The notes beneath the pieces were generated by a model. That model worked only from the letters and a program-made list of their open reading frames with translations. It was not told the DNA's origin and did no database searches. From assembly GCA_034431475.1 (NCBI GenBank), contig DAOUDE010000074.1, positions 31,348 to 95,347 on the forward strand: a stretch of DNA of 64,000 nt. Direction: 5' to 3'. The stretch comes from Thermomicrobiales bacterium. GTDB lineage: Bacteria; Chloroflexota; Chloroflexia; Thermomicrobiales; UBA6265. Positions 1-64,000 of this stretch are shown here, one piece after another (position 1 is the first letter of the stretch; the number at the start of each line of letters is the position of its first letter). The translations under genes were made by a program, and so were the position numbers.

Positions 1-242
1 GGTACGAAATGGCGGTAGCTACCGGCGCCCAGGTAGACATCCTCGCCGCGTGCGACCCGGTTGGCCGCTGCGAGGCTTGAGAGCTTGTCCAGGGCCTCGA
101 CTTCCGTCAGGATCGGCGGCAAGTGCATCTCGGGGAAGCGCACGGCCTCGGGGATCGGCGCAAAGAAATCGCTGACGCTCGCGGCGCCGGCAACTTCCAG
201 CATGGCGAGGCGATCCTCAGCCGTGTGTGGATTGAATGTCAT
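1..242 (-). CDS. gcvPA: glycine dehydrogenase (aminomethyl-transferring) subunit 1, N-terminal part; gene runs off the window start
   Basis: Not in ORF track (no stop in window). Own minus-strand translation from ATG at 240-242: MTFNPHTAEDRLAMLEVAGAASVSDFFAPIPEAVRFPEMHLPPILTEVEALDKL...GAGSYRHFV, a typical GcvPA N-terminus; directly follows gcvT-gcvH. Confidence 0.8.
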   Translation of the reverse strand, partial: MTFNPHTAEDRLAMLEVAGAASVSDFFAPIPEAVRFPEMHLPPILTEVEALDKLSSLAAANRVARGEDVYLGAGSYRHFV

Positions 243-304
243 GCGTGTGGGTCCACCATCTCTTTGTGAAAGGAATTCCTGAACGATCCTGGGCTGTGGT
301 TGAG

Positions 305-694
305 CTAGTGCGCCGCAGACTCAGCGAACGCGTCGTACGCCGCCGCGTCCATCAGGGCCTCGAACTTGGCCAGATCGCTGATGCGCACCTTCACCAGCCA
401 TGCGTCACCGTACGGGGACGAGTTCACCGTCTCTGGCGCATCCACGGCCGCGTCGTTGCGCTCCACGACCTCGCCATCGACCGGCGAAAAGATGTCGTTC
501 GCCGCCTTCACCGATTCAACTACGCCGAGCGCGGCGTTCTCGGCGATCGCGGTGCCGACCTCCGGGAGGTCCAGATAGGTGATGTCACCCAACTCGGACT
601 GCGCAAAGTCTGTAACACCGATGGTGGCGACGTCGCCGTCCAGCGAAACCCATTCGTGCGTTTTGGTGTACCGGCGATCTGCTGGAGATGACAT
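305..694 (-). CDS. gcvH: glycine cleavage system H protein
   Basis: 129 aa; YTKTHEWV N-terminus and lipoyl-lysine motif GVVESVKAANDIFSPV. Confidence 0.95.
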   Translation of the reverse strand: MSSPADRRYTKTHEWVSLDGDVATIGVTDFAQSELGDITYLDLPEVGTAIAENAALGVVESVKAANDIFSPVDGEVVERNDAAVDAPETVNSSPYGDAWLVKVRISDLAKFEALMDAAAYDAFAESAAH

Positions 695-728
695 GATTGC
701 CTGCGTGCTCCTTGCCTACCTGTCGGGC

Positions 729-1868
729 CTAGCTCTTGCTGCGGCGGTAAAAGGGAAGCTTGACTTGCTCGGCGCGAACCGGGCGCCCACGAATGATGAT
801 GTCCAGCGGCTTCCCGACGCCTGCGACATCAGCGTCCACCAGGGCCAGCCCGATTTCTTCTCCCAGGGAGGGCGAGCGGCCACCGCTGGTGACAACACCC
901 ACCGCGCGACCGTCGACCTGGACCTCGTAGCCATGTCGGGCCGAGCCAGCTCGTTCGACCAGGCGGAACCCGACCGTTTTTCGCGGGACGCCGTCCTCTT
1001 TCAGCCTGGCGATCGCGTCACGGCCAATAAAATCGCCCTTGTCCAGCTTGACTGCCCAGCCGACGCCTGCCTCGAGCGGGCTGATATCGTCGGCCAGCTC
1101 GTTGCCATAGAGCGGCATACGCGCTTCAAGGCGGAGGGTGTCGCGGGCCCCCAGGCCAATCGGCGCAAGGCCAAGCGACTCGCCAGCGGCCATGAGCGCG
1201 TCCCAGAGGGCGGCGGTCGATTCCTGGGGCACGTAGAACTCGAAGCCGTCTTCGCCCGTATACCCCGTCCGGGCCGCCAGAACCGGGATTCCGGCGACAG
1301 TCGCGCTCATGCAGCTAAACGGCTTGAGTTCAGCGAGCGGTGTCTCGGTGATGCCAGCCACGATCTCCAGGGCGTTGGGGCCCTGGATGGCGATCATGCC
1401 CAGCTCGTCGGAGACGTCATTGACCTCGACATCGAGTCGTTGCAGGGCGGCGCGTTGCTTCTTCAGCCAGGCCACATCCTTGTCGTGGTTCGCCGCGTTG
1501 ATGACCACGAAATACCCTGGCTCATCCTGCAACCGGTAGACGATGATGTCGTCGATCACGCCGCCCGTTGGGTTCGGGAGCATGGAGTACTGCGCTTCTC
1601 CGGGCTGCAGGACAGACACGTCGTTGGTGGTGATTTGCTGCAGGTAGTCCAACGCATCAGGGCCAGTCACACGGACCTGCCCCATATGTCCCAGATCGAA
1701 CAAGCCAGCCGCGGTGCGAACGGTGCGGTGCTCGTTCAGGATGCCGCTGTACTGCACCGGCATGTACCAGCCGGCAAACGGCACCATCCGGGCGCCGAGG
1801 GCCTCGTGCCGGCTGGTTAGCGCCGTGTGTTGCAGCGCGTTACCGCCTCCGGTTTCCTCGCCAGACAC
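729..1868 (-). CDS. gcvT: glycine cleavage system aminomethyltransferase T
   Basis: 379 aa; MVPFAGWYMPVQYSGILNEHRTVRTAAGLFDLGHMGQVRVTG is the conserved GcvT N-terminal core; GTG start at 1866-1868. Confidence 0.95.
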   Translation of the reverse strand: MSGEETGGGNALQHTALTSRHEALGARMVPFAGWYMPVQYSGILNEHRTVRTAAGLFDLGHMGQVRVTGPDALDYLQQITTNDVSVLQPGEAQYSMLPNPTGGVIDDIIVYRLQDEPGYFVVINAANHDKDVAWLKKQRAALQRLDVEVNDVSDELGMIAIQGPNALEIVAGITETPLAELKPFSCMSATVAGIPVLAARTGYTGEDGFEFYVPQESTAALWDALMAAGESLGLAPIGLGARDTLRLEARMPLYGNELADDISPLEAGVGWAVKLDKGDFIGRDAIARLKEDGVPRKTVGFRLVERAGSARHGYEVQVDGRAVGVVTSGGRSPSLGEEIGLALVDADVAGVGKPLDIIIRGRPVRAEQVKLPFYRRSKS

Positions 1869-1934
1869 CTTCGCTCTTCCTTCTCATTTCCCGTCCACAC
1901 GCAGGGAGTGGCAGACTCGCCCTATTCCGGCGCG

Positions 1935-1963
1935 ATTCTAGGCGGCCCCTGGCAACCGGTCAA
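1935..1963 (-). promoter_or_regulatory. sigma-70 type promoter for the gcvT-gcvH-gcvPA operon
   Basis: Minus strand reads TTGACC (1963-1958), 17-nt spacer, TAGAAT (1940-1935); about 65-nt leader to the GTG. Confidence 0.5.
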
Positions 1964-2020
1964 TTTGTGTGACGGATTGTGGATCGGCGCCGTTATGGAT
2001 GGCTCATAGGGATATGTCGC

Positions 2021-3331
2021 TTATGGTGCCGTCACCGTCGGCAGCAGGCCAAGTCGTCTGAATACCTCGTCCACCTCGGTCAACTGCCGGCGCGGGTCAA
2101 AGAGACCCCGCAGCGTGTCGCCACTGACCAGCTCGCTCACCTCAGGGTCAGCCTCCAGCGCCTCGAGCAGCGCCGGCCCGCCGTTCAGGGCCGCATGCGC
2201 GTGGCGCTGCACCACCTTGTACGCGGCGTGGCGGTCCATGCCCGCATCGACCAGGGCCAGCAGTGCCGGTTGGGAAAAGACGAGGCCGCGCATGGAATCG
2301 AGATTGTGCTGCATCCGCTCCGGATAGACGGCCAGTCGGTCAAGGATGTCGATCATTTCGTGCAGCATGAAGTCGAGCACGATCGTCGCGTCCGGCAAAA
2401 TCACGCGCTCTGTGGAACTGTGACTGATATCACGCTCGTGCCACAGCGCGTTGTTCTCGGCGGCCGTGACCGCGTAGCCCCGCAGGAGCCGCGCCAGCCC
2501 CGTGACCCGCTCTGACGCATGCGGGTTGCGCTTGTGGGGCATAGCCGATGATCCCTGGTTCCCCGGATCGAAGGGCTCTTCTGCTTCCGCAACCTCCGTT
2601 CGCTGCAGGTGGCGAATCTCGGTCGCGAACTTTTCCAAGGTTCCGCCAATGCCAGCGAGCACCGACAGGAAGAAGGCATGCCGGTCACGCTGGAGCACCT
2701 GAGTAGAAGCCAGTGCAGCTTGCAGTCCGAGGGCTGCGCACACCTCTTCTTCCAGACTCGGCGGCACGTGTGCGTGCGTACCGACTGCCCCCGAGATCTT
2801 GCCGACGGCAATGTCCTCGCTCGCCAGTGCCAGCCGGCGCTGCTGGCGACGCAGTTCGTCGTACCAGACCGCCAGCTTCAGCCCGAACGTCGTTGGCTCA
2901 GCGTGCATCCCGTGAGTACGCCCAATCATGAGCGTATCCTTGTACGTGACAGCCTGGCGACCAACGATGTCCGTGAGCTCTCGCAGACGCGTCGCCAGGA
3001 GTTTGGCGGCGGCAACGAGTTGCGTCGCCTGAGCCGTATCCACCACGTCGGTGCTCGTCAGGCCCATGTGGATAAATCGCGCTTCCGGCCCAACCGTTTC
3101 ACCCGTGGCCCGCAAGAACGCGATCAGGTCATGATCAACTTCGCGCTCGATTTCGGCCATACGCTCCAGGTCACAGGTCGCTGCGCGGATCGCCGGCATC
3201 GCTGAGTCCGGGATGCGCCCGCGTGCGTGCCACCCTTCACAGGCCGCCTTCTCCACGGCAAGCCAGGCATCGATGCGCGCCCGCTCATTCCAGATTGCGC
3301 CCATTTCGGGAAGGGTGTACCGCTCGATCAC
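2021..3331 (-). CDS. purB: adenylosuccinate lyase
   Basis: ORF 2021..3718 is over-extended. Homology begins at VIERYTLPEMGAIWNERARIDAWLAVE (GTG at 3329-3331), the canonical PurB N-terminus. The SSAMPHKRNP catalytic loop is present. Confidence 0.92.
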   Translation of the reverse strand: MIERYTLPEMGAIWNERARIDAWLAVEKAACEGWHARGRIPDSAMPAIRAATCDLERMAEIEREVDHDLIAFLRATGETVGPEARFIHMGLTSTDVVDTAQATQLVAAAKLLATRLRELTDIVGRQAVTYKDTLMIGRTHGMHAEPTTFGLKLAVWYDELRRQQRRLALASEDIAVGKISGAVGTHAHVPPSLEEEVCAALGLQAALASTQVLQRDRHAFFLSVLAGIGGTLEKFATEIRHLQRTEVAEAEEPFDPGNQGSSAMPHKRNPHASERVTGLARLLRGYAVTAAENNALWHERDISHSSTERVILPDATIVLDFMLHEMIDILDRLAVYPERMQHNLDSMRGLVFSQPALLALVDAGMDRHAAYKVVQRHAHAALNGGPALLEALEADPEVSELVSGDTLRGLFDPRRQLTEVDEVFRRLGLLPTVTAP

Positions 3332-3463
3332 GCGCCTCGCTCCTGTTGCCCACGTCTCGGTCCGCCAGGTTGAGTATAGGAATTGATTGTCTGCGCCCTG
3401 CCGCTCCGGTACACTCGGCTGCGAGGGAATGAGAGCCACGCAAACCTTTGACACGCTCGGTCT

Positions 3464-3630
3464 ATAGCGCCAGGACTCGCCACGAGGAGACGAGTCGACG
3501 AGGCGGGAGTCAATCGAAACACTCGGCGGATGGCTCCCCGGCAAGCACAGTCGAAACGGGCGGAACAAACCGGCAAGGCAACAAGCCGACAAAACCCTCC
3601 CGGAGTGCATCCTCTCACTTCCCATCACAA
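3464..3630 (+). ncRNA. glmS ribozyme: glmS ribozyme (GlcN6P-dependent self-cleaving riboswitch) in the glmS 5' leader
   Basis: AUAGCGCCAGGACU...GUCGACGAGG...AAUCGAAACACUCGGCGGAUGGCUCCCCGGC...CCGGCAAGG is colinear with the conserved glmS ribozyme core (A|GCGCC cleavage site at 3466/3467). It ends about 85 nt before the glmS ATG. The 3' boundary is approximate. Confidence 0.85.
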
Positions 3631-3716
3631 CTTGGCGATGGTGTACGCCTGGACGGTGGTTCAGTGCGGTCACCATGTTTCGCATTTGCCGGACGCAACA
3701 AGCCGGAGGACCAGGC

Positions 3717-5483
3717 ATGTGTGGAGTATTTGGGTACGTTGGCGCAGAGACCGACGTTGGAGCAACGGTGCTCTCCGCGCTGAAGACGCTTGAGTATCGC
3801 GGTTACGATTCCTGGGGAGTGGCGGTCGCCGCCGCGGACGGCATGATGGTCGACAAAGAGCCGGGCCGCATCAACGGCGTACACAAGCCCTTTCCGCGCT
3901 CGCGCAGCGGCCTCGGCCACACGCGCTGGGCAACCCACGGCGGAGTAACTGCCGAGAACGCGCACCCCCACGTGGATGAGGCCGGGCGCATTGCCGTCGT
4001 CCACAACGGGATCATCGAAAACCACGCTGTGCTGAAAACTGAACTGCTGGCGCGCGGTCACACGTTTCGCTCGGAAACCGACAGTGAGGTGGTCGTTCAC
4101 CTGGTCGAAGAAGCCCTGAATCAGGGTGAATCCCTCCCCCAGGCGGTGTCATCGGTTTTCGAAAGGCTCGAGGGGTACAACGCGGTCGTGGTCCTGGACC
4201 GAGCAAGCGAGCAGTTTGCCGCAGCCAAGCGCGTTTCTCCGTTGGTCATTGGCCGGGGCGCAAACGCCTCCACCATCGCTTCGGACGCAGTGGCAATGCA
4301 CGGTCACGCGGACGAGTTGATTTACCTCGATGACGAACAACTTGCGATCTTGACGGCGACGGGCATTGACGTGCTTGACCGTGTAACGCTTGAGCCATCG
4401 ACACCATATGTCGTCCCGATTCACGCAGCCGACAACGACATCGACCTTGGCGCACACCCGCACTTCATGGCCAAGGAGATGTCCGAGCAGCCGCGATCTC
4501 TGCGCCGCCTCGTACAGGAGGGCAGAGAAGAGATCACGGCGCTGGCAGCCGCCGTGCGAGAGTCTGATCGGGTCCTGCTGGTGGGATGCGGCACCGCCGC
4601 AAACGCCGCGCTGGCCGGGACTTACATCTTCAGCGACCTTTGCGGACGCGAAGCCAACCTTGTGGCGGCGTCCGAGTTCCGCTACCGCAGCGCCTTTCTG
4701 GATGAGCGCGCCCTTGTCATCGCCATCTCACAGAGCGGTGAAACCATTGACGTGCTGGAGGCCGTTCACGAAGCGCAAAGGCGCGGCGCGCGCGTAGCGG
4801 CCATCGTGAATACACCTAACTCGTCGCTCGACAGGCTTGTCAAGACCAGCGTGCATCTGCGCTCCGGCGTCGAGCAGTGCGTGCTGGCGACGAAGTCATA
4901 CACAGCGATGCTGGCGACGTTGATCCTGACTGCCTGTGAATTGAGCGGTGACTGGGACGCCGGAGCCCATGCTGTCGCCCGTGCAGCCGACACTATCGAA
5001 GCCATGCTGGGTAGTGGTACGCCCGACCAACTCCGTGAGCTCGGGGGATATGTTGCTTCACGCGAGCATATGTTCCCGATTGGCCGCGGCGTTCACTACG
5101 CTTCGGCGCTCGAGGCCGCCCTCAAGATCAAGGAAGTCAGCTATGTTCACGCCGAAGGATTTGCCGCTGGCGAGCTGAAGCACGGCGTGATCGCACTCAT
5201 CGAGCCTGGCACGCCGTGCCTGGTCTTCGCGGCATCCGATCTGACGCACACGGATGTACTCTCCGGAGCGGCTGAGCTGCGCAGCCGGGGCGGCTACATG
5301 ATTGGGGTCGGGAGTGAGCCAGACCCAACCTTCGATGCGTTCGTCACGGTGCCGGAAAGCGGCATCGCGAACGTCATCGTTGAAGCGCTCCCCGGACAAC
5401 TGCTTGGCTACTACGCTGCGCTGGCTCGCGGAAACGACCCGGATCGTCCCCGCAACCTGGCCAAGAGCGTTACGGTCAAATGA
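3717..5483 (+). CDS. glmS: glutamine--fructose-6-phosphate aminotransferase (isomerizing)
   Basis: Starts MCGVFGYVG (catalytic Cys2) after GGAGGA at 3705-3710. Two SIS domains; ends ...LAKSVTVK. Confidence 0.97.
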   Translation: MCGVFGYVGAETDVGATVLSALKTLEYRGYDSWGVAVAAADGMMVDKEPGRINGVHKPFPRSRSGLGHTRWATHGGVTAENAHPHVDEAGRIAVVHNGIIENHAVLKTELLARGHTFRSETDSEVVVHLVEEALNQGESLPQAVSSVFERLEGYNAVVVLDRASEQFAAAKRVSPLVIGRGANASTIASDAVAMHGHADELIYLDDEQLAILTATGIDVLDRVTLEPSTPYVVPIHAADNDIDLGAHPHFMAKEMSEQPRSLRRLVQEGREEITALAAAVRESDRVLLVGCGTAANAALAGTYIFSDLCGREANLVAASEFRYRSAFLDERALVIAISQSGETIDVLEAVHEAQRRGARVAAIVNTPNSSLDRLVKTSVHLRSGVEQCVLATKSYTAMLATLILTACELSGDWDAGAHAVARAADTIEAMLGSGTPDQLRELGGYVASREHMFPIGRGVHYASALEAALKIKEVSYVHAEGFAAGELKHGVIALIEPGTPCLVFAASDLTHTDVLSGAAELRSRGGYMIGVGSEPDPTFDAFVTVPESGIANVIVEALPGQLLGYYAALARGNDPDRPRNLAKSVTVK

Positions 5484-6271
5484 GCGATGCCCTGCCGCCA
5501 ATTTTCGACACCCATGCTCACCTCGACGATTCCGCTTTTGACGTTGATCGGCGAGAGGTTGTAGAACGTGGGCGCGCAGCCGGAGTGCAGCACTTCCTCA
5601 ATATCGCCTATCGGCCAGATATCTGGGAGCAGTCTGTCGCCCTCCGTGCCGCCCACCCAGGTGTCGAGTTGGCGGCGGGTCTTCACCCCCAGGACGCAGG
5701 GAGCTTCCGCGCCGCGCAGGCCAACGCGCTCGCCGAGCAGCTTCTCGCGCTGCGGCCGCTGGCCATTGGTGAGGCCGGGTTCGACTTTGCCCGGCCCGGC
5801 CCCACCTTCGGTGAGCAACAACGCGCCTTCCAATGGCAAATTGAAATCGCCATCGCCGCCAATCTCCCACTGGTCATTCATCAACGCGATGCTCAAGAAC
5901 ACCTCACCAGGGAGCTTGATGCCTGGCCCCAGTTGCGGGCGATCATTCTCCACTCCTTTGACGGTGACGCGCGGCTTGCCGCCTGGGCGGTGGAACGGGG
6001 CTGCTTCGTTGGGATCGGGGGCCTTGCCTGTCGCAAGAGTTCCCGTGTTCTCCGCGCCGCCTTGCAGCATATTCCAGTGGAGTCCCTTCTCCTGGAAACT
6101 GACGCTCCCTATCTGGCGCCCCCCAATGCGTCGTCGCGGCGCAATGAGCCAGCAAATCTGCCACTGATCGCAGCAGCACTCGCGCCGCTCTGGAACCTGT
6201 CGCCGGAACAACTCTGCTCCCAAACGACGGCCAACGCCCTGGGCGTTTTGTGCCTGGAATCGAGATCCTGA
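5480..6271 (+). CDS. tatD: TatD family metal-dependent hydrolase
   Basis: 263 aa; IFDTHAHLDDSAF N-terminal motif, LETDAPYLAP motif; ATGA start/stop overlap with glmS. Confidence 0.9.
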   Translation: MSDALPPIFDTHAHLDDSAFDVDRREVVERGRAAGVQHFLNIAYRPDIWEQSVALRAAHPGVELAAGLHPQDAGSFRAAQANALAEQLLALRPLAIGEAGFDFARPGPTFGEQQRAFQWQIEIAIAANLPLVIHQRDAQEHLTRELDAWPQLRAIILHSFDGDARLAAWAVERGCFVGIGGLACRKSSRVLRAALQHIPVESLLLETDAPYLAPPNASSRRNEPANLPLIAAALAPLWNLSPEQLCSQTTANALGVLCLESRS

Positions 6272-6545
6272 CCCGAGCCTGCGGCCGCGCGCGCCCGATT
6301 CATGGCCAGGATTTCTTCCAGGTTTGAATTTCGAGGTCCGCACGTTGGTAGTTCCGCTGCGGCACTTTTGTGCCAGCAGAACACCCTCGGCCAGTACTAT
6401 GCTTGGTACCCTTCGAGTGGCGCCGCCCGCTCACCTGGCGCCATTCATCAGTGAGTCTTCTCAACGGAGAGAAGCACGTTATGACCGATGCTGTTCATTT
6501 GCTGGCGTTCTCGACATCAGCACGGAACGGTTCCGGAACTGAGCG

Positions 6546-7817
6546 ATGATCGCACCAACATCACTTCTGAACCCCAACCTTACGCCACTACGACAGGGAA
6601 GCTTTAACGGATGGCGAGGCCATCTGGACCGGGAACAGGTACCTCCTGTTGTGGCCATCGCTGGCTCCCGCGGCAAGACCAGCGTGCTGCGCGCGGCAGA
6701 GGCCATTTTCACCAACGCCAACCTGCGTACGGCCACCCGGTCCAGCGGTGGCGTCGAGATCGAAGGCGAAAGCCAGCGCGGCGAGATTTCGCCGTGGGCG
6801 CGCGCACTCACCAGGTTGCGTTCAGGAGGGCTCGATGTCGCCTTCCAGGAGGTCGACTGGGTAACGGTGCTGGCAACGGCGTCGGGGGATCTCACGTATC
6901 CCGTGCTTGCCGTCACCAATCTCTGTGCAAACAACGATGCATGTCTCGCCACTCCCGACACAATGTTGGCCCGCAAGGCGCTCGCCCGCATCCGGGCGAG
7001 TCTGCCCGGCACGGCTCAACTTGTCCTCAACGCCCACGATTTCGCCCTCGCTGACGACGACGGCGAGGTTTCCGCTCAGCACTACCTCGTCGGGATGACA
7101 CCGGACGCCCCCATGTTGCGCCGGCATCTGGCGAAAGGCGGCAATGCCTGCTACATCCACAACCACAGCGTCGTGCTGGCCGAGAAAGGCAAGCCGTGTG
7201 CGGTGGCAGAGACCGCCGAGATTCCCTGGTTTCGCGCTGAGTCAGTCCCGTTTTCTGTCCAGAATGGGCTGATGGCGACCGCAATTGCTCACGCCTGTGG
7301 CCTCAGTGTTTCCCAGATTCGTGCCGGTCTGACCGCCTACGAGCCGCGCGCAGCGACCATGCCCGGCTCATTCAACGTCTTTGAGGCCGGCCCGGCAACC
7401 GTCGTGGTGGACCGTCCGACACACCCCTGGTTCCTTCGCACCTCGATACGCGGTGCAGCCGGTCTGGGAGCCCGCCGCCAGATTCGGGTCGTTGGCCCAA
7501 TGCTTTCGGTACCGGCAGAAGATATGAACGAGGTTGGAAGACTTCTTGGCCGGCAGTCTGGCGCGATCATCATGCATGGCGACTGGCCGCATGACCGCCT
7601 CGGACTGTTCAAACTCGGCGTCGCAATGAATGATGTGCCACCGGTGATTCTTCACGCCGCCGACGAACGGCGGGCGATACTGCAAGGGCTGGAAATGCTT
7701 CGCCCAGATGACGTTCTCCTGGTTCTCGCCGAGAACCCTGCCGCGGTGGTCCGGTTGGTCGCGAGCCAGGTTCGGCGCATCGAAGAAGCGCTCCCGCAGC
7801 CCGCCGGAGCCGCATGA
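6546..7817 (+). CDS. Mur ligase family protein resembling the cyanophycin-synthetase M domain, with degenerate catalytic motifs
   Basis: 423 aa; P-loop VVAIAGSRGKTSV; LAVTNLCANNDAC where Mur ligases have TN(I/L)xxDH(L/M); MPGSFNVFE...VVVDRPTHP where CphA/Mur ligases have PGRxN...DYAHNP. ATGA overlap with polX. Confidence 0.7.
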   Translation: MIAPTSLLNPNLTPLRQGSFNGWRGHLDREQVPPVVAIAGSRGKTSVLRAAEAIFTNANLRTATRSSGGVEIEGESQRGEISPWARALTRLRSGGLDVAFQEVDWVTVLATASGDLTYPVLAVTNLCANNDACLATPDTMLARKALARIRASLPGTAQLVLNAHDFALADDDGEVSAQHYLVGMTPDAPMLRRHLAKGGNACYIHNHSVVLAEKGKPCAVAETAEIPWFRAESVPFSVQNGLMATAIAHACGLSVSQIRAGLTAYEPRAATMPGSFNVFEAGPATVVVDRPTHPWFLRTSIRGAAGLGARRQIRVVGPMLSVPAEDMNEVGRLLGRQSGAIIMHGDWPHDRLGLFKLGVAMNDVPPVILHAADERRAILQGLEMLRPDDVLLVLAENPAAVVRLVASQVRRIEEALPQPAGAA

Positions 7818-9490
7818 GCGCAGGACTCTCCAACAGCCGCCTTGCGGAACGGCTCGATCGACACGCCAGGCTGCTGGAGATCGCAGGCGAAAGCGCATTC
7901 CGCGCCCGCTCTTACCTGCGCGCGGCCGAGACGGTGCGCGAACTCGACGTTCCGGTCAACGAAATCGCCCGGGATGGCTTGTTGCGGACACTGCCCGGTG
8001 TCGGCGAAGCCATGGCTGGCGCCATCACCAGCTTGCTGGAGACTGGCTCGTTTGCCGGTCACGATGAGCTCACTCAACAGTTTCCCGAGTCGTTGCTTGA
8101 CCTCGCTTCGGTGCCAGGCATCGGACCCAAGAGCGTCAACAAGCTGTTCACCAAGCTCAAGGTCGCCACACTCGACGAGCTTGCGGCAGCAGCAGCGAGC
8201 GGGATTATTGCCGCCACCCCGGGGCTTGGTAATCGCGTTCAGAAAGCTGCCGTCGAAGGGCTGGCGCAGCTCGCCGCACGCACTGGAAAGATTCCGCTCG
8301 GCAGCGCTCGGGCGGCGGCCGCTCTATTCGCAGCTGCCTACAGCGTCACGCGTCCACAGGACGCGATTTCCGCCACTGGCGGCGTGCGTCGGTGGGACGT
8401 TCTGGTGGACGAGTTGCGCTTTGTCATCGCGACTGCCGACCCGGATGATGCACGCAACGCCATCAGCCGCCTTCCTGGGGTGGAGTCGGTCACGGCAGAG
8501 TCCGCGCATGAACTTGCCATCCGTTTCGATGACGACAAGTCGGGGCGCGTCTATCTGACATCGCCCGAGTCGTACGGGTCACTCCTCGCACGGACAACCG
8601 GAACCCCCGCTCATCTCGCACGGCTCGGCGAAATCTCCGACGGCCTCGCTGCCGAGGAAATGGTCTATGCCGCAGTGGGTCTGCCCTGGATACCGCCGGA
8701 ACTCCGGTCTGGCGACGAGGTCTTCACGAGGCTGGGCGAGATCCCAGATCTAATCACGACCGCAGATCTCAACGGCGAACTCCACGCACATACCACCTGG
8801 AGCGACGGGCAGGCGACGGTCGAAGAGATGGCCAGGTCGGCGAGGAAACGCGGGTATACCTTTCTCGGTATCACCGACCACAGCCAGAGCCTGGCGGTGG
8901 CCAACGGACTCAATCACGGAAGGCTGCTTGCGCAGCGTGCAGAACTGCATGCTGCGTCCTCCAACGTCGGGATCCCGCTCCTCGCGGGCGCAGAGGTCGA
9001 GGTACTTTCCGACGGGTCCATGGATTATCCGGACACGGTGTTGGCAGAACTGGATGTGGTTGTTGGCTCCCTGCACGGTGGGCTGCGGCAGCCTCGTGCC
9101 AAACTGGTCGATCGCCAGGTGCGAACGCTCCGCAACCCGCATGTCGATATCCTCGCCCATCCATCCGGCCGGCTCCTCGAACGCCGGGAAGGCGGCGATT
9201 TCGACTGGGATGTCACGTTTGCCACGGCGGCAGAAACCGGCACGGCGCTTGAAATCAATGCAGATCCCGCACGCCTTGACCTCGACCCGAAACTGGCCCG
9301 CATCGCCGCTGAGGCAGGGTGCCTGATCACTATCAACAGCGATGCTCACTGGGTTGATGGCTTCGACACGGTTGAATTCGGCGTCATGATGGCCAGGAAA
9401 GCCTGGCTGAAACCAGTCCAGGTGCTGAACGCCTGGGAGCCGGAGCGAGTGCTGCTCTGGCTCAGGGATCGTGCTGCGGCGCGTCGCTAG
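7814..9490 (+). CDS. polX: family X DNA polymerase / PHP-domain 3'-5' exonuclease (PolX)
   Basis: 558 aa; N-terminal 8-kDa and HhH motifs (LPGVGEAMAGAI, VPGIGPKSVNKL, TPGLGNRVQKAA). C-terminal PHP domain (GELHAHTTWSDG, GITDHS, SDAH). Confidence 0.9.
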   Translation: MSAGLSNSRLAERLDRHARLLEIAGESAFRARSYLRAAETVRELDVPVNEIARDGLLRTLPGVGEAMAGAITSLLETGSFAGHDELTQQFPESLLDLASVPGIGPKSVNKLFTKLKVATLDELAAAAASGIIAATPGLGNRVQKAAVEGLAQLAARTGKIPLGSARAAAALFAAAYSVTRPQDAISATGGVRRWDVLVDELRFVIATADPDDARNAISRLPGVESVTAESAHELAIRFDDDKSGRVYLTSPESYGSLLARTTGTPAHLARLGEISDGLAAEEMVYAAVGLPWIPPELRSGDEVFTRLGEIPDLITTADLNGELHAHTTWSDGQATVEEMARSARKRGYTFLGITDHSQSLAVANGLNHGRLLAQRAELHAASSNVGIPLLAGAEVEVLSDGSMDYPDTVLAELDVVVGSLHGGLRQPRAKLVDRQVRTLRNPHVDILAHPSGRLLERREGGDFDWDVTFATAAETGTALEINADPARLDLDPKLARIAAEAGCLITINSDAHWVDGFDTVEFGVMMARKAWLKPVQVLNAWEPERVLLWLRDRAAARR

Positions 9491-12400
9491 GAAGCAACCA
9501 GCACCTGCTCTGCCGGTTGCTTCACCCGGGCCGTCCCGGCCGCGAGTCTCACCGCCGCAATCCCTCCGACGGAAAGCAACTGATCTTGCAGTTCCTTGCT
9601 CCACTCAACGGAGCGCGACCGGCTGCGCAGGACGCGAAGCCGGCCACTGCGCATGGGAACCACGAACACGACCGGATTGTCACCTTCATACTGGCGCAAT
9701 ACGCGGTCAAGCTCTTGCAGCAATCGCACATCGGTCCATCTGTCCGACGCCGGCCCCAGCTGCACGACCACGCTTTCGGCTGGTGTCTGTGGCGCCGCAA
9801 GTGCTGGCAGGTCAGTGGTCATGGACTCACAAACGAGCTGGAGGGCTTCCCCGCGCTTCTCCAGCTTGCCTCGGATGTCGACGATGGTCCCTTCGCTCAG
9901 TACCCCGCTAAACTGCTCGTAGGTCGAGGGAAAAAGCACGACCTCCACCTGCGCTGACAGATCCTCAGCGTTAACGACGGCCATAGATTTGTTCGTTTTC
10001 GTCGTGATTCGCCGCACGCTCTCTATAATCGCCAGCACGCGCACTGAGCTATTGACCTCCAGGTGCTCGAGCTGCGAAATGTCGCAAATCGACCGGCCCT
10101 CCGGAGACGACGCAACTCTCTCCATGACCTCTGTCAGTGGGTGGTCACTCATGTACGTGCCAAGGAGTTCCTTCTCCCACTCGAGAACCTGCCGTGAGTC
10201 AAGCGTGACTTCTGGCAAGATGTCGACGGGCACTTCGTGAACGGAGGCCTCCCCAAAGAGATCCATCTGCCCTCGCGCCGACGCACGCTGTCGCTTCTGG
10301 GCGGCGCCGATTGCCGCATCCAGCCCCTCCAGGATCCCGCCTCGGTTGCCTAGCACATCCAGCGCGCCCGCCTTGGCGAGAGATTCCAGCACCCGCCGGT
10401 TCACAGTTCCCCACTCGATGGCGTCGCACAGGGCAGAAAGGCTGCCAAATGCGTGGTTTGGCGTGGCGCTGCGCTGGGCGACAATCGACGTGACGGCCCC
10501 TGTCCCGACATTCTTGACCGCCGCAAGCCCAAACCGTACCGCCTTGCCCGTTTCATGCGGCTCGACACTGAATTCGACACCGCTATGATTGATGCTTGGG
10601 GGAAGCACCACAATGCCGGATCGCCGGCATTCCGCGAGTAACGCGACGATGCGTTCGGTGTTGCCAAGTTCCGACGTGAGCAGTGCCGCCATGAACTCCA
10701 CCGGATGATTGGCCTTGAGGTACGCCGTTTGCGCGGCGATGACGGCGTAGGCGGCGGAGTGTGCTTTCGGGAATCCATAGCCCGCAAACTTCTCGATCAA
10801 GTCAAAGACTTCAGTCGCCAGCTTCTTTGCGATCGAGTTCTCGCCACACCCGGAAATGAACCGATCCCGGTACTTGGCCATCTGCTCCGGAAGCTTCTTG
10901 CCCATCGCCTTGCGTAGGCCGTCGCCTTCCGCCATGGAGAAGCCTGCCAGCACGTTCGCGATGCGAATCACCTGCTCCTGGTACAGCGCCACCCCGTAGG
11001 TTTCCGCCAGGATCGGTTCCATGTCCGGGTGCAGGTACGACGTCTCAGCCTTGCCATGCTTCCGGGATATGTAGTCAGGGGCCATCGCCATCGGCCCCGG
11101 CCGGATCAGCGCCATCAGCGCCACCAGGTCGTCAAAGCAGTTGGGGGCAACGTCGACGGTCATCCGGGCGGTCGTCCCGCTCTCCAGTTGGAAGACCCCG
11201 GCCGTTTCTCCTCGCTGGAGCAGCGCGAACGCATGATCGTCTTCGAGCGGGATGGTCTCCAGGGATATGTCGTGACCACCGGCCTGCAACAACGTGACGG
11301 CTTTCCCGAGCACGGTCAATGTGCGCAAGCCGAGGAAGTCCATCTTGAGCAGACCCAATTCCTCAAGCTGCGTCATCGGAAACTGAGTCGTGATATCCCC
11401 TTCGCTCTTGCCGCCAGCGCGCTGGAGAGGGACATGCTCCACGAGTGGGTCGCGCGAGATGACCACACCCGCCGCGTGGGTGGACGAGTGCCGGGCGATG
11501 CCCTCCACCTTGCGGGCGGTGTCAATCAACTCACGAACCGAATCCTCGGCATCGTAAAGCGCCTGCAGTTCTGGAACCTTCTCCATCGCGTTGGAGATGG
11601 TGATGCCAGGCCCGGTGGGAATCAGCTTGGCAACCCGGTCGACTTCGCCGAAGGATCTCCCCATCGCGCGGCCACTGTCACGAACCGCCGCCTTGGCGCC
11701 AAGTGTCCCGAACGTCACGATCTGTGCGACCCGGTCAGCACCATACTTCCTGACCACGTAGTCAATTACTTCGCCTCGTCGATCATCAGCGAAGTCAATA
11801 TCGATGTCCGGCATCGAGATGCGTGACGGATTGAGGAAGCGCTCGAAAATCAGGTTGTATTTCAGTGGATCGAGTCCGGTAATGTCGAGCGAATAGGTAA
11901 CGATGCTTCCAGCCGAGGACCCACGACCCGGACCAACCAGGATGCCGTTCTCTTTCGCGTACCTAATAAAGTCCCAGACCACCAGGAAGTAGTTTGAAAA
12001 CCCCATTCCGCTGATAACGCTCAGCTCGTACGTGAGCCGCTCCTCGACGGCGCCCGAAACGTGCCCATACCGCTTCTCGGCGCCAATCCGGCACAGGTGC
12101 TCCAGGTAGGCATCCGCCGTTTCGAACTCCGCCGGCCGCGGGAACTCCGGCAAGTGGTAGCCCTTGAAACTGAGATCGAGGTTGCACATCTCCGCGATGC
12201 GCATGGTGTTGCCGATGGCCTCTGGCACCCCGTCAAAAAGGCGCGCCATCTGCTCGCCGCTCTTGAGAAAGAGCTGGTCAGACTCGGTTTTCATGCGCTT
12301 GGCATCGTTCAAGGTTGCATTCGTCTGAATGCACACCAGAAGATCTTGCGCCGAAGCGTCCTCCTGATTGCAGTAGTGGACATCGTTGGTCGCCACCAGC

Positions 12401-12987
12401 GGCAGCTCGAGCTCTCGAGCGAGCGCAATCAGATCACCGTTGACCTGGAGCTGCTCCTTGATGCCATGATCCTGTATTTCAATGTAGAAGCGCTCCGGCC
12501 CGAAGATCTCCTTGAGCTTGACGGCGTAGTCTCGTGCCAGCTCGGGTCGGCCGTGCAGAATGTTGTTGGCCACCGGTCCGCCCAGGCAGGCCGACGTGGC
12601 GATGATCCCCTGGCCGAGCTCGCCCAGCATTTCAAGATCGATACGAGGCCGGTAGTAGTACCCCTCAAGCTGCGCCCGGGTGGAGAGCTTCAGCAGGTTG
12701 CGGTAGCCGGTTTCGTTTTCGGCAAGGAGCAGCAAGTGATAGGACTTGCGTTCCCGCGCCCGCGCGCTGCCCTCGGCCAGGTAGGCCTCTACCCCAACAA
12801 TTGGGTGAATGCCGGCTGCACTTGCCGTCTTGTACCACTCCATCGCTCCGTACATGACCCCGTGGTCTGTGACAGCAATGTGCTTGATACCCAGATCTTG
12901 CGCACGCGCGGCGTACTCCTTCGACCGGCCCATGCCGTCCAGCAACGAGTACTCGGTGTGGAGATGGAGGTGCGCAAACTCCGCCAA
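9487..12987 (-). CDS. dnaE: DNA polymerase III alpha subunit
   Basis: 1166 aa; PHP N-terminus FAHLHLHTEYSLLDG, palm/fingers and OB-fold regions; TTG start at 12985-12987 preceded by AGGAACAGGAG. Confidence 0.97.
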   Translation of the reverse strand: MAEFAHLHLHTEYSLLDGMGRSKEYAARAQDLGIKHIAVTDHGVMYGAMEWYKTASAAGIHPIVGVEAYLAEGSARARERKSYHLLLLAENETGYRNLLKLSTRAQLEGYYYRPRIDLEMLGELGQGIIATSACLGGPVANNILHGRPELARDYAVKLKEIFGPERFYIEIQDHGIKEQLQVNGDLIALARELELPLVATNDVHYCNQEDASAQDLLVCIQTNATLNDAKRMKTESDQLFLKSGEQMARLFDGVPEAIGNTMRIAEMCNLDLSFKGYHLPEFPRPAEFETADAYLEHLCRIGAEKRYGHVSGAVEERLTYELSVISGMGFSNYFLVVWDFIRYAKENGILVGPGRGSSAGSIVTYSLDITGLDPLKYNLIFERFLNPSRISMPDIDIDFADDRRGEVIDYVVRKYGADRVAQIVTFGTLGAKAAVRDSGRAMGRSFGEVDRVAKLIPTGPGITISNAMEKVPELQALYDAEDSVRELIDTARKVEGIARHSSTHAAGVVISRDPLVEHVPLQRAGGKSEGDITTQFPMTQLEELGLLKMDFLGLRTLTVLGKAVTLLQAGGHDISLETIPLEDDHAFALLQRGETAGVFQLESGTTARMTVDVAPNCFDDLVALMALIRPGPMAMAPDYISRKHGKAETSYLHPDMEPILAETYGVALYQEQVIRIANVLAGFSMAEGDGLRKAMGKKLPEQMAKYRDRFISGCGENSIAKKLATEVFDLIEKFAGYGFPKAHSAAYAVIAAQTAYLKANHPVEFMAALLTSELGNTERIVALLAECRRSGIVVLPPSINHSGVEFSVEPHETGKAVRFGLAAVKNVGTGAVTSIVAQRSATPNHAFGSLSALCDAIEWGTVNRRVLESLAKAGALDVLGNRGGILEGLDAAIGAAQKRQRASARGQMDLFGEASVHEVPVDILPEVTLDSRQVLEWEKELLGTYMSDHPLTEVMERVASSPEGRSICDISQLEHLEVNSSVRVLAIIESVRRITTKTNKSMAVVNAEDLSAQVEVVLFPSTYEQFSGVLSEGTIVDIRGKLEKRGEALQLVCESMTTDLPALAAPQTPAESVVVQLGPASDRWTDVRLLQELDRVLRQYEGDNPVVFVVPMRSGRLRVLRSRSRSVEWSKELQDQLLSVGGIAAVRLAAGTARVKQPAEQVLVAS

Positions 12988-13090
12988 CGTCGGCTCCTGT
13001 TCCTCTGATTGGTGCGGCCGAAACCGTCTGTGCGGGGAGAGATCATGATACTGCTTCTCGCCCCTCCTCTATAGAGGAATCGGCTACTGC

Positions 13091-13129
13091 GGAAGCAAAG
13101 AGCGCCACGGCAATCGTTGCCGGGCGCTC
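13091..13129 (-). terminator. hairpin terminator downstream of the XRE regulator gene
   Basis: GAGCGCC-AC-GGCAA-TCG-TTGCC-G-GGCGCTC (13100-13129), followed on the minus strand by TTTGCTT. Confidence 0.6.
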
Positions 13130-13158
13130 ACATGAACCTGCTCTGCTGAAAAACTCGA

Positions 13159-13596
13159 TCAGGCGGCAACGCCGGCCAAACCGGGGCCTTCTTCGCGCCG
13201 CATGGCGAACTGTGCCTGTTCCGTCAAGAGTCGCAGAACCTGGCGGATGTTCTCCCGGTACTCCATTGGGACCGCGTCGTTCTGCAGGAGATCCAGCACC
13301 TCTCCCAACACCGGCTCATCCGAAAGCAGGCTGGAAACATCGCGAGGAAGGAACCCGGCCGCCGCCAGGAGGCCATCTTCCTCGGTCTGGGAAAGCGAGA
13401 GCGCCGTTGCAAGACGCTCAACCGCGTCCCGAGTTGGCATACGAGCGCCACTCTCCAGCCGGCTCACATAGCTGTGATCGAAGTCCGCACGCTCCGCCAG
13501 CTTGCTCTGGGAAACCCTTCGTCCCTCGCGCATTGACTTGAGAAGTCCGCCGAAATCCGCGCCTGCCTGTCCCATTGCTCTCACAACCTCTGCCAC
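13159..13596 (-). CDS. XRE family helix-turn-helix transcriptional regulator
   Basis: 145 aa; LLKSMREGRRVSQSKLAERADFDHSYVSRLESGARMPTRDAVERLATAL is a Cro/C1-type HTH. GTG at 13596, or ATG at 13575 as an alternative start. Confidence 0.8.
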   Translation of the reverse strand: MAEVVRAMGQAGADFGGLLKSMREGRRVSQSKLAERADFDHSYVSRLESGARMPTRDAVERLATALSLSQTEEDGLLAAAGFLPRDVSSLLSDEPVLGEVLDLLQNDAVPMEYRENIRQVLRLLTEQAQFAMRREEGPGLAGVAA

Positions 13597-13633
13597 TGTC
13601 GGTCGGGGTGACCGCCTGGCTTTGTTGCCTACG

Positions 13634-13691
13634 AGTCAACGTGCGGGCGACCCGTTGACTGAATAGTATCAGAGCATTTCCCGCCAGTCAA
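13634..13691 (-). promoter_or_regulatory. promoter of the XRE gene with an inverted-repeat operator just downstream of the -10
   Basis: Minus strand: TTGACT (13691-13686), 17 nt, TACTAT (13668-13663), then AGTCAACG-N11-CGTTGACT (13634-13660). Confidence 0.55.
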
Positions 13692-13703
13692 TAGGTTCGG
13701 CCA

Positions 13704-13917
13704 ATTTCGACAGCGGCGAGATTTCCCATCCCCAAAACGACAGTGGTGGTCCCACTCGCATCCTAGCGACAGTCGCACTGTACGTTGAATGGACGCTACT
13801 GTCGAAATATGGAAAGCATTGAGGCCCTTCTCCGGCCTGTCTGCCGCCTGCAAGCTGGGATATGCTTCCTCGTGATGATTCGGGCGTTCGACTTTCGACA
13901 GTTGTGCCCGACGACAG
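13704..13917. repeat. cluster of (T)TTCGACAG / CGACAG motif copies in the XRE-folD intergenic region
   Basis: ATTTCGACAG 13704-13713; AACGACAG 13736-13743; palindrome GCGACAGTCGC around 13766-13776; inverted CTGTCGAAAT 13799-13808; CTTTCGACAG 13892-13901; CGACAG 13912-13917. Confidence 0.5.
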
Positions 13918-14002
13918 GTCCACCCTGGGTCGCGAGACGAGACCAAGGGTGTCAAGGGAAAACGCCAGAATCTGTGGGCTGGCCTGGCACAGCCGGCGAC
14001 TG

Positions 14003-14905
14003 ATGGGCATGACGGGGAGAAGCGATCTGTCAACAGCACGCTTGTTGCGCGGTGCGCCAGTCGCGCGGCGCATACGCCAGGACGTCCAGGTCGCTGCCGA
14101 GAATCTGCGTTCAGAGTTCGGGGTGCAGCCGGCGGTCGCGACGCTGCTGGTTGGCAACGCAGGTCCGTCAGCGGCCTATCACGAAGCGATCGGGAAGGCC
14201 ATGGGTCGTTGCCACATCAGCCACCTCGATGTCACGTTGCCAGTCTCGGCATCGACCCATCGCGTCATTGACGAGCTGCTGCGGCTGAACGCGGACCCGG
14301 CGATCCACGGGATCCTGGTGCTCTTGCCGCTGCCCCACCATATCGACGCTCAGGCGGTAATTTCTTCGGTGGCCCCGGACAAGGATGTCGACGGGATCGC
14401 GCCGCAGAGCGTTGGCCGTCTCCACCTGGGTCTCCCGGCGTTGCATCCAAGCACGCCGCAAGCTGGTCTGGAAATTCTTGACCACTACCAGATTCCTATC
14501 GCCGGGAAGCGGGCTACGGTCATTGGCCGCGGCAATGTCGTCGGTAAACCAATGGCAGCGCTCCTCACAGCGCGCGATGCCACGGTGACGCTCTGCCACA
14601 GCCGCAGCGTCCCGCTGGCCGAAGCCACACGCGAGGCCGACATCGTGGTCCTGGCGGCCGGCTTTCCCGATCTGCTGACTGGCGACATGATCCGGCCGGG
14701 CGCGACTGTCATCGACTTCGGCGTCAACGTCGCAGCCGGCAAGGTGTTCGGAGACGCCGACGCCGCATCCGTGATTCAGGTTGCAGGCGCATATACGCCG
14801 GTCCCCGGTGGCACAACCCCTGTGACCACCATGGTGCTCGCCCGCAATACGGTCACGGCCGCCTACGCCCTGGAGACCGCAGAGCCCACCTTTTCCCAGG
14901 GGTGA
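14003..14905 (+). CDS. folD: bifunctional methylenetetrahydrofolate dehydrogenase / methenyltetrahydrofolate cyclohydrolase
   Basis: ORF 13862..14905 trimmed to ATG 14003 (or 14009). ATLLVGNAGPSAAYH, ILVLLPLPHHID, GRGNVVGKPMAALL and PVPGGTTPVTTMVL motifs. Confidence 0.92.
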   Translation: MGMTGRSDLSTARLLRGAPVARRIRQDVQVAAENLRSEFGVQPAVATLLVGNAGPSAAYHEAIGKAMGRCHISHLDVTLPVSASTHRVIDELLRLNADPAIHGILVLLPLPHHIDAQAVISSVAPDKDVDGIAPQSVGRLHLGLPALHPSTPQAGLEILDHYQIPIAGKRATVIGRGNVVGKPMAALLTARDATVTLCHSRSVPLAEATREADIVVLAAGFPDLLTGDMIRPGATVIDFGVNVAAGKVFGDADAASVIQVAGAYTPVPGGTTPVTTMVLARNTVTAAYALETAEPTFSQG

Positions 14906-14957
14906 GCACGGCCGATTGAAGCGTCCTGACGCGGCATGGTAAAGTTCGCAGGTTCGT

Positions 14958-15031
<74 letters not shown>

Positions 15032-15080
15032 CGCAAAGCATGAGGGCCCAGAGTTTGCCTCTGGGCCCTCATGCTTTGCG
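15032..15080. terminator. 22-bp perfect hairpin, bidirectional terminator between tRNA-Gln and the convergent PD40 gene
   Basis: CGCAAAGCATGAGGGCCCAGAG-TTTGC-CTCTGGGCCCTCATGCTTTGCG begins immediately after the tRNA CCA. Confidence 0.75.
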
Positions 15081-15101
15081 TCAGATTCCGTGAAACCCGG
15101 T

Positions 15102-16163
15102 CTACGGATACCCCATGATAGGACGCGGCAGCGCCAGGTACGCGAGGTACGTGCCGTCAGCACTGAGCGCTGGCGACGTGCACGCCAACCCTGTCAACGT
15201 GTGCATGGTGGCTTCCGCGGTGCCTCCCCGCAGAACCGCAATCTGGCTCCCACTGTCTACCGCCAGCGTTCCGGTGGCATCGATCGCGGGATCGCGAGCG
15301 CCGTCAGCCAGAGCCGAGGTGACCGCCGACGGTTTTCCGCCCGTGGCTGGCAGCCGGTAAACGTCGCTCCGCCCCTCGACACTGGCCGAGTAGAGCAGGT
15401 CGTCAGTTGTCCTCTCCCAGATGATCGGAGCATTGGCCGTCATGCTTGTCAGGCGTCTTCCTGATCGCTCGGCAAGTTCCACGCGGAAGATCCCCGATGT
15501 CGCGCCCTTCTGCTCTGCCTGCACTGCCACAGCAATCGCCTCGCCGTCAGGCGACCAGGCCATGCTCGTCACGCTACTCCGTGCCACGTCGCTGTTTCCG
15601 CCACTCGCGCCACCCAGCGATGTCACCTGCTGCCGCATGTCCCCAATAACGTCGAAGACGCAAAGCTCATCGCCCTGTCCGTCCCAGCAGATGAACGCGA
15701 TCCGCGTCCCGTCTGGCGACCACGCAGGACCCCCACGCGTTACGATCGGGGGTCGGATGGCGCCATCTGGTCCGTCGTAGAGAGTTATGGGGGGAATCGT
15801 GGCCTCTGAATGGACGTTGACGATTCGCAGGAGCCGCGATTGCGGATCAAGGAACGCGATTTCGGAGTTATCTGGCGACCATGCCGGCCTGCCCACAATG
15901 TGCATCGCGGTCAGCAGGGAAACCTGGCTCGATGAGACGTTCCACACCTTCAGGCCGTGTTCGTCGCCCCAGGCCAGCATCTCACCATTCGGGGACCACG
16001 CAGGAGCGCCAAAAGTGTCGTCGATCCACCTGGGTGCACCCTCTGCTCCCGTGATGTAGAGCCCGGCGCGAGGCGAATCGGCCCTGCAGCCACAGAGAAT
16101 CAATGAGGCGCATGCTGCGCCAGACAATTGGAGCACCTGCCGGCGGGCAAGCCGCACGTTCAC
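15102..16163 (-). CDS. PD40 (TolB-like) beta-propeller repeat protein with Tat/lipoprotein-like signal
   Basis: 353 aa; N-terminus MNVRLARRQVLQLSGAACASLILCGC. Repeated AWSP(D/N)G blades (PAWSPNGEMLAW, PAWSPDNSEIAF, PAWSPDGTRIAF, MAWSPDGEAIAV). GTGA overlap with the recF stop. Confidence 0.8.
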   Translation of the reverse strand: MNVRLARRQVLQLSGAACASLILCGCRADSPRAGLYITGAEGAPRWIDDTFGAPAWSPNGEMLAWGDEHGLKVWNVSSSQVSLLTAMHIVGRPAWSPDNSEIAFLDPQSRLLRIVNVHSEATIPPITLYDGPDGAIRPPIVTRGGPAWSPDGTRIAFICWDGQGDELCVFDVIGDMRQQVTSLGGASGGNSDVARSSVTSMAWSPDGEAIAVAVQAEQKGATSGIFRVELAERSGRRLTSMTANAPIIWERTTDDLLYSASVEGRSDVYRLPATGGKPSAVTSALADGARDPAIDATGTLAVDSGSQIAVLRGGTAEATMHTLTGLACTSPALSADGTYLAYLALPRPIMGYP

Positions 16164-17383
16164 GCGGCGCTCTCGGCTGGGATCACCTGCCCAGCGGAAA
16201 CCTGGATGACCGGGAGGTGCGCAAGCTCGGGCGCATCCAGATCACTCAAATCCGTAGCGGTCACGCAAACCTGCGCGGGGCGCATCGCGATCGCTTCGAC
16301 GACCAGGCGGCGGTGACGCTGATCCAGCTCCGAGAGAACATCATCCAGGAGCAGCACTGGCGGCTCACCAGCACCACCTTGCAGCAGATCCACCTCGGCC
16401 AGCTTGGTGGCGACCAGTGCCAGCCGCTGCTGCCCGCGAGAACCAAATCTACCCAGGTCAACACCGTCGACTCGAAAGACGAGATCGTCACGGTGCGGAC
16501 CCACCGAAGTCACCCCACGTCGCAGTTCCTCCGCTCGCGCATTGCTCAGAGCACGCGCGAACTGAGCGGCTATCGTTTGCTGAACTCTGGTCATCTGCGG
16601 TTCATCGTGAGGCCCGCCAGTTGGCAAGCGGTCGATTGCCGTCAGGCGATGAGGTTGGTAAGCAATCTCGAGCGTCTCGATCCCTGTCAGGCGCGCGAAA
16701 TGCTCGCGTGCGAGGGCGTCCAGGCCGGCGACGTAAATGGCCCGTTCGGAGAGCACGATTGTCGCGGCCGAGATGAGTTCACTGTCCCAGAACGGGAGCT
16801 CCTGGGCGGCTCGTCGCACCGCCGCGCTGCCTGCCTCACGTGCCAGCGAGCGCAAGAGACCGTTTCGCTGCTCGAGAACGCGCGTGAACCGGGAGAGTCC
16901 TCGCAGATACGTGCGACGTGCCTGGCTGATGGCAAGATCGAGGAAGCGCCGTCTGCCGCCGGGGGGGCCGGAGAGAAGCTCAACGTCGTCTGGTGAAAAG
17001 AGGACGGTCTTGAACTGCCCGACGACATCGATGGCCCTGGCGGGCTGATCATCGAGCTGGACGCTCTTCTTGATGCCGCTTCGTCCGTGCTCGTCGATCG
17101 CCAGGCCGATAGCCACTGAGTGGACCCCGTCGGTTCTGGTGAACTCTCCGCGCAACCTGGCGTAGGGAGACAGACCAAACGCAACGCCACTCTCCCAATT
17201 TGCAAGTTCTCGCTCCGAGGAGGTTCGGGGCGAACGAGTCGTCGCCAGCATGGCGATCGCTTCCATCAAGGTGGACTTGCCGCTCGCATTGCTACCAACC
17301 GCGCGGAACCCGGCCGGGGCTACCTCCAGACGCAGCGACCGAAACGAGCGGAACTCATCGAGCTCAAGTAGACGGAGATGCAC
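16160..17383 (-). CDS. recF: DNA replication and repair protein RecF
   Basis: 407 aa; FRSFRSL...GSNASGKSTLMEAI Walker A, signature GSRGQQRLALVA, Walker B VLLLDDVLSELD. Confidence 0.95.
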   Translation of the reverse strand: MHLRLLELDEFRSFRSLRLEVAPAGFRAVGSNASGKSTLMEAIAMLATTRSPRTSSERELANWESGVAFGLSPYARLRGEFTRTDGVHSVAIGLAIDEHGRSGIKKSVQLDDQPARAIDVVGQFKTVLFSPDDVELLSGPPGGRRRFLDLAISQARRTYLRGLSRFTRVLEQRNGLLRSLAREAGSAAVRRAAQELPFWDSELISAATIVLSERAIYVAGLDALAREHFARLTGIETLEIAYQPHRLTAIDRLPTGGPHDEPQMTRVQQTIAAQFARALSNARAEELRRGVTSVGPHRDDLVFRVDGVDLGRFGSRGQQRLALVATKLAEVDLLQGGAGEPPVLLLDDVLSELDQRHRRLVVEAIAMRPAQVCVTATDLSDLDAPELAHLPVIQVSAGQVIPAESAA

Positions 17384-17398
17384 AAGAGAAGTCAGGCG

Positions 17399-18541
17399 CT
17401 AGTTCGCGCCGATGACCATCGGCATGATCACGTAGGTGTAATCCGTCGATTCCAGCGGGCGCAGCACGCCGGCCTGGTTCGACCCATTCATACCGAGCAC
17501 TACGCGGCCGGTCCGCAGCACACTCAGGACATCAAGGAGATAGCGTGAGTTGAATGCGATCTGTCCTTCTGGCCCATTCACTGCCGCAGACATTTCGCTC
17601 TGGCTGCTTCCCCGTTCCGCTGCTGTCGCCGAGACCTGCACCTGACCCGGCGCAAGCTCATCCGCGCTCACCTTGGCGCCAATTCGCACCACATCATTAT
17701 TGTCGCGTGCAAAGAACCCGGCGCGGCGGACGGCCGTGAGAAATTCCTCACGGCTAAGCTCGATTTCTGTCGCAAACTCCCGAGGAATGATCTGCCGGAA
17801 ATCCGGGAACGTGCCATCGATGAGCCGGGATGAAAAGGTCGTATCCCCGGTGGAGACAACGAGTTGTCCCCTGTTTGGGGTGACGGTCAGTTCGACCGGT
17901 TCTGTGCGGTCCCCCAGGATACGGGAAAGCTCACGCATGGCTCTGGCTGGCACAATGATGTCCAGGCGCTCCGTCACCGGGGCCGCAAGCTGACCTTCAC
18001 GCACGGCCAACCGGAAGCCATCAGCCGAAGCCATCGTCAGGCGGTCATCATCGAACCGAATCAGGACTCCAGCCAGAACTGGCCGACTGTCATCGGAAGC
18101 TGCGGCGAACTCGACCAGTCCAATCATCTCTCGCAGAATCTGAGGATCAACCGTCGCAGTGTATCCCCCAGCTTCTGGTTGCGGCATGAGCGGAAATTCG
18201 TCCGCATCGATGCCGTTGATTTCTGCGTCGGCGCCCAGGCCCTGCACCTTGAGCACCAGGCGGCCCTGGTCATTGGAGAGGCGCACTGGCTCGGCCGGAA
18301 GCGTGTTCACGAACTCGGACAGCAACCGGGCATCCACCGTCATCCGGCCCTGCTCGGTCACCTGTGCGGGAATGGAGGTGGAAATCCCGATCTCCTGGTT
18401 CGTGGCAGCGAGCTTGAGTGAGTCTCCTTCCGCTTCAATGAGGACATTGCTGAGCACCGGGTAGGTTGTTTTGGTGGCAACAGCGCGACTGACCTGGCTC
18501 AACGAGCGCTGCAACAGGTCTTGAGGAGCTGAAACATCCAC
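17399..18541 (-). CDS. dnaN: DNA polymerase III beta sliding clamp
   Basis: 380 aa; three-domain clamp pattern, ends ...YTYVIMPMVIGAN. GTG start with GGGAG 10 nt upstream. Confidence 0.96.
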   Translation of the reverse strand: MDVSAPQDLLQRSLSQVSRAVATKTTYPVLSNVLIEAEGDSLKLAATNQEIGISTSIPAQVTEQGRMTVDARLLSEFVNTLPAEPVRLSNDQGRLVLKVQGLGADAEINGIDADEFPLMPQPEAGGYTATVDPQILREMIGLVEFAAASDDSRPVLAGVLIRFDDDRLTMASADGFRLAVREGQLAAPVTERLDIIVPARAMRELSRILGDRTEPVELTVTPNRGQLVVSTGDTTFSSRLIDGTFPDFRQIIPREFATEIELSREEFLTAVRRAGFFARDNNDVVRIGAKVSADELAPGQVQVSATAAERGSSQSEMSAAVNGPEGQIAFNSRYLLDVLSVLRTGRVVLGMNGSNQAGVLRPLESTDYTYVIMPMVIGAN

Positions 18542-18587
18542 CCTGAACCACTCCCGCTACGATGCTGTACGGACACTCCGGGCGGCG

Positions 18588-18596
18588 AGTATAGCA
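18588..18596 (-). promoter_or_regulatory. extended -10 element (TGcTATACT) upstream of dnaN
   Basis: Minus strand TGCTATACT; would give a leader of about 40 nt. No good -35. Confidence 0.35.
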
Positions 18597-18676
18597 TTGC
18601 CTTTCCCTAGTCTCCGGACGCCAATCTTTGGCGGCTGGTTGGTCGAGCACTTTCCTGCTTCCCGATCCGTGACACC

Positions 18677-18723
18677 TTGACATGCAGAACACGTGTTCTA
18701 TACTTCGTTCAGAACAAAAGTTC
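18677..18723 (+). promoter_or_regulatory. consensus promoter overlapped by two LexA (Cheo-type) SOS boxes
   Basis: TTGACA 18677-18682, 16-nt spacer, TATACT 18699-18704. Box 1 is GAACACGTGTTC at 18687-18698. Box 2 is GAACAAAAGTTC at 18712-18723. Both carry identical CAGAAC/GTTCTA flanks. Confidence 0.75.
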
Positions 18724-18743
18724 TAAACGCTCGGAGGTTGGGC

Positions 18744-19364
18744 ATGAGCGCAGTTGAAACATTCGAGCCGGCAAAGTTCCTGACACGGGTGAACGGCTCT
18801 GAGTATCTCGAAGTGAAGTGGCGTCTCGTTTGGCTGCGGGATCGTCATCCGGAAGCTCAGGTGGAAACCGAGCTTGTGAGCCACCATGGCGATACCGCGG
18901 TCTTTCGCGCCCGTGTGGCCATTCCGGACGGCGGGTCCGCGACCGGCTGGGGCAGCGAGTCTGCCGGCGATTTTCGTGACTATCTGGAGAAGGCCGAAAC
19001 CAAGGCCATTGGCCGTGCCCTTGCCGCGCTGGGCTTCGGCACGCAGTTCTGTCCCGATCATGAGTTCGGCGCGATGGCCGGGCGCGTCGTCGATGCGCCG
19101 GTGAAGGTGAGCCGCTTCTCTCGCGGGCAGCAAAATGATGAGCGGCCGGCCGCAGTGGCTCCTGCGCCGGAGCAAGCGGCTACGCAGCGCCAGTTGCGCT
19201 ACATGCAGGCCGTGGCGCGCGAGGCCGGGTTCGATGCCCAGGCACTCGATGAGCTGGCTACCAGGGAATTTGGCGGTCCGGCGATGTCCTTGAGCCGCCG
19301 CGATGCCTCGGCGTTGATTGACCTGATCCAGAACCAGCAGGCTGAGGTTCCCCTGGCGTCCTAG
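18744..19364 (+). CDS. SOS-box-controlled protein with Rad52/Sak/DdrA-like single-strand-annealing signature (function inferred)
   Basis: ATG 18744 six nt after GGAGG (18733-18737); the track ORF starts upstream at GTG 18693 inside the promoter. YLEVKWRLVWLRDRHP...YLEKAETKAIGRALAALGFG resembles the Rad52-family KxAx(S/T)xAxxRAxxxxG(F/I)G motif. High GC3. Confidence 0.6.
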   Translation: MSAVETFEPAKFLTRVNGSEYLEVKWRLVWLRDRHPEAQVETELVSHHGDTAVFRARVAIPDGGSATGWGSESAGDFRDYLEKAETKAIGRALAALGFGTQFCPDHEFGAMAGRVVDAPVKVSRFSRGQQNDERPAAVAPAPEQAATQRQLRYMQAVAREAGFDAQALDELATREFGGPAMSLSRRDASALIDLIQNQQAEVPLAS

Positions 19365-19378
19365 GCGCCACCAGGAAA

Positions 19379-19606
19379 ATGGAGGTCGCTGTGGCTCGAA
19401 CAACGAAGAAGAAGGCAGCCCCTGTGGCGGAGGTCAGCGTGCTGCAGGAGCGCCGAGCGGCGCTGCGAGGCCGACTTGATGACGGGTACAGGCGTATCGA
19501 GGAGGCCGAGTTGGCCGGCGCCGATGTCGCTGAGTGGGAAGCCTTCTGGTTCAAGTTGCTCCACGAGTATGAGGATGTCTGCCGCGAGCTCGATCAGGCC
19601 GCCTGA
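19379..19606 (+). CDS. small charged helical hypothetical protein, second gene of the SOS-box operon
   Basis: 75 aa (71 aa if GTG 19391, which has GGAGG 5 nt upstream). High GC3. Followed by a hairpin terminator. Confidence 0.55.
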   Translation: MEVAVARTTKKKAAPVAEVSVLQERRAALRGRLDDGYRRIEEAELAGADVAEWEAFWFKLLHEYEDVCRELDQAA

Positions 19607-19624
19607 CAGGTACGGCGTTACAAG

Positions 19625-19665
19625 GCAGGAGGGGCCATGCCGGTTTCCAGCATGGCCCCTCCTGC
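19625..19665 (+). terminator. hairpin terminator
   Basis: GCAGGAGGGGCCATGC-CGGTTTCCA-GCATGGCCCCTCCTGC, a 16-bp stem between convergent genes. Confidence 0.65.
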
Positions 19666-19681
19666 TTGGCGTACGTTTCCG

Positions 19682-20389
19682 CTAAGAGGCCGAGATCGTG
19701 ACCTTCTCGACGGTGATCGGCTCGTTCGGCGTAGAGTTTTCGCCTGACCGGCCGACCGAGGTCGGCGTGTTGGCAATGGCGTCCACCACATCCAGGCCCT
19801 CGGTCACTTTGCCAAAGATGGTGTAGTTCTTCGGGAGCTTGCCGCGTAGGTCATCCAGCACCACAAAGAACTGGCTGCCGTTCGTGTTCGGGCCCGCATT
19901 GGCCATTGCGAGAGTGCCACGCTCATAGTCGCGGGCAACTGGCTCGTCGTTGAACTTGTAGCCGGGGCCGCCCATGCCTGTGCCGGTCGGGTCACCACCC
20001 TGGATAACGAATCCCTTTACGATGCGGTGGAACGGCGTTCCATCGTAGTAGCCGTCGTCGGCCAGGCACACGAAGTTATTGACGGTGTTCGGTGCATCCG
20101 CCGGGAACAGCTCGGCGGTTATCGTGCCCTTGTTCGTTTCAATTGTTGCGGTGTAGGTCTTCGCCGGGTCGATCTTCATCGCCGGCGCTTGCGCGTACTG
20201 CTTGCCCAATGTTGGATCCTCCATGACCTGGTCAGCCGCCCAACAGTTCAATGCCGTGGGCGACGCTTCGGGGGTTGACTGCGCCGAGACATTGGCGCTC
20301 AGTCCAGCACCGAGCAAGATCACTGCCACAGCGCCGGTGAGCCCGCCAAACCGTGCGCCCCGGGTTCGTGCGAAATTCACTCCTGCCAT
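19682..20389 (-). CDS. ppiB: secreted cyclophilin-type peptidyl-prolyl cis-trans isomerase
   Basis: 235 aa; signal-like N-terminus; FHRIVKGFVIQGGDPTGTGMGGPGYKFNDE and GTLAMANAGPNTNGSQFF. Confidence 0.93.
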   Translation of the reverse strand: MAGVNFARTRGARFGGLTGAVAVILLGAGLSANVSAQSTPEASPTALNCWAADQVMEDPTLGKQYAQAPAMKIDPAKTYTATIETNKGTITAELFPADAPNTVNNFVCLADDGYYDGTPFHRIVKGFVIQGGDPTGTGMGGPGYKFNDEPVARDYERGTLAMANAGPNTNGSQFFVVLDDLRGKLPKNYTIFGKVTEGLDVVDAIANTPTSVGRSGENSTPNEPITVEKVTISAS

Positions 20390-20399
20390 CCTCTGCCTT

Positions 20400-21470
20400 T
20401 CACCGGATAAGCATCGCGTCTCCGAACGAGAAGAACCGGTACCGTCGCCTCACAGCCTCAGCGTATGCACGCAAGATAGCCTCTCGCCCGGCCAGAGCGC
20501 TGACCAGCATGAGCAGCGTTGACCGAGGCAGATGGAAATTGGTCAGCAGCGCGTCCACGATCTTCCAGTCGTGACCCGGCACGATGAACTCGCCAGTCAT
20601 GCCGGAAAAGCCCTGTGGCTCGTCGTCATTCCACGTTCTGCCCAGGGTCTCGAGCGTCCGCGCGGCCGTGGTGCCGACAGCGACCACGCGGTTGCCACGC
20701 CGGCGGCACGCGGCGATCTCTACGGCCGTCGCTTGTGAGACCTCACACCACTCCTGATGGATATGATGCTCGGCCACATCTTCGACCGCGACTGGTCGAA
20801 ACGTATCCAGGCCAACGTGCAAGGTCACCTCGGTCCACCCAATACCGCACGCATGCAACTGCGATACCAGATCCTCCGTGAAATGAAGCCCAGCGGTGGG
20901 AGCCGCTGCCGAACCTGCTCGCGTGGCGTAGACCGTCTGGTAGCGCTCTTCGTCCTCAAGTCGCTCCATGATGTAGGGAGGCAACGGCGCCACGCCGTAG
21001 TCGGAGAGACGGGTATCGGCATCATCCTCGAACCGAACCGTAATCTCCCCTTCACCGCGTTGCGAAAGCACCTCCGCTATTGCCGGGTCGACGCCAGGCG
21101 CGCGCGAAGGAATCACGAGACGCTCTCCAGGCCGGAGCTTGCGAGCTGGCCGAGCCAGCGCACTCCACCCGCTGCTTTCCTGGCGCAGGAGCAGCAGCTC
21201 GACGCCGCCGCCGGTTGCTTCACGATGGCCGTACAGCCGCGCGGGTATCACCCGGCTGTTGTTGGCAACCAGGAGATCCCCCGTGGTCAGAAAATCGGGC
21301 AAACTGGAAAACGCGGCGTGCGTGACTTCCCCGCTCGTTCTGGACAGGACAAGGAGTCGGGAGGCGTCGCGCCGGTCGAGGGGAGTTTGCGCGATGAGCT
21401 CATGCGGCAGGTCGTAGTCGAAATCTGAGGTGCGCAATCGGCCCAGAGCAGATGGCTGACGTTCCGTCAC
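20400..21470 (-). CDS. queA: tRNA preQ1(34) S-adenosylmethionine ribosyltransferase-isomerase
   Basis: [19 protein letters not shown]-terminus, PLPPYI motif. Start set at GTG 21468-21470, which forms a GTGA overlap with the ruvB stop. Confidence 0.92.
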
Positions 21471-22552
21471 TCCTGATCCACGCCGAAGAGCGCCCACTGC
21501 TGCGCGGCGGGCATCGGTGGCTCGAGCCCCAGGTGCGCGTACGCCCCTTCCGTCGCCATGCGGCCGCGCGGCGTACGTTGCAGGAACCCGAGTTTGATCA
21601 GGTATGGCTCGTAGACATCCATCACCGTGTCGGTCTCTTCGCTGATTGCTGCCGCCAGCGTGTCGATACCAACCGGCCCGCCACCGAACTTCTCGACAAT
21701 CGCAACAAGGATGCGCCGGTCGATATCGTCCAGCCCGAGTTCGTCGATGTCCAGCATGGCAAGCGCTTCGGACGCAATGTCATCCGTAATTGCGCCCTCG
21801 CCTCGGACCTCCGCGAAATCCCGAGCGCGTCGCAGCAACCGGTTCGCAACCCGGGGCGTTCCTCGGGCACGTACGGCCAATGCGCGCGCGCCCTCCTGGG
21901 AAATTGGCACGCCCAGCACGTCGGCGGAACGGGTCACAATCTCTTCCATAGCGGCATCGCTGTAGAAATCGAGGCGCAGCACCGAACCAAACCGGTCTCG
22001 CAACGGACCGGTCAGCAGCGCGAGCCGGGTGGTCGCCCCCACCAGGGTAAAGTGCGGCAGGTTGATTCGCATTGTGCGCGCTGCCGGACCCTTGCCCAGC
22101 ACGATATCGACCGCGTAATCCTCCATCGCCGAGTACAGAATCTCTTCCACCGCCCGGTTGAGCCGGTGGATCTCATCGATGAAGAGCACATCACCTGGTT
22201 TGAGGTTGGTCAGGATCGAAACGAGATCTCCCTGCCGCTCGACTGCCGGGCCTGACGTGATGCGCAAGCTCACGCCCATTTCGGCGGCGATGATCGTGGC
22301 GAGGGTGGTCTTCCCAAGCCCAGGCGGCCCATAGAAGAGGACGTGGTCGAGCGTTTCACCGCGTCGCTGTGCCGCCTCGATGTACACCTGCAGCGTGTCC
22401 TTCACCCGCTCCTGGCCGATATATTCAGCCAGCCGGCGTGGGCGCAAACTCCGCTCGATCGGCGCGTCCTCCGGCGTTACGCGCGGCGAAACGTCCCGCT
22501 CGACGGGTGATGACTGACGGCTGCTGCGAATGGCGGATGAGGGCTGCGACAT
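21467..22552 (-). CDS. ruvB: Holliday junction branch migration helicase RuvB
   Basis: [19 protein letters not shown], Walker [12 protein letters not shown], Walker [10 protein letters not shown]. Start at ATG 22550-22552 (MSQPSSAI...). Confidence 0.96.
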
Positions 22553-22558
22553 GCCGCG

Positions 22559-22587
22559 AGTATAGCAGAAGTTCAGCACACATGTTC
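22559..22587 (-). promoter_or_regulatory. extended -10 (TGcTATACT) six nt from the ruvB ATG, plus a one-mismatch LexA-like box
   Basis: Minus strand GAACATGTGTGC (22587-22576), then TGCTATACT (-10 at 22564-22559), then CGCGGC, then ATG. Confidence 0.4.
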
Positions 22588-22603
22588 TGAAATAATGCGT
22601 GGA

Positions 22604-23503
22604 TCAGGAAGTCGATCGTGGCGGCTGATCGCGGCTGGGCACCGCATCTGGGCGAATCTTGAAATTGAACTTCGAGCGGAACGCTTCATAGAAGTTCATG
22701 GAATCGAAGGTCACCAGCCGGAAGGCCACGTTGCTCTTGGATACGCGCACCACATCCCACTGCCGCAGGTGACGCAGTTCCCGGCCATCGAGGGTGAGCA
22801 CCGCATCATGATCGTTCGTGACGATCATCTCGATCGTCGCTTCCTCGGAAACCACGAATGGTGTTCTGATCGGGCTGTGACAGGAGATGGGCACAATTGC
22901 GAACCCCTTCACCCCCGCCGTCAGGATCGGACCGCCAGCAGCCATGCCGTACGCCGTGCTGCCGTGAGGCGTCGCCACGATCATCCCGTCTCCGGGGTAG
23001 GTGTTCACGTAGTGGCCATCGATGTAAATCTCGATATCCACCATCCGTCCGCCAGACCGCACCACCACGTCGTTGATGGCAATGCCCTCGGGAAATTGCT
23101 GCTGCCCTCGCACGAGCATGGCCTGCAGCGTCGCGCCTTCCTGGAGACGGTAGTCACCGGTCATCAGCGCGTGAATGGCGTGCTCCCAGTCCCGGCGCTC
23201 AACAAGCGCCAGGAAGCCCACATTGCCAAAATTGATACCCAGCAGGGGGATGCCTGGGTAGGCATTTGCCGCCCGCATCATCAACCCGTCGCCACCGAGC
23301 ACCACGATGGCATCGGCTGCCGGTTCGCCGTTCCCGCCCAGCTCGGATTCCGGCACCACAGTCGCCCCGGCCTCCTGGAGCGCAGCGGCGACGGCTGGCG
23401 CAAGCTCCTGAGCCTGGTCCTTGCTGCGCGCGGCCACCAGCCCGACCCGGGCCGGTACGACGTGACGGTGGTCTGGGGCCACCTCGGGAAGCACGCTCGT
23501 CAT
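22604..23503 (-). CDS. nadK: NAD kinase
   Basis: ORF 22604..23863 trimmed to MTSVLPEV (ATG 23501-23503). VVLGGDGLMMRAAN and NFGNVGFLA motifs. ATGA overlap with the upstream gene. Confidence 0.93.
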   Translation of the reverse strand: MTSVLPEVAPDHRHVVPARVGLVAARSKDQAQELAPAVAAALQEAGATVVPESELGGNGEPAADAIVVLGGDGLMMRAANAYPGIPLLGINFGNVGFLALVERRDWEHAIHALMTGDYRLQEGATLQAMLVRGQQQFPEGIAINDVVVRSGGRMVDIEIYIDGHYVNTYPGDGMIVATPHGSTAYGMAAGGPILTAGVKGFAIVPISCHSPIRTPFVVSEEATIEMIVTNDHDAVLTLDGRELRHLRQWDVVRVSKSNVAFRLVTFDSMNFYEAFRSKFNFKIRPDAVPSRDQPPRSTS

Positions 23504-24204
23504 GGTCTGGCTGATTCTCCATCTGGTGCAGGCGCCCATACGGGCGTCAGGTACGTATCCGCATCGTGCACAGCGCGGAACCGGTAAAGTCGCGCGGGCC
23601 GATGACTCCCCTCGCGCCGCGTCTCTCTTGTGGCGTCCAGGATTTCTGCCGTCTGAATGCGCCGCCGAAAGTTGCGCTTGTCCAGCTCGCGCCCCAACAC
23701 AATCTCGTAAACCTGCTGCAACTCGCTCAGGGAGAACGTCGTGGGCAAGAGGTGGAACGCAATCGTGGTATAGCCGAGCTTCGCTCGCAGTCGCACGAGG
23801 GCGTAGTCCACGATTCTGGCATCTATCTGGGAAATCTCTGGCATTGCCTGGGCCTGCTGCCACGCGGCTCCTGGCAAACTGGCAGTCAATGCACCTGCGT
23901 CCGCGATACCGAGGTATGAAATGAGGACCGAAGGAACCGCGGCGTCCTCGATGGCAAGCGAATACAACTGCTCGATGTAGCGATGCTCAATACCCAGTTG
24001 CTCTCGCAGGGCACGTAACGCCGCGGCGTCCAGCGACTCCCCCTGATGCAGATTGACGCTAGGCAGCCCCCAACGCTCCTGCACCTGCGCGACCGCGACC
24101 CAGAGCTCTCCCTGGTGGATGGCGAACAGCACGAGCCGCACGTCGATGGCCGAGTGCTGCACAATTGCTCTGTTTCCCGGCTGCGAAGCTGATTCCAGCG
24201 CCAT
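23500..24204 (-). CDS. nrtR: NrtR-like regulator (degenerate Nudix domain plus C-terminal winged-helix domain)
   Basis: 234 aa; Nudix box reduced to GESLDAAALRALREQLGIE. C-terminal FSLSELQQVYEIVLGRELDKRNFRRRI...RPARLYRF is typical of NrtR-family DNA-binding domains. Confidence 0.7.
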   Translation of the reverse strand: MALESASQPGNRAIVQHSAIDVRLVLFAIHQGELWVAVAQVQERWGLPSVNLHQGESLDAAALRALREQLGIEHRYIEQLYSLAIEDAAVPSVLISYLGIADAGALTASLPGAAWQQAQAMPEISQIDARIVDYALVRLRAKLGYTTIAFHLLPTTFSLSELQQVYEIVLGRELDKRNFRRRIQTAEILDATRETRREGSHRPARLYRFRAVHDADTYLTPVWAPAPDGESARP

Positions 24205-24259
24205 TCTTCACCCGGATGACTGCCGCTGCATCCGTTCAATGTCCACAGGGCTTGCGAGG

Positions 24260-24279
24260 CACTGGCAGTGTAAGCACTG
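24260..24279 (-). promoter_or_regulatory. overlapping CACTG/CAGTG palindromes upstream of nrtR (candidate operator)
   Basis: Plus strand CACTG-g-CAGTG-taag-CACTG, located 56-75 nt upstream of the nrtR ATG. Confidence 0.3.
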
Positions 24280-24302
24280 GCGTGGAGCGCAACAAACCTG
24301 GC

Positions 24303-25601
24303 CTACCTGGGGGCCAGCCGGGCGCCTCTGGCGCCAAGGCCGAGAATGACGCCAACGGTAAAACCCGAGACCAGCATTGACGTCCCGCCGTACGACACGA
24401 ACGGTACGGTCAATCCGGTGAGCGGCATCAACCGAAACACGCCACCGAGGATAAGAAGGATCTGGAGTCCCAGCAGCACCACAAGCGCAACGGCAATGAA
24501 CTGCTCCAGTTCAGTTGGCGCCATGAGCGCGTTCCGGGCAGATCGCACAACAGCGACTGCCAGAAGGGCCAGCACCGCGCTCGAGACAAGCACGCCGAAT
24601 TGCGCGCCGATCGCCGACACGATGAAATCGGTCTGTACCTCCGGCACGTTGCGCACGTCCGGCGCGATCCGCCCCCCGCCCAGGCCTCCCCAGGCCAGAG
24701 CGTACTCTCCCTGGATGAACTGATATCCCGCTCCCATTGGCGCGCGCCACGGGTCCAGCCAGTTGTCGACTCGCACCTGCACACGTGGCGAGCGGCCAGC
24801 GGCCAGCCAGACGACGGCGCCGACGGCGCACCCCATTGCCAGCACACTCCACCGCGAGCGAAGGCTGCCGGCGATGATGGCAAACGCTGCCAGCGCCGTG
24901 AGTGCAGCCATGCCGAGGTCATTCTGCACAGCGAGGGCGGCGAGGGCGAGGGCAAGCGCGCCGCCGACCGGGATCAGGTACGGGACAGGCGGCAACTCCC
25001 AGCGCCCCACTCGCCAGGAAGAGGACAACACGTGCCGCCGGTCATAGAGGTATGCGGCCATGAACGCGGCCAGGAGCACCCGAGCCACCTCGGCCGGCTG
25101 AGCCCGCAGCGGGCCAATGACCACCCAAAGCCTGGCGCCATTCACTTCTGTCCCGATCAGCATCGTGGACCCGATCAGCGCCAGGGCGGCGGCGGCGGTG
25201 AGATACGGGTAGCGGCGAACCAGTGGCGCAGCTCTGGACATGAATACGCCCAGGACCAGCGCACCGAACGCCGCCACCGCAAAAGCCGCGTGTCGCACCA
25301 GGATATCCCGGAAAAACAATTGCGTTCCCCCGGACAGTCGAGCGATCTCCAGCAACGAGACGACGCTGATGCTCGTCAACATGCCGCAGGTGGACAGGAG
25401 CAGCAGGTCTAGTCCTGGAACAGTAGCCCGCAACAGCAGGCCACAGATGAGCGGTGCGAACGCGGCTGCCAGCATCAACCCGGTGACCGTTTCACCAGGA
25501 GGCTGACCGCCCCGCAGCACGCTCGCCGCTCCCGACAGCAACACCAATGCCGGCAGCAGCAGCAACAGACAGTCCTGTACAAGCGTGCCAATCCGCGTCA
25601 T
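24303..25601 (-). CDS. ftsW: FtsW/RodA/SpoVE (SEDS) family peptidoglycan glycosyltransferase
   Basis: 432 aa polytopic membrane protein; PEVQTDFIVSAIG and LTVPFVSYGGTSMLV motifs. Confidence 0.9.
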   Translation of the reverse strand: MTRIGTLVQDCLLLLLPALVLLSGAASVLRGGQPPGETVTGLMLAAAFAPLICGLLLRATVPGLDLLLLSTCGMLTSISVVSLLEIARLSGGTQLFFRDILVRHAAFAVAAFGALVLGVFMSRAAPLVRRYPYLTAAAALALIGSTMLIGTEVNGARLWVVIGPLRAQPAEVARVLLAAFMAAYLYDRRHVLSSSWRVGRWELPPVPYLIPVGGALALALAALAVQNDLGMAALTALAAFAIIAGSLRSRWSVLAMGCAVGAVVWLAAGRSPRVQVRVDNWLDPWRAPMGAGYQFIQGEYALAWGGLGGGRIAPDVRNVPEVQTDFIVSAIGAQFGVLVSSAVLALLAVAVVRSARNALMAPTELEQFIAVALVVLLGLQILLILGGVFRLMPLTGLTVPFVSYGGTSMLVSGFTVGVILGLGARGARLAPR

Positions 25602-26458
25602 GTCGGCCAGCGGTCACCGACCAGCAGGTCCAGTCGCGTGCGGGCGTCAATCGGGATGGCGTCGGCGGAGGTCATGATGGCGCCCTGCAGGGCGTGCCCG
25701 CAGTTGCAGGTACGCGCCGGCAGGCCGTCCCGGCAAAGCTGTTGCAAGATCGCGCGCGCAGCCTGCCCATTCGCCTGCATGTTTGACACGACTTCTTCAA
25801 CCGTGACATCTGCTGCACTCTGGTGCCAGACGTCGTAGTCGGTCACCATCGCGACCGCCGCATAGCAAAGCTCCGCCTCTCTGGCGAGACGGGCCTCCGG
25901 CATCGCCGTCATGCCAATCACCGAGGCGCCCCAGGAGCGGTACCACTCCGACTCCGCTCGGGTAGAAAACTGCGGGCCTTCGATACAGACATACGCACCG
26001 CCGCACTCAATCAACGTCGCAGCTTCCGTTGCTGCGGACGACAACGATGCCTGCAAGACCGAGCAGTACGGATCGGCCAGGCCGACATGTGCGACAACAC
26101 CACCTTCGAAGAATGTCCTGTCCCGCACCACCGTTCTGTCGATGACTTGATCTGGCAGGACCAGCGTCCTTGGTGGGAGTTCTTCCTTCAGACTTCCGAC
26201 GGCGCTGAAGCTCACAAGATGGGTCACGCCCAGTTGCTTGAGTGCATACACGTTTGCGCGGTAGGGTATTTCGCTCGGAGACAGACGGTGGCCCTCGCCA
26301 TGCCTGGGGAGAAAGAGAACCTCCGTCTGCCCGAGTGTTCCCTCCAGAATTGGACCACTCGGTTCTCCAAACGGTGTGACTCGGCGATGTCTCGCAGCGG
26401 ATGTCAAACCATCAATGGCGTAGATGCCACTGCCACCAATGATGCCCAGCTTGCCCAT
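25598..26458 (-). CDS. mtnP: S-methyl-5'-thioadenosine phosphorylase
   Basis: ORF 25598..27187 trimmed to MGKLGIIGGSG (ATG 26456-26458). LPRHGEGHRLSPSEIPYRANVYALK and GMTAMPEARLAREAELCYA motifs. Confidence 0.92.
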   Translation of the reverse strand: MGKLGIIGGSGIYAIDGLTSAARHRRVTPFGEPSGPILEGTLGQTEVLFLPRHGEGHRLSPSEIPYRANVYALKQLGVTHLVSFSAVGSLKEELPPRTLVLPDQVIDRTVVRDRTFFEGGVVAHVGLADPYCSVLQASLSSAATEAATLIECGGAYVCIEGPQFSTRAESEWYRSWGASVIGMTAMPEARLAREAELCYAAVAMVTDYDVWHQSAADVTVEEVVSNMQANGQAARAILQQLCRDGLPARTCNCGHALQGAIMTSADAIPIDARTRLDLLVGDRWPT

Positions 26459-26549
26459 GGTGCTCCTGCTCACTAAGCGGCCGCCATTCGCCGGTCTCGG
26501 GGCGACGTCACTGGTGCTCGTCCCTCCCGCTGAACCCGTGGCCAGAGAA

Positions 26550-26558
26550 TGGTATACT
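26550..26558 (+). promoter_or_regulatory. extended -10 (TGgTATACT) upstream of rpsO
   Basis: TGGTATACT at 26550-26558; would give a leader of about 70 nt containing the hairpin GTGCTCC-GAG-GAGCAC. Confidence 0.4.
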
Positions 26559-26635
26559 CGCTCGGTTGCGTGCTCCGAGGAGCACTGCTTTCGTGTGTCC
26601 GTAGAGTTGTTTCGTTGGGAGAGGATTCCGCCACT

Positions 26636-26905
26636 ATGGCGTTGCAGCGTGAACAGAAAGACGCAATTATCTCGCAGTTTCGCATGCACCCCGAGGATAC
26701 CGGTTCGCCTGAGGTACAGATCGCGCTCCTGACCGAGCGGATCAATGGCCTGACCGACCACCTGCGCAGCCACCGCCATGACTTCCATTCTCGCCGTGGG
26801 TTGCTCAAGCTCGTCGGTCAACGGCGCCGCATGCTTGCCTACCTCGCAGATAAGGATGTCGAGCGCTACCGCGCTACCATCACCCGACTTGGTCTCCGCA
26901 AGTAG
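26636..26905 (+). CDS. rpsO: 30S ribosomal protein S15
   Basis: 89 aa, [82 protein letters not shown]. Confidence 0.97.
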
Positions 26906-26970
26906 CAGCCTGTCTCGTCTCCCAACGTCTCGCCAGCTCCGCGCAGCCGGAGACGGCTTGCGTGACTGCG

Positions 26971-27001
26971 GCCCAGGGCATTGCTGCCCTGGGCTCTTTT
27001 G
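26971..27001 (+). terminator. rho-independent terminator/attenuator after rpsO
   Basis: GCCCAGGGCA-TTGC-TGCCCTGGGC followed by TCTTTTG. Confidence 0.8.
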
Positions 27002-27204
27002 TCGTGTGCGGCGGAGACTGCGCGCCTCGAGGAAGGGGGTGACTGGCATCGATTCTGCCTGACATGCACCAGCCGGCCGTGGGGAATTGGAGCGTGGGCG
27101 ACACCAGGCGCTCACGCTCCAGTCCCTCACGAGAATGCCGAGTTCATGCAGGCTCGCGTCTCCCGCAAGAAATGCGGGAAGCAGCATCTCAGGAGGAGTT
27201 CGTT

Positions 27205-29532
27205 TTGGCTACAGGCAACCTGCCAACCGTCACCACTGTCGAGGCCGAAATTGCCGGCCGCACACTCTCGCTTGAAAGCGGGTTGATCGCTCAACTCGCC
27301 GATGGCGCGGTGGTCGTGCAATACGGCGACACCACGATCCTGGCCACCGCCGGCGGCGAGCGTGAGGCGAAGGATGTCGTCGACTTCTTTCCGCTCACTG
27401 TCGACTACGAAGAGCGCATGTATGCCGCAGGCAAGATCCCTGGCGGCTTCATCAAGCGCGAAGGCCGGCCCACCGAGGCCGCCATTCTCGCTGCACGTTT
27501 GACTGACCGCCCGCTACGTCCCCTGTTCCCGAAGGGATACCGGGCCGAAGTCCAGATCATCTCCACGGTTCTGTCAGCAGACCAGGAAAACGATCCCGAT
27601 ATCCTTTCCATCATTGGTGCGTCCGCCGCGCTGACCATTTCTCCTATTCCCTTCGATGGACCGGTCGGCGCCGTCCGCATCGGCTATATCGATGGCCAGA
27701 TCGTCGTGAACCCTACCTCCAGCGCGCTGGCGGACAGTCAGTTGGATATGGTGATCGCCGGCACTGCTGACGCGATCATGATGGTCGAGGGTGAAGCGGA
27801 CCAGGTCAGCGAAGAGGTCCTCGTTTCAGCAATCGAACGCGCGCATGAAGAAATCCGCCGCATTGTCCAGCTTCAGCTCGACCTGCAGGCGAAGGTCGGC
27901 AAGGAGAAGTGGCCCTTCACGCCGCCGCAGCCGGACGCCGCGCTCGAAGCGCAAGTTCGGTCGACCCTCGGGGATCGCCTTGCCGCGACGTTGAACAACG
28001 CCGACAAGGTCGTACGACTTGAAGGTACGAGCGCGCTCAAGGATGAAATCGTCCAGAGCCTCGAAGGTTCTGACATTTCAGCCAAGGCAGCCGCGGAAAC
28101 ATTCGAGCGTTTACTCAAGCAGGAAGTGCGCAGCGCCATCCTCAACGATGGGACGCGCCCGGATGGACGCCGCCCGGAGGAAATTCGCCCAATCTGGATC
28201 GATATGGGCTACCTGCCGCGCGCACACGGTTCTGCCATTTTTACTCGAGGTCAAACCCAGGTCCTCTCAGTCGTCACGCTCGGTTCGACTGCTGAAGAGC
28301 AGCGGCTGGATTCGATCAGCCCGGTCACGACCAAACGCTACATCCACCATTACAATTTCCCGCCCTTCAGCGTTGGCGAAGTCCGCCGTATGCGCGGCCC
28401 GGGCCGCCGCGACATCGGCCACGGCGCGCTAGCCGAGCGTGCCCTCCTCGCGGTCATTCCGGACGCCGAGGCTTTCCCGTACACCATGCGCGTCGTCTCC
28501 GAGGTCGTGAGTTCCAACGGCTCGACCTCGATGGCAAGTGTTTGTGGCAGTACTCTCGCGCTCATGGACGCCGGGGTTCCTATTTCGGCACCGGTGGCCG
28601 GCATCGCGATGGGCCTGGTCACCGGCGATGATGGCCGCTACCGCATCCTGACCGATATCCAGGGGATGGAAGACGCCCTTGGCGACATGGACTTCAAGGT
28701 CGCGGGCACCACCGAGGGCGTCACGGCGATCCAGATGGACATCAAGGTCAAAGGCATCACGCCGCAGATCATGCGCGAGGCGCTTGCTCAGGCTCGCGAC
28801 GGCCGGCTGTTTATCCTTGGCGTCATGCAGGAGGCGATCGCCGCCCCGCGTGAGGAACTTTCACGGTTCGCGCCGCGTGTCCTGCGGGTGAAGATCAATC
28901 CCGAAAAAATCGGAGCGGTCATCGGCCCCGGCGGCAAGATGATTCGCTCCATCCAGGAAGAGACCAACACCAAGATCGACATCTCTGACGACGGTTCGGT
29001 CTCGGTGGCCTCGACAGACTCCAGCGGCGCCGAGGCCGCGGTGCAGCGCATCCTGGGCCTCACACAGGAGCTCAGGATCGAGCGGGGCGAAATCTACAAC
29101 GGCAAGGTCGTCAGCATCATGCCATACGGGGCATTCGTGGAAATCCTGCCCGGCAAGGACGGCCTGGTCCACATCTCTGAGCTCTCCGAGGATCCATCGA
29201 TTCGCGTCGCTCGTGTGGAGGATGTCATCAACCTCGGTGATGAAATCACCGTGATGGTCACTGAGGTTGCGCCCAACGGAAAGGTGAGCCTTTCGCGGCG
29301 CGCGGCGCTGACTGGCGAATTGCCCGAAGCCAAGCCCGAGCGCACGGATCGGCCACCGCGACGGGACAACGACCGGGATCGCGGCCCGCGCCGTGACGAT
29401 CGCGGCCCTGCCCCGCGTGGCGACCGTGACGGCGGCCCGCAACGGACCTTCGAAGGGCGACCCCGCGGGGATTTCCAGGGACGCCCCGGCGACAGCGTGC
29501 GTCGAGATCGCCCGCCGCGCGATACCGAATAG
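27205..29532 (+). CDS. pnp: polyribonucleotide nucleotidyltransferase (PNPase) with an Arg/Asp/Gly-rich C-terminal tail
   Basis: TTG 27205 lies 7 nt after AGGAGG (ATG 27172 is the alternative). Two RNase PH domains, KH (INPEKIGAVIGPGGKMIRSI) and S1 (GKVVSIMPYGAFVEILPGKDGLVHISEL). Confidence 0.95.
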   Translation: MATGNLPTVTTVEAEIAGRTLSLESGLIAQLADGAVVVQYGDTTILATAGGEREAKDVVDFFPLTVDYEERMYAAGKIPGGFIKREGRPTEAAILAARLTDRPLRPLFPKGYRAEVQIISTVLSADQENDPDILSIIGASAALTISPIPFDGPVGAVRIGYIDGQIVVNPTSSALADSQLDMVIAGTADAIMMVEGEADQVSEEVLVSAIERAHEEIRRIVQLQLDLQAKVGKEKWPFTPPQPDAALEAQVRSTLGDRLAATLNNADKVVRLEGTSALKDEIVQSLEGSDISAKAAAETFERLLKQEVRSAILNDGTRPDGRRPEEIRPIWIDMGYLPRAHGSAIFTRGQTQVLSVVTLGSTAEEQRLDSISPVTTKRYIHHYNFPPFSVGEVRRMRGPGRRDIGHGALAERALLAVIPDAEAFPYTMRVVSEVVSSNGSTSMASVCGSTLALMDAGVPISAPVAGIAMGLVTGDDGRYRILTDIQGMEDALGDMDFKVAGTTEGVTAIQMDIKVKGITPQIMREALAQARDGRLFILGVMQEAIAAPREELSRFAPRVLRVKINPEKIGAVIGPGGKMIRSIQEETNTKIDISDDGSVSVASTDSSGAEAAVQRILGLTQELRIERGEIYNGKVVSIMPYGAFVEILPGKDGLVHISELSEDPSIRVARVEDVINLGDEITVMVTEVAPNGKVSLSRRAALTGELPEAKPERTDRPPRRDNDRDRGPRRDDRGPAPRGDRDGGPQRTFEGRPRGDFQGRPGDSVRRDRPPRDTE

Positions 29533-29548
29533 ACTAAATCGATTTCCA

Positions 29549-29583
29549 GAAGACCGGGCTCCTCGCCCGGTCTTCCGTTTCTC
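29549..29583 (+). terminator. rho-independent terminator after pnp
   Basis: GAAGACCGGGC-TCCTC-GCCCGGTCTTC followed by CGTTTCTCC. Confidence 0.75.
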
Positions 29584-29671
29584 CGGTTTGCGGGACATCG
29601 TTGAACGTTGGTAGGATCGCCTGCAGAGCGCCCTGCCGGGACGCCACTGACATACCACGGAGAACCTGTAC

Positions 29672-30523
29672 ATGGTCGAAGCTACGGCCGCACGCAAGGA
29701 ACAGGAGCTACGCGACCTGCTTGCGTCGCTGGGGTCGGTTGTCGTCTCATTTTCCGGCGGCGTTGACAGCAGCTATCTTCTCAAGATCGCGCATGATGTC
29801 CTGGGCAACAACGCGATTGCCGCGACGGGTTTGTCACAAACCTATGCGGCCGAAGAAATGGCGGAAGCCGATGTTGTAGCGCGCGACATCGGTGCTGAGT
29901 ACATTCTCGTTGACACCGCTGAACTGACTGACCCTCGCTACGCAGACAACACGCATCAACGATGCTTCTTTTGCAAGTCCGAGCTTTACGGGAAGCTCGT
30001 CGAACTGGCTCGCCAGCGAGGAATACCGTGGGTTCTCGATGGCTCCAATGCCGACGACCTGGATGACTTTCGCCCTGGAATGCGCGCTGCCCGGGACCTC
30101 GGCGTGCGCAGCCCGCTGCAGGAAGTCGGGATGACGAAGGCTGAGATCCGCGCTCAATCCGCGATTCATGGCCTCCGTACCTGGGACAAACCGGCTGTGG
30201 CGTGTCTCTCCTCCCGGTTCGCCTATGGCGATCCCATCACGGTGGAGAAACTCCGCCAGGTGGCCACGGCCGAAAGCGCCATCCGCAAGCTTGGTTTGCG
30301 CGGATTCCGCGTTCGCCACGAAGGCAAGACCGCCCGGCTCGAGATCCCGAAGGAACAATTTGCCCTGGCGATCGAGCACGCGGACGAGATTGTGGACGCC
30401 GTGCGCGAGGCCGGGTACGGTGTCGTGGTTCTCGACCTTGCGGGCTACCGCAGCGGAAGCATGAATGAGGTGCTGAATGCGCGTCTCAAGTCGCGCCGAC
30501 TACGGGGTCCGAGCGCTGTTTGA
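29672..30523 (+). CDS. larE: PP-loop ATP-utilizing enzyme, LarE-like (TIGR00268-type)
   Basis: 283 aa; PP-loop VVSFSGGVDSSYL, conserved CFFCK and PAVACLSSRF motifs. Confidence 0.8.
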   Translation: MVEATAARKEQELRDLLASLGSVVVSFSGGVDSSYLLKIAHDVLGNNAIAATGLSQTYAAEEMAEADVVARDIGAEYILVDTAELTDPRYADNTHQRCFFCKSELYGKLVELARQRGIPWVLDGSNADDLDDFRPGMRAARDLGVRSPLQEVGMTKAEIRAQSAIHGLRTWDKPAVACLSSRFAYGDPITVEKLRQVATAESAIRKLGLRGFRVRHEGKTARLEIPKEQFALAIEHADEIVDAVREAGYGVVVLDLAGYRSGSMNEVLNARLKSRRLRGPSAV

Positions 30524-30902
30524 GCTTGCACGTCGCGCTGGCCAGGGCCCGGTTCAAAGCAAGGAAATCGCTGCCCGGCAGGAGATTCCTGAAGCGTATC
30601 TGCATCAGGTGCTCGGTGCGCTCAATCGGGCAGGGCTGATCAAGAGCACGCGCGGGCCGCTAGGCGGCCACGAACTCCTGCAAGCGCCCTCAGAAGTGAC
30701 CGTCTATTCCATCCTGGTCGCCCTGGACGGCATTGATCAGCGTACTCATCCGCACCCCGACGGGGCCGGGGCTGGAGACGTCGTCCACAATCTCTGGCAC
30801 GATCTGCAGGCGCAGTCTGAGACGTTTCTGCGCTCCGTGTCATTGCAGACACTCCTCGACCGGGATCTGGAGCGGCTCGAGAACGCGACCTACGTCATCT
30901 GA
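30477..30902 (+). CDS. Rrf2 family transcriptional regulator
   Basis: 141 aa; MRVSSRADYGVRALFELA...SKEIAARQEIPEAYLHQVLGALNRAGLIKSTRGPLGGHEL. Overlaps the larE-like 3' end by 47 nt. Confidence 0.85.
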   Translation: MRVSSRADYGVRALFELARRAGQGPVQSKEIAARQEIPEAYLHQVLGALNRAGLIKSTRGPLGGHELLQAPSEVTVYSILVALDGIDQRTHPHPDGAGAGDVVHNLWHDLQAQSETFLRSVSLQTLLDRDLERLENATYVI

Positions 30903-30932
30903 TGGTTAGCAGAAAGAGGATGGCAAGAACTT

Positions 30933-30958
30933 GGGCCCTCAGCAAGCGCTGAGGGCCC
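30933..30958. terminator. hairpin between the Rrf2 gene and the convergent tRNA-Asn
   Basis: GGGCCCTCAGC-AAGC-GCTGAGGGCCC. Confidence 0.6.
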
Positions 30959-30961
30959 TTC

Positions 30962-31036
30962 TGGCTCCCCGACTAGGACTCGAACCTAGAACCTACCGGT
31001 TAACAGCCGGGCGCTCTACCATTGAGCTATCGGGGA
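30962..31036 (-). tRNA. tRNA-Asn (anticodon GTT), CCA encoded
   Basis: Minus strand TCCCCGA-TA-GCTC-AATGGTA-GAGC-G-CCCGG-CTGTTAA-CCGGT-AGGTT-CTAGG-TTCGAGT-CCTAG-TCGGGGA-G-CCA. Confidence 0.92.
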
Positions 31037-31095
31037 TCGTTTCACCGCGCAGCATCATACCATGCCTGCCATCGCGCGGCGACCTTCAAGCACCG

Positions 31096-31926
31096 CTAAT
31101 TCGAGGTATCCCTGCTCTTCGGTGTGTCAGACGCTGGCAGCGGCTCGGCCCAGAATCGGCTTTCGGCGCGTGGAGCCGTGACGGCTTCGGATAGCTCCGC
31201 TGAATCGGCATCGGGCGGCACAATGTAGGTACGCCGATGCCCGGCGCCAACGGCGGCCCGGCCATTGCCGCGGCTGAGCGCGTCCGTGAATGCATCCAGT
31301 TCTTCCGGGGTGGCGCCGACTCGCTCTGCCGCTGCGGCGATGGCACGTTCGCGTTTGCCTTGCCTGGCAGGTTCAACGGCCGTGGCAGCAACTGCCGGCA
31401 GCGTCACGCCGTCATCGGCGGAGACCGGTGTCGTGCAGTACGGACAGACCGCCCAGCGGCGATCAATCAGGCGTGAGCACGACGTGCAAGCATGGCGCAG
31501 GCTTGTCTGGCAATGCGGGCAAATGACAAAGTCCGTGTCGACACTCCGCTGGCAGCCGGGACACAGCGGAAGTTCATCCAGATCCTGGAGCAGATACTCC
31601 TCTTCGAGTGCACGCTGGAAGACCTGATCGAGCGTCTCTTTGGGCCGCAAGATCAGGTACAGCAGCAAGCCTGGCACAAAAAAGAGCACAACCAGCAACG
31701 TGGAGAACACCTGCGTGAAAACGCTGCGGCTCCGGGATTCGATATCGCGGAATGTCCAGGCAACGAGCGCAAACCACAGCGCGATGAGATAGGCGATGCC
31801 GATCGCCAGGAAAAACTGTGCGCCGCGCGCCGCAGTCTCAATCAACTTGGTCTGTCCCTTCAGAACCGTGCCGCGCATGCCCGCGGCCCCTAAAGGTACC
31901 CCACTCGTTTCGGCACTGTGCATCAT
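31096..31926 (-). CDS. membrane protein with C-terminal double zinc-ribbon
   Basis: 276 aa (start may be an internal Met); two TM helices, then LCPGCQRSVDTDFVICPHCQTSL...CTSCSRLIDRRWAVCPYC. Confidence 0.65.
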   Translation of the reverse strand: MMHSAETSGVPLGAAGMRGTVLKGQTKLIETAARGAQFFLAIGIAYLIALWFALVAWTFRDIESRSRSVFTQVFSTLLVVLFFVPGLLLYLILRPKETLDQVFQRALEEEYLLQDLDELPLCPGCQRSVDTDFVICPHCQTSLRHACTSCSRLIDRRWAVCPYCTTPVSADDGVTLPAVAATAVEPARQGKRERAIAAAAERVGATPEELDAFTDALSRGNGRAAVGAGHRRTYIVPPDADSAELSEAVTAPRAESRFWAEPLPASDTPKSRDTSN

Positions 31927-31963
31927 CAGCGCACGGACAGGCCACCTGGTTTCGGATCACTTG

Positions 31964-32650
31964 CTACGACCCATCGGTGGAGCGCCGCTCCAGGAAGGCC
32001 GTCAGCCAATCGTAGATTCTGCGATATGTCGTCTCAACCACGTCGTGCTCCGAGACCCCTGCGTCGATCACCATCCACTCGTCAGGGTTGTGGCACGCCA
32101 GGCCAAGGTACGTGTCCCGTACGGCCTGGTGAAATTTGACCTGCTCGGCATCGAACCGGTTGACCGATTCGGTGTCTGCGTGGCGGCGCGCCAATGCGAC
32201 GGACACCGGCAGGTCGAGCAACACCCGCAGGTCCGGTGCAACCCCACTCGTTGCAAGCGCTTGCGCCGCCTCGATGGTCTCGCGCGGCACGCCGCGGCCG
32301 CCCCATTGATACGCCAACGTCGAATCCGTGAAGCGGTCACACATGACGATTGAGCCGCGCTGGAGCTGCGGCTCAATCACCTTGGAGACATGCTGTGCGC
32401 GCGCCGCACTGAAAAGCAGGAGTTCGGCGACCGGTGTGATGTCGGCGCTTGCCGCCGACAGGACCAGCGCTCGCACCCCTTCCCCTAATGGCGTTCCGCC
32501 CGGTTCACGCGTCAGGATCACGTCGCGATCAAGGTGACGCTGAAGCCGGTGCACGATCGAACTGGCGACGGTCGACTTCCCCGAGCCGTCAATCCCTTCC
32601 AGGACGATAAAGACGCCGGGCCAGGGACTCGTACGGCTATCGCGAGCCAT
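31964..32650 (-). CDS. tmk: dTMP (thymidylate) kinase
   Basis: ORF trimmed to [27 protein letters not shown] (ATG 32648-32650). [11 protein letters not shown] and [11 protein letters not shown] motifs. Confidence 0.92.
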
Positions 32651-34436
32651 AACGCGAGATTTCAACCCTACGGTTTGGTTCGCGGCCTCGGCTGCGTGAA
32701 GACACGGCATACCGCTCGGCCAACTGGTGCTGAATCTGGCGGATGCGGTTGCTCTGTGGAGCGAGTTGCACCGGCGAGCCACCGCCCATGACGGCCGCAA
32801 TCGCATCTTCCGCTTCCGAGATGGCCGAAAGGACAGGGTCGCCACCCTCGTCATCAAGGTCATCATCCGGCGCGTTGTGCGGCTCTACGGGAAGTTCGGA
32901 GCGGTCACCTCGCCCCGGAAACAGGCTGATGAGCAATTGCTCCATCTGGATGCCCGTGTTTGAACGAAGCACGTAGACAGGCGTACCTCGCGCCTCGGCA
33001 TCACGCACCGGCTGCGCCTTCTGGCGATAGTAGTTCTTGAGTGTCAGAACGATGTCCGCCTCGCGCGGATCCCGCACCACGCCGGCCGGAACACGCAGCG
33101 ACTGGATGGCTTGCTCCAGCCGGTTCCGGCTGACCCCGAATGCGTAAATCCGCAACGGCCGGTTCTCCGTGCCTCGGTTTCTCACGGCGAGTGGCAAGTT
33201 CTCCGGCTCATGTTCCCGGTGGCTGGGAACTGCCGGAACCAGATTCACCGGATCAGGCGCGAAATCGCTCGCGCCGTTGGCACTCCGGGGCACGTCGCCC
33301 CGGCTCCCATTCTTCCCGCGGTCCCGATCGCGCTGCATCGGCAGGTCTTGCCGCGGCGCCACGGACACCGTGACGCTGCCATCTTCCTCACGTTTGCGAA
33401 GCTCCGGCCGGGGCGCGGAACCGCGCAGCACGATGTCCACGGTGGCGGCGACGTCCGAATGGACCGCGACCTGATCGCGGTCGATGATCTCGATGATGGT
33501 GTCGAAGGTCGGTGGCGCCTTGCGCTCCAGAATCGACTTCTGCGTGCCGCGCCGCCTCGCTTCCTCGTCCGAGAGCGTTACCGACTGAATGCCGCCGATG
33601 AGATCCGCCAGGGTCGGATTCATCATCAGGTTCTCGAGGGTATTGCCGTGGGCGGTGCCAATGAGCTGCACGCCACGCTCCGCGATCGTGCGTGCTGCCA
33701 TGGCCTCCAGCTCGGTGCCGATCTCATCGATCACGACCACTTGCGGCATGTGATTTTCGACCGCCTCGATCATCACTCCGTGTTGATCGGTCGGCGTTGG
33801 CACCTGCATACGCCGGGCGCGGCCAATCGCCGGGTGCGGAATGTCGCCATCGCCCGCGATTTCGTTCGAGGTATCGACTACGATCACCCGCTTGTGCAGT
33901 TCGTCCGCCAGCACCCGCGCGGTTTCACGCAGCAGGGTCGTCTTGCCGACACCTGGCCGCCCCAGCAGCAAGACGCTCTGCCCGGATTCGATCAGGTCGC
34001 GCATGATGGCGATGGTGCCGAACACGGCACGCCCCACTCGGCAGGTGAGCCCGACGATCTCGCCGGTGCGATTGCGAATCGCCGAAATGCGGTGCAGGGT
34101 GCGCTCGATACCCGCGCGATTGTCGCCACCGAATTCGCCGATTCGTGCCGCCACGAACGCGAGGTCGTCGCGGGTGATTTCGCGATCCAGAAGCGGCCGT
34201 TCGCCAGACTGGAAGCGCGCCTCAGGCAAGCGGCCGAGATCCATGACAATCTCGACGAGATCATCATAGGTCTGGTCCTCGCTTACCTCGGCTACCGCCG
34301 CTGCGATATCAGGCGGCAGGACTGCCAGCAGCCCGTCCAGGTTGTCTGTGCTTGCGAGTTCGTACATTGGTCTGCCTGGTTCGCGAGAGCCTTCCTCGGG
34401 ATTCATGATGCGGTCATTCGAGTTTCTGGTCATCAA
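32637..34436 (-). CDS. AAA ATPase with C-terminal R3H nucleic-acid-binding domain (SpoIIIAA/Ycf45-like)
   Basis: 599 aa; Walker [17 protein letters not shown], Walker [21 protein letters not shown]. Long low-complexity linker, then an R3H-like C-terminus ([27 protein letters not shown]). Confidence 0.8.
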
Positions 34437-34440
34437 GCTT

Positions 34441-35553
34441 CTACCCTTGACTACCCTCGAGGAACGTTGGCGCCCTTCTGGGAAGAGCAGGCCGCAGCTC
34501 TACCGGAAAATGCACGGGGTCAGATGCGGGGACACGCACACTGGCCGTGGTGTATCGAATCAGCGTCTCCTGCTCGCCAATTTCGACAAACCCACGACGC
34601 GTCAACTCCTCGCCTGCATCGAGCATGTACGATCGCAACGCGCAGTACACCGGCGCTCCACGGTTGCGCTGGGCCACAATGCCATCCAGCACTGCGCCAA
34701 ACTGCGCGCGATCCTCCGGGGCAAAGACCGCCTCGACCATCTGGGCCCGGGGCCCACGGCTAAATCGGGCGAACGCGCGAATCAGACCCTCCTCCTCGAT
34801 CAACCAGCCAGATTGCCGAATGCTGCGCCGGTTCTTCCGGCGCTCGTCGTGATGCCACACGTGACTCGTTAGAGCATCGATCTCCTGAATTTGCCGCGGC
34901 ACCGCCGCCGTATACAACTGGTGAATGCCCCACGCGTCGGCCGGTTCCTGCTGCCGCAATTCCCGGCCCGGTCGCCCCAGCGCATTCATCCGCTCTGCGC
35001 GAAAGATCGTCTCTCGCGAGTAGGCCTGCCAGCCAGTCCGTTTCATGGCGTCCAACAAGCCGTGGCCCACAGGCACCCTCGCGTAGAGCCGGCGCACCCC
35101 ACGCAATCCCGCTGAACGCACACCGTGTTCCAGGAGGCCCTCCCAGACTGGTTCCGGGGAATACACACCGGTAGACGCCGCAATCGAGGTCGCGACCCAC
35201 CGGCCGTCTGGCCCCTTCGGCGAAAACCGCACAAAGCCCACAGGCTGCCCGGCGGCAAGCGCCACGTACGTCGGCCGATCCCGGCGCAACACCGGCAACG
35301 CTGCCTGGAGATCAACAAACTCCGCCTGGCTCGTCAGGAGCGAATCCGGAACGTCCAGGCGCAGTCTGCCCGGCATGCGGACCAGCGACGGTATGTCAGA
35401 CAGTCCGAATGACCGCACGCGCAACGACGCCGGCTCCGAAACGGAACTGCTCAGGCTGACTTGTGCTTGAGTTGACAAGCTAAATGAGGCAAGAGGCAAC
35501 TGCGCGGAGTCGGGATCGTCGACATGAAGGACAGCGGTATGCAGCGTCTTCAT
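34441..35553 (-). CDS. hypothetical protein, possibly a tandem GNAT-like fold
   Basis: 370 aa, high GC3. Weak acetyltransferase-like segments ([15 protein letters not shown]..., [24 protein letters not shown]). No firm motif. Confidence 0.45.
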
Positions 35554-35615
35554 TCGTCCCTGAGTATAGCACCCAGCATGGCTTGCCCCACCATCTCGAT
35601 CCTCGCCGCCGTCAG

Positions 35616-36227
35616 TTACAGCACGCGCCGGCCCAATAACGCGCGGCCCAAAGTGACCTCATCCGCATACTCCAGGTCACCTCCGGCCGGCAGCCCGCTG
35701 GCGGGCCGCGTCACCGTCACGCCCAGCGGCGTGAGCAGGCGGTGCAGATAGGTCGCAGTAGCTTCGCCCGGTAAGTCGAGATTGGTTGCCACAATCACTT
35801 CGTCCGGTTTCTGCCGCTCCACTCGCTCGATAAGCTCCCGGATTTTCAGCTTGTCGGGGCCAATCCCCTCTACAGGAGACACCGCACCGTGCAAAACGTG
35901 ATATCGGCCGCGAAACTGGCCCGTTCGCTCCAGGGCGACCACGTCCAGGGGCTCTTCCACGACGCAAATAGCGTCGTCACGCGCCGCATCGCTACAGATC
36001 GCGCATGGGTCGGATTCCGTGGTGTTGAAACACACTGAGCAGAGCCGGACCCGCTCCTTGACGTCGAGGATCGCCTCGGCGAGCGCGACGGCCTCTTCGT
36101 TTGACGTGCGCAGCAGGTGATACGCCAGGCGCGACGCTGACTTCGGACCGATCCCCGGCAATCGCGCGAGTTCGTTGATGAGCCTTGCCACCGGCTGCGC
36201 CGTGGCCGCACCGTGCGAAATCGACAT
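35616..36227 (-). CDS. recR: recombination protein RecR
   Basis: 203 aa; [20 protein letters not shown] HhH, C4 zinc finger [16 protein letters not shown], Toprim [14 protein letters not shown]. Confidence 0.96.
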
Positions 36228-36306
36228 ACCTTCCGAGCCTCAGTCCGCGAACCCAGCTCGCTCTGCCGGTTCTGGCTGCAAGTCTAGCACGGATGATCGC
36301 AAAATG

Positions 36307-38703
36307 TTATGTCCCGTAGTCCTCGGCCAGGAGCACGGGACGTCCCCGTATGCCGTCGGCCGCACCAATGATCCCCTCATCTTCCATGCGCTCGATCAGC
36401 CGTGCGGCACGGTTGTATCCCACCCGCAGCCGTCGTTGCAGCATCGATGCCGACGCCGTCCCCTGCTGCCGCACAATCGCGAGCGCCTGATCGAAGAGCG
36501 GATCATCATCAGCGTCGAGGGCGTCGTCTCCACCACTACTACTGCCACCAGCAGCCGGCAGATCAAGCCATTCCTCGGCGAAGCGCGGCACGGGCGCATG
36601 CTTGTGCCAGTGTTCCACGATGGCTTGCACGTCCTTGTCCTCGATGAACGCGCCCTGGATGCGCTGTGGCTTGGCGGCGTCTGGCGGCAGGAAGAGCATG
36701 TCGCCCCGGCCCAGCAGCCGCTCCGCCCCTGGCATGTCGAGAATGACGCGGCTGTCGGTCAGCGATGAAACCGCGAAGGCAATGCGCGAGGGCACGTTCG
36801 CCTTGATCAGGCCGGTCAGTACATCGACAGACGGGCGCTGTGTGGCAATGATGAGGTGAATCCCAGTCGCGCGCGCCATCTGCGCCAGGCGCACGAGCAG
36901 CGTCTCGACATCGTCCGGCGCCGTCATCATCAGGTCGGCCAGCTCATCGATGATCACCACCAGGTACGGAAGGTTCTCCGCGCCGGGTTCCTCAGCCACC
37001 TTCAGCCGGTATCCGTCGAGGTTACGTACACCCAGTTTCGAGAAAAGCGTGTAGCGACGCTCCATCTCGCGCAGGGTCAGCCGCAGCGCGCCCACGACCT
37101 TGTCCATTTCGGTCACGACGGGCGTCTGCAGGTGCGGCACACCGTTGTAGCCGGTAAGTTCGACCATCTTCGGGTCGATCATCAGCAGCTTCAACTCATC
37201 CGGGGACCGCGTGGCGATGAACGTCGAGATGATGCCATTCAGGCAGACGCTCTTCCCCGCTCCGGTGGCGCCGGCGATGAGCAGGTGCGGCATCCTGGTC
37301 AGGTCGCCGACCACATAGCGCCCGTTGACATCCCGCCCAAGCGGAATCGGCAGCTTGTGCTTGCCCTTGCCAAAGGTCGACGACTCCAGTGTTTCGCGCA
37401 GGCCAACGGTCGCAATCTGCGCGTTCGGCGTCTCCAGTCCGACGCGAGCGTAACCGGGAATCGGCGCTTCGATCCGGATGCTGGGAGCTGCCAGGGCCAG
37501 CGCCAGGTCACTCTGGAGTGCGGTGATCCGGCTGACCTTCACGCCGTTCCCCGGCTCCAGTGCAAACTGCGTCACTGCTGGTCCAGGGTTGATTTCCCGC
37601 ACCCACGCTTCAACCTTGAAGCTGGCCAACGTCTCCTCGATGAGCCGCGCCTTGAGCTGCAGATCGGCCGTGTCAGGCGTGACGTCGTCGTAATACGAGA
37701 GCATCGAAATATCGGGCAAAGGCAGCGGTGTGGCCCGCACGGTGCCTTTGCCCGGATCAGCAACCGGTTGCTGTAGCTTGCGGGGCGGCACATTGATGAC
37801 CAGCGGTTGAACCGGCTTTGGCTTGACTTCAGGCGCCTTCGCAGGCGGCACTGGTGCTCGTGCAGGTAGTTCGGCGTTAACCTCTACCTTGCCGGGTCCT
37901 TCGGCCAGCACAGCCCGTTCGGAACCGCTCACGCGCAGGGTGTTGCGCGCAACAACAGCTGCAGGAGGGGGCTGTGACGCTTGCCCTCCCTTGCCTGACA
38001 CGGCAGACGACCGCGATGCGTTCTGCTCGTACCTCCGCACCGCAGCGGCGAAGTTCCGCATCACTGAGGCGACGGCGGCGGTCACCATCACCATTCCGGT
38101 CCAGAGAACGACGAAGAGGTCGCGCACGTCGTTGCTGAAGGTCTGAAGATCACTCCCGGCAAGCAGGAAGATGCCCATGACGCCTATGGCGAAGAGGACG
38201 AGTCCCGCGCCGAACGGGCCCAGAATGCGGTGGGAGAGCGTTGCGACGGACATCCCGAGTGCGCCACCCGGCGCTGCGGCAAGCGTGCGGTCCCCCAGGT
38301 GCAGCAGCCCCGCCACCGCCACCGCGAAGGCAAAGCCGCCCAGGTAGTGCCGCGCCTCCAGGATGCGCCCGCTTTGACCACCGAACGCCCGCAATGATGC
38401 CAGTGCCAACAGCAGCGGCACCATCAGCGCGCTCTTGCCGAATGACCGCTGCAGGTTGTCGCCCCACCAGGCGACAAACCGGCCCTCGTCACCGCCCCGG
38501 CCAATGACGTACGCGCTGAGCATGGCCAACAGCACCAGCACCACGCCCACCATCTCCCGGCGGAAGCGTGGCGTCCCGATAAGGTCTGGGGGAGATGCGC
38601 GGAAGCCACGCCAGATCGCCAGCAGGCGCTGGGTCACGCCGCCAGGAAACCTTGTCCCGCGTTGAACGGCAGATGGGCCGCGTCTGCGTGCGGTCGTTGC
38701 CAT
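36307..38703 (-). CDS. ftsK: DNA translocase FtsK/SpoIIIE
   Basis: 798 aa; N-terminal TM helices, Pro-rich linker, motor domain (HLLIAGATGAGKSV, VVIIDELADLMM), C-terminal gamma wHTH (ASASMLQRRLRVGYNRAARLIE). Confidence 0.96.
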   Translation of the reverse strand: MATTARRRGPSAVQRGTRFPGGVTQRLLAIWRGFRASPPDLIGTPRFRREMVGVVLVLLAMLSAYVIGRGGDEGRFVAWWGDNLQRSFGKSALMVPLLLALASLRAFGGQSGRILEARHYLGGFAFAVAVAGLLHLGDRTLAAAPGGALGMSVATLSHRILGPFGAGLVLFAIGVMGIFLLAGSDLQTFSNDVRDLFVVLWTGMVMVTAAVASVMRNFAAAVRRYEQNASRSSAVSGKGGQASQPPPAAVVARNTLRVSGSERAVLAEGPGKVEVNAELPARAPVPPAKAPEVKPKPVQPLVINVPPRKLQQPVADPGKGTVRATPLPLPDISMLSYYDDVTPDTADLQLKARLIEETLASFKVEAWVREINPGPAVTQFALEPGNGVKVSRITALQSDLALALAAPSIRIEAPIPGYARVGLETPNAQIATVGLRETLESSTFGKGKHKLPIPLGRDVNGRYVVGDLTRMPHLLIAGATGAGKSVCLNGIISTFIATRSPDELKLLMIDPKMVELTGYNGVPHLQTPVVTEMDKVVGALRLTLREMERRYTLFSKLGVRNLDGYRLKVAEEPGAENLPYLVVIIDELADLMMTAPDDVETLLVRLAQMARATGIHLIIATQRPSVDVLTGLIKANVPSRIAFAVSSLTDSRVILDMPGAERLLGRGDMLFLPPDAAKPQRIQGAFIEDKDVQAIVEHWHKHAPVPRFAEEWLDLPAAGGSSSGGDDALDADDDPLFDQALAIVRQQGTASASMLQRRLRVGYNRAARLIERMEDEGIIGAADGIRGRPVLLAEDYGT

Positions 38704-38838
38704 AGACCAGGCATGCCTCTCGGGACCTAACCGGATCGAGCCTGCGCGGGATCAGCACGGACCGGAATGTACGTTCACTGTGTACGAGTATACACCGGGC
38801 GGTCGAGAGGTGCGTGATATGACAAATGACAACGTGAA

Positions 38839-38866
38839 GCGGGGCAGGCGCCGACGCCTGCCCCGC
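38839..38866 (-). terminator. hairpin downstream of the secreted-protein gene
   Basis: GCGGGGCAGGCG-CCGA-CGCCTGCCCCGC, 27 nt after the stop; weak T tract. Confidence 0.55.
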
Positions 38867-38892
38867 CTGGAAGAATGAAACTACCGCAAGGT

Positions 38893-39900
38893 TTACGAGG
38901 TGGGCCCGAAGACAAACCTGGTGCTGGCGTTGCCGGAGCCGAAGGTCACGGAACCAACGTTACCGGTGAATCCATCCGGGTACGGCTCACCCACCCGAAT
39001 CCCGAGAAACGCATCGGTGACACGAATCCGCACTTGCGGATACTGCGCAAGGATGGCGTCCCAGGTCTTCTCTGTGTCGCTAGGCAGGTTGTCGTCCGGC
39101 CACAGTCCTCCAGAGAGGACCCACAGTGCGTCGCCGTTGCCGATCGCGTCCCATTCCTGCCACTTGTCCTCCTTCACCGAACCGTTGCTCTGGGGAACGA
39201 AGACCAGGCGCCGCTGCCAGGTATCGGTCCCGTTGAAGTCCACGTTGAAATGAAGGTAACCCGATGCATTCGGTCCCTGGTTGTTCGTCGCGGAGGCGTT
39301 GTACGTCGTGAACTTCAGTTGGCTGATGTCGGCCAACTTGACCCCGGCGAACTGGTAGGTGGCGATGTTCCTGCGCTGCTGTCCGGTAACCGTCATCTCG
39401 ACGCTTCCGCTGCCATACGGCGGATTGCCAGGACCCGTCACGAACTCGAGGAGAGAGTCATCCTTTTCGTCGGTCTCATCGTTGTATCCGAACCAATCAT
39501 TCATGCTGCCTGGACCAACCTGGACATCACAGGTCTTTCCGTCGGGGCAACTGCAAGTTCCATTGGTGCAGGTCTGGCCACCGCCACATGCGGTGCCGTC
39601 GGCAACGTTCGAGGTCACGCATGTGTTGCTCTCGCAAGAGACTGCCAGGCAAGGGTTCGTCGGCGTCGCGCAGACCTTGCCGTTGTCGTTGCACTCCTGG
39701 TTCTTTTCCTTCTTCTTCTGCTTGCGCTTCTGCTTTTGCTTACGCTTCTTCTTCTTGCTCTTGTCGGCCTCGGCGTCGAGGCCCAGCCCGATGCCGACCC
39801 CGGCAGCCCCAAGCACTGCCGCCAGTCCTTGAACCAGCGACCGGCGCGTCGGTGCGTTGGCGCGCTCGCGCACGAACTGATCGAATTCCCGGTCTTCCAT
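38893..39900 (-). CDS. Tat-signal secreted protein: poly-Lys tract, Cys-rich module, unknown C-terminal domain
   Basis: 335 aa; strong RBS GGAGG 6 nt before the ATG. PTRRSLVQGLAAVLGAAGVG twin-arginine signal, DKSKKKKRKQKQKRKQKKKEKNQE, then 12 Cys in about 60 aa (DGTACGGGQTCTNGTCSC). Confidence 0.7.
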   Translation of the reverse strand: MEDREFDQFVRERANAPTRRSLVQGLAAVLGAAGVGIGLGLDAEADKSKKKKRKQKQKRKQKKKEKNQECNDNGKVCATPTNPCLAVSCESNTCVTSNVADGTACGGGQTCTNGTCSCPDGKTCDVQVGPGSMNDWFGYNDETDEKDDSLLEFVTGPGNPPYGSGSVEMTVTGQQRRNIATYQFAGVKLADISQLKFTTYNASATNNQGPNASGYLHFNVDFNGTDTWQRRLVFVPQSNGSVKEDKWQEWDAIGNGDALWVLSGGLWPDDNLPSDTEKTWDAILAQYPQVRIRVTDAFLGIRVGEPYPDGFTGNVGSVTFGSGNASTRFVFGPTS

Positions 39901-40334
39901 TGAGTGCCTCCGTTGATTTGCTTGATTAACTCGATCGCGGACGAATGATTTCTGCGATCGGGGTGGTGGGTTCGGCTCCTCCTGCCACGCCGATGTCTCT
40001 GGTTCCGGTCTTCCAGCGCCCTGGCGGAACGGGCCTGTCTCCGAGTTCCTGTCGAGACTTCACGGCGCAGCACAACGTTCTGAAAACGTGGGTGCGTGCC
40101 GCTCCCGGGCGACGGTCAGCGGCCCATCGTCAGGAGCGGTCTCTCAATCCGGTTATCCAGTGCTGGCATTGCTCCTCGCCAACCACGTCGTTGGCTAGAA
40201 AACCGCGCCTGGTCTTCAGTGCGGCACGAACTCATTACGTTCTCGCAGGACCGACACCTGGGGGACGCGCCGTGCGGAGAGTCCGCCACCTCACCGCAGC
40301 GGGCGTGCCTGGGTCGTTACCCGGAACTAAGAGG

Positions 40335-40363
40335 AATCTACTGATGGGGTACATATCTGTCAA
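40335..40363 (-). promoter_or_regulatory. sigma-70 type promoter pointing at the secreted-protein gene across a leader of about 430 nt
   Basis: Minus strand TTGACA (40363-40358), 17 nt, TAGATT (40340-35). Confidence 0.45.
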
Positions 40364-40799
40364 ATTGAATGGATAATGAACATGCGTGCTAGTTGTTTAG
40401 GATTTGGTCATTTTGTATCGCACCGGGATATGTCCACGAGGCTTCTGCATCAGGATTTGCAGGAATTTTCGGCAAATCTTTCAGGAGGTTCGACGACAGA
40501 TTCGCAAATGCATGGGAAAACGTGAAGAATTGATAAATATTGACCGGGAACAGTGAGCGACCAATTTTTCAAGAAGACCCTTGGTGAAAGAAATCAGCAC
40601 ATTACACGCGCGGTCTCTGACGCCCGACCCAGGGCACCGGTTCAACGTTCAGGGAGTACCCGCCTGCCCAAGTCGCATGCTCTGCGCCGCGACGGCCTCA
40701 GCCGGATCGCTCGGCAGGCGCTGAAAACACGAGCATCACTGCGGGCACGGACTCCCAGTTGTGCGCAACGGCTGTGTTGAACGGTGGCGAAGGCATCGC

Positions 40800-42104
40800 C
40801 TACGACATCGCGACCGCACCCTTTAGTGCGTCGTCCAGCAATCTCCCCTTCGGCTGGGCCGTGAGGAGCCGGGCGATCTTCTTGAGCTTGTCTTTCTTCG
40901 GTGTGCCGTCCACGCGCAGATACTCTTCCGCCATGCTGGAGAGCATGTGCGGGTAGTCGCGCAGGAGATGTGGCCGGGCGTGAGCGAACTCGGTCACATT
41001 GCGGATTTTGTGCAAATCCTTCATCACCACGCTGTCATCCAGCAGTTCGCGGTAGCGGCTCAGTTGCATGGCCGAGAAATCGCCGACCGATCTGGCCTCC
41101 ACAATGGCCTGTCCTGCCAACTGCCCAGACAGCATCGCCAGGTTCGCGCCCTCCCGGTTCAGCGGGTTGACGAGCTGGGCTGCGTCCCCCACCACGACGG
41201 CGCCGTCCGTGAAGAGTCGCGGCAGGCGGTGGTATCCACCCTCGGGGATGAGGTGCGCCGAGTACTCCAGTGTCTCGCCGCCGGCAATCAGCGGCGCGAT
41301 CGCCGGGTGCTGCTTGAAGCGGTCAAGCATGTCATTGACGTTGAGCCCGGTGGCAATCAGGTCCTCGAGCAGTGCACCGGTCCCGATCGAGAGGCTTTCC
41401 TTGTTTGTGTAGATGAAGCCATAGCCCAGCAGGCTGGCCGTCGATTCGCCAAAGATTTCCAGTGCTGTTCCCATGCCTTCGGGCAACCCGAACCGGGCCT
41501 CGATGACATCGGCGGGCAGCGCGATCAACTCCTTGGCGACCAGTGCCTGTTCGATCGGCTCCCACTCCTGGTGCATCCCCAGGCGTTGCGCCAGCAGCGA
41601 GTTTGCGCCGTCAGCGATGACCACACAGTGCGCCAGCAACTCACCCTCTTCGTCGCCGGTCGTTACCCCCACCACGGCGCCGTCTTCCCAGAGCAGGTCC
41701 ACGACCGTGAACTCCGGGTAGACCTCCGCACCGGCAAGCTCAGCGGTGCTGGCAAACCACTGGTCGAACGGCGAACGCAGTACCGAGTACGCATTGAATG
41801 GCGGCGTGGCCAACTTCTGGGAGCGATACGTTGCACCCATCATCGCGTCAGTCGTCAGGAACATATACCGCTGCTCGATGATGGGGCGCTCCAGCGGCGC
41901 TTCATCCTCGAATCCCGGAGACATAGCCTCCGTTGGCTCCCGGTACAGAATCCCGCCCCAGACATTTTTGGCGCCGGGAAATGCGCCTCGCTCCAGCACC
42001 ACCACGCTCAGACCGGCCGCCGCCATGGTCTTCGCGGCGGCTATCCCGGCCGGCCCAGCGCCGACCACGATGGCGTCAAACCGTTCATCATCCATCTCGC
42101 GCAC
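40800..42104 (-). CDS. fixC: FAD-dependent oxidoreductase, FixC / ETF-quinone oxidoreductase-like
   Basis: 434 aa; FDAIVVGAGPAGIAAAKTMAAAGLSVVVLERG dinucleotide fold; FixC-like length and C-terminus. Confidence 0.85.
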   Translation of the reverse strand: MREMDDERFDAIVVGAGPAGIAAAKTMAAAGLSVVVLERGAFPGAKNVWGGILYREPTEAMSPGFEDEAPLERPIIEQRYMFLTTDAMMGATYRSQKLATPPFNAYSVLRSPFDQWFASTAELAGAEVYPEFTVVDLLWEDGAVVGVTTGDEEGELLAHCVVIADGANSLLAQRLGMHQEWEPIEQALVAKELIALPADVIEARFGLPEGMGTALEIFGESTASLLGYGFIYTNKESLSIGTGALLEDLIATGLNVNDMLDRFKQHPAIAPLIAGGETLEYSAHLIPEGGYHRLPRLFTDGAVVVGDAAQLVNPLNREGANLAMLSGQLAGQAIVEARSVGDFSAMQLSRYRELLDDSVVMKDLHKIRNVTEFAHARPHLLRDYPHMLSSMAEEYLRVDGTPKKDKLKKIARLLTAQPKGRLLDDALKGAVAMS

Positions 42105-42240
42105 CTCCCGCGCCGCCCGTGAGCGCGAGCCCGTTCCGGCCGAAATCCCGCACCGGGGTTCCCGCTATACTCCGCTCTGCTTTATTGAGGATACGGCACA
42201 TCCGTTGATTGCCGTGGCAGGCAAAGGGGCCACCCCGTCT

Positions 42241-43464
42241 ATGGATTTTTCGCTGACGCCGGAGCAGGTGCACCTGCGCGACACCGTCCGTGAATTCGCC
42301 GCGCGCGAAGTCGCCCCGTACATTCGGGAGTGGGATGCCAACGGCGCGTTTCACCCGGAGATTCTCTACCGGATGGGCGAACTTGGCCTGCTGGGCCTGC
42401 CTATCCCGGAGGAGTACGGCGGGGCTGGCATGGACTACGTGGCGTTCGCGCTCGCGTGCGAAGAGCTGGAGTACGTCGATACGTTCATGCGGGTCGCCAT
42501 GAGTGTCCACGTCGGCCTGAACAGCCTCGCGCTCCTGCAGTGGGGCAGTGAGGACCAGAAGCAGCGCTTCCTCGTGCCACAGGCGCAAGGCGACAAGCTG
42601 GGCACCTTTGGGTTGACCGAACCGAACGCCGGCTCCGATGCCGGCTCCATCGAATCCACTTACGTGCAGGATAGAGACAGCTACGTCCTGAACGGCAGCA
42701 AGATGTGGATTTCCCTGGCGGATATCGCCGATCACTTCCTCGTCTTCGCCTCGTACGACCGCAGCCTCAAGCACAATGGCCTCACGGCGTTCATCGTCGA
42801 GCGCGGGATGGAAGGCTTCACGACCGGCACGATCAAGGGCAAACTGGGCGTGCGTGCCGGGAACACCGGCGAGCTCGCCTTCAACAACGTCCGGATACCA
42901 CTTGAAAACCGCGTCGGCGAAGAGGGCGAAGGCTTCAAGATCGCCATGAGCTGCATCGACCAGGGCCGCTTCACGGTGGGCGCTGGCGCCGTCGGCCTGA
43001 TCCGCGCCTGCCTCGATGCCAGCGTCAAGTACGCCAACGAGCGCTACGCGTTCGGCGGGGAAATCGGCCGCTTCGAGCTCGTCAAGCAGATGATCGCGAA
43101 GATGGTCGCCAACGAAGCGGCGTCGCGGTTGTTGACCATGCAGGCGGCCGAATTGAAGAACCGTGGCATCCGCAACACGCGCGAGACCTCGCTCATGAAG
43201 TGGTACAGCTGCGATGCTGCGCTGGAGGCCGCCAACGACGCTATCCAGATCCACGGATCCTACGGCTACTCGAATGAGTACCCGGTCGAGCGCTTCTGGC
43301 GAAACTCGCGCGGCGCGGTGATCTACGAAGGTACGCGCGAGATTCACACGATCCTGCAGGCCGACTATGCGCTCGGCTACCGCCAGGACAAGCCGCTGCG
43401 CTGCCCTCAGCCACCGGCCGCAGGCTTCGAGGCAGAGGAACGCCTGGCGACCGCCTCCCGGTAG
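42241..43464 (+). CDS. acyl-CoA dehydrogenase
   Basis: ORF trimmed to MDFSLTPEQVHLRDTVREFA (ATG 42241). GLTEPNAGSD, and a catalytic-base region YEGTREIH near the C-terminus. Confidence 0.95.
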   Translation: MDFSLTPEQVHLRDTVREFAAREVAPYIREWDANGAFHPEILYRMGELGLLGLPIPEEYGGAGMDYVAFALACEELEYVDTFMRVAMSVHVGLNSLALLQWGSEDQKQRFLVPQAQGDKLGTFGLTEPNAGSDAGSIESTYVQDRDSYVLNGSKMWISLADIADHFLVFASYDRSLKHNGLTAFIVERGMEGFTTGTIKGKLGVRAGNTGELAFNNVRIPLENRVGEEGEGFKIAMSCIDQGRFTVGAGAVGLIRACLDASVKYANERYAFGGEIGRFELVKQMIAKMVANEAASRLLTMQAAELKNRGIRNTRETSLMKWYSCDAALEAANDAIQIHGSYGYSNEYPVERFWRNSRGAVIYEGTREIHTILQADYALGYRQDKPLRCPQPPAAGFEAEERLATASR

Positions 43465-43491
43465 GTGGCGACGTCTCCCGCATCCAATTCG

Positions 43492-43522
43492 GACCTGGCG
43501 GCGCGTCGTGCGCCGCCAGGTC
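43492..43522 (+). terminator. 13-bp perfect intercistronic hairpin (attenuator or RNA-stability element; no T tract)
   Basis: GACCTGGCGGCGC-GTCGT-GCGCCGCCAGGTC, 28 nt after the acyl-CoA dehydrogenase stop. Confidence 0.4.
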
Positions 43523-43678
43523 TGTAGGCCACATTCTCCCCGCCAACCACACAATCACCATCGACAGCGGCACTCCGTGGGCCGTTCGCGGTAGCATCGA
43601 CGCGCGCCGCACGGAAGCGACGCCTCGGGCAGCGGATGCGGCGTACACCGTGCGCCGCCAGACAAGGCTTGGTCACAC

Positions 43679-44878
43679 ATGGGAGACACATTCGGCGGCG
43701 CAGTCATTCTTGGCGGAGCCCGTACGCCTTTCGGCAAGCTCGGCGGCGCGCTGGCGGACCTCTCAGCAATCGAACTCGGCGTCATCGCTGCAAAAGCCGC
43801 AATCGAACGCTCCACGATTTCGGCCAGCGACATTGAAGAGACAATCTTCGGCCAGGTACTCCAGGGAGGGGCCGGCCAGAACCCTGCTCGCCAGGTTGCA
43901 CTCGGCGCAGGCGTCGGCGTTGATCGTCCGGCTGAGACCATTAATCGCGTCTGTGGCTCTGGCATGCGCGCGGTCACACTGGCCGATGCCCTGATCCGCA
44001 TCGGGGACTATCGCGTCATCCTCGCCGGCGGCATGGAGAGTATGTCCAACGCGCCGTACATCTTGCGGAAGGCGCGATTTGGAATGCGCATGGGCGATGG
44101 CTCGGTCGAAGACATGATGATCGGCGATGGCCTGCAGTGCGCCGTTGCGGGATGCCACATGGGCATCCACGGCGGCGCCGTCGCGGAGGAAGAGGGTGTC
44201 AGCCGGGAGGAGCAGGACGCTTGGGCCCTGCGGTCGCATCAACACGCGCTTGCCGCGCAGGATGCCGGCCTCCTTGCCCGCGAGATCGTACCGGTCACGA
44301 TTCCCGGCCGCAAGGGCAATACCGTCGTTGAACAGGACGAGGCTCCGCGCCGCGACACGAGCGAAGAGGCGTTGGCGCGACTCAAGCCCGCCTTTGACCC
44401 ACATGGCACCGTGACGGCTGGCAATGCGCCTGGCGTCAACGACGGTGCGGCCGCCATGGTCGTCACCAATGCCGACTGGGCGACGGCGCAGGGACTCTCG
44501 CCACGCGCCCGCATCCTTGCCCACGGCGAGGCAGCCTGGGATGTTCCCTACCTTGCCTACACCCCGGCGATGGCCGCCCAGAAGGCCCTCGAGAAAATTG
44601 GCATGACCCCTGCGGACGTCGATCTCTGGGAGATCAACGAGGCATTTGCCAGTGTTCCCATGATCTCGGCGAATCGACTGGGCATCTCCGTCGACAAGGT
44701 GAACGTCAACGGCGGTGCGATCGCCCTGGGCCACCCAATTGGCGCCAGCGGGGCCCGCATCATCCTGTCGCTCATTGAAGAATTGCGGCGGCGCGGCGGT
44801 GGCCTCGGGGTGGCCGCCATCTGCTCCGGCGGCGGTGGTGGCGATGCCATTGTGCTCGACGTTGCGGGCGCAGCGTGA
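43679..44878 (+). CDS. acetyl-CoA C-acetyltransferase (thiolase)
   Basis: 399 aa; GGARTPFGK, active-site NRVCGSGMRAV, C-terminal NVNGGAIALGHPIGASGARI and AAICSGGGGG. Confidence 0.95.
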   Translation: MGDTFGGAVILGGARTPFGKLGGALADLSAIELGVIAAKAAIERSTISASDIEETIFGQVLQGGAGQNPARQVALGAGVGVDRPAETINRVCGSGMRAVTLADALIRIGDYRVILAGGMESMSNAPYILRKARFGMRMGDGSVEDMMIGDGLQCAVAGCHMGIHGGAVAEEEGVSREEQDAWALRSHQHALAAQDAGLLAREIVPVTIPGRKGNTVVEQDEAPRRDTSEEALARLKPAFDPHGTVTAGNAPGVNDGAAAMVVTNADWATAQGLSPRARILAHGEAAWDVPYLAYTPAMAAQKALEKIGMTPADVDLWEINEAFASVPMISANRLGISVDKVNVNGGAIALGHPIGASGARIILSLIEELRRRGGGLGVAAICSGGGGGDAIVLDVAGAA

Positions 44879-45432
44879 GCGAGCCGCGCATCCTGCCCTT
44901 TCGGGGCGTGTGGCCGCGGATCGCATCTGGCGTTTACCTTGCGCCAGGCTGCGCGGTTATCGGTGATGTCGAGATTGGCCCGCACTCCAGCGTCTGGTTC
45001 AACGCCGTTTTGCGCGGTGATGTCGCGCCCATTCGCATCGGCCAGCGCTCGAACGTGCAGGACAACGCCGTACTCCACTTGGACGCAGGCACACCCTGCA
45101 TCGTCGGTGACGAAGTCACGATCGGCCACAGCGCAATTGTCCACGGCACGTCCGTGGGAGATGGCGTAACCATTGGCATGGGCGCCGTCGTGCTCTCTCG
45201 CTCCACCATCGGCCAGGAGGCTATCGTTGCTGCCGCCGCGCTGGTCCCGGAAGACGCAGTGGTCCCGCCCGGTGCGCTAGTGATGGGTGTACCGGCACGC
45301 GAGAAGCGGCAATTGACAGCCGAAGAACGATCCAACTCCCGCGAGAATGCGGCGCGCTACGTGCGCAACGCCGCGCTGTACATGCAGGTGGCGCTCGACG
45401 TGAGCGACGAAAGGCGTGACCGTGACCGTTGA
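44875..45432 (+). CDS. gamma-carbonic-anhydrase-like / PaaY-like hexapeptide-repeat protein
   Basis: 185 aa; VWFNAVLRGDVAPIRIGQRSNVQDNAVLH and left-handed beta-helix repeats. ATGA-type overlap with the thiolase gene. Confidence 0.9.
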   Translation: MSEPRILPFRGVWPRIASGVYLAPGCAVIGDVEIGPHSSVWFNAVLRGDVAPIRIGQRSNVQDNAVLHLDAGTPCIVGDEVTIGHSAIVHGTSVGDGVTIGMGAVVLSRSTIGQEAIVAAAALVPEDAVVPPGALVMGVPAREKRQLTAEERSNSRENAARYVRNAALYMQVALDVSDERRDRDR

Positions 45433-46222
45433 CTTGCGCATCGACGAGGGGATCGCGACGATTACGTTGAACCGGCCGCAGGCCCTCAACGCGTTCAACT
45501 CGGAGCAACTCGACCTGCTCGTGAACGTCATTCGTGACGTCGCGCGCCACCCCAATGTGCGCGTTGCCATACTCACCGGCGCGGGCGAACGCGCTTTTGC
45601 CGCGGGCGCGGACATCAAGGAGATGGTCGGACTTGATCCTGAAGCGGGCCTCGCCTTCGGCCGGCGTGGCCACGCCGCCGCGAACGCGCTCGAGTCCATG
45701 CCGCAGCCGGTCATTGCCGCCGTCAACGGCTTCGCGTTCGGCGGTGGCTGCGAACTCGCCCTCGCGTGCGATATCCGGCTGGCGTCGGAAAACGCGCGCT
45801 TCGCGCAACCGGAGGTCGGCCTGGGCATCCCGCCCGGCTGGGGCGGCTCCCAGCGCCTACCGCGCCTGGTCGGTCCCGGGATCGCATCCGAGTTGATCCT
45901 GACGGGTCGTCATGTGTTCGCGGACGAAGCGCTCCGCATTGGCCTTGTCAACGCCGTTCACCCGCTGGATCAATTGTTGCCTGCCGCGCAGGACATGGCC
46001 CGCACTATCGCGAAGAACAGCCCTCGCGCCGTCCGGTCCGCGAAAGCGCTCATGAAACTCGCCTTCCAGGGCGCGCCTGGCGCAGGCCTCGATGCCGAAG
46101 CACGCGCCTTTGGCGCGGCGTTCCAAACAGCCGATCAGCGCGAAGGCATGACCGCTTTCGTGGAAAAGCGGCCGGCGCAGTTCCAGGACCAGGTCACGCT
46201 ACGGAAAGACGAGCGACGTTAG
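45416..46222 (+). CDS. enoyl-CoA hydratase/isomerase (crotonase family)
   Basis: 268 aa; ITLNRPQALNAF, GAGERAFAAGADIKEM, AAVNGFAFGGGCELALACDIRLA. Confidence 0.93.
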   Translation: MTVTVDLRIDEGIATITLNRPQALNAFNSEQLDLLVNVIRDVARHPNVRVAILTGAGERAFAAGADIKEMVGLDPEAGLAFGRRGHAAANALESMPQPVIAAVNGFAFGGGCELALACDIRLASENARFAQPEVGLGIPPGWGGSQRLPRLVGPGIASELILTGRHVFADEALRIGLVNAVHPLDQLLPAAQDMARTIAKNSPRAVRSAKALMKLAFQGAPGAGLDAEARAFGAAFQTADQREGMTAFVEKRPAQFQDQVTLRKDERR

Positions 46223-46594
46223 CCGTCCGCGAAGTTCGTGGGTGGCAGGATCGTAGCGACTCGCGTAAATGCCGTTCTGCCTTCCGTCCAGGGGCAGCGA
46301 CACGAGCGAAATCGCTGATGACTCAACGATCTCTCCCCCTTCCAGAACCTCGATCAGCATGTCCGCCGAATCAATCGCGTGCGAACTGTCGTTGCTGACA
46401 ACGTACGGAATGAAATAGGTCCCGGAGTGAAAGCTCGCCCGCCCCGTATCAAAGATCAGGTTCACGTTGGCCGGGTCGGCTTCCCGGCGCTGCCGTTCCT
46501 GCCCAAGTGCGTACGCGACAAGCCCGGCCACTACCAGGATGCTCAGGGCCGTGATGACGGCTTCAGGAAAAGACGAGCGGGTCGTCCCCTGCAT
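46199..46594 (-). CDS. single-pass membrane hypothetical protein (architecture like TIGR02588)
   Basis: ORF 46199..46942 trimmed to MQGTTRSSFPEAVITALSILVVAGLVAYAL (131 aa). Starts 2 nt after the upstream gene's stop. Confidence 0.5.
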   Translation of the reverse strand: MQGTTRSSFPEAVITALSILVVAGLVAYALGQERQRREADPANVNLIFDTGRASFHSGTYFIPYVVSNDSSHAIDSADMLIEVLEGGEIVESSAISLVSLPLDGRQNGIYASRYDPATHELRGRLTSLVFP

Positions 46595-46596
46595 AA

Positions 46597-47493
46597 CTAC
46601 ACCGCCAGCCGGCCGGCCGAAGCCGCCATCGACGCCGGAAATGCCAACAATACCGTCTTGGTGTACATCTCCAACCACGCCATACTCGCGCCGATCCGCC
46701 CGAAGATCCACAGGACGCAGAATGCGACGACGAGCGCAATGCAGTAGGCAACGACTGTCTCGGAAAAGGCGTTGAGGCCCGGCGCGGTCCTCGCATGCCG
46801 CTTCCGTTCGCCGCTGAAACCGGCGGCGAACACGACGGTGTACGAGACGAGGAGCGACAACAGGATTACCAGCGGCAAATGCGTCAACGGTGTGGCCGTG
46901 GCGATGTCGTTGAGGTCTCCCACTGGCACGATCGCGAGGCACAGGAAGAGCGCGCCTGCAAAGGCCGCTGCCAGCTCAAGGAGCTTGCGCTGCGTGCCGG
47001 AGAGGCGTCCGTGCATGCGAACCGAAGATGCATCGCCTGGGTCTGGTGCATAACGGGAGGCGTCCATCGGCAGCAGGTGATTGGCGATGGCGACGCCCAG
47101 CGCGACTGGGGCCACCGCCACGGCTATCCTGCCCAGCGCCACGGTGCCGGGCTGGTCGTCCCCAATCTGTCCCAACGCCGAAAAGATCACGATCAGCGAG
47201 AGAATCGCGATGGCGAGCGCTTGCAAAGCGTCAACTGCGTGGTCGATGCCTCGCCGTTCAGCCTGGTGGAATCCGATCCAGAACACTGCCGCCCAGGTCA
47301 GGAAGAATGCGAAAACCAGCAACCAGAGAGCATCGACCGGGCCCATCTGCTCACCAAGCCACCACGAATCCACCGTGAACACCGTCGGGATCCCGACCAG
47401 GAAGCCGCTGGCCATACCGCGCAAGGCGTCATCGAGGTAGTCCGACCATGTAGTCCGCTTCCGCTGCGAACGAGGTCGTTCTATTCCAGCCAC
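46597..47493 (-). CDS. polytopic integral membrane hypothetical protein (architecture like TIGR02587)
   Basis: 298 aa, about 7 hydrophobic segments, high GC3. Paired with the 131-aa gene. Confidence 0.55.
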   Translation of the reverse strand: MAGIERPRSQRKRTTWSDYLDDALRGMASGFLVGIPTVFTVDSWWLGEQMGPVDALWLLVFAFFLTWAAVFWIGFHQAERRGIDHAVDALQALAIAILSLIVIFSALGQIGDDQPGTVALGRIAVAVAPVALGVAIANHLLPMDASRYAPDPGDASSVRMHGRLSGTQRKLLELAAAFAGALFLCLAIVPVGDLNDIATATPLTHLPLVILLSLLVSYTVVFAAGFSGERKRHARTAPGLNAFSETVVAYCIALVVAFCVLWIFGRIGASMAWLEMYTKTVLLAFPASMAASAGRLAV

Positions 47494-47640
47494 GGCATCC
47501 TCTCTGCAAGCTCCCTCCCAGCATCATAGCGCCCTGCAACCAGAATCGGGCAACGGATGAGGTTCTGGCGAAGAAAGGTGGTCCGGTATAGTTGCCGGGT
47601 TTGGGAAACACCTCACTTCAGCCGGGAAGGGCAAACAGCG

Positions 47641-48378
47641 ATGCGGTTCGAAGGGCAAACGGCGATCGTCACCGGGGCGGCTCGCGGTATCGGCGCGGCC
47701 ATCGCGCAACGCCTGGCCAGCGAAGGGGCCTCCGTCATGATCGCGGATATCGATCAAGGGGCCGCCACGGAGACGGCGGCAGCCATTGGTGATCGCGCGG
47801 TCGGTCAGCAGCTCGATGTCACGGAGCCAGTCTCCTGGGACGCCGCCGTGCGCAGCGCCATTGACCGCTGGGGCCGGGTTGATGCGCTCGTCAACAATGC
47901 CGGCATTGCCGGCCGCTCCGCGCCAATCTGGGAGCTTGCCATCGATGAGTGGCAACAGGTCGTGGATATTGACCTCACTGGCGTCTTCCTGGGTTGCCGG
48001 GCCGTCATCCCCACCATGATCGAAACGGGCTACGGACGCATCGTGAACATCGCCTCCATTGCCGGCAAGGAGGGCAATCCGAACGCTGTACCGTACTCCG
48101 CCTCCAAGGCCGGCGTCATTGGCCTGACCAAGGCCGTCGCCAAGGAAGTGGCAACCAAGGGCATCTTGGTCAACTCGGTGGCTCCGGCCGTCATTGAAAC
48201 CCCGATCCTGCAGCAGGTCTCCGAGGAACACATTGCCTACATGACCAGCCGCATCCCTATGGGCCGCATTGGCAAACCGCATGAGGTCGCGGCGCTGGTT
48301 GCCTTCCTTTGTTCGAACGACCTGTCGTTCTCGACCGGGGCCGTCTACGACATCTCCGGAGGCCGCGCCACGTACTAG
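47641..48378 (+). CDS. SDR family oxidoreductase (3-oxoacyl-ACP reductase / 3-hydroxyacyl dehydrogenase-like)
   Basis: Trimmed to MRFEGQTAIVTGAARGIGAAIA (ATG 47641). NNAG, and YSASKAGVIGLTKA catalytic YxxxK. Confidence 0.93.
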   Translation: MRFEGQTAIVTGAARGIGAAIAQRLASEGASVMIADIDQGAATETAAAIGDRAVGQQLDVTEPVSWDAAVRSAIDRWGRVDALVNNAGIAGRSAPIWELAIDEWQQVVDIDLTGVFLGCRAVIPTMIETGYGRIVNIASIAGKEGNPNAVPYSASKAGVIGLTKAVAKEVATKGILVNSVAPAVIETPILQQVSEEHIAYMTSRIPMGRIGKPHEVAALVAFLCSNDLSFSTGAVYDISGGRATY

Positions 48379-49211
48379 TGGGCCGCAGTTTCTCGCAGCA
48401 TGAGGGCAATCGCGGCGAGAGACTGCTCGGAACCAGGTCCAATGAACACATCGTGCCGGGAGCCGTGGACTATCTGGACGCGAGCTCCCGGCGGCGCCTG
48501 GGCCAATCGTGCCGCGATTTCCGGTGTTATCTCGCCCCGGTGACCGCGCAAGACCAGAATCGGGCAGGCCACCTGCTCGAGCAGCGCCCAGTCCGAGCGC
48601 GGCATGCACGCATCCTCGATGCGCGCGACGAGGTCGAGGTTGTGCCGCCAACGAAGGCTGCCGTCGTCGAGTGATTCGAGATCAACCGGGATATCGTTAC
48701 GGGCGCGGTCGATCGGCAGGCCCATATCCTCCTCATAAAAGCGCTCGGCTTCCCGAAGCGAGGGGAACTCCCGCGGCAGCGCGGCCATTCGCTCGCGTAC
48801 GCGCCGCGCGCGAGCGTCACTGATCTCGGGAGAGGTGTCTCCCAGCACCAGCCCGGCAACAAGATCGGGACGTGCTGCCGCAAGGTGGTAAGCCACGACG
48901 CCACCATGTTTTCGCCCGATGACCACCGCCGGACCAACGCCCAACTCATCCAGCAGCGCTGCGACATCTGCCGCCATGGTGGCCGGGTCGTAGCCATCCG
49001 CTGGCTGGTCGGTACCGCCCCGCCCTCGCAGGTCTGGCACGATGACCTCGCTCTGCGCGGAAATCAACTCAGCCAGGTAGGACATCCCCTCCCCGGCCTG
49101 CAGGACTCCGTGCAGAATAACCACCGGCAGAAATCGCTGCCCGGGTGGCCCGGCCCACCGCCGATACGCCTGGTCGAGTCCACCCGCCCGGATGCGGTCT
49201 GCCTTCACCAT
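48375..49211 (-). CDS. alpha/beta hydrolase
   Basis: Trimmed to MVKADRIRAGG (ATG 49209-49211). HGVLQAG and VVIGRKHGGVVA (nucleophile-elbow position). Confidence 0.8.
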   Translation of the reverse strand: MVKADRIRAGGLDQAYRRWAGPPGQRFLPVVILHGVLQAGEGMSYLAELISAQSEVIVPDLRGRGGTDQPADGYDPATMAADVAALLDELGVGPAVVIGRKHGGVVAYHLAAARPDLVAGLVLGDTSPEISDARARRVRERMAALPREFPSLREAERFYEEDMGLPIDRARNDIPVDLESLDDGSLRWRHNLDLVARIEDACMPRSDWALLEQVACPILVLRGHRGEITPEIAARLAQAPPGARVQIVHGSRHDVFIGPGSEQSLAAIALMLRETAAH

Positions 49212-49219
49212 CTTCACAG

Positions 49220-50122
49220 TCAGGTTCTCCGATAGATGCGCAGTGCGTCGGCAAGTAATTGCGTCGTCCGGTTGCTCTCTGGCATGTACCAGACCAGGAG
49301 GTGGGACACACCCTGTTCCTCGAACCTGACCCACTCCTCTGCCAGGTCCGCCGGGTCCCTGAACGTGAATCGCTCGATCCCACCGGGAAATTCCACACCC
49401 CCCGCCACTTCGGAGAAGGTCACGAGTTGGCCAACGGTCAGGTCGATGGAGGCCGGGTCCCGGCCAGCATCGGCAAGTGCTTCATGGAACTTGCCCACTT
49501 TGTCCGGGAGTTCCGCTGCGCGGCCCAGCCAGCAGGCGTTCCAGGCATCTGCCTCGCGCGCGGCCAGACGGAGCAACCGGGGCCCCTGCGTCCCCATGAG
49601 GACTGGCGGACCACCCGGCCGTGGCCCGCGCGGCTCGTTGATGCAGTTTGGGGCTCGCTCATACGTGCCCGTGAAGTCCACCTGCCCCTCGCGGAGAAGC
49701 GGCAGGATGATCGCCATTGCCTCCTCGAAACGGCTGGCGAGATGATCGAACGGGTACCCGAAGGCGTCAAACTCGGGTTTATGCCACCCGGCGCCCACCC
49801 CGAAGATGAACCGTCCGTCGCTGACCTCGTCGAGGGCCGAGGCCATTTTCGCCAGCAGTGCCGGGTTGCGGAAAGCCGTGCAAATCACGAGCGCGCCAAG
49901 TTCCACGCGCTCTGTCGCTTCGGCGAGCGCGGCCAGGAGGGTCAGGCCTTCCCACACCCCCGACGGTGGATCGTCATTCCATTGGAACAGCAGGTGATCT
50001 GAGACCCAGATCGAATCGAACCCGTCGGTCTCGGCCTGCAGCGCCACCTCGCGGATTGCACGGTATCGCGGCGTCGCCCCGTCGTCAGCGACTGCCTGCG
50101 GGAGCGTGAGACCAATCTTCAT
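49220..50122 (-). CDS. LLM-class (luciferase-like) flavin/F420-dependent oxidoreductase
   Basis: MKIGLTLPQ... with GAGGA 4 nt upstream of ATG 50120-50122. DSIWVSDHLLF and FIFGVGAGW motifs. Confidence 0.87.
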   Translation of the reverse strand: MKIGLTLPQAVADDGATPRYRAIREVALQAETDGFDSIWVSDHLLFQWNDDPPSGVWEGLTLLAALAEATERVELGALVICTAFRNPALLAKMASALDEVSDGRFIFGVGAGWHKPEFDAFGYPFDHLASRFEEAMAIILPLLREGQVDFTGTYERAPNCINEPRGPRPGGPPVLMGTQGPRLLRLAAREADAWNACWLGRAAELPDKVGKFHEALADAGRDPASIDLTVGQLVTFSEVAGGVEFPGGIERFTFRDPADLAEEWVRFEEQGVSHLLVWYMPESNRTTQLLADALRIYRRT

Positions 50123-50257
50123 GCATTCCTCTTTCTGCACGCCGCTCGCTGTCTCTCAGCGAATTGGCGACCAGAACGCTTCCAGTGGCGATCAGGGTAC
50201 AATCCGGACGAGTTCGCGGGCGCTCCGCTCGCGCTTTTCCGGCTTCAACCGTTCGAA

Positions 50258-50686
50258 ATGGTGATCAGGGGAGCTATGGCAGGGCCCTTCGGCAAAGGAC
50301 GCGACGCCCAGGAGACAATGCTTGCGACGGTGACCAGCAGGAGCCCGGTGACCGGCGGCTGGCGATTCTCCCTCAAGGGGTCGCCACGCCAGTACGACGA
50401 CGTGCGCCGCATCATCGAAAGCGATGCGGGGGCGCAGGTCTATTTCGGGGAAGCCCTCACCTACGAACGCGGTGCTGCCGTCGCCCTGTGGCGGGTGCAA
50501 GCGACCAGCTTCTCGTGGCTCCCCGCGTTGTACGACTGGTGGGCTGATGTCGAACGCATCGAACCTGTACGCGTGACCTTCTACCTGTACATTCCCCCGG
50601 AACTGAAGTACCCGGCCATGGACCTGCGGGAGCACACGCCCGCTGAAGTCGAGGCGTTCATCAGGCAGAACGCGCCCAGGGCCTGA
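50258..50686 (+). CDS. hypothetical protein
   Basis: 142 aa (136 aa from ATG 50276). GC3 is clearly higher than in the overlapping antisense ORF. No motif recognised. Confidence 0.55.
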   Translation: MVIRGAMAGPFGKGRDAQETMLATVTSRSPVTGGWRFSLKGSPRQYDDVRRIIESDAGAQVYFGEALTYERGAAVALWRVQATSFSWLPALYDWWADVERIEPVRVTFYLYIPPELKYPAMDLREHTPAEVEAFIRQNAPRA

Positions 50687-50703
50687 ACTCCGCATCAAAT
50701 ACG

Positions 50704-50735
50704 AACCGCCGCTGCGAGTGATCGCAGCGGCGGTT
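50704..50735. terminator. bidirectional hairpin between convergent hypothetical genes
   Basis: AACCGCCGCTGCGA-GTGA-TCGCAGCGGCGGTT (14-bp stem). Confidence 0.7.
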
Positions 50736-50755
50736 TGCATTGACCATGACGGAAG

Positions 50756-51052
50756 CTAGTCCGCGCTGAGAGCGGCCGGCCTTGCCTCTTGCAGGCTCGC
50801 CTCTTCCGCGGTTGCCAGCGCCTCGAGTCGTTCCGGATGCGCTTTCCAGCAGTCTGGTACCGCGTCGGTGGCACGACACAGCGCCACCTCATCTTCACCG
50901 TGGAGGGCCCAACCCAGCGAACACCGGTACACCGGTTCGGCCCGCCCACGCAAGGGTCCGCAATGCGCTCGCACCAGCATCGGACACCCGAAACGCCCCG
51001 GCTCCGCCGTCGCCTCTTCCGCAAGGAAGAGCGAGCGTCGCTCGCGGCTCAT
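50756..51052 (-). CDS. small Cys-containing hypothetical protein
   Basis: ORF 50756..51436 trimmed to MSRERRSLFLAEE... (98 aa; ATG 51050-51052). Five Cys (GCPMLVRAHCGP...YRCSLGW...ALCRATDAVPDCW). Confidence 0.45.
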   Translation of the reverse strand: MSRERRSLFLAEEATAEPGRFGCPMLVRAHCGPLRGRAEPVYRCSLGWALHGEDEVALCRATDAVPDCWKAHPERLEALATAEEASLQEARPAALSAD

Positions 51053-51168
51053 AGAGTGATTTGTCCTTTCCGCAGTTGCAAACAATGCAACTACGCCGTC
51101 CCTGGACCCACAGTCGAGCCCATCCGGAGTATACGCCCCTCCGCACCTCCTCCAGGAATCGAACGCAG

Positions 51169-52317
51169 TCATCGCCGCATTCTGGACGCTCCGACCGCAC
51201 CGGCACAGGCTATCGAAAGCGCCCCAAGTACCCAGAATGGCGCTTCGACTCCTGCAACATCTGCGATCACTCCGGCGGCCGCCGGTCCAACGACCATGCC
51301 GATGTCGCTGGACAATCGCACAGCGCCCACGGCCTTCCCGCCGCCGCCACCTTTTCTGAGGATGAGATCCCCGGCGGAACTGTTGCCTGCGACCTGTCCC
51401 ATCGCGTACAGGGCGACCGGGCCGGCGAAGACCCACGGCGAATCAGCCATCGGTGCAAGCATCAGACCCAGCCCGGCGAGGCCAAACCCCATCGCGAGGG
51501 CGATCGGCGCGCCGGCCAGGCTGATCACCCGGCCAAACGGGACGGCGGCGCCCAGGTGCACCAGGTTGACGAACAACAAGACCAACCCTACATCGGTCGC
51601 GTTCAACCCAAATTTCTCAGCCGAAAGGAGCGGAATCCCCAGCACCCAGATGGCATAGTTGATGAACACCACAAAATTTGCCGCGATCGCGAACCACAAG
51701 GTGCCGCGCGTGGCAGCCGGAGCAGCATCCCGATCTGCTCCACCAACCGCCCGCACCTCCACTTCCTGCGATCTCGCAAGGATCGCCAGCAGCAGCAGAA
51801 TCGCCGAAATACCCGCCGATACCCAGAACACCGCGCGCCAGCCGACCGTGCTGGAGAGAAAACCGCCCAGCAGCAGCGCAGCACCGCCGCCCGCCCCGGT
51901 GGAGAGGTTGAACGTCGTCATGGCCGCCCCGCCGCCGGGCAGCAAGCGCAGGACCGAGAGCAGGCCAGCCGTGGCAAGCAGCGCCACACCTGCTCCCTGG
52001 ACACCGCGCGCCGGGAGCAACGTTGCTTCAGTTTGGGCGACGGCGACCAGAACCGAGCCCGCCAACAGAATGGCCGCGCCAAGGCCGGCAGTCAGGCGAG
52101 GGCCGCTGCGGTCGACAAGCCACGCCGCCGGGAGGTTGGTGAGGAGGCGTCCGCCGAAAAACACGGAGAAAATGAGCCCCGCAGTGGTCGCTGACAGGTT
52201 CAGCGAATCCCTGATCGTTGGAACGGTTGGCGAAACGAAATCGACACACCAATAGGCAAAGAACAGGATGAGCACGGCAAACGGGAGTGGCAGTGCCGGT
52301 GCCGGTCTGGTTGACAT
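51169..52317 (-). CDS. MFS transporter
   Basis: About 12 TM segments; GRLLTNLPAAWLVDRSGPR loop motif. Start placed at ATG 52315-52317, because GTG 52350 would leave only 4 nt to the divergent gene. Confidence 0.85.
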   Translation of the reverse strand: MSTRPAPALPLPFAVLILFFAYWCVDFVSPTVPTIRDSLNLSATTAGLIFSVFFGGRLLTNLPAAWLVDRSGPRLTAGLGAAILLAGSVLVAVAQTEATLLPARGVQGAGVALLATAGLLSVLRLLPGGGAAMTTFNLSTGAGGGAALLLGGFLSSTVGWRAVFWVSAGISAILLLLAILARSQEVEVRAVGGADRDAAPAATRGTLWFAIAANFVVFINYAIWVLGIPLLSAEKFGLNATDVGLVLLFVNLVHLGAAVPFGRVISLAGAPIALAMGFGLAGLGLMLAPMADSPWVFAGPVALYAMGQVAGNSSAGDLILRKGGGGGKAVGAVRLSSDIGMVVGPAAAGVIADVAGVEAPFWVLGALSIACAGAVGASRMRR

Positions 52318-52420
52318 GCTGCGCGCCGCGCCTCCGTAAAACGGTTCCACTCAAATGAGCTCGAACGTGGCGCAGCATACCCTCGGTCTGGTCTCGACTC
52401 TCCGGCGCTATGCTTCGCCC

Positions 52421-53773
52421 ATGAGTGTCTTCGACGCGCACCTCGAGCCAGCAACGCGCTTCCGCATCTCCTCCGTTATCCGCGATGCGCTGTACGACCG
52501 TATTCCCTTGACAGTGCCGGAACTCGCACTCATCAATACGTCCGCGTTCGCCCGCCTGGAACGCATCCAGCAGCTTGGTTTCGTGTCGCGGGTATGGCCG
52601 AGTGCCCGCCATACCCGGTTCGAGCACTCGCTTGGGGTTATGCATCTGACCCGGCTGGCGGTCGCGCACATCCGGGCGACGCCAGAAGGTGCAGCGATCA
52701 CCGACGACGATGCACGCGCGGTCGTCGCCGCAGCGCTGCTGCATGACATCGGGCACTACCCCTTTTCGCATGCCATCGAAGAACTGGGTGGGCCGATCGT
52801 CCCCCATGAGGAGATTGGCCGCCAGATCATAACCGGGCCAGAAATCTCGGGGATTCTTGTTGACACCTGGGGCGTTGCCCCTGGCCGCGTGGCAGACTTC
52901 GTGTTCCCTGGCGACCGCTCCAGGGCGCTGACAGATCGCGTCCTGACGGGCCTGCTCTCTGGCGCACTGGACATGGACAAACTCGATTACCTGCCAAGAG
53001 ACGCCCGGGCCTGCAACGTTCCGTATGGTGGCGTCGACACGGCTCGCCTGATCTCCGCCCTCACCATCGCCCCCGTTGGCGCCACCCCCGCGCTCCTCGA
53101 GCCGCGCGTGGCAATACAGGAAAAAGGCATCAGTCCGCTCCATTCGTTGATCAATGCTCGGCAGGCCATGTTCGACAACGTGTACTGGCATCACACCAAC
53201 CGTGCGTGCAGCGCCATGCTCTTGCGCGCGGTCCAGGACGCGGTGTTGGCTGGAGCAATTGCGCCGGAATCTCTCCCAACGAAAGATGATCGCTCGCTCC
53301 TCGACACGCTCGCGCTGCCCGACATGCCTGAATCCACCCAGCGTCTGGCGGCTGCGCTGCAGTCGCGACAGGTCTTCAAGCGGGCTGTCGAAATTGGCTC
53401 ACGCGCGGTAGAGCTCTACGGGCGACTGGGCAACCTCTACTTCGATCCGCTCGCGCGCAGGGAGGTTGAACTGCGTCTCACCGAATCACTCTCTGCCGCA
53501 ACCCGTCGCCACGTTCCGCACGAAGCCATCCTCATCGACGTCCCGAAACCCGAGAAGTGGAAGACCGACGTGTGGGTGCATTTCAAGAATCCGCCAGTCG
53601 GCTTTACCTCTCTCATGCCGTGGCGAGATGTGGTGGGACTGAGTGACGAGGACTTCAAACGGTATGAGGAGCACCGCCGCCTGATCCGCATCGTAGCCCG
53701 GGCGGACTTCCGTGATGATGTGCGTGACCTGTGGGAGCAGTTGCTGTACCCGCAACTTGGCGCGGCCATCTAG
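52421..53773 (+). CDS. HD-domain phosphohydrolase (dNTP triphosphohydrolase-like)
   Basis: RFEHSLGVMHL...AALLHDIGHYPFSHAIEE...DMDKLDYLPRD. Start at ATG 52421 (track ORF begins at 52355). Confidence 0.85.
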   Translation: MSVFDAHLEPATRFRISSVIRDALYDRIPLTVPELALINTSAFARLERIQQLGFVSRVWPSARHTRFEHSLGVMHLTRLAVAHIRATPEGAAITDDDARAVVAAALLHDIGHYPFSHAIEELGGPIVPHEEIGRQIITGPEISGILVDTWGVAPGRVADFVFPGDRSRALTDRVLTGLLSGALDMDKLDYLPRDARACNVPYGGVDTARLISALTIAPVGATPALLEPRVAIQEKGISPLHSLINARQAMFDNVYWHHTNRACSAMLLRAVQDAVLAGAIAPESLPTKDDRSLLDTLALPDMPESTQRLAAALQSRQVFKRAVEIGSRAVELYGRLGNLYFDPLARREVELRLTESLSAATRRHVPHEAILIDVPKPEKWKTDVWVHFKNPPVGFTSLMPWRDVVGLSDEDFKRYEEHRRLIRIVARADFRDDVRDLWEQLLYPQLGAAI

Positions 53774-53809
53774 TTGCCGCCAACGGTCGGTAGGCCCGAC
53801 AATCGCCCC

Positions 53810-53983
53810 ATGCCTGCACACGATCCGGTCGACTTTGTGTCCGACCTCCCCGACGCCAGAACCATGCGACGCTTCTGGACCGCTTGGTTGGTGGTCCTGC
53901 TCGCGATGCTTACGGTCTTCATCGTGATCATCTTGATCGCGGCGGTGGTGGCCGACCCGGCGCACATTTCACCGGCCGGGTGA
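53810..53983 (+). CDS. small single-pass membrane protein (hypothetical)
   Basis: 57 aa from ATG 53810; RRFWTAWLVVLLAMLTVFIVIILIAAVVA hydrophobic helix. Confidence 0.4.
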   Translation: MPAHDPVDFVSDLPDARTMRRFWTAWLVVLLAMLTVFIVIILIAAVVADPAHISPAG

Positions 53984-54100
53984 TTCTGTTAGGATGCTCG
54001 CCAGCGTCAGGCGGCATTCGGGCCGCCGGACACGTTGCCCTGGTTGCAGACATTGAGCGCGGCGGAACGCCGCCGCGACTTGCCTGGAGGACGCAAGCCC

Positions 54101-54502
54101 ATGACTGAGCGCGATCCCCTTTCCATGCAGACGGACAACACCGAATTCGGCCGCACGTACGGCGACACCGTCGAGGCCGGGCCGATCAGCCAGGTCCAGA
54201 TTGGCGACCGCGTCGTCGATTCGACGGGCAAAGAATTCGGCAAAGTCAAGTTCGTCAAGATGGGCGACCCGACAGCAGCGACAACCAAGGGACAGGAAGG
54301 CTACGAGACGAGCTTCCTGGGCTGGCGGCTGGAAGGCGGTCTGGACAGGCTCCCCGAGCAAGACCAGGAGCGCCTGGTCCGAGTGGGCTACCTGCACATT
54401 GACATCCCGTTGGCCCCAGACAAGTACGCCGGCGCGTTCATGATCGACCGGGTCGAGGACGGCGCGGTCTACCTGGTCGTCACTGAAGAGAACTTGTACT
54501 AG
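54101..54502 (+). CDS. hypothetical protein, PRC-barrel/DUF2171-like segment
   Basis: ATG 54101 after GGAGG. VQIGDRVVDSTGKEFGKVKFVKMGD resembles PRC-barrel-type small proteins. Confidence 0.55.
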   Translation: MTERDPLSMQTDNTEFGRTYGDTVEAGPISQVQIGDRVVDSTGKEFGKVKFVKMGDPTAATTKGQEGYETSFLGWRLEGGLDRLPEQDQERLVRVGYLHIDIPLAPDKYAGAFMIDRVEDGAVYLVVTEENLY

Positions 54503-54512
54503 CGGAAACTCT

Positions 54513-54539
54513 GCGGTCCCGGAGCGTCCCCGGGACCGC
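54513..54539. terminator. bidirectional hairpin between convergent genes
   Basis: GCGGTCCCGG-AGCGTCC-CCGGGACCGC. Confidence 0.65.
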
Positions 54540-54547
54540 CACCCGGT

Positions 54548-55504
54548 TCACGTGCTCTTGAACAGTCCCGAACTCAAGTAGCGCGCGCCGCTGTCACAGG
54601 CAATGGTGGCAACGGCGTGGCCGTCAGGGAGCGTGGCGGCGATCCTCAACGCAGCGGCAACATTGCCTCCGGTTGAATACCCGGCAAGTAGGCCTTCCTT
54701 TGTCGCCAGTTCCCTGGCGAGCGCGATCGCCGACGCGTCGTCAATGGCCACCGTTCCGTCGCACAGCGCAGGGTCCCACAGCGGCGGAATCATCGCGTAA
54801 CCTGCGCCCTGGAGCACATGGCCGGGCGCCGTGGTGGCCAAACCGGCGATGGTTTGGGCGCCCTCTGGTTCGACTGCAAGGCAGCGAATACTGGCATCCC
54901 GGCTCTTCAGCGCGCGAGCAACACCAATGAAGGTGCCGCCCGTACCCACCAGCGTGACGAACGCAGCCAGGTGTCCTTCAGCTTGTTCCCAGATTTCAGG
55001 GCCAGTCCCCAGCTCATGCGCAGCGGAATTGGACGGGTTGCGGAACTGATCAGGCCGCCAGGCTCCAATCTCCGCGACGAGTTCCTGCGTCCGCGTCTCG
55101 ACCAGCGCCAGGTCTGCGCCGCTTACCTTGCCCGGTACGCCGTCCGGCAATTGCGGCACGAGCTCGATGGTTGCTCCGTATGCGGCCAGCAGCGTCCGGC
55201 GCTCCGGGCTATTCCCTTCGCTCATCACCGCGATCATGGGGTAGCCCAGAACAGCGCAGACCATCGCCAGCCCGATGCCCATGTTCCCGCTCGTCAGTTC
55301 CACCACGGGCTGGCCCGGCGCCAACGCACCGGACGCAATCGCGTCGAGCACGCACTGCCGCGCCGGCCGGTCCTTCACACTCCCGCTGGGATTGGCCGAC
55401 TCCAGTTTGAGCAGGACCCGGCCCGGTAACCCGGCAGTCAGGCGATCCAGCCACACCGCCGGGGTATTGCCGATTGCGTTCAGGATCGAGCTGTCTTGTG
55501 TCAC
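54548..55504 (-). CDS. cysK: cysteine synthase (PLP-dependent, CysK/CysM family)
   Basis: 318 aa; IGNTPAVWL...KLESANPSGSVKDRPA (PLP lysine), TSGNMGIGLA, GTGGTFIG. Confidence 0.93.
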   Translation of the reverse strand: MTQDSSILNAIGNTPAVWLDRLTAGLPGRVLLKLESANPSGSVKDRPARQCVLDAIASGALAPGQPVVELTSGNMGIGLAMVCAVLGYPMIAVMSEGNSPERRTLLAAYGATIELVPQLPDGVPGKVSGADLALVETRTQELVAEIGAWRPDQFRNPSNSAAHELGTGPEIWEQAEGHLAAFVTLVGTGGTFIGVARALKSRDASIRCLAVEPEGAQTIAGLATTAPGHVLQGAGYAMIPPLWDPALCDGTVAIDDASAIALARELATKEGLLAGYSTGGNVAAALRIAATLPDGHAVATIACDSGARYLSSGLFKST

Positions 55505-55576
55505 GCTGCTCCCCAGAACCAGACCCGGCGGATCCAGGCCGCGATCACGGTCTCACACCGCTATACTCGCTGGAGT

Positions 55577-56353
55577 ATGTCTGAGATCACCTTTCTTGGC
55601 ACCGGTACCTCCAACGGCATACCGGTGATCGGATGTGAGTGCGCCGTTTGCCGGTCTGATGATCCGCGGGACAAGCGCACCCGCACGTCGGCGGTTGTGC
55701 GAGCCGGCGGGATGACCTTTCTGATCGACACCGCCACGGAGCTCCGCGCACAAGCGCTGGCAACTGGCCTCTCCCACGTCGATGCCGTGCTCATGACCCA
55801 TGCCCATGCCGACCACACTGGTGGGTTCGACGATCTGCGTCGCTTCAACGAACTACAGCAAGAGCACCTTCCTGTGTATGCCGACCCCACAACCGCTGCT
55901 GTCCTGCGAGACCGTTTCGCGTACACCTTCGTTGATGCGTTTTCGTTCTACGGCGGGAAACCCGATCTCCTCCTGCACGAGGTGAAAGGGCCGTTCGAGG
56001 CGCTCGGTCAGGAAATTGTTCCCATCCCCGTCCTCCACGGTCGCCTACCCATTTCGGGATACCGCATAGGGAACCTGGCGTATGTAACCGACGCCAAGAC
56101 GATCCCGAATGAGTCGCTGGAATTGCTCCAGGGGCTTGACGTTCTGGTCCTGAATGGGTTGCGTGAGCGCGAGCATCCGACGCACCTCAGCTTTGGCGAG
56201 GCCATCACCATCATTGAACACGTCGCCCCTCGCCGTGCCTACCTCGTGCATCTCTCCCACGAGACAAGCCACGAGCACGCACAAAGCCTGCTCCCTCCCG
56301 GCATTGAGATCGCCTGGGACGGCCTCACGGTCGAAATCCCCGACGCCTCTTGA
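55577..56353 (+). CDS. MBL-fold metallo-hydrolase (PhnP-like)
   Basis: MSEITFLGTGTSNGIPVIGCECAVC..., HAHADH motif. ATG 55577. Confidence 0.87.
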   Translation: MSEITFLGTGTSNGIPVIGCECAVCRSDDPRDKRTRTSAVVRAGGMTFLIDTATELRAQALATGLSHVDAVLMTHAHADHTGGFDDLRRFNELQQEHLPVYADPTTAAVLRDRFAYTFVDAFSFYGGKPDLLLHEVKGPFEALGQEIVPIPVLHGRLPISGYRIGNLAYVTDAKTIPNESLELLQGLDVLVLNGLREREHPTHLSFGEAITIIEHVAPRRAYLVHLSHETSHEHAQSLLPPGIEIAWDGLTVEIPDAS

Positions 56354-56551
56354 CGAGACGGGCTGGACATCGCACCCGATGATCCCGGCCACCCAGATTG
56401 CGGGGTAATCCGATGTGTGTCTCACGCGCTCTCGGGAGCGTGCTATATCTTTGTGTCACGAAAGACACCTGAACCACTGGTGCGATGCCGATCAGGAGCG
56501 CTGCGCAGGCGATGCTTCCACCACGGCGCGAACGGGAGATGGAGAACACGC

Positions 56552-58228
56552 ATGGCTGAGCCACGAGATCCCGGGCGAGAATTTGACACGCGGATGTCTG
56601 CCTATCTGGCGGAATTGCGCCAGACCTGGACTTCGCGCCGTGGCTTCATGCGATTGGCTGCCGGATCTGCCGGCGCCGCCGCCCTGACGGCCGCGCTTGG
56701 CGGCGCTTCGCAAGCCACGACTCGCCAGCTTGTCCCCGGGCTGCATCTTCTCGCCCAGGACGACACCAGCGTCGTCTTCGCGCTCGAAGGCGATGTGCGT
56801 GGCCTGGAGCCGGCCCTCTCCTACGACTTCACCGCCAACCCGGTGGTCTGCAACATCAGCGAAGGCCTGATGATGTTCACCCCGGAGGGTGGGCTGGAAC
56901 CTCTGCTGGCGGAATCATTCGACCAGCCAGACGAACTCACCTACGTTTACACGCTGCGCGAAGGCATCACGTTCGCTGATGGCTCGCCCGTCACCGCCGA
57001 CGATGTCCTGGCCTCGATCGCCCGGGTTCGCGACCCAGAGGTCGCCGGCCCCCTCGCGTGGATGTACGACGGACCCGAGGCCGTGGTTGAGAAGACCGAC
57101 GAGAAGACGATCACCATCAAGCTGGCGACGGCGAGCGCACTTTTCCGTTACGTCGTGGCCACAACGGCGGGCCACGTCATCCCTGCGGCGGCCATCGAGG
57201 AGTTTGGGCTGGACCTGCTGCGCAACCCACGCGGCACCGGGCCCTACCAATTCGTGAGCTGGGACGCCGGGAGTGAGATCGCCCTCACCAAGAACCCGAA
57301 CTACTGGCAGGAAGGCAAGCCCCACTTCGAGAACCTGACCTTCAAGATCGTCGAGGAAGGCACCACCCGCGTCACCGGCCTCAAGAACGGCGACCTGGAC
57401 ATGTTCACAGCCCTGCCGGCGGATCAGATTTCCACCGTGGCCGGGTTCGAGAACGCGAACATGCAGGACGTTGTCGGCTACACGATCAACTTCATGGCGA
57501 TGCGCACAGACCAGCCGCCCTTCGATGACATCAACATCCGCAAGGCCGTTGCGCACGCCGTCAACGTGCCGGAAATCATGACCGCCATCGTCGGCGACAC
57601 CGGCGTCCAGTCGCGGAACACGTCCGTTCCGCCGAACATGCCGGGCTCGGCAGCCGACGAACTGGAACCCGTGCCCTTTGACCTGGCGAAGGCGAAGGAG
57701 CTGATGGCCGCCTCCAGCATGCCGGACGGCTTCGCCACGAAGATCAACGTCATCGCCCCGAACGATATCTGGGTACCGCAATCAATTGCGATCCAGGAAG
57801 CCCTCAAGGAACTCAACATCGAGGTTGAGATCGTCCAGATGCCCTACGCAGACATGATTACGTTGCAACAGGCGGGCGACTACGAAGGAATCATGAACTT
57901 CCAGTGGGGTTCGGACTTCCCTGACGCCGCCGGCAACCTGATTCCGCTCTTCCTGTCCACCAACACCCCGCCGCAGAACAACCACTTCTATTACAACAAC
58001 CCGGAAGTGGATAAGCTGCTCAACGACTCAGAGGCGGAACTGGACGCGGACAAGCGCACGCAAATGCTCAAGGATGCCCAGAAGCTGATCTCCGAGGACC
58101 AGCCGGCCATCTTCCTGGAGCACTTCAAGTGGTTCCTGCCCATGTCCAGCCGTCTGTCAGGGTACACCCTGTCGCCGCTCTGGTACTGGGATGCCATCGG
58201 GCGCGACCTGGTTCCGGCAGACGCCTGA
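56552..58228 (+). CDS. ABC transporter substrate-binding protein, family 5 (peptide/nickel), Tat signal
   Basis: ATG 56552 after GGAGA (ATG 56594 is the alternative). SRRGFMRLAAGSAGAAALTAALGG; family-5 SBP body. Confidence 0.9.
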   Translation: MAEPRDPGREFDTRMSAYLAELRQTWTSRRGFMRLAAGSAGAAALTAALGGASQATTRQLVPGLHLLAQDDTSVVFALEGDVRGLEPALSYDFTANPVVCNISEGLMMFTPEGGLEPLLAESFDQPDELTYVYTLREGITFADGSPVTADDVLASIARVRDPEVAGPLAWMYDGPEAVVEKTDEKTITIKLATASALFRYVVATTAGHVIPAAAIEEFGLDLLRNPRGTGPYQFVSWDAGSEIALTKNPNYWQEGKPHFENLTFKIVEEGTTRVTGLKNGDLDMFTALPADQISTVAGFENANMQDVVGYTINFMAMRTDQPPFDDINIRKAVAHAVNVPEIMTAIVGDTGVQSRNTSVPPNMPGSAADELEPVPFDLAKAKELMAASSMPDGFATKINVIAPNDIWVPQSIAIQEALKELNIEVEIVQMPYADMITLQQAGDYEGIMNFQWGSDFPDAAGNLIPLFLSTNTPPQNNHFYYNNPEVDKLLNDSEAELDADKRTQMLKDAQKLISEDQPAIFLEHFKWFLPMSSRLSGYTLSPLWYWDAIGRDLVPADA

Positions 58229-58240
58229 GCATCACTCCCT

Positions 58241-58266
58241 GCGGGACCGGGCTTTCCCGGTCCCGC
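58241..58266 (+). terminator. intra-operon hairpin between the SBP and permease genes
   Basis: GCGGGACCGGG-CTTT-CCCGGTCCCGC, 13 nt after the SBP stop; no T tract. Confidence 0.45.
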
Positions 58267-58303
58267 AACCCTGGTCTGAACCGATCACGCTGGTACAAAG
58301 CTG

Positions 58304-59251
58304 ATGTTCAAACTCGTAGTTACACGATTGCTGACGCTGCTCCCGCTGATGTTTCTGATTACGTCGATCGTCTTCTTCATGGTCCGCTTCGTGCCAGGTG
58401 ACCCGGCCCGGATCATGGTGGGCGGCCAGCGCATCAGCGAGAAGAATCTCGCCAACATTCGCACTGCCTACAACCTGGACAAGCCGTTGCTGACCCAGTA
58501 CCGGCTGTGGGTGACGGATCTCGCCAGCGGCAACCTGGGGCGTTCATACCGGCAGCGCACCGCGGTCACAACCCTGATCCTGGAGCGCCTTCCACTCACT
58601 GCGAAGCTCTCTGGCTTCTCGTTTCTTCTTTCACTGCTGATTGCGGTTCCGCTAGGTGTCCTGGCAGCGGTCCACCGCAACACCTGGATAGATGTCGCGG
58701 CTACCATCTTCGCCGTGCTCGTGGCATCGTCACCGGTCTTCTTTACCGGCATCCTGCTGTTGCTGCTCTTCTCATTCAAGCTGGGTTGGCTACCGGCCCT
58801 CGGGGCCGGCGAAGGCGGCTGGGACGAGGTCAAGCACTTGCTGCTCCCATCGCTCACGCTCGGCCTCTCGCTCGCAGCCATTACGACCCGCATTACACGC
58901 TCGTCGATGGTCGAAGCCTTGACCCAGGACTACATCGAGACCGCGCGTGCAAAAGGCTTGCCGACACGCGTCGTCATCCTCAAGCACGCGCTCCGCAACG
59001 CGCTGGTGCCAATTGTGACAGTGTCGGGTCTGCTCTTCGGGTTCCTGATCGTCGGCACCGTGCTGGTTGAGCACACCTTCGGTCTCGGCGGGCTGGGCTC
59101 GCTCCTCATCGACGCCGTACAGGTGCGCGACTACCCGGTCGTCCAGGGTGCAACGGTGTTCATTGCCGCCATCTTCATCGTATTGAACCTGGTCGTGGAT
59201 GTGCTCTACGGCGTGATCGATCCCCGCGTCCGCTACGGCGGCAGGGCCTGA
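58304..59251 (+). CDS. ABC transporter permease (DppB/OppB-like)
   Basis: 315 aa; FFMVRFVPGDP N-terminal motif, EAA-like loop YIETARAKGLP. Confidence 0.93.
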   Translation: MFKLVVTRLLTLLPLMFLITSIVFFMVRFVPGDPARIMVGGQRISEKNLANIRTAYNLDKPLLTQYRLWVTDLASGNLGRSYRQRTAVTTLILERLPLTAKLSGFSFLLSLLIAVPLGVLAAVHRNTWIDVAATIFAVLVASSPVFFTGILLLLLFSFKLGWLPALGAGEGGWDEVKHLLLPSLTLGLSLAAITTRITRSSMVEALTQDYIETARAKGLPTRVVILKHALRNALVPIVTVSGLLFGFLIVGTVLVEHTFGLGGLGSLLIDAVQVRDYPVVQGATVFIAAIFIVLNLVVDVLYGVIDPRVRYGGRA

Positions 59252-59253
59252 GC

Positions 59254-60144
59254 ATGGTCGCCACGTCACTTCATGTCACTGAACATGCCGAGGCAGCATC
59301 GTCAGGCTGGTCCATGTTCTGGTGGCGCTTCCGCCACAACCAGAAGGCGATGATCGGCGGCATCATCGTTCTTCTCCTGATTGCCTGTGCCATCTTTGCG
59401 CCTCTCATCGCCCCCATGGACCCGAACGACGGCGAGTTGAGCGCCAGCCTCGCCGCTGTGGGAGAGAAGGGATATGCACTTGGCACTGACAAGAATGGCC
59501 GGGATGTCCTGAGCCGCCTCATTTACGGCAGCCGCACGGCACTTGGCGGCGCGCTCATGGTCGTGGTCATCTCCGAAATCATTGGGGTACCCGTCGGGAT
59601 CTGGGCAGCCTACCGGGGCGGCTGGGTGGACGAGACAATCACTCGCGTCTGGGATATGTTGCTCGCATTCCCGCCGCTTCTGCTCGCCTTCGCGGTCGTC
59701 GCCGCCTTCGGCCCTGGCTTGCCCAAGGCGGCATTTGCTCTCGGCATCCTGTATGTGCCCTTTATCGCCCGTGTAGTCCGCAGCGTCACCCTCGTGCAGA
59801 AGGAAATGGCGTACACCGAAGCTGCGCGAGCCCTCGGCTATCCCCAGAGTCGGATCATCTTCCGCCACATCCTCCCCAACTGCGTGTCGCCCGTCATCGT
59901 CGTGACGACTATTGACGTGGCCTACGCCATGCTCGACCTGGCCGCCCTGTCATTCCTCGGCCTCGGTGTGCAACCACCTACCGCCGACTGGGGCACCATG
60001 CTCTCCGAGGGCCAACTCGTGCTGCTCACCGCCCCTCACCTTGCCGTTGCGGCCGGCTCGGCGATCGTCCTCGCGGTTCTCGGCTTCAACTTGCTCGGCG
60101 ACGGCCTCAGGGACGTCCTGGACCCCCGCCAGGCACAACGATGA
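59254..60144 (+). CDS. ABC transporter permease (DppC/OppC-like)
   Basis: 296 aa; GTDKNGRDVLSRLIYG, EAARALGYP loop. Confidence 0.93.
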   Translation: MVATSLHVTEHAEAASSGWSMFWWRFRHNQKAMIGGIIVLLLIACAIFAPLIAPMDPNDGELSASLAAVGEKGYALGTDKNGRDVLSRLIYGSRTALGGALMVVVISEIIGVPVGIWAAYRGGWVDETITRVWDMLLAFPPLLLAFAVVAAFGPGLPKAAFALGILYVPFIARVVRSVTLVQKEMAYTEAARALGYPQSRIIFRHILPNCVSPVIVVTTIDVAYAMLDLAALSFLGLGVQPPTADWGTMLSEGQLVLLTAPHLAVAAGSAIVLAVLGFNLLGDGLRDVLDPRQAQR

Positions 60145-61154
60145 CCGAACCCCTGCTGCACATCGAGGACTTGCGCGTCTGGTTCGGCACCCGCGCCGGT
60201 GACGTTCGCGCAGTCGACGGCGTAGACCTGACGATTGGACCCGGGGAGATCGTCGGCCTCGTGGGAGAATCAGGTTCCGGCAAGAGCGTCACCGCCCGCT
60301 CGATCATGCGGCTCGTTCCCATGCCGCCGGGTCGCGTGGTGACGGGCCGCATCTTGTTCGAAGGCCAGGATCTGCTCGAACTCTCGGAGCGCGAAATGGA
60401 AGCCCTGCGTGGCGGGCGCATCTCCATGGTCTTCCAGGATCCGATGACCTTTCTCAACCCGCTCTTTACGGCTGGAGATCAGGTCGCGGAAGCCATCAGG
60501 CAGCACCAGCGCCTTAGCAAGTCCGCCGCGGAGGCCGAGACGCTGAGGCTCTTCCGGCAAGTCGGCATCCCATCACCCGAAGCACGCCTCAAGGCCTATC
60601 CGCACCAGCTTTCCGGTGGGTTGCGACAGCGCGTCATGATCGCCATGGCACTCTCGTCCCGTCCCGATCTGCTGATCGCGGACGAACCTACGACGGCGCT
60701 CGATGTCACCATCCAGGCGCAGATTCTTGCCTTGCTGCGTGACTTGCAACGTGACTCTGGCATGAGCATCCTGCTGATTACTCATGACCTCGGGGTTGTC
60801 GCGGAGATGTGCGACCGTGTCGCCGTCATGTATGCCGGGCGCGTGGTAGAAGACACGGATATTGAAACGTTGTTTGAGAATCCGCAGCACCCCTACACCC
60901 TGGGCCTCATGGGCGCGGCGCCGAGACCGGACCTGCCCGACCAGGCGCCGGTGCCGATCCCGGGCGCTCCGCCGGACATGACGCACCCGCCTTCCGGCTG
61001 CGCCTTCCATCCACGCTGCAGGTTTGCCGAGGAAATCTGCAGGGTCGACAGGCCGTTGTTGCGTGAGACCTCACCCGGCCACCGCGCCGCCTGCCATTTC
61101 GCCGGCTCGCCACACATTGCGCAGGAATCGATCGTGCTGGTGAACGCGGAATGA
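60141..61154 (+). CDS. ABC transporter ATP-binding protein (DppD/OppD-like)
   Basis: 337 aa; [30 protein letters not shown]-terminal oligopeptide-type Cys cluster. Confidence 0.95.
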
Positions 61155-62164
61155 CCAGTCCCTCTCAACCCGCCCTTCTCGAGGTCCGCAACCTCGTCAA
61201 ACACTATCCCGTTGGGCGGTCGATTGGCGATGTCCTGCGCGGCAGGCCAGGTGCGGCGGTCCGTGCTGTCGATGGAGTTTCATTCCAGGTGCAACGAGGG
61301 GAAACGCTGGCTCTCGTTGGGGAGAGTGGTTGCGGCAAGACCACCACCGGCCGCTGCGTGCTCTTCCTGCAACAACCTACGTCCGGAGACGTGCTCTTTG
61401 ATGGGGCAACGATCGATCCCCGGAACACCGCAATGCTGCAAGAGCGGCGCAAGCAGTTGCAGATCGTTTTTCAGGATCCGAATTCGTCCTTGAATCCGCG
61501 CATGACCATCGGCCAGACGCTTGGGGAGGCGCTGGTCTTCCACGATATGGTGCCGCAGAGAGCCAGGGGAGGCGCCGTCGCGGAACTCCTTGAGACCGTT
61601 GGCCTTGCCGCGCGCCACGCGGGCCGCTACCCAAATGAGCTTTCGGGTGGCCAACGCCAGCGCGTCGGCATTGCCCGGGCACTGGCGGTCAATCCGCAGT
61701 TGATCGTCGCCGATGAGCCAGTGAGCGCCCTCGATGTTTCGGTACAGGCGCAAATCCTGCAACTGTTGCAACGCCTGCGTGATGAGCGAGGTCTCTCGTA
61801 CCTCTTCATCAGCCATGACCTCGGTGTCGTTCGCCACATCTCGGACAACGTGGCGGTGATGTACCTTGGCGTCATTGTGGAGCAGGCCAGTACCCCTGCC
61901 CTGTTCGCCAACCCGCGCCATCCCTACACCCAGGCGCTGCTCGCCGCCGCTCCGGTTGCCAATCCAAAGCTGCGCCGCCCCCGCGCCCCCCTGCAGGGTG
62001 ACCCGCCCAGCCCCATCTCACCGCCTTCCGGATGTCGATTCCGAACGCGATGCCCCTACGCAACGGAACGTTGTGCCGCCGAAACTCCCCCACTGCGCGA
62101 ACTCGAGCCGGGGCATCTCGTTGCTTGCCACTACGCGGAGGACCTGAGCCTGGCCCAGTCCTGA
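61151..62164 (+). CDS. ABC transporter ATP-binding protein (DppF/OppF-like)
   Basis: 337 aa; [30 protein letters not shown]. Confidence 0.95.
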
Positions 62165-62270
62165 GCCTGCCTTTGCTATGATCGGCTGGGAAGGGCGTGC
62201 TCGACGCGGCCTCAGCACCCTGTGCCTCGGTGATGTTGGTGAAGAGCATGGGAACATCGGACGCGTCACG

Positions 62271-63419
62271 GTGAAGATCGGACTTATCTCACCGTACGAC
62301 CCCGGTCACCCCGGTGGCGTCTACGAACACATCAATCACCTGCGCGCCGAGTTCGTACGCGGCGGGCATGAGGTGACCGTGCTCGCGCCTCGTGGCCGCA
62401 AGGGGGGGCTCGAGGCGCGAGATGGCTTCTACGGCGTCGGGCGCACCGTTCCGATTCCCGCCAACGGCAGCATGGTTCGTGTCACCTTCGATGTCACGTT
62501 GTACAACGCTGTCAAGACCCTGCTGCGCCGCGAGCAATTCGATGTCATTCATCTGCACGAGCCGCTCATTCCGGTGCTGCCGTACCTCGTTCTACTGAAT
62601 TCGCAGACCGTCAACGTCGGAACGTTTCACGCCTTCCGCTCCTCCAGTCCCTGGTACACCGCCTTCAAACCGTACATGTCATTCATGATGTCCCGGCTGG
62701 ATGCGCGAATCGCTGTCTCGCCTCCAGCGCGGGATTTCGTGAGCCAGTATTTCCAGGGGCCGTACGACATCATCCCAAACGGCATCGACGTCGCGCGTTT
62801 TCAGAACGTCGAACCCTTCGCATGGGCCAGCGATGGCACACCCCGCATCCTGTTCGTCGGCCGCTTCAACGAGCCACGCAAGGGACTCAAATATCTCTTG
62901 CGCGCGATGCCGCTGGTTCAGCAGCAGTTTCCGGGCGCCCGGCTGGTCGTGGTAGGGCGCGGCGATTCCGAAAAGTTCGCCGGGCTCATGGAGCGCTACG
63001 ATGTTCGTGGTGTCGATTTCGTCGGGCAGGCCACCGCGGAGGAGCTTCCACGTTATTACGCGAGCTGCGATGTCTTCTGTGCGCCGTCTACCTCGGGCGA
63101 AAGCTTCGGGATCGTGCTCCTTGAAGCGATGGCGGCGGGGGTCCCGGTAGTTGCCGGCGATATCCCTGGCTATCGCAGCGTCATTCGACCCGGTATCGAC
63201 GGAATCCTTGCCCCTCCAAAGAACCCCCAGGCGCTCGCGCTGGCGCTGGTGCGCATGATGGCCGACACGGGGCTGCGCAAGGCACTCGTCGCGGCCGGCC
63301 GCCAGACGGCGCAACAGTACGACTGGACGGAGATTGCACGCCGGGTGCTGCAGGTGTATGAACGCGCGCAGGGTACTGCGCAATCGCAGGGCTTGAGTAT
63401 GGCCGGGGTGGGAGCGTAG
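62271..63419 (+). CDS. GT4 glycosyltransferase, PimA-like
   Basis: GTG 62271 gives MKIGLISPYDPGHPGGVYEHI (track ORF starts at 62178). C-terminal E-x7-E region SGESFGIVLLEAMAAG. Confidence 0.85.
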   Translation: MKIGLISPYDPGHPGGVYEHINHLRAEFVRGGHEVTVLAPRGRKGGLEARDGFYGVGRTVPIPANGSMVRVTFDVTLYNAVKTLLRREQFDVIHLHEPLIPVLPYLVLLNSQTVNVGTFHAFRSSSPWYTAFKPYMSFMMSRLDARIAVSPPARDFVSQYFQGPYDIIPNGIDVARFQNVEPFAWASDGTPRILFVGRFNEPRKGLKYLLRAMPLVQQQFPGARLVVVGRGDSEKFAGLMERYDVRGVDFVGQATAEELPRYYASCDVFCAPSTSGESFGIVLLEAMAAGVPVVAGDIPGYRSVIRPGIDGILAPPKNPQALALALVRMMADTGLRKALVAAGRQTAQQYDWTEIARRVLQVYERAQGTAQSQGLSMAGVGA

Positions 63420-63423
63420 ACAG

Positions 63424-64000
63424 GTGATCTCGGAAGCACTGGGCACGCGCGTTCGCACCTTGACGCTTGGCATCGGCGAGGCTCTCGCACGCGCCGGCCT
63501 GACGCCGAATATGGTGACCACCATCGGAGTTCTCCTCAGTATGGTGGTCGCCGTGGTCATAGCTGGCGGATACCTCATCGTGGGCGGGTTGCTTTTTCTC
63601 GTCGCGAGCGGCTTCGACATGCTCGATGGCGCCGTGGCTCGCGCTGCGGGAACCGTCACGAAGTTCGGCGGCTTCCTCGATTCCACCCTCGACCGCTATT
63701 CCGAAACGATCGTGCTCTTCGGGGTGCTTTACTACCTGCTCCAGACCCCCGATGCCACGATGGGCGCGCTGCTGGTGTTCGCGGCCACGACCGGTTCACT
63801 CCTCATCAGCTACGCGCGTGCGCGGGCAGAAGCCGCCGGTTTTCACGCCTCGGTCGGCCTCCTGGCAAGGCCTGAACGCGTGGTCATTCTGGCAATCGGT
63901 TTGTTTTTCGGCCAGTTGCTGCCCGCGCTCTGGATTCTGGCCATCGGCACCCACCTCACCGTATTCATGCGCATCTTCCATGTCTGGCGCATCACGCGAA
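63424..64000 (+). CDS. CDP-alcohol phosphatidyltransferase (PI/PIP-synthase-like), runs off the window end
   Basis: Not in ORF track. Own translation from GTG 63424 (GGGAG 8 nt upstream): ...GFDMLDGAVARAAGTVTKFGGFLDSTLDRYSE matches D-x2-D-G-x2-A-R...G-x3-D-x3-D. Confidence 0.85.
   Translation, partial: MISEALGTRVRTLTLGIGEALARAGLTPNMVTTIGVLLSMVVAVVIAGGYLIVGGLLFLVASGFDMLDGAVARAAGTVTKFGGFLDSTLDRYSETIVLFGVLYYLLQTPDATMGALLVFAATTGSLLISYARARAEAAGFHASVGLLARPERVVILAIGLFFGQLLPALWILAIGTHLTVFMRIFHVWRITR

Follow-up and report, generated by a model that had tools for sequence, protein, structure and literature searches.

Mur-ligase-fold enzymes are ATP-dependent amide ligases with a set of invariant residues that is thought to be essential for their activity. 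Among the residues invariant in Mur ligases are the P-loop Lys, the Mg-binding Glu, an Asn that binds adenine, and an Asp in the D(Y/D)xH motif; mutagenesis of MurC by Bouhss and colleagues is said to have defined seven such residues, with the His of TNxxxDH (second Mg site) and the Arg of (P)GRxE/N among them. MurC, MurD, MurE, and MurF combine a UDP-binding N-terminal domain with a central ATPase and a C-terminal Rossmann-like domain, and PgsB/CapB are stand-alone Mur-fold ATPases that lack the UDP-binding domain and have a G(S/I)RGK(S/T) P-loop. In cyanophycin synthetase (CphA1; PDB 7LG5 and 7WAC), the fold forms the M domain, which consists of two modules (Mcore and Mlid) and is accompanied by an N domain and an ATP-grasp G domain; K499, T500, T522, and E558 of TeCphA1 have roles in ATP-Mg binding (PMC9427784). 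PAP11, a three-domain eukaryotic descendant of MurE in the plastid RNA polymerase, has a described stabilizing role, and its catalytic activity is stated to be undetermined (PMC11561172). Finally, an altered (noncanonical) class of PolX has been defined and shown to act as exonucleases (PMC9226535; PMC12926913).

Here, we analyzed a 64,000-nt stretch of Thermomicrobiales DNA (the window) in which the gene murL (6546..7817, + strand) encodes a 423-aa stand-alone Mur-ligase-fold protein related to the CphA M domain. The ATG at 6546 is the first start codon past the preceding in-frame stop. A preliminary description of this locus had placed the product colinear with the CphA M domain, and profile searches agreed: MurL matches NCBIfam PRK14016 (cyanophycin synthetase; E 2.3e-41) from its residue 34 onward, over model positions 481-866 of 871, which is the M domain only, and phmmer against the PDB aligned it with residues 489-795 of CphA1 (7lg5, E 3e-14). 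The scores of 141.8 and 110.4 bits against PRK14016 and TIGR02068 are below both cut-offs (877 and 850, respectively). A Pfam/NCBIfam profile search detected neither the N domain (PF18921) nor an ATP-grasp domain in MurL, whereas true CphA relatives show such domains; like the CphA1 M domain, MurL has a two-module layout, an ATPase core plus a C-terminal lid. The two general Pfam models, Mur_ligase_M (PF08245, 12.7 bits) and Mur_ligase_C (PF02875, 21.3 bits), scored under their gathering thresholds of 24 and 28.4. As for the proposed likeness to CapB/PgsB, it held within the P-loop but not beyond, since the TIGR04012 (PgsB/CapB) match (13.6 bits, cut-off 222.7) is restricted to residues 29-68 around the P-loop; unlike PgsB/CapB, MurL has no pgsC or pgsA gene nearby, its neighbors being tatD and polX.

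The moderately confident AF2 model of MurL (pLDDT 76, pTM 0.62), which is weakest at residues 128-136 (pLDDT <50) and at PGSF (273-276), contains the Mur-ligase fold with its central ATPase and C-terminal domain. Foldseek placed CphA1 M domains at the top (E 1e-20, prob 1.0; TM-score up to 0.68, normalized by query length), so that the CphA1 M domain is the best match of MurL in both sequence and structure, followed by MurE, MurF, MurD, and MurC (E 1e-17 to 1e-13, prob 1.0); PAP11 was also recovered. Far beyond chance, the protein search returned over 200 homologues with lengths near 420 aa (E down to 1e-277). Among the matches listed for 50%-identity cluster representatives, several dozen full-length stand-alone clusters (~400-446 aa; about 35 of them at E 1e-36 or better) rank above the full-length CphA proteins; a genome-contig search with the single MurL protein returned three close loci. 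As far as sampled, the family is so far confined to Chloroflexota (Thermomicrobiales and relatives), a range based on a few named MAGs, since most loci lie on unlabeled metagenome contigs. Ten longer homologues (517-1188 aa) included no Ham1-MurL fusion, and all of them have canonical Mur_ligase_M and Mur_ligase_C domains. In six of these the cyanophycin synthase N domain is present as well (four of the six gave no ATP-grasp match, and one is fused to a cyanophycinase), and the other four comprise one protein with a weak ATP-grasp match only, one tandem double Mur ligase, and two with Mur domains only.

We then counted the conservation of the active-site motifs over 267 non-identical family members with 20-100% identity. 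The P-loop reported earlier, AGSRGKTS, is present at residues 39-46 (6660..6683, +); its G40, G43, and K44 are invariant, and the positions of TeCphA1 K499 and T500 are taken by K44 and T45. E102, in FQEVDW (6843..6860, +), aligns with the Mg-binding Glu (TeCphA1 E558) and is Glu in 265 of the 267 members (99%), and S66/S67 are the counterpart of TeCphA1 T522, with Thr or Ser at position 66 in 245/267. The four ATP-Mg ligand positions of the M domain are hence all retained in MurL (K44, T45, S66/S67, and E102). The same is true of the Mur-family invariants shared with MurC, MurD, MurE, and MurF, namely K44 (100%), E102 (99%), the adenine-binding N240 (94%), and D289 (94%), and of the N(A/G)(D/E)D and FQVxNAL motifs, which MurL has in common with the CphA1 M domain.

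The remaining catalytic motifs are replaced. In place of TNxxxDH there is a paired-Cys loop, TNLCANNDAC (residues 124-133; 6915..6944, +). Because the CphA 'DH' aligns with N129-N130, the second-metal His is absent from MurL; this position is N130 in the window and is His in only 5/267 members. The two cysteines of the loop, C127 (95%) and C133 (94%), co-vary: 252 members have the pair, 13 lack it altogether, and 2 have a single Cys. PGSFN (residues 273-277; 7362..7376, +) stands for PGRxN, and the lid Arg is gone: none of the 267 members has Arg at this position, which is Ser in 231, including S275 of the window, and Ala in 22. The third segment, VDRPTHPWFLRTSIR (7407..7451, +), replaces (V)DYAHNP. 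It begins with VDRPTHP (residues 288-294), in which the Asp (D289) is kept and the 'AH' is lost, and brings in the conserved WFLR and R302 (W295 94%, R298 88%, and R302 99%). The family consensus at the changed motifs reads TN(L/I)CxNxxxC, PG(S/A)xN, and DRPxPSWFLRxxxR. Also replaced in essentially every member are the GDR and RGR lid motifs and the CphA-conserved Lys, a position that corresponds to the carbamylated Lys of MurD/E/F. Alignment with CphA thus agrees with the preliminary description: TNxxxDH has lost its His, PGRxN its Arg, and DYAHNP its AH, and the canonical catalytic residues are not conserved. MurL differs from MurC/D/E/F by these losses and by lacking the UDP-binding N-terminal domain, and from CphA1 by the replaced DH, Lys, PGR Arg, GDR, and RGR, by the new Cys pair and WFLR..R motif, by the missing N and G domains, and by the genomic setting of murL, a housekeeping operon that has no cyanophycinase gene in its vicinity.

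The word 'eroded', which had been used for these motifs, proved to be wrong, because the changed motifs are fixed across the 267 family members. Few segments of the family are conserved as well as these, the Cys pair co-varies, and the dN/dS of MurL against four relatives (0.055-0.082) is similar to that of glmS (0.044-0.068), with the PHP domain at ~0.055. These data also bear on whether murL could be what is left of a degenerating cyanophycin synthetase gene, a truncated pseudogene that is still open. The ORF indeed spans only the M-domain part of CphA and several catalytic residues are gone; however, the low dN/dS, the dozens of full-length stand-alone clusters of one architecture (~400-446 aa) that come ahead of the CphA proteins, the invariant motifs, and the conserved operon position and translational coupling refute such an origin, to which we give practically no credence. 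Judged from the aligned sequences, the MurL active site is remodeled and selected for, not decayed. Since loss of both the His and the Arg would cripple the canonical acyl-phosphate mechanism, MurL may have a non-catalytic ATP-binding or scaffold role.

We compiled the gene context of 79 murL loci, of which 66 are informative upstream (for RdgB) and 52 downstream. In the window, the string that contains murL is led by a glmS ribozyme (3455..3612, +; Rfam RF00234, 71.1 bits vs. a gathering threshold of 37, E 5.9e-15). Its first gene is glmS (3675..5483, +), which encodes glutamine-fructose-6-phosphate aminotransferase (Pfam GATase_6/7 and SIS) and lies upstream of murL in related loci as well. 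A tatD-family DNase gene (5480..6271, +; Pfam TatD_DNase, E 4e-60) follows with a 4-nt overlap and is likewise a conserved upstream neighbor of murL. RdgB/Ham1 is found upstream of murL in 58/66 loci and is a steadier neighbor than PolX. At the other end, the convergent dnaE gene for the Pol III alpha subunit (9487..12987, − strand) closes the string in all clades, as identified by tblastn and Pfam in related loci. The ancestral order reconstructed from these loci is glmS ribozyme-glmS-tatD-(rdgB/ham1)-murL-(polX), opposed by the convergent dnaE. Synteny in related loci spans the whole region from purB to fhs, and adjacency of murL and polX therefore tells little about function; because the murL loci are phylogenetically non-independent, the tallies given here overstate the sample size.

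This setting is relevant to a further possibility, in which MurL would catalyze ATP-dependent amide ligation in the ordinary way but on a new acceptor or donor; the glmS ribozyme would regulate it together with glmS, and polX would lie next to it by inherited gene order only. The amino acid might, for example, be joined to a protein, to an acidic polymer, or to a precursor of the cell envelope. The position of murL in the glmS string behind the ribozyme, seen in all loci with enough upstream sequence, is consistent with this explanation, as are the true ligases among its closest relatives (the CphA M domain and MurE), the strong purifying selection on murL, and the retained ATP-site residues, N(A/G)(D/E)D, and FQVxNAL. 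We nevertheless regard it as possible but unlikely: essentially all members have lost the His of the second metal site, the Lys conserved in CphA, the lid Arg, and GDR/RGR, both Pfam Mur-ligase models score under their cut-offs, the UDP-binding domain is missing, and in the clade of the window murL is parted from tatD by a conserved 275-nt spacer with its own short ORF.

Within this spacer, five-locus alignments revealed a non-coding stretch (6372..6480, +) that is conserved in the clade of the window and occupies the place of ham1/rdgB in other clades. It contains a GC-rich hairpin (~6415-6447) and a second hairpin, CTTCTCAACGGAGAGAAG (~6458-6475), and RNAalifold on the five spacer sequences gave 2 compensatory pairs. 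Between tatD and murL, the Rfam search matched no family, and a scan for consensus promoters and terminators was likewise negative; a sigma-54-like reading of GGCACTTTTG(T/G)GC was rejected, as its spacing is one base short. The short ORF, read directly from the window, has 22 codons (MTDAVHLLAFSTSARNGSGTER and a stop; 6481..6549, +), and its TGA overlaps the murL ATG (ATGA), an arrangement that other clades show between the ham1 stop and the murL start. It is conserved in four loci of the compilation (L001-L003 and L038). The ORF may descend from the terminal part of a deleted ham1 and preserve translational coupling; tblastn found no ham1 remnant in the 275-nt spacer or in the whole window. 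By eye, the ORF weakly resembles Ham1 C-termini.

Directly downstream of murL is a polX gene of the noncanonical type (7814..9490, +). Its product aligns with ttPolX (3au2, E 2e-98) and scores 402 bits against PRK08609, under the cut-off of 426. The 8-kDa/HhH and PHP regions are intact, and all nine PHP metal ligands are present (H324, H326, D331, H356, E394, H421, H449, D510, and H512), located by LHAHTTWSDG, ITDHS, GAEVEV, SLHGG, LAHPS, and NSDAHW in the pattern HHDHEH[C/H]DH. In contrast, the polymerase triad is gone: D198, D200, and D243 of ttPolX align with E, R, and V (VDELRF, 8405-8422; GRVYLT, 8543-8560). The thumb is shortened by a deletion of about 18 aa ahead of YAAVGLPWIPPELR, and these residues are missing from all PolX genes that adjoin murL. 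The loss of the triad had been passed over in the preliminary description. By these residues, the PolX of the window is assigned to the noncanonical (altered) class, which it resembles in lacking the three palm Asp while keeping the nine PHP ligands and the 8-kDa/HhH region. It differs in that the loss is recent and limited to its own clade, as neighboring clades keep GDLDF...AD; the published survey of altered PolX, which includes two Chloroflexi, reported no Mur-ligase neighbor.

The murL stop (TGA, 7815-7817) overlaps the polX start (ATG, 7814-7816) in an ATGA at 7814..7817 (+), with a GGAG at 7806-7809 inside the murL 3' end. The overlap noted earlier is thus real, and it is kept in nearly all loci in which MurL is at least 50% identical. 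Nor is the adjacency unique to one genome, with polX directly after murL in 31 of the 52 informative loci. In 15/52, the convergent dnaE follows murL directly without a PHP gene, and in 4/52 other genes do so, e.g., NYN or PP2C. The PolX-less loci are scattered over at least six positions in the MurL tree, and all of them still have MurL with its motifs. In the other 2/52 loci (L071 and L073), from a distant clade in which MurL is 29% identical, a stand-alone PHP gene takes the place of polX and likewise overlaps murL by 4 nt. Their products belong to the PRK06361 family (E 1e-79 and 6e-84); a truncated PolX was ruled out, the identity to the PolX PHP domain being 28-32%. The PRK06361-type PHP gene looks like an in-place replacement by an analogous enzyme. 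Compared across loci, PolX shows stepwise degradation at a fixed chromosomal position, from canonical to polymerase-dead to absent or a small PHP protein, which fits the published view that the selected function is the PHP nuclease and not the polymerase.

It had been suggested that MurL could serve PolX as a pseudoenzyme partner or scaffold. In a broader form of this idea, MurL would be dedicated to whichever PHP phosphoesterase is encoded downstream, either the PHP domain of PolX or a stand-alone PHP protein, and would act on it as a pseudoenzyme scaffold or regulate it in an ATP-dependent manner. The two would make up a complex that cleans DNA ends or nucleotides, and RdgB and TatD would be produced from the same mRNA. 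Several observations point this way: the persistent ATGA overlap at ≥50% MurL identity, the different overlapping PHP protein of the 29%-identity clade (as if replaced in place), the tight selection on the PHP domain of a PolX with a dead polymerase in the clade of the window, and the neighbors TatD and RdgB, which likewise act on nucleic acids or nucleotides. Recruitment of the Mur-ligase fold to a polymerase complex has a precedent in PAP11 (PMC11561172), which, like MurL, is associated with a nucleic-acid polymerase and is not known to act as a ligase. However, physical contact with the polymerase was shown for PAP11, whereas the MurL-PolX association is seen in gene order and PolX is often absent. 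MurL persists with its motifs where dnaE (15/52) or other genes (4/52) follow it, and a scaffold is not expected to retain an invariant P-loop, the Mg-binding Glu, and a fixed Cys loop. The neighborhood is syntenic throughout, such that the adjacency is largely inherited, and 4-nt overlaps are common: they occur at 6 of the 29 same-strand junctions in the window, including that between glmS and tatD, whose products are functionally unrelated. A role as dedicated PolX partner is not supported, given the loci that keep MurL without PolX, and we consider a partnership with PHP phosphoesterases in general distinctly doubtful. The PolX link is lineage-specific and optional across the family, and the core role of MurL is probably independent of PolX. 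Consistent with the earlier remark that no such pairing had been described, full-text literature searches returned nothing relevant on a Mur ligase paired with PolX or PHP or on the MurL family in Chloroflexi.

We lean, with somewhat better than even confidence, toward MurL being a functional, constrained, and uncharacterized stand-alone Mur-fold family of the CphA M lineage, a remodeled enzyme or ATP switch that can fulfill its core role without PolX. In this scheme, the family would have branched from the cyanophycin-synthetase M-domain lineage; its members probably still bind ATP-Mg at the old active site, and this site may run non-canonical chemistry or ATP-gated binding. If the retained site is indeed put to non-canonical use, as we infer, MurL is therefore a remodeled enzyme or ATP switch and not a decayed ligase. 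The Cys pair would be a putative thiophilic-metal site that replaces the second Mg site, or a redox or nucleophile pair, and R302 and R298 are putative stand-ins for the lost lid Arg. Expression of murL would come from the ancestral housekeeping string glmS ribozyme-glmS-tatD-rdgB-murL-(polX); in the lineage of the window, murL is probably coupled translationally to a polymerase-dead, PHP-active PolX downstream and to the 22-codon ORF upstream, where rdgB would once have ended. A more far-reaching proposal, which we think improbable, is that MurL, a PHP phosphoesterase (PolX-PHP or PRK06361-type), RdgB, and TatD form a nucleotide/DNA-end 'hygiene' module, with MurL as the ATP-using part through new paired-Cys chemistry; the two unrelated PHP enzymes found downstream would then reflect a real dependence. 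The substrates of such a module would be nucleic-acid ends or damaged nucleotides, with the Cys site serving as a metal or redox site.

The MurL family is deeply conserved within Chloroflexota and has kept its ATP site, while a co-varying Cys pair and new arginines have taken over from the His and Lys of the second metal site and from the Arg of the lid. If MurL is active, it would represent a new way to run or repurpose the Mur-ligase fold; if it is an ATP switch, it would be a bacterial addition to the few non-ligase Mur homologues such as PAP11. Metagenome records label murL genes 'cyanophycin synthetase' or 'UDP-N-acetylmuramyl tripeptide synthase', and these labels mislead inferences about nitrogen storage and the cell wall. 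The MurL family is an uncharacterized variant within the Mur-ligase superfamily.

The murL open reading frame runs on the forward strand from the ATG at 6546, the earliest start past the upstream stop, to the TGA at 7817, and encodes a protein of 423 aa, MurL. NCBIfam places this product solely with cyanophycin synthetase (PRK14016, E 2.3e-41, 141.8 bits, model positions 481-866 of 871; TIGR02068, E 6.5e-32), at scores far under the respective cut-offs (877 and 850 bits); its Mur_ligase_M (12.7 bits) and Mur_ligase_C (21.3 bits) matches are under the Pfam gathering scores. A phmmer search of all PDB sequences returned only chains of cyanophycin synthetase 1 (CphA1), with residues 489-795 of 7lg5 as the top match (E 3e-14). 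An AlphaFold2 model of MurL (input alignment of 22 sequences; pLDDT 76, pTM 0.62) was used for Foldseek, which ranked the Mur-ligase-like (M) domains of CphA1 at the top (E 1e-20, probability 1.0), followed by MurE, MurF, MurD, and MurC. The M domain of CphA1, from which MurL descends, is the known system that MurL most resembles in its working. However, the N and G domains of CphA1 are absent from MurL, which fails CphA1 membership (142 versus 877 bits), and two invariants of the Mur family, a His and an Arg, are missing. Also among the structural matches is PAP11, a MurE-like protein of the plastid RNA polymerase complex and the closest conceptual precedent, a Mur fold on a polymerase (PMC11561172).

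More than 200 homologues, each of about 420 aa, came up in a word-indexed search, and the named ones belong to Thermomicrobiales or Chloroflexota MAGs. The metagenome and MAG source records call the family "cyanophycin synthetase", "UDP-N-acetylmuramyl tripeptide synthase", or "UDP-N-acetylmuramate-alanine ligase", names that neither domain content nor motifs support. When 1.8 billion cluster representatives were searched exhaustively with a profile, the result was a graded run of several dozen full-length stand-alone proteins (about 400-446 aa), including about 35 clusters (50% identity) at E 1e-176 to 1e-36; full-length CphA proteins start at about E 1e-33. The representative search also returned P0197, P0206, P0227, and P0248 (599-643 aa) and P0211, which carry a cyanophycin-synthase N domain with canonical Mur_ligase_M and Mur_ligase_C domains; the ATP-grasp G domain was not detected in these five proteins, which could be of N-M architecture or fragments. 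Two further proteins were P0196 (1188 aa), in which a cyanophycinase-type Peptidase_S51 domain is fused N-terminal to a complete CphA, and P0192 (972 aa), a tandem double Mur-ligase protein.

The sequence observation of the preliminary description is confirmed in full: MurL has the P-loop AGSRGKTS (residues 39-46), TNLCANNDAC (residues 124-133, with N129-N130 aligned to the "DH" of CphA), PGSFN (residues 273-277), and VDRPTHP (residues 288-294), and the murL stop overlaps the polX start (ATGA, 7814-7817), with GGAG 4 bases 5' of the polX ATG. That description also regarded the catalytic motifs as eroded, which does not hold, as the replacement residues are fixed across 267 non-identical members (20-100% identical to the window protein) and murL dN/dS is 0.055-0.082. 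Among these members, G40, G43, and K44 are invariant, E102 and R302 are conserved at 99%, D165 at 98%, C127 at 95%, and C133, N240, and D289 at 94%; a His at the "DH" position occurs in 5 of 267 and an Arg at the "PGR" position in none. C127 and C133 are both present in 252 members and both absent in 13, with a single Cys in 2, and being kept or lost together is the pattern expected for a functional pair. The family conserves neither the Lys that CphA keeps at the site of the carbamylated Lys of MurD/E/F nor the CphA lid motifs GDR and RGR; new conserved motifs are SFxxWR (N-terminal), QE(L/V)DW, and DRPxPSWFLRxxxR. In the cryo-EM reference TeCphA1, ATP-Mg is held by K499, T500, T522, and E558 (PMC9427784), and the counterparts are all retained in MurL as K44, T45, S66/67, and E102. 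ATP site 1 of MurL is thus preserved, and the second-metal and lid-closure elements have been swapped for fixed, family-specific residues. The murL dN/dS values, from four relatives of 79-85% protein identity, are comparable to those of glmS (0.044-0.068) and the PHP part of PolX (about 0.055), all being rough ratios since dS exceeds 1. That murL is a decaying pseudogene is extremely improbable.

The genomic context was sampled in 78 related loci plus the window, gathered by exact-protein look-ups and one metagenome scan, with neighbours typed by tblastn, Pfam, and NCBIfam. The usual order is glmS-tatD-ham1/rdgB-murL-(polX) with a convergent dnaE; purB and other pur genes lie farther upstream, and an HTH gene, FTCD_C, folD, and fhs farther downstream. 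The entire neighbourhood is an inherited gene order. RdgB/Ham1 is encoded upstream of murL in 58 of 66 informative loci, frequently with a 4-nt overlap with the murL start, and tatD adjoins murL upstream in 7 of 66 (the window's clade, namely the window, L001-L003, and L038, plus L004 and L017), the two genes being about 280-380 nt apart. Downstream, 52 loci were informative: PolX follows murL in 31, a convergent dnaE adjoins it in 15 (gaps of roughly 20-300 nt), a stand-alone PHP protein in 2, and other genes (NYN/ROK, PP2C/RadC) in 4. The proposed Mur-ligase/PolX pairing is real in the window's lineage, yet not universal, and any functional role of it is putative.

In the window, polX spans 7814-9490 (+), and its product was compared with Thermus PolX 3au2 (E 2e-98). 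At the catalytic D198, D200, and D243 of 3au2, the window protein has E, R, and V (8405-8422 and 8543-8560), whereas its set of PHP metal ligands is complete. The polymerase triad (GDLDF...AD) is kept in related loci and lost solely in the window's clade, in which evolution of the polymerase part is about two times faster than that of the PHP part (dN/dS 0.11-0.145 versus about 0.055). Compared with Thermus PolX, about 18 thumb residues are absent before YAAVGLPWIPPELR (window about 8620-8700, +) from every murL-adjacent PolX (L004-L070 and the window), even those with an intact triad. Polymerase-dead PolX proteins acting as exonucleases are a published class (PMC9226535; PMC12926913), and the survey of this class, which covered just two Chloroflexi, names no Mur ligase in its neighbourhood tables.

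One rival reading makes MurL a dedicated partner or scaffold for the downstream PHP nuclease. In a distant clade with MurL only 29% identical, the place of polX is taken by a gene for a 224-228-aa PHP protein, which shares a 4-nt overlap with the murL stop (L071 9266-9940; L073 9224-9910; its start also at L072 2250-2402). The L071 and L073 products belong to PRK06361 ("histidinol phosphate phosphatase domain-containing"; E 1e-79 and 6e-84) and share only 28-32% identity with the PHP domain of PolX, which rules out a truncated PolX; a different PHP enzyme in this position is the one observation favouring a specific MurL-PHP link. However, on a neighbour-joining MurL tree, loci without PolX fall at at least six separate places, a dispersal indicating that PolX was gained or lost repeatedly while MurL was retained. 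Where MurL is at least 50% identical, almost every locus has the ATGA overlap with polX, and spacing in more distant loci ranges from a few-nt overlap to a gap of about 350 nt. Moreover, 4-nt start/stop overlaps are frequent in this genome: of the window's 29 junctions joining long ORFs on the same strand, 6 have one (5480-5483, 7814-7817, 16160-16163, 25598-25601, 60141-60144, and 61151-61154), including that of glmS/tatD, whose products are functionally unrelated, so the murL/polX overlap shows co-expression, not partnership. We consider the partner role quite unlikely.

Upstream of glmS is a glmS ribozyme at 3455-3612 (+; RF00234, 71 bits); should the string be transcribed as a unit, GlcN6P-dependent control of the mRNA would extend to tatD, murL, and polX. 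A further rival, in which MurL is an ordinary ligase that acts on a new substrate and is tied to glmS, is rather unlikely. A tRNA gene (RF00005, 58.7 bits) lies at 14958-15028 (+). No ham1 homologue or remnant was found in the whole 64 kb. The tatD-murL spacer is well conserved in the five clade members, with a non-coding stretch at 6372-6480 (+) that contains the invariant blocks GGCACTTT and GGTACTATGCTTGG and two hairpins, one of them GC-rich and supported by two compensatory pairs (about 6415-6447), the other at about 6458-6475; this stretch matched no Rfam family and has neither a consensus promoter nor a terminator. It is followed by a 22-codon ORF at 6481-6549 (+), encoding MTDAVHLLAFSTSARNGSGTER, with its own GGAGAG and a TGA that overlaps the murL ATG. 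This ORF also lies just 5' of murL in the other four members, in the same place as the ham1/rdgB 3' end, and its overlap mirrors the ham1-murL overlap of other clades. The ORF is possibly a relic preserving translational coupling to murL.

For MurL, the fold, the retained ATP-Mg ligands, and the fixed replacement motifs are established, as are its place in the operon, the strong purifying selection on it, and the facultative presence of PolX. On balance, we favour a reading from sequence in which MurL would still bind ATP-Mg at the old site, which may serve non-canonical chemistry or an ATP-gated switch, with the Cys pair as a putative substitute metal site or redox/nucleophile site and R302 and R298 as candidate substitute arginines. 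The fixed Cys-pair active site would be of moderate interest to Mur-ligase specialists.

Follow-up and report, generated by a model that had tools for sequence, protein, structure and literature searches.

According to Prostova et al. (NAR 2022, PMC9226535), 27.5% of prokaryotic PolXs belong to a 'noncanonical' class, in which at least one position of the catalytic triad is non-acidic in an otherwise full-length PolX. The catalytic Asp positions of these altered PolXs are often occupied by basic residues. The tested Deinococcus enzymes, with the triads AEE and ARE, were inactive as polymerases and had robust Mn-dependent 3'-5' exonuclease activity; an early claim of activity for the AEE enzyme was not reproduced with highly purified protein. 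In B. subtilis PolX a single triad change, D203A, abolishes polymerisation, and several independent groups of altered PolXs exist besides the Bacteroidetes/Deinococcus cluster (PMC9226535). The exonuclease of Thermus PolX needs both POLXc and PHP (PMC2665239). In actinobacterial 'PolX-like' proteins the polymerase region is deleted and the PHP nuclease is kept (PMC12926913).

The 64,000-nucleotide stretch of Thermomicrobiales DNA analysed here (the window) encodes a PolX of this noncanonical class; as the class had already been described, and members of it tested, in 2022, the gene is a further example and not a new kind. The relevant features are as follows (positions in the window, strand, evidence in brackets).

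6546..7817, plus strand: upstream gene for a stand-alone Mur-ligase-like protein of 423 aa, similar to the cyanophycin synthetase M domain (NCBIfam and PDB matches)
7814..9490, plus strand: polX coding sequence, 558 aa and a TAG stop (ORF list, phmmer, AF2, Foldseek)
7814..8083, plus strand: 8-kDa domain with the first HhH motif LPGVG at 7991-8005, residues 60-64 (Pfam HHH_8, E=5e-16)
8084..8293, plus strand: second HhH subdomain, DNA-binding, with VPGIGPK at 8111-8131, residues 100-106 (Pfam HHH_5, E=6e-9)
8294..8587, plus strand: palm subdomain with remodelled catalytic site (phmmer and MAFFT alignments, AF2 model)
Within the palm, plus strand: GGVRR, residues 189-193; Asp199; Glu200, 8411-8413; Arg202, 8417-8419; Arg245, 8546-8548 (palm alignments)
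8588..8713, plus strand: truncated fingers, the dNTP-selection subdomain (alignments, PF14791)
8774..9487, plus strand: PHP nuclease domain with the full set of metal ligands (Pfam PHP, ligand alignment)
9487..12987, minus strand: convergent dnaE, Pol III alpha, 1166 aa (ORF; Pfam PHP/DNA_pol3_alpha on identical loci; synteny)

The product of 7814..9490 is a full-length bacterial PolX, a noncanonical homologue of the family X polymerases. Over its full length it was matched by phmmer to the PolXs of Thermus (3au2, E=2e-98) and Deinococcus (2w9m, E=1.6e-73). Foldseek searches with the AF2 model (pLDDT 88.6) gave Thermus PolX 3au6 as top match (TM 0.74) and also matched Pol beta and Pol lambda at E~1e-12. 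With the NCBI PolX equivalog model the protein scored 402 bits, under the cut-off of 426 bits. Relatives of the protein carry the name 'PHP domain-containing protein'. The closest match in sequence and structure, PolX of Thermus thermophilus HB8 (3AU2/3AU6; 36% identity), agrees with the window PolX in domain order, HhH motifs and PHP fold. It polymerises and contains D198/D200/D243, GSARR, YLTGSKAHS and 54-residue fingers, whereas the window PolX has E/R/R, GGVRR, RTTGTPAHL and 36-residue fingers. The five-domain architecture with replacement of catalytic Asp is found also in the PolXs of D. radiodurans (2W9M, AEE) and D. gobiensis (ARE). The identical protein was recorded in 27 blocks of the collection and was found on all 23 contigs read, three independent assemblies among them; the reading frame is intact and relatives have the same length of 558 aa. 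Carriers of the identical gene include the assemblies GCA_046328355.1 and GCA_964476285.1. Since the protein is identical on all contigs read and the same substitution pattern is present in relatives, an assembly error was ruled out. No Ku, LigD or second PolX was seen among the annotated genes in the approximately one half of the window that was scanned.

Residues 188-207 of the protein read TGGVRRWDVLVDELRFVIAT. The register of the triad was taken from three alignments, a phmmer alignment with Thermus PolX 3au2 and two MAFFT alignments, and Pol beta numbering was compared with the PDB. As human Pol beta is placed unreliably by MAFFT past the N-terminus of the palm, Thermus-to-Pol beta equivalences from PMC9226535 and the spacing were used. 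All three alignments gave a single ungapped register, in which Glu200, Arg202 and Arg245 correspond to D198, D200 and D243 of the Thermus enzyme and to D190, D192 and D256 of Pol beta. The spacing agrees with this register (+7 and +9 from the second Arg of G-S-x-R-R, and -15 from the steric-gate position). A one-residue shift (D199/L201) was rejected, for the stretches on either side, RRW..V and F[VL][IV]A, show no gap when aligned with Thermomicrobiales PolXs that retain the D-D-D triad (e.g. P0025, L004-L011; 50-57% identical to the window PolX). Tyr at the third position was likewise rejected, all three alignments giving Arg245.

The preliminary description had stated that all three palm carboxylates are lost. 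Two of them are, replaced by Arg202 and Arg245, and not three, since Glu200 is a carboxylate; one of the three triad positions is thus acidic. The same description had placed Glu200/Arg202 at the D-x-D pair by Pol beta spacing and had found no Asp in the strand SGRVYLTS (residues 243-250, nt 8540-8563). Both points agree with the alignments, which put E200/R202/R245, not three acids, at the catalytic positions. The interval it gave, 8387-8560, corresponds to residues 192-249 and stops one residue before the end of that strand.

The palm is 80 residues long, the canonical length; that of DrPolX has 71 residues, with a reported 7-residue deletion. In the AF2 model residues 184-249 show the expected strand/helix order of a nucleotidyltransferase (pLDDT about 89-98), and Arg202 and Arg245 each fall in a strand predicted for the palm beta-sheet (201-206 and 243-249). 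The missing PF14792 palm hit was dropped as a sign of decay, for the active Thermus PolX (20 bits) and a canonical Chloroflexota PolX (17 bits) also score under the cut-off of 25; informative in its place is the difference in PF14791 coverage given below. The triad pattern E/D, variable, R is shared by 23 cluster representatives (67-82% identity). In the subclade of the window PolX, position 2 is L, C, V, R, A, Q or I, indicating that there is no constraint at this position, and position 3 is Arg in 21 of 24 members. Asp199-Glu200 and a DDD(K) loop (FDDDK, residues 239-241), which precedes the Arg245 strand, are conserved in the subclade. Arg202 and Arg245 would pair with the conserved Asp199/Glu200, replacing the metal ions. 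Judged from the conserved acids, some metal binding at the remodelled site, via Asp199/Glu200 and the DDD(K) loop, is possible.

The dNTP pocket is altered as well. RTTGTPAHLARLG (8591-8629) stands in the place of YLTGSKAHSIRLR, and the motif Y-F-T-G-S-K-x-H-N reads RTTGTPAHL: the steric gate YF/YL is replaced by RT, the GS cis-peptide by GT, Lys263 of the Thermus enzyme by Pro265, Asn279 of Pol beta (Ser266 in Thermus) by Leu268, and Arg283 of Pol beta (Arg270 in Thermus) by Gly272. In GGVRR, the counterpart of G-S-x-R-R, Gly190 takes the place of the Ser that binds P-gamma. The fingers comprise 36 residues as opposed to 54 or more in canonical PolXs, and the alignments show an 18-residue gap after residue ~277. 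PF14791 matched only at model positions 43-62 of 63 (22 bits, coverage down to one third), whereas the active Thermus PolX matched the whole model (83 bits). These substitutions agree with the statistics of the altered class, which has Leu in 47.7% at the Asn279 position and Pro in 15% at the Asp276 position (PMC9226535, Table S2). The class features present in the window PolX are the two triad Arg residues, Leu268, Pro265, the RT gate and the short fingers; a hydrophobic residue at the Asn279 position, loss of the Lys and of the steric gate, truncated fingers and a fully conserved nine-residue PHP site are common to it and the altered PolXs.

The 8-kDa and HhH motifs, previously described as intact, are so with respect to LPGVG and VPGIGPK (Pfam HHH match, 1e-8) and not with respect to the lyase residues: the dRP-lyase nucleophile of Pol beta, Lys72, corresponds to Ala70 (8021-8023) and Lys68 to Ala66 (8009-8011). 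Ala occupies the Lys72 position in 102 of 120 PolX homologues. The intactness of the PHP metal ligands was confirmed: the nine-ligand site HHHEHHEDH is complete, with D331 in addition, and all ten ligands (H324, H326, D331, H356, E394, H421, H449, E480, D510, H512) are unchanged in every one of the 120 homologues. Among the domains of PolX, conservation is highest in PHP (pN 0.07-0.09) and lowest in the palm (pN 0.15-0.24). Only pN contrasts were used because synonymous sites are saturated (pS 0.56-0.77). As far as such rough estimates go, the palm appears to be under purifying selection yet relaxed relative to PHP.

The fingers deletion and the loss of the pocket are common to all Thermomicrobiales PolX relatives, most of which keep D-D-D. 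The D-D-D relatives share with the window PolX the 18-residue deletion, the lost pocket (RATG[NS]AxHLxxLG), Ala in place of the lyase Lys and the gene context glmS-tatD-murL-polX/dnaE. Unlike the window PolX, they keep GSARR and all three Asp residues, and a triad-only criterion would score them as canonical. In an NJ tree the short-fingers clade had 95% bootstrap support, the window clade with L012 100%, and its nesting with D-D-D sequences 95%. The nesting of the window clade in the D-D-D Thermomicrobiales clade (95-100%) indicates an independent loss of the triad. The window PolX lies outside the main monophyletic Bacteroidetes/Deinococcus cluster of altered PolXs in this tree, in which DrPolX groups with Longimicrobium sequences. 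It differs from the Deinococcus PolXs in its E-R-R triad, independent origin and other operon partner. In a first step the ancestor shared by all Thermomicrobiales PolXs would have undergone the fingers deletion and lost the dNTP pocket; in a second, later step the triad would have been lost in the window subclade. In Thermomicrobiales PolX as a whole the triad seems to have been lost later than the pocket, several times independently.

Taken by analogy with the tested enzymes, the window PolX is very probably a pseudo-polymerase that performs no DNA synthesis and uses its Pol-like core as a DNA-binding module for a working PHP nuclease. The Pol beta-like core (8-kDa domain, two HhH motifs, palm and short fingers) would be unable to bind catalytic metals or dNTP, and for this reason no DNA would be synthesised. 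Kept under purifying selection as a module binding DNA gaps or ends, it may hand the 3' terminus to PHP at the C-terminus, where the intact metal centre, which depends on Mn in the PolXs tested, would carry out 3'-5' exonucleolytic trimming. The role of the PHP domain in repair probably extends to the cleaning of 3' ends and perhaps to incision at AP sites. To our knowledge, AP-endonuclease activity has been found only in canonical PolXs. The outcome expected from the tested Deinococcus and B. subtilis enzymes, loss of the polymerase and retention of the 3'-5' exonuclease, would be that of the other altered PolXs. The earlier proposal of a polymerase-dead, nuclease-competent PolX is thereby supported by the triad Arg residues, the loss of pocket and fingers, the PHP ligands and the lowest pN of their domain. 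The logic of the actinobacterial PolX-like proteins is the same, the polymerase being dispensable; the window PolX instead appears to keep this region as a folded, selected module.

The upstream neighbour raises a second explanation, namely that the Arg-lined palm binds a new ligand (e.g. a 3'-phosphate, a damaged end or a small molecule) and that PolX acts in a two-protein system with the Mur-ligase-like protein. We consider this improbable. The neighbour had been called a degenerate ligase; this did not hold, as the protein is of Mur-ligase type and not a nucleic-acid ligase. A nucleotidyltransferase/adenylation domain of DNA ligases was not found in it, NCBIfam and PDB giving only Mur-ligase-type matches: the cyanophycin synthetase model of NCBIfam (E=2e-41, positions 481-866 of its 871), CphA1 7lg5 (E=3e-14), and weakly MurE and MurF. 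Its ATP-binding P-loop G..GKT is kept in >=98% of 118 homologues. The stop of its gene and the start of polX share the letters ATGA (7814-7817), just as the stops of dnaE and polX overlap in CTAG (9487-9490). The Mur-ligase-like gene is lineage-specific and translationally coupled to polX: the pair occurs in 31 syntenic loci, with the 4-nt overlap in 17 and a distance of <=64 nt in 30. With 214 hits the partner family is a small one; those members that are named or were sampled derive from genomes of Thermomicrobiales type, like the genomes in which this PolX family is found. These observations, the conserved P-loop and the prevalent Arg at triad position 3 speak for a joint function. However, the D-D-D relatives also have the pair, so the pairing is older than the triad loss; synteny within one order, which reaches glmS and tatD, can be simple inheritance; the adjoining glmS suggests a role of the ligase in the cell envelope; no co-occurrence was found outside the order; and a basic residue at position 3 is common in altered PolXs (EEK, EER, DAR, NDR).

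Still less probable is that the protein has remained a nucleotidyltransferase in which Asp199, Glu200 and the Asp239-241 loop serve as alternative acids, the pocket is unusual and the preference for substrates is possibly altered. The conservation of Asp199-Glu200 and FDDDK, the purifying selection on the palm and the early report on the AEE Deinococcus enzyme would fit such an activity. It is contradicted by Arg at two positions required for metal, by the variability of position 2, by replacement of all dNTP-contacting residues together with the missing 18 residues of the fingers, and by the failure to reproduce the Deinococcus claim. That the gene is a pseudogene in decay, or an artefact of assembly or of a frameshift, as the low conservation of the palm might suggest, is already refuted by the intact frame of constant length, the exact protein on every contig read, independent assemblies included, pN far under pS in every domain, invariant PHP ligands and a confident AF2 model.

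It is possible, though we think it rather unlikely, that Thermomicrobiales PolX records the order of polymerase death, with the fingers deletion and pocket loss first and common to the whole order, the triad kept in most lineages and lost at least six times independently, and E-R-R as one end state. In that case, many PolXs that count as canonical by their triad would already be non-polymerases, or the metal site would serve something other than templated synthesis, and the translationally coupled Mur-ligase-like partner may belong to the altered function. The D-D-D Thermomicrobiales PolXs, which have no recognisable dNTP pocket, offer a test of triad conservation as a proxy for polymerase activity and are the more useful lead. 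With the window PolX read as a pseudo-polymerase, its gene should not carry the name DNA polymerase. The PolX nucleases already known to be polymerase-dead would gain an independently derived, well-sampled lineage, which supports the view that the selected function of bacterial PolX is the PHP nuclease and not DNA synthesis.

The gene under study, polX, is an open reading frame of 558 codons (7814-9490, + strand) that encloses the site of the preliminary description. Its product is a full-length homologue of the bacterial family X polymerases, as indicated by its Pfam domains (8-kDa HhH, a second HhH, a partial match to the Pol beta 'thumb' model, and PHP), by end-to-end alignment in a PDB sequence search with the PolX proteins of Thermus thermophilus (3au2, E=2e-98) and Deinococcus radiodurans (2w9m, E=1.6e-73), and by its predicted fold. 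The AlphaFold2 model (67 homologues as input) was confident (pLDDT 88.6, pTM 0.72), and its top Foldseek matches were the Thermus and Deinococcus PolX structures (TM 0.74 to 3au6); Pol lambda and Pol beta ranked next. The named relatives are encoded in metagenome-assembled genomes of Thermomicrobiales (Chloroflexota).

The peptides TGGVRRWDVLVDELRFVIAT and SGRVYLTS were confirmed at residues 188-207 and 243-250, respectively. The same single, ungapped register emerged from phmmer, with Thermus PolX as the match, and from two independent MAFFT alignments; in it, Thermus D198/D200/D243 (Pol beta D190/D192/D256) correspond to Glu200/Arg202/Arg245. The spacing is the same in Pol beta (sequence confirmed by a top-scoring match over the full length, 1-335, with Pol beta chains in PDB), in Thermus PolX and in the window protein: counted from the second Arg of G-S-x-R-R, the first two triad positions are at +7 and +9, and the third precedes the position of the steric-gate Tyr by 15 residues. 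In the AlphaFold2 model Arg202 is inside a predicted palm strand (201-206) and Arg245 inside predicted strand 243-249. A register shifted by one residue (D199/L201) was rejected because relatives of the D-D-D type (G-D-L-D-F, 50-57% identity) align to V-D-E-L-R-F without gaps. Register and spacing thus uphold the earlier placement of Glu200 and Arg202 at the D-x-D pair, and the third strand indeed lacks Asp, the residue there being Arg245. The claim that all three carboxylates were lost holds for the second and third positions, but is an overstatement because Glu200 is a carboxylate; when the alignment was checked for three acidic residues at the catalytic positions, Glu200 was the only one found. 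The substitutions are real. The identical protein was recorded in 27 blocks of the sequence collection and is carried by all 23 contigs read, among them two NCBI assemblies and a JGI metagenome. The triad is also altered in all 23 closest cluster representatives (67-82% identity), where the first position holds E or D, the second varies freely (L, C, V, R, A, Q, I) and the third is nearly always R.

The dNTP pocket is changed as well. The P-gamma-binding Ser of G-S-x-R-R is replaced by Gly190, and the Thermus motif Y-L-T-G-S-K-A-H-S-I-R-L-R (Y-F-T-G-S-D-I-F-N...R283 in Pol beta) reads R-T-T-G-T-P-A-H-L-A-R-L-G. The steric gate is absent (R-T at that place), GS has become GT, and the pocket Lys, the pocket Asn/Ser and the Arg283 equivalent are replaced by Pro265, Leu268 and Gly272, respectively. 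The fingers subdomain has 36 residues, as compared with at least 54 in canonical PolXs, and the 18-residue deletion was seen in every alignment. The Pfam fingers model PF14791 matched Thermus PolX over its full length (83 bits) and the window protein only at model positions 43-62 (22 bits). The missing Pfam palm hit was not used as evidence of decay, since the active Thermus PolX likewise fails to reach the threshold of that model.

Each of the ten PHP metal ligands is in place, in keeping with the earlier description of intact ligands, and is unchanged in 120 of 120 homologues; no other domain is as conserved as PHP. In a comparison of the four closest genes, non-synonymous divergence (pN) was 0.07-0.09 for PHP and 0.15-0.24 for the palm, synonymous sites being saturated (pS 0.56-0.77), which indicates that the palm is relaxed relative to PHP, yet plainly subject to purifying selection. 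The two HhH motifs are intact, as previously stated, whereas the same statement does not extend to the lyase residues of the 8-kDa domain: the Pol beta dRP-lyase nucleophile Lys72 and Lys68 correspond to Ala70 and Ala66, here and across the family. From the sequence, a lyase reaction like that of Pol beta is therefore not expected.

Altered triads, often with basic residues, were found in 27.5% of 2935 non-redundant prokaryotic PolXs (Prostova et al. 2022, PMC9226535). In these proteins the dNTP pocket is degraded (Leu at the Asn279 position in 47.7%, Pro at the Asp276 position in 15%), the fingers are frequently truncated and the PHP site is conserved in 98%; basic residues at position 3 are common (EEK, EER, DAR, NDR), and two Chloroflexi genomes have a canonical and a noncanonical PolX together (Table S4 of PMC9226535). 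A 2026 survey agrees that the PHP site is better conserved than the polymerase site (PMC12926913). The window protein belongs to this class, as Prostova et al. defined it, by every sequence criterion but lies outside its main Bacteroidetes/Deinococcus cluster. The class has been described and characterised by experiment before; the window protein is a new, independently derived member of it. In Deinococcus, PolXs whose triads are AEE and ARE gave zero primer extension in any condition tested and had robust Mn-dependent exonuclease activity, which was abolished by mutations of PHP ligands and indifferent to palm mutations; in B. subtilis PolX a single triad substitution, D203A, abolished polymerisation (PMC9226535). 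With these precedents, the sequence supports well the earlier prediction of a polymerase-dead, nuclease-competent PolX. In the most probable mechanism, the polymerase-like core would have lost binding of catalytic metals and dNTP, and would survive as a module binding DNA gaps and ends and offering the 3' end to PHP, which would perform 3'-5' exonucleolytic chemistry and probably 3'-end cleaning (Mn-dependent in tested PolXs). Arg202 and Arg245 may pair with the conserved Asp199/Glu200, taking the place of the metals. According to the title of PMC2665239, the Thermus exonuclease needs both the POLXc and the PHP parts, which would explain the ongoing selection on a dead core.

The surroundings of polX include the following features.

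3455-3612, + strand: glmS ribozyme/riboswitch (Rfam RF00234, 71 bits, full-length)
3675-5483: glmS, with the ribozyme immediately upstream
2021-3718, - strand: long purB ORF, overlapping the ribozyme
6546-7817, + strand: stand-alone Mur-ligase-like protein (murL), 423 aa, NCBIfam and PDB matches
579-1817, + strand: ORF (this and the next three, 283-413 aa)
29672-30520, + strand: ORF
34441-35553, - strand: ORF
38875-39900, + strand: ORF

Given the overlap with the ribozyme, purB probably begins downstream of the start of this ORF. The last four ORFs had zero Pfam matches at E<=1e-5 and are candidate genes. Other annotated genes are housekeeping genes (purB, folD, recF, dnaN, queA, ruvB, ftsW, PNPase, tmk, ftsK); Ku and LigD were not seen among the genes in the scanned part of the window. 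recF and dnaN are found together (16160-18541, - strand), the listed ORFs include none of full dnaA size directly upstream of dnaN, and GC skew is positive (+0.04) solely in the 18000-20000 bin. The order glmS-tatD-murL-polX with convergent dnaE is conserved across the Thermomicrobiales, Sphaerobacter included, and is older than the triad loss. The stop codons of polX (+) and dnaE (-) share the palindrome CTAG (9487-9490), leaving zero intergenic room for terminators; among homologous loci, the end of the dnaE match coincides with the polX stop in L002 and is within 9 nt of it in L001 and L003. The gap between tatD and murL (6272-6545, ~275 nt; 300-700 nt in L004-L035) contains no convincing + strand ORF; a promoter, a leader or a small gene could be located there.

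The murL product, previously called a degenerate ligase, is not a DNA ligase: its matches were to cyanophycin synthetase, in the Mur-ligase-like M domain (model positions 481-866 in NCBIfam, E=2e-41), and to CphA1 (PDB 7lg5, E=3e-14), with weak ones to MurE and MurF. At least 98% of 118 homologues conserve the ATP P-loop G..GKT, so that the protein is divergent but not evidently dead. Its family is small (214 database hits, in the same kind of genomes as the PolX family) and appears to be restricted to Thermomicrobiales-type genomes; homologues also occur at L001-L035, L042 and L049. murL is translationally coupled to polX, its stop overlapping the polX start (ATGA); of 31 syntenic loci, 17 have a 4-nt overlap (ATGA/GTGA) and 30 a gap of at most 64 nt. 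This conserved coupling is a lead, not evidence for joint function. In two Sphaerobacter sp. MAGs (L030 and L034, ~9500-12330) the locus-finder PolX match begins ~670 nt upstream of the tblastn PolX hit, and in L030 the Mur-ligase-like ORF appears to extend to 10663; a fusion, an extension or a frame problem at the murL-polX junction could account for this.

When species genomes of GTDB were scanned, 80 loci were retrieved. Canonical PolXs among them (Proteobacteria, Anaerolineae/Thermoflexales) combine D-D-D and Y-F-T-G-S-K-x-H-N with fingers 54-62 residues long, whereas short fingers (35-40 residues) and a lost pocket are common to all Thermomicrobiales-type sequences. Most of the latter still keep G-S-x-R-R and D-D-D (88 of 120 protein clusters). 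In a neighbour-joining tree (diagnostic columns excluded, 100 bootstraps) the short-fingers clade had 95% support, the window clade grouped with L012 (100%), and both were nested with the D-D-D sequences L004-L011 and L013 (95%). Other altered triads (DDH, GDS, GDT, DNV, DNT, YHI) are scattered elsewhere in the short-fingers clade, which also contains an NDR/DNK group including Sphaerobacter. This distribution, short fingers in all, D-D-D in most and altered triads nested or scattered, indicates from sequence that in the Thermomicrobiales lineage the deletion in the fingers and the loss of the pocket preceded the loss of the triad, which happened repeatedly. Retention of the triad in D-D-D members argues for a residual function of the metal site; its repeated loss argues that the site is dispensable. 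PolXs keeping both D-D-D and G-S-x-R-R (L004-L011, L013, L015-L018, L021, L023, L024, L026, L032, L035, L049; protein representatives P0025-P0120) are without equivalents of the steric gate, Lys, Asn and Arg283, and have the 18-residue fingers deletion.

This stepwise decay among relatives is the most useful by-product of the analysis: a criterion based on the triad only would place the pocket-less D-D-D PolXs of Thermomicrobiales among the canonical polymerases.

What the first reader, a model, noticed from the sequence alone, without database searches (positions are those of the whole stretch)
18677..19665. Two perfect LexA boxes on a consensus promoter drive a Rad52/DdrA-like protein and a 75-aa partner, divergent from dnaN
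Positions 18677-18704 read TTGACA, 16 nt, TATACT. The spacer holds cAGAACACGTGTTCTa (core 18687-18698). Eight nt after the -10 lies a second box, cAGAACAAAAGTTCTa (core 18712-18723). Both fit the GAAC-N4-GTTC Cheo/DinR-type LexA operator and share identical flanks, so LexA would occlude both the RNAP site and the transcription start.

The first gene (ATG 18744, RBS GGAGG) carries YLEKAETKAIGRALAALGFG. This looks like the conserved helix-hairpin signature of Rad52/Sak/DdrA single-strand-annealing proteins. A Pro/Ala linker and a helical C-terminal module follow (ATQRQLRYMQAVAREAGF...LSRRDASALIDLI). A small charged helical ORF follows 14 nt later, and a 16-bp hairpin closes the unit.

There are no phage, integrase or GC-content signs. 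It therefore looks like a resident, damage-inducible annealing module beside dnaN-recF rather than prophage cargo. I know of no description of such an operon.
Basis: partly seen in the sequence, partly recalled or inferred. Interest (0 to 1): 0.72.

Follow-up and report, generated by a model that had tools for sequence, protein, structure and literature searches.

The report
SOS-controlled Rad52-like DNA annealing operon
A soil/hot-spring bacterium of the order Thermomicrobiales keeps, next to its replication-clamp gene, a two-gene operon that looks DNA-damage-inducible and encodes a phage-derived relative of the Rad52 DNA-annealing protein plus a small clade-specific helper, a combination not described before as far as I could find.

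Summary
A near-consensus promoter (TTGACA, 16 nt, TATACT; 18677-18704) carries the only two exact GAAC-N4-GTTC palindromes in 64 kb, one in the spacer and one at the predicted transcription start.

In 81 related Thermomicrobiales loci, 79 keep at least one such box within 130 nt upstream of the orthologue. The same box recurs at ruvB (36 of 44 loci) and, with one mismatch, at one recA. This fits a LexA operator.

Gene 1 (206 aa) has no hit in the local Pfam, NCBIfam or PDB sequence searches. Its precomputed label is PF27148 (Slr1353_N). Its AlphaFold model (pLDDT 85) has a beta-beta-alpha-beta-beta-beta-alpha N-domain. The best PDB matches are all Rad52-superfamily annealing proteins: phage 80alpha Sak, human RAD52 and yeast Mgm101. 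The wider family is large and mostly lies in phage early regions. Those copies lack the LexA box and the partner gene.

The chromosomal copy diverges in step with dnaN (r = 0.89), so it is a resident, domesticated gene.

Gene 2 (71-75 aa) is a helical hairpin confined to this order. It usually ends in -AA.

LexA binding, damage induction and annealing activity remain untested. Verdict: a new variant of a known kind, of moderate to good interest.

The parts
18677..18682 (+). -35 hexamer TTGACA
   Evidence: Sequence; promoter scan 11 of 12. TTGACA is kept in related loci.
18686..18699 (+). Operator 1, AGAACACGTGTTCT (core 18687-18698), lying in the -35/-10 spacer. Present only in the sublineage nearest the window and in a few others.
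   Evidence: Two boxes are seen in L001-L005, L007, L008, L021, L034, L041, L045-L047, L050 and L075.
18699..18704 (+). -10 hexamer TATACT
18711..18724 (+). Operator 2, AGAACAAAAGTTCT (core 18712-18723), at the predicted transcription start. This is the position kept in nearly all orthologous loci.
   Evidence: Flanks among 94 boxes: A at -1 in 88%, T at +1 in 82%.
18733..18737 (+). Ribosome-binding site GGAGG of gene 1
   Evidence: Sequence.
18744..19364 (+). Gene 1 (206 aa): a two-domain protein of the Slr1353_N family, with a Rad52-fold N-domain, a disordered linker and a three-helix C-domain.
18762..19049 (+). N-terminal domain (aa 7-102), fold beta-beta-alpha-beta-beta-beta-alpha. Invariant residues include Y21, W30, P36, G90, R91, G97 and G99. 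Signature EKAETKAIGRALAALGFG.
   Evidence: AlphaFold pLDDT above 90 over this stretch. Foldseek hits to Sak, RAD52 and Mgm101. hhalign aligns R91 with RAD52 R153.
19080..19103 (+). Conserved motif GRVVDAPV (aa 113-120) inside the low-confidence linker. It is a candidate contact between subunits or with a partner.
   Evidence: D117 and P119 are nearly invariant. pLDDT is below 50 for residues 103-128. The role is inferred.
19179..19343 (+). C-terminal three-helix module (aa 146-200), ATxxQ...LSRRDASALIDLI.
   Evidence: pLDDT 94-98. The matching region of relatives hits Pfam GemA (14 of 66, best 9e-7) and DUF3072 (12 of 66, best 3e-6). It is duplicated in some relatives.
19379..19606 (+). Gene 2 (75 aa from ATG 19379, or 71 aa from GTG 19391). 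An acidic antiparallel helical hairpin with core RLxDGYxRIExAxxxGxDVxxWExFWxxLLxEYE and a C-terminal -AA.
19624..19666 (.). Stem-loop between the convergent gene 2 and the prolyl isomerase gene. Probably a terminator for both directions; it has no T-run.
   Evidence: -50.4 kcal/mol, z = -6.5. A similar hairpin is present in L001. Not called by the T-run terminator scan.
17399..18541 (-). dnaN, the divergent neighbour (context, not part of the operon)
22575..22588 (-). Degenerate box AGAACATGTGTGCT upstream of ruvB. It is context that supports the motif marking a damage regulon.

Best explanation
This is a LexA-repressed, damage-inducible two-gene operon that is a fixed part of the Thermomicrobiales chromosome.

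Regulation. In undamaged cells LexA dimers would occupy two AGAAC-N4-GTTCT operators. One lies between the -35 and -10 hexamers and one at the transcription start of a near-consensus sigma-A promoter, so RNA polymerase is kept off. After DNA damage, RecA-stimulated self-cleavage of LexA would free the promoter. One mRNA of about 0.95 kb would then be made, ending at the strong hairpin.

Gene 1. It encodes a Rad52-superfamily single-strand annealing protein that came from a phage recombination module. [quoted passage not shown] These rings would pair complementary strands or protect 3' ends during double-strand-break or gap repair. A flexible linker tethers a three-helix GemA/DUF3072-like module that most likely docks partners.

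Gene 2. It encodes a lineage-specific acidic helical hairpin that most likely binds and modulates gene 1's protein. Its conserved C-terminal -AA suggests rapid turnover by ClpXP.

What is shown: the anatomy, the conservation, the fold, the phage origin of the family and the vertical inheritance.

What is inferred: LexA binding, induction by damage, ring formation, annealing activity, the interaction of the two proteins and the degron.
For: Operator:
- The only two exact boxes in 64 kb sit on the promoter.
- 79 of 81 orthologous loci keep a box, and 94 of the 144 boxes in 894 kb lie within 130 nt upstream of the gene.
- The layout TTGACA, 17-18 nt, -10, then AGAAC-N4-GTTCT recurs even where flanking sequence has diverged and where dnaN is not adjacent (L048, L052, L066, L068).
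- The same motif is at ruvB in 36 of 44 loci, or 41 of 44 allowing one mismatch.
- One recA promoter carries tAGAACAAATTTTCTg right after its -10.
- Viral relatives serve as a negative control: only 1 of 80 has a box within 300 nt upstream.

Protein 1:
- AlphaFold pLDDT 84.9.
- The top 17 PDB hits are all Sak, RAD52 or Mgm101.
- BFVD hits include proteins named SAK3, Rad52/59/22 and single-strand annealing protein, and one fused to a RecE-type PDDEXK exonuclease.
- hhalign places EKAETKAIGRALAALGF on RAD52 [20 protein letters not shown].
- Phage relatives sit beside helicase, primase, Holliday-junction resolvase, SSB, Sipho_Gp157, HNH nuclease and Mu Gam genes.
- 14 of 270 relatives end in an SSB-like acidic -PF tip.

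Residency:
- Conserved synteny with dnaN, and identity that correlates with DnaN identity at r = 0.89 over 65 loci.
- Flat G+C content.
- No phage genes nearby.

Protein 2:
- Present after gene 1 in about 75 of 81 loci.
- Only 264 relatives among 5.8 billion proteins, and every named one is from Thermomicrobiales or Chloroflexia.
- Helical-hairpin model with pLDDT 81.
- 53 of 73 orthologues end in -AA.
Against: - No lexA gene was seen in the window or in any fetched locus. LexA's presence and specificity in this order rest on the motif and on outside knowledge.
- The window's own ruvB site has one mismatch, and the single recA example also has one mismatch.
- An attempt to collect more recA promoters returned taxonomically mixed loci and settled nothing.
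- No member of the family reaches Pfam Rad52_Rad22 at E <= 0.1.
- Profile searches against PDB sequences find no Rad52.
- The hhalign match is weak (E = 0.042).
- Foldseek TM-scores are modest, 0.3-0.5, because the model has two domains.
- Thermomicrobiaceae lack gene 2, and two Thermomicrobium-like loci lack the box, so neither is obligatory.
- Nothing shows that the two proteins interact.
Confidence: 0.68

Rival explanations
1. The operon and its regulation are as described, but protein 1 does not anneal strands. It acts instead as a DNA-end protector like DdrA, as a RecA mediator, or as a plain single-stranded-DNA binder, for example during replication restart next to dnaN-recF.
For: The Thermus phage P23-45 relative is annotated 'ssDNA binding protein'. 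From my own knowledge, Rad52-family members have several activities: RAD52 mediates Rad51 loading and DdrA protects 3' ends. The conserved position beside dnaN-recF hints at a link to replication or gap repair.
Against: The closest structural matches (Sak, RAD52, Mgm101, SAK3) are all demonstrated or annotated annealing proteins. Phage contexts are recombination modules, and one relative is fused to a RecE-type exonuclease. Adjacency to dnaN is lost in about 10 loci without loss of the box.
Confidence: 0.2
2. The palindromes are bound by a regulator other than LexA, for instance an XRE-type or other repressor. The operon would then not belong to an SOS response.
For: lexA was never observed here. 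The ruvB boxes have different flanks, with C rather than A at -1 in 62%.
Against: GAAC-N4-GTTC with an A/T-rich centre is the classical LexA (DinR, Cheo) box of Gram-positive bacteria (B. subtilis consensus cited in PMC3091678). From my own memory, it was also reported for the Chloroflexi member Dehalococcoides ethenogenes. The motif sits at ruvB and recA, which are standard SOS genes.
Confidence: 0.07
3. The pair is leftover or selfish phage cargo. It could be a cryptic prophage remnant, or an SOS-triggered toxin-antitoxin or anti-phage decoy pair, with no role in host repair.
For: The family is abundant in phages and prophages. Gene 2 is small, acidic and possibly unstable, as many antitoxins are.
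Against: Synteny holds across about 70 species, and divergence matches that of DnaN. There are no integrase or phage genes nearby and no compositional shift. PADLOC gives no hit. Phage copies lack gene 2 and the box. Protein sequence is under strong purifying conservation.
Confidence: 0.05

Closest known systems
Phage Sak-type Rad52-like annealing proteins (Staphylococcus phage 80alpha Sak, PDB 8qe9 and 8pq8; lactococcal Sak and Sak3)
   Same: These are the best structural matches. 8pq8 gives TM 0.53 and rmsd 3.8 A over 115 columns; 8qe9 gives E = 1.3e-4. The architecture is the same: an N-terminal annealing core followed by a C-terminal domain. Relatives of the window protein occupy the same place in phage early recombination and replication modules.
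   Different: Sequence identity is only 12-16%, and there is no hit to the Rad52_Rad22 Pfam model. The window gene is chromosomal, vertically inherited, under a putative LexA operator, and followed by a clade-specific small protein.
Eukaryotic RAD52 and mitochondrial Mgm101
   Same: The same beta-beta-beta-alpha core. The signature helix aligns, [20 protein letters not shown] against EKAETKAIGRALAALGFG. The invariant R91 falls on RAD52 R153, which I recall as a DNA-binding residue.
   Different: There is no detectable sequence-profile relationship. The C-terminal half is different, a GemA/DUF3072-like three-helix module rather than RPA- and RAD51-binding regions. Ring formation was not tested.
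Deinococcus DdrA
   Same: The closest functional analogue: a cellular bacterial Rad52-family protein induced by DNA damage (my own knowledge; see also PMC1978522, PMC4627823 and PMC6300522 listed).
   Different: From my own knowledge, DdrA belongs to Pfam Rad52_Rad22 and is controlled by the DdrO/PprI radiation-desiccation response motif, not by LexA. The window protein misses that Pfam model and carries Gram-positive-type LexA boxes. No direct comparison with a DdrA sequence was run.
Pfam PF27148 Slr1353_N (named after Synechocystis slr1353)
   Same: The window protein's close relatives carry this precomputed domain label.
   Different: The model is absent from the local Pfam copy. I found no functional description. 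The only paper that mentions slr1353 lists an antisense RNA.
Gram-positive-type SOS regulon (LexA/DinR, Cheo box CGAAC-N4-GTTCG)
   Same: The same core palindrome with an A/T-rich centre, overlapping the promoter. It is shared with ruvB and recA in the clade.
   Different: The flanks are A/T (AGAAC...GTTCT) rather than C/G. I did not find an annealing protein listed as an SOS regulon member in the literature I searched.

Membership tests
Rad52 superfamily of single-strand annealing proteins (Rad52, Sak, Mgm101, DdrA) | N-terminal beta-beta-beta-alpha core fold | tested here: met
   The AlphaFold model has E39-48, E51-60, E64-73 and H80-95, preceded by a hairpin and H24-34, with pLDDT above 90. 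The Foldseek PDB top 17 hits are all Sak, RAD52 or Mgm101 with probability about 1.00. BFVD returns SAK3 and Rad52 hits.
Rad52 superfamily of single-strand annealing proteins (Rad52, Sak, Mgm101, DdrA) | Match to the Pfam Rad52_Rad22 sequence model | tested here: not met
   No hit at E <= 1 for the window protein, and none at E <= 0.1 for 66 family members.
Rad52 superfamily of single-strand annealing proteins (Rad52, Sak, Mgm101, DdrA) | Conserved basic and aromatic DNA-groove residues (RAD52 Y65, K152, R153, R156) | tested here: inconclusive
   hhalign puts the invariant R91 on R153, at 40% identity over 42 columns but E = 0.042. The Y21 to Y65 equivalence is by eye only.
Rad52 superfamily of single-strand annealing proteins (Rad52, Sak, Mgm101, DdrA) | Ring oligomer, single-stranded-DNA binding and strand annealing | not testable with these tools
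   Needs biochemistry or cryo-EM.
Rad52 superfamily of single-strand annealing proteins (Rad52, Sak, Mgm101, DdrA) | Phage relatives located in recombination and replication modules | tested here: met
   P23-45: helicase, Holliday-junction resolvase, primase. LL-Ku: SSB, HNH nuclease, resolvase. IMG/VR neighbours: Sipho_Gp157, SSB, HNHc_6, Mu Gam. Prophage-like early regions.
LexA (SOS) regulon, GAAC-N4-GTTC type | Palindromic operator overlapping the promoter | tested here: met
   Two exact boxes, one in the spacer and one at the predicted start.
LexA (SOS) regulon, GAAC-N4-GTTC type | Operator conserved upstream of orthologues (phylogenetic footprint) | tested here: met
   79 of 81 loci. 94 of 144 boxes in 894 kb lie in the 130-nt window. 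The promoter-plus-box layout is conserved. Viral control: 1 of 80.
LexA (SOS) regulon, GAAC-N4-GTTC type | Same motif at canonical SOS genes (lexA, recA, uvrA, ruvAB) of the same clade | tested here: inconclusive
   ruvB: 36 of 44 exact, 41 of 44 allowing one mismatch. recA: a single example with one mismatch. lexA and uvrA were not found in any fetched DNA. The metagenome recA set was too mixed to use.
LexA (SOS) regulon, GAAC-N4-GTTC type | LexA binding and induction by DNA damage | not testable with these tools
   Needs gel shift or ChIP and RNA-seq.
Pfam PF27148 Slr1353_N | Match to the family model | tested here: inconclusive
   All 120 close homologues and two distant ones carry the precomputed label. 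The local Pfam copy gives no hit for the window protein, presumably because the model is newer than that copy.
GemA / DUF3072-like helical module (C-terminal domain) | Match to PF06252 or PF11272 | tested here: inconclusive
   The window protein has no hit. 14 and 12 of 66 relatives hit, with best E-values 9e-7 and 3e-6.
Prophage or mobile-element cargo | Integrase or phage genes nearby, a compositional shift, patchy distribution | tested here: not met
   Neighbours are dnaN, recF, a prolyl isomerase, queA and ruvB. G+C is flat. Synteny is conserved and divergence tracks DnaN.
Known anti-phage defence systems (PADLOC) | Match to a defence-protein model | tested here: not met
   No hit for either protein at E <= 1.

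The most novel reading that the evidence does not exclude
Thermomicrobiales captured a phage Rad52-type annealing protein early in their history and wired it into the LexA regulon. They also evolved a dedicated, short-lived helical-hairpin partner (gene 2, with an -AA degron). Together these would form a previously unrecognised, damage-inducible pathway of single-strand-annealing or ESDSA-like double-strand-break repair in a free-living bacterial order. It would be a LexA-controlled counterpart of Deinococcus DdrA, with gene 2 timing or restraining annealing activity.
Probability: 0.3. Interest if true: 0.72.

Novelty: new variant of a known kind. Interest (0 to 1): 0.6.

Why it matters
Rad52-type annealing proteins in bacteria are known almost only from phages. 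Deinococcus DdrA is the notable cellular exception.

Here a whole order of Chloroflexota keeps one as a core gene, under what looks like SOS control and paired with an orphan partner protein. If confirmed, this would add an annealing function to the bacterial SOS repertoire. It would also be a clear case of a phage recombinase being domesticated, and it would help explain how these often thermophilic, desiccation-exposed bacteria repair broken chromosomes.

It also gives a function to a large uncharacterised family: Slr1353_N, with about 3,900 clusters at 50% identity. It points as well to thermostable annealing proteins that could be useful for recombineering.

The predictions can be tested directly with gel shifts, RNA-seq and annealing assays.

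Tried and rejected
Sequence searches that gave no useful name:
- Pfam, NCBIfam and PADLOC scans of both proteins gave nothing.
- PHROGs gave only families of unknown function.
- Single-sequence and profile searches against PDB sequences found no Rad52; the only hits were marginal MarR and gasdermin matches.

Structure libraries:
- The fold search for gene 2 returned only generic helical hairpins such as the seryl-tRNA synthetase arm and designed proteins, so no function follows.

Search for lexA and recA:
- A search of the window with E. coli LexA and RecA sequences written from memory found neither gene.
- The same search across the 81 loci found one recA and no lexA.
- A metagenome scan with that recA returned loci from many phyla. 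The only close one (83% identity) is cut 79 nt upstream, so it could not test the operator.

Literature:
- Searches for PF27148, slr1353, an SOS-controlled Rad52 or annealing protein, and the Thermus phage homologue found no description.
- I could not retrieve a citable source for the Chloroflexi LexA box, so that point rests on my memory.

Other:
- Rfam finds no RNA family in the region. The hairpin gives only chance microRNA hits far below threshold.

Readings considered and rejected: prophage cargo, a defence system, and the idea that the boxes belong to dnaN. The last fails because the box stays with gene 1 where dnaN is absent.
Full report
**Observation.**
- TTGACA lies at 18677-18682, followed by a 16-nt spacer and TATACT at 18699-18704.
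- cAGAACACGTGTTCTa has its core at 18687-18698, and cAGAACAAAAGTTCTa at 18712-18723.
- GGAGG lies at 18733-18737 and the ATG at 18744.
- Gene 1 stops at 19364. A second ORF starts 14 nt later and ends at 19606.
- A perfect 16-bp stem (19625-19640 paired with 19650-19665) follows.

The consensus scan finds this promoter (11 of 12) as the only one in 18400-19800, where 0.1 are expected. The two boxes are the only exact GAAC-N4-GTTC matches in the 64-kb window, where about one is expected. The hairpin folds at -50.4 kcal/mol with z = -6.5. G+C content is flat.

There are two small corrections. Seven nt, not eight, separate the -10 from the second core. Gene 2 may start at GTG 19391 behind GGAGG 19381-19385, giving 71 aa, which is the start a gene caller chose on a 94%-identical contig.

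**Organism and neighbourhood.** The closest relatives of gene 1 are from Thermomicrobiales (Chloroflexota) metagenome-assembled genomes, at 92-97% identity. The local gene order is:
- a beta-propeller protein, recF and dnaN on the minus strand;
- gene 1 and gene 2 on the plus strand;
- a secreted prolyl isomerase, queA, ruvB, NAD kinase and a Nudix/NrtR-like gene on the minus strand.

There are no integrase or phage genes.

**The boxes are a conserved operator.** I fetched 80 genome loci, all from Thermomicrobiales or Chloroflexia, plus one metagenome contig.
- 79 of the 81 loci have at least one exact GAAC-N4-GTTC within 130 nt upstream of the orthologue.
- 94 of all 144 boxes in the 894 kb fetched lie in that short window. 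The background is 0.056 per kb.
- The layout is preserved even where surrounding sequence has diverged: TTGACA, 17-18 nt, a -10 hexamer, a few nt, then (A)GAAC-N4-GTTC(T), a leader, the ribosome-binding site and the ATG.
- A at -1 occurs in 88% of the boxes and T at +1 in 82%. The centre is A/T-rich, as in Gram-positive LexA sites (B. subtilis consensus in PMC3091678).
- Most genomes have only the box at the transcription start. The additional spacer box is a feature of the window's sublineage and a few others.
- Where dnaN is not adjacent (L048, L052, L066, L068 and others), the box stays with gene 1. It therefore belongs to this gene and not to dnaN.

**Is the regulator LexA?** A second recurrent box lies 3.8-6.5 kb downstream of gene 1's start in the fetched loci. 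It sits exactly at the start of ruvB, a standard SOS gene. 36 of 44 loci have an exact box there, and 41 of 44 if one mismatch is allowed. In the window this site has decayed to AGAACATGTGTGCT (22575-22588).

One locus happens to include recA. Its promoter reads TTGACA, 17 nt, TATTAT, then tAGAACAAATTTTCTg, which has one mismatch.

I found no lexA in any DNA I could fetch. A metagenome scan for more recA promoters was too taxonomically mixed to help. From memory, LexA of the Chloroflexi member Dehalococcoides ethenogenes binds the Gram-positive-type box, but I could not retrieve that paper. LexA control is therefore well supported by inference. It has not been shown.

**Gene 1.** The local Pfam, NCBIfam and PDB sequence searches give nothing. 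The precomputed label for its homologues is PF27148, Slr1353_N, for which I found no functional literature. The family is large, with 3,876 clusters at 50% identity.

An alignment of 66 members shows three parts:
- a strongly conserved N-domain of about 100 residues, with invariant F7, Y21, W30, P36, A52, G90, R91, G97 and G99;
- a variable linker that contains the conserved motif GRVVDAPV;
- one or two copies of a helical ATxxQ...L(S/T)xx(E/D)ASxLI module.

AlphaFold (pLDDT 84.9) models the N-domain as beta-beta-alpha-beta-beta-beta-alpha, a disordered linker at residues 103-128, and a three-helix C-domain.

Foldseek against the PDB returns only Rad52-superfamily annealing proteins in its top 17 hits. 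These are phage 80alpha Sak, human RAD52 and yeast Mgm101, at E = 1e-4 to 1e-2, probability about 1.00 and 12-16% identity. The viral structure library adds proteins named SAK3, Rad52/59/22 and single-strand annealing protein. It also returns one relative fused to a RecE-type exonuclease domain.

A profile comparison with RAD52(1-212), whose sequence I wrote from memory, aligns the hairpin-helix signature at 40% identity over 42 columns and puts the invariant R91 on R153. The match is weak, at E = 0.042. No family member reaches Pfam Rad52_Rad22.

So the protein has the Rad52 fold, but it is not a sequence-level member of the Rad52_Rad22 family.

The C-domain of 14 and 12 of the 66 relatives hits Pfam GemA and DUF3072 respectively. 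The function of that module is unknown.

**Origin of the family.**
- N-domain homologues occur in Thermus phages P23-45, P74-26, G20c and TSP4 and in Lactobacillus phage LL-Ku. They sit beside helicase, primase, SSB and Holliday-junction resolvase genes.
- 119 IMG/VR viral contigs carry a relative. Genes next to it include Sipho_Gp157, SSB, HNH nucleases and Mu Gam.
- Two distant cellular representatives lie in prophage-like early regions with a cI/cro-like repressor pair, replication genes and RusA.
- None of the 80 viral loci has gene 2 or dnaN. Only one has a box within 300 nt upstream.
- In contrast, identity of the chromosomal copy to the query tracks that of DnaN across 65 loci (r = 0.89).

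The simplest reading is a phage annealing protein that was domesticated early in Thermomicrobiales and placed under the damage regulon.

**Gene 2.**
- It follows gene 1 in about 75 of 81 loci but is missing in Thermomicrobiaceae.
- It has only 264 relatives among 5.8 billion proteins. Every named one is from Thermomicrobiales or Chloroflexia, and none has a Pfam domain.
- Its conserved core is RLxDGYxRIExAxxxGxDVxxWExFWxxLLxEYE.
- It is modelled as an antiparallel helical hairpin with pLDDT 81.
- It has no informative structural neighbours.
- 53 of 73 orthologues end in -AA.

From my own knowledge, that ending resembles the C-terminal ClpXP recognition class. The ssrA tag (LAA) and the LexA N-terminal cleavage fragment (VAA) belong to it. 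A short-lived modulator of gene 1's protein is my best guess, and it is only a guess.

**Mechanism.**
- Shown: the promoter and operator anatomy, its conservation, the Rad52 fold, the phage ancestry, the vertical inheritance, the partner's distribution and the hairpin.
- Inferred: LexA occupies both operators and blocks RNA polymerase; damage relieves this; protein 1 forms rings that bind and anneal single-stranded DNA; its tethered C-domain and the GRVVDAPV motif recruit partners; protein 2 binds and regulates it and is turned over quickly.

**Rivals.**
- A non-annealing role, such as end protection, RecA mediation or plain single-stranded-DNA binding: probability 0.2.
- A repressor other than LexA: 0.07.
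- Selfish phage remnant, toxin-antitoxin pair or defence system: 0.05. Synteny, co-divergence with DnaN and the lack of any PADLOC hit argue against this.

**Comparison and novelty.** The operon works like a Sak/Rad52 annealing protein placed in a Gram-positive-type SOS regulon. Its nearest cellular analogue is Deinococcus DdrA, which as I recall belongs to a different sequence family and answers to a different regulator (DdrO/PprI). I found no description of a LexA-controlled chromosomal Rad52-type protein or of gene 2's family. I rate it a new variant of a known kind, with interest 0.6.

Noticed in passing
window 22552-22600 (minus strand), upstream of ruvB (21467-22552): ruvB has a one-mismatch box, AGAACATGTGTGCT, followed by TATACT only 6 nt before the likely ATG (MSQPSS...). 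That suggests a leaderless or nearly leaderless mRNA. 36 of 44 related genomes keep an exact box here, so the window's lineage (with L002-L004) may be losing ruvB repression.
   Followed up: partly
L077 1173-1300 (minus strand): The recA of a related Thermomicrobiales genome has TTGACA, 17 nt, TATTAT, then tAGAACAAATTTTCTg. This is the same promoter-plus-box layout as gene 1, with one mismatch.
   Followed up: partly
proteins P0013, P0121, P0128, P0141, P0144, P0206, P0213, P0235 and others: 14 of 270 family members end in an acidic stretch plus -PF (for example LEDIPF, EELEIPF, GEPLPF). This resembles the C-terminal tip of bacterial SSB and hints that some members recruit SSB-binding proteins. 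The window protein ends in EVPLAS and lacks it.
   Followed up: no
window 19601-19606 and p2 orthologues in L001-L079: 53 of 73 gene 2 orthologues end in the dipeptide -AA, although the residues before it vary. This may be a ClpXP-type degron.
   Followed up: partly
window 19379-19393: The start of gene 2 is ambiguous: ATG 19379 (75 aa), or GTG 19391 (71 aa) with a GGAGG five nt upstream. Database homologues are called with either length.
   Followed up: partly
window 19080-19103 (gene 1, aa 113-120): A nearly invariant GRVVDAPV motif lies in the part of gene 1's protein that AlphaFold models as disordered. This is typical of a short linear interaction motif, or of a segment that orders only in the oligomer.
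   Followed up: no
L048, L052, L066, L068, L080, L081: Thermomicrobiaceae-type loci (Thermalbibacter, Thermomicrobium, HR26/HR28) carry gene 1 without gene 2. Four of them also lack dnaN nearby. L080 and L081 have no exact box upstream of gene 1 but keep one at ruvB.
   Followed up: partly
window 15102-17383 (minus strand): recF overlaps by 4 nt a downstream 353-aa protein with a PD40/Tricorn-like beta-propeller and a lipoprotein-like N-terminus. The arrangement dnaN-recF-propeller is kept in L001. It is an odd companion for replication and repair genes.
   Followed up: no
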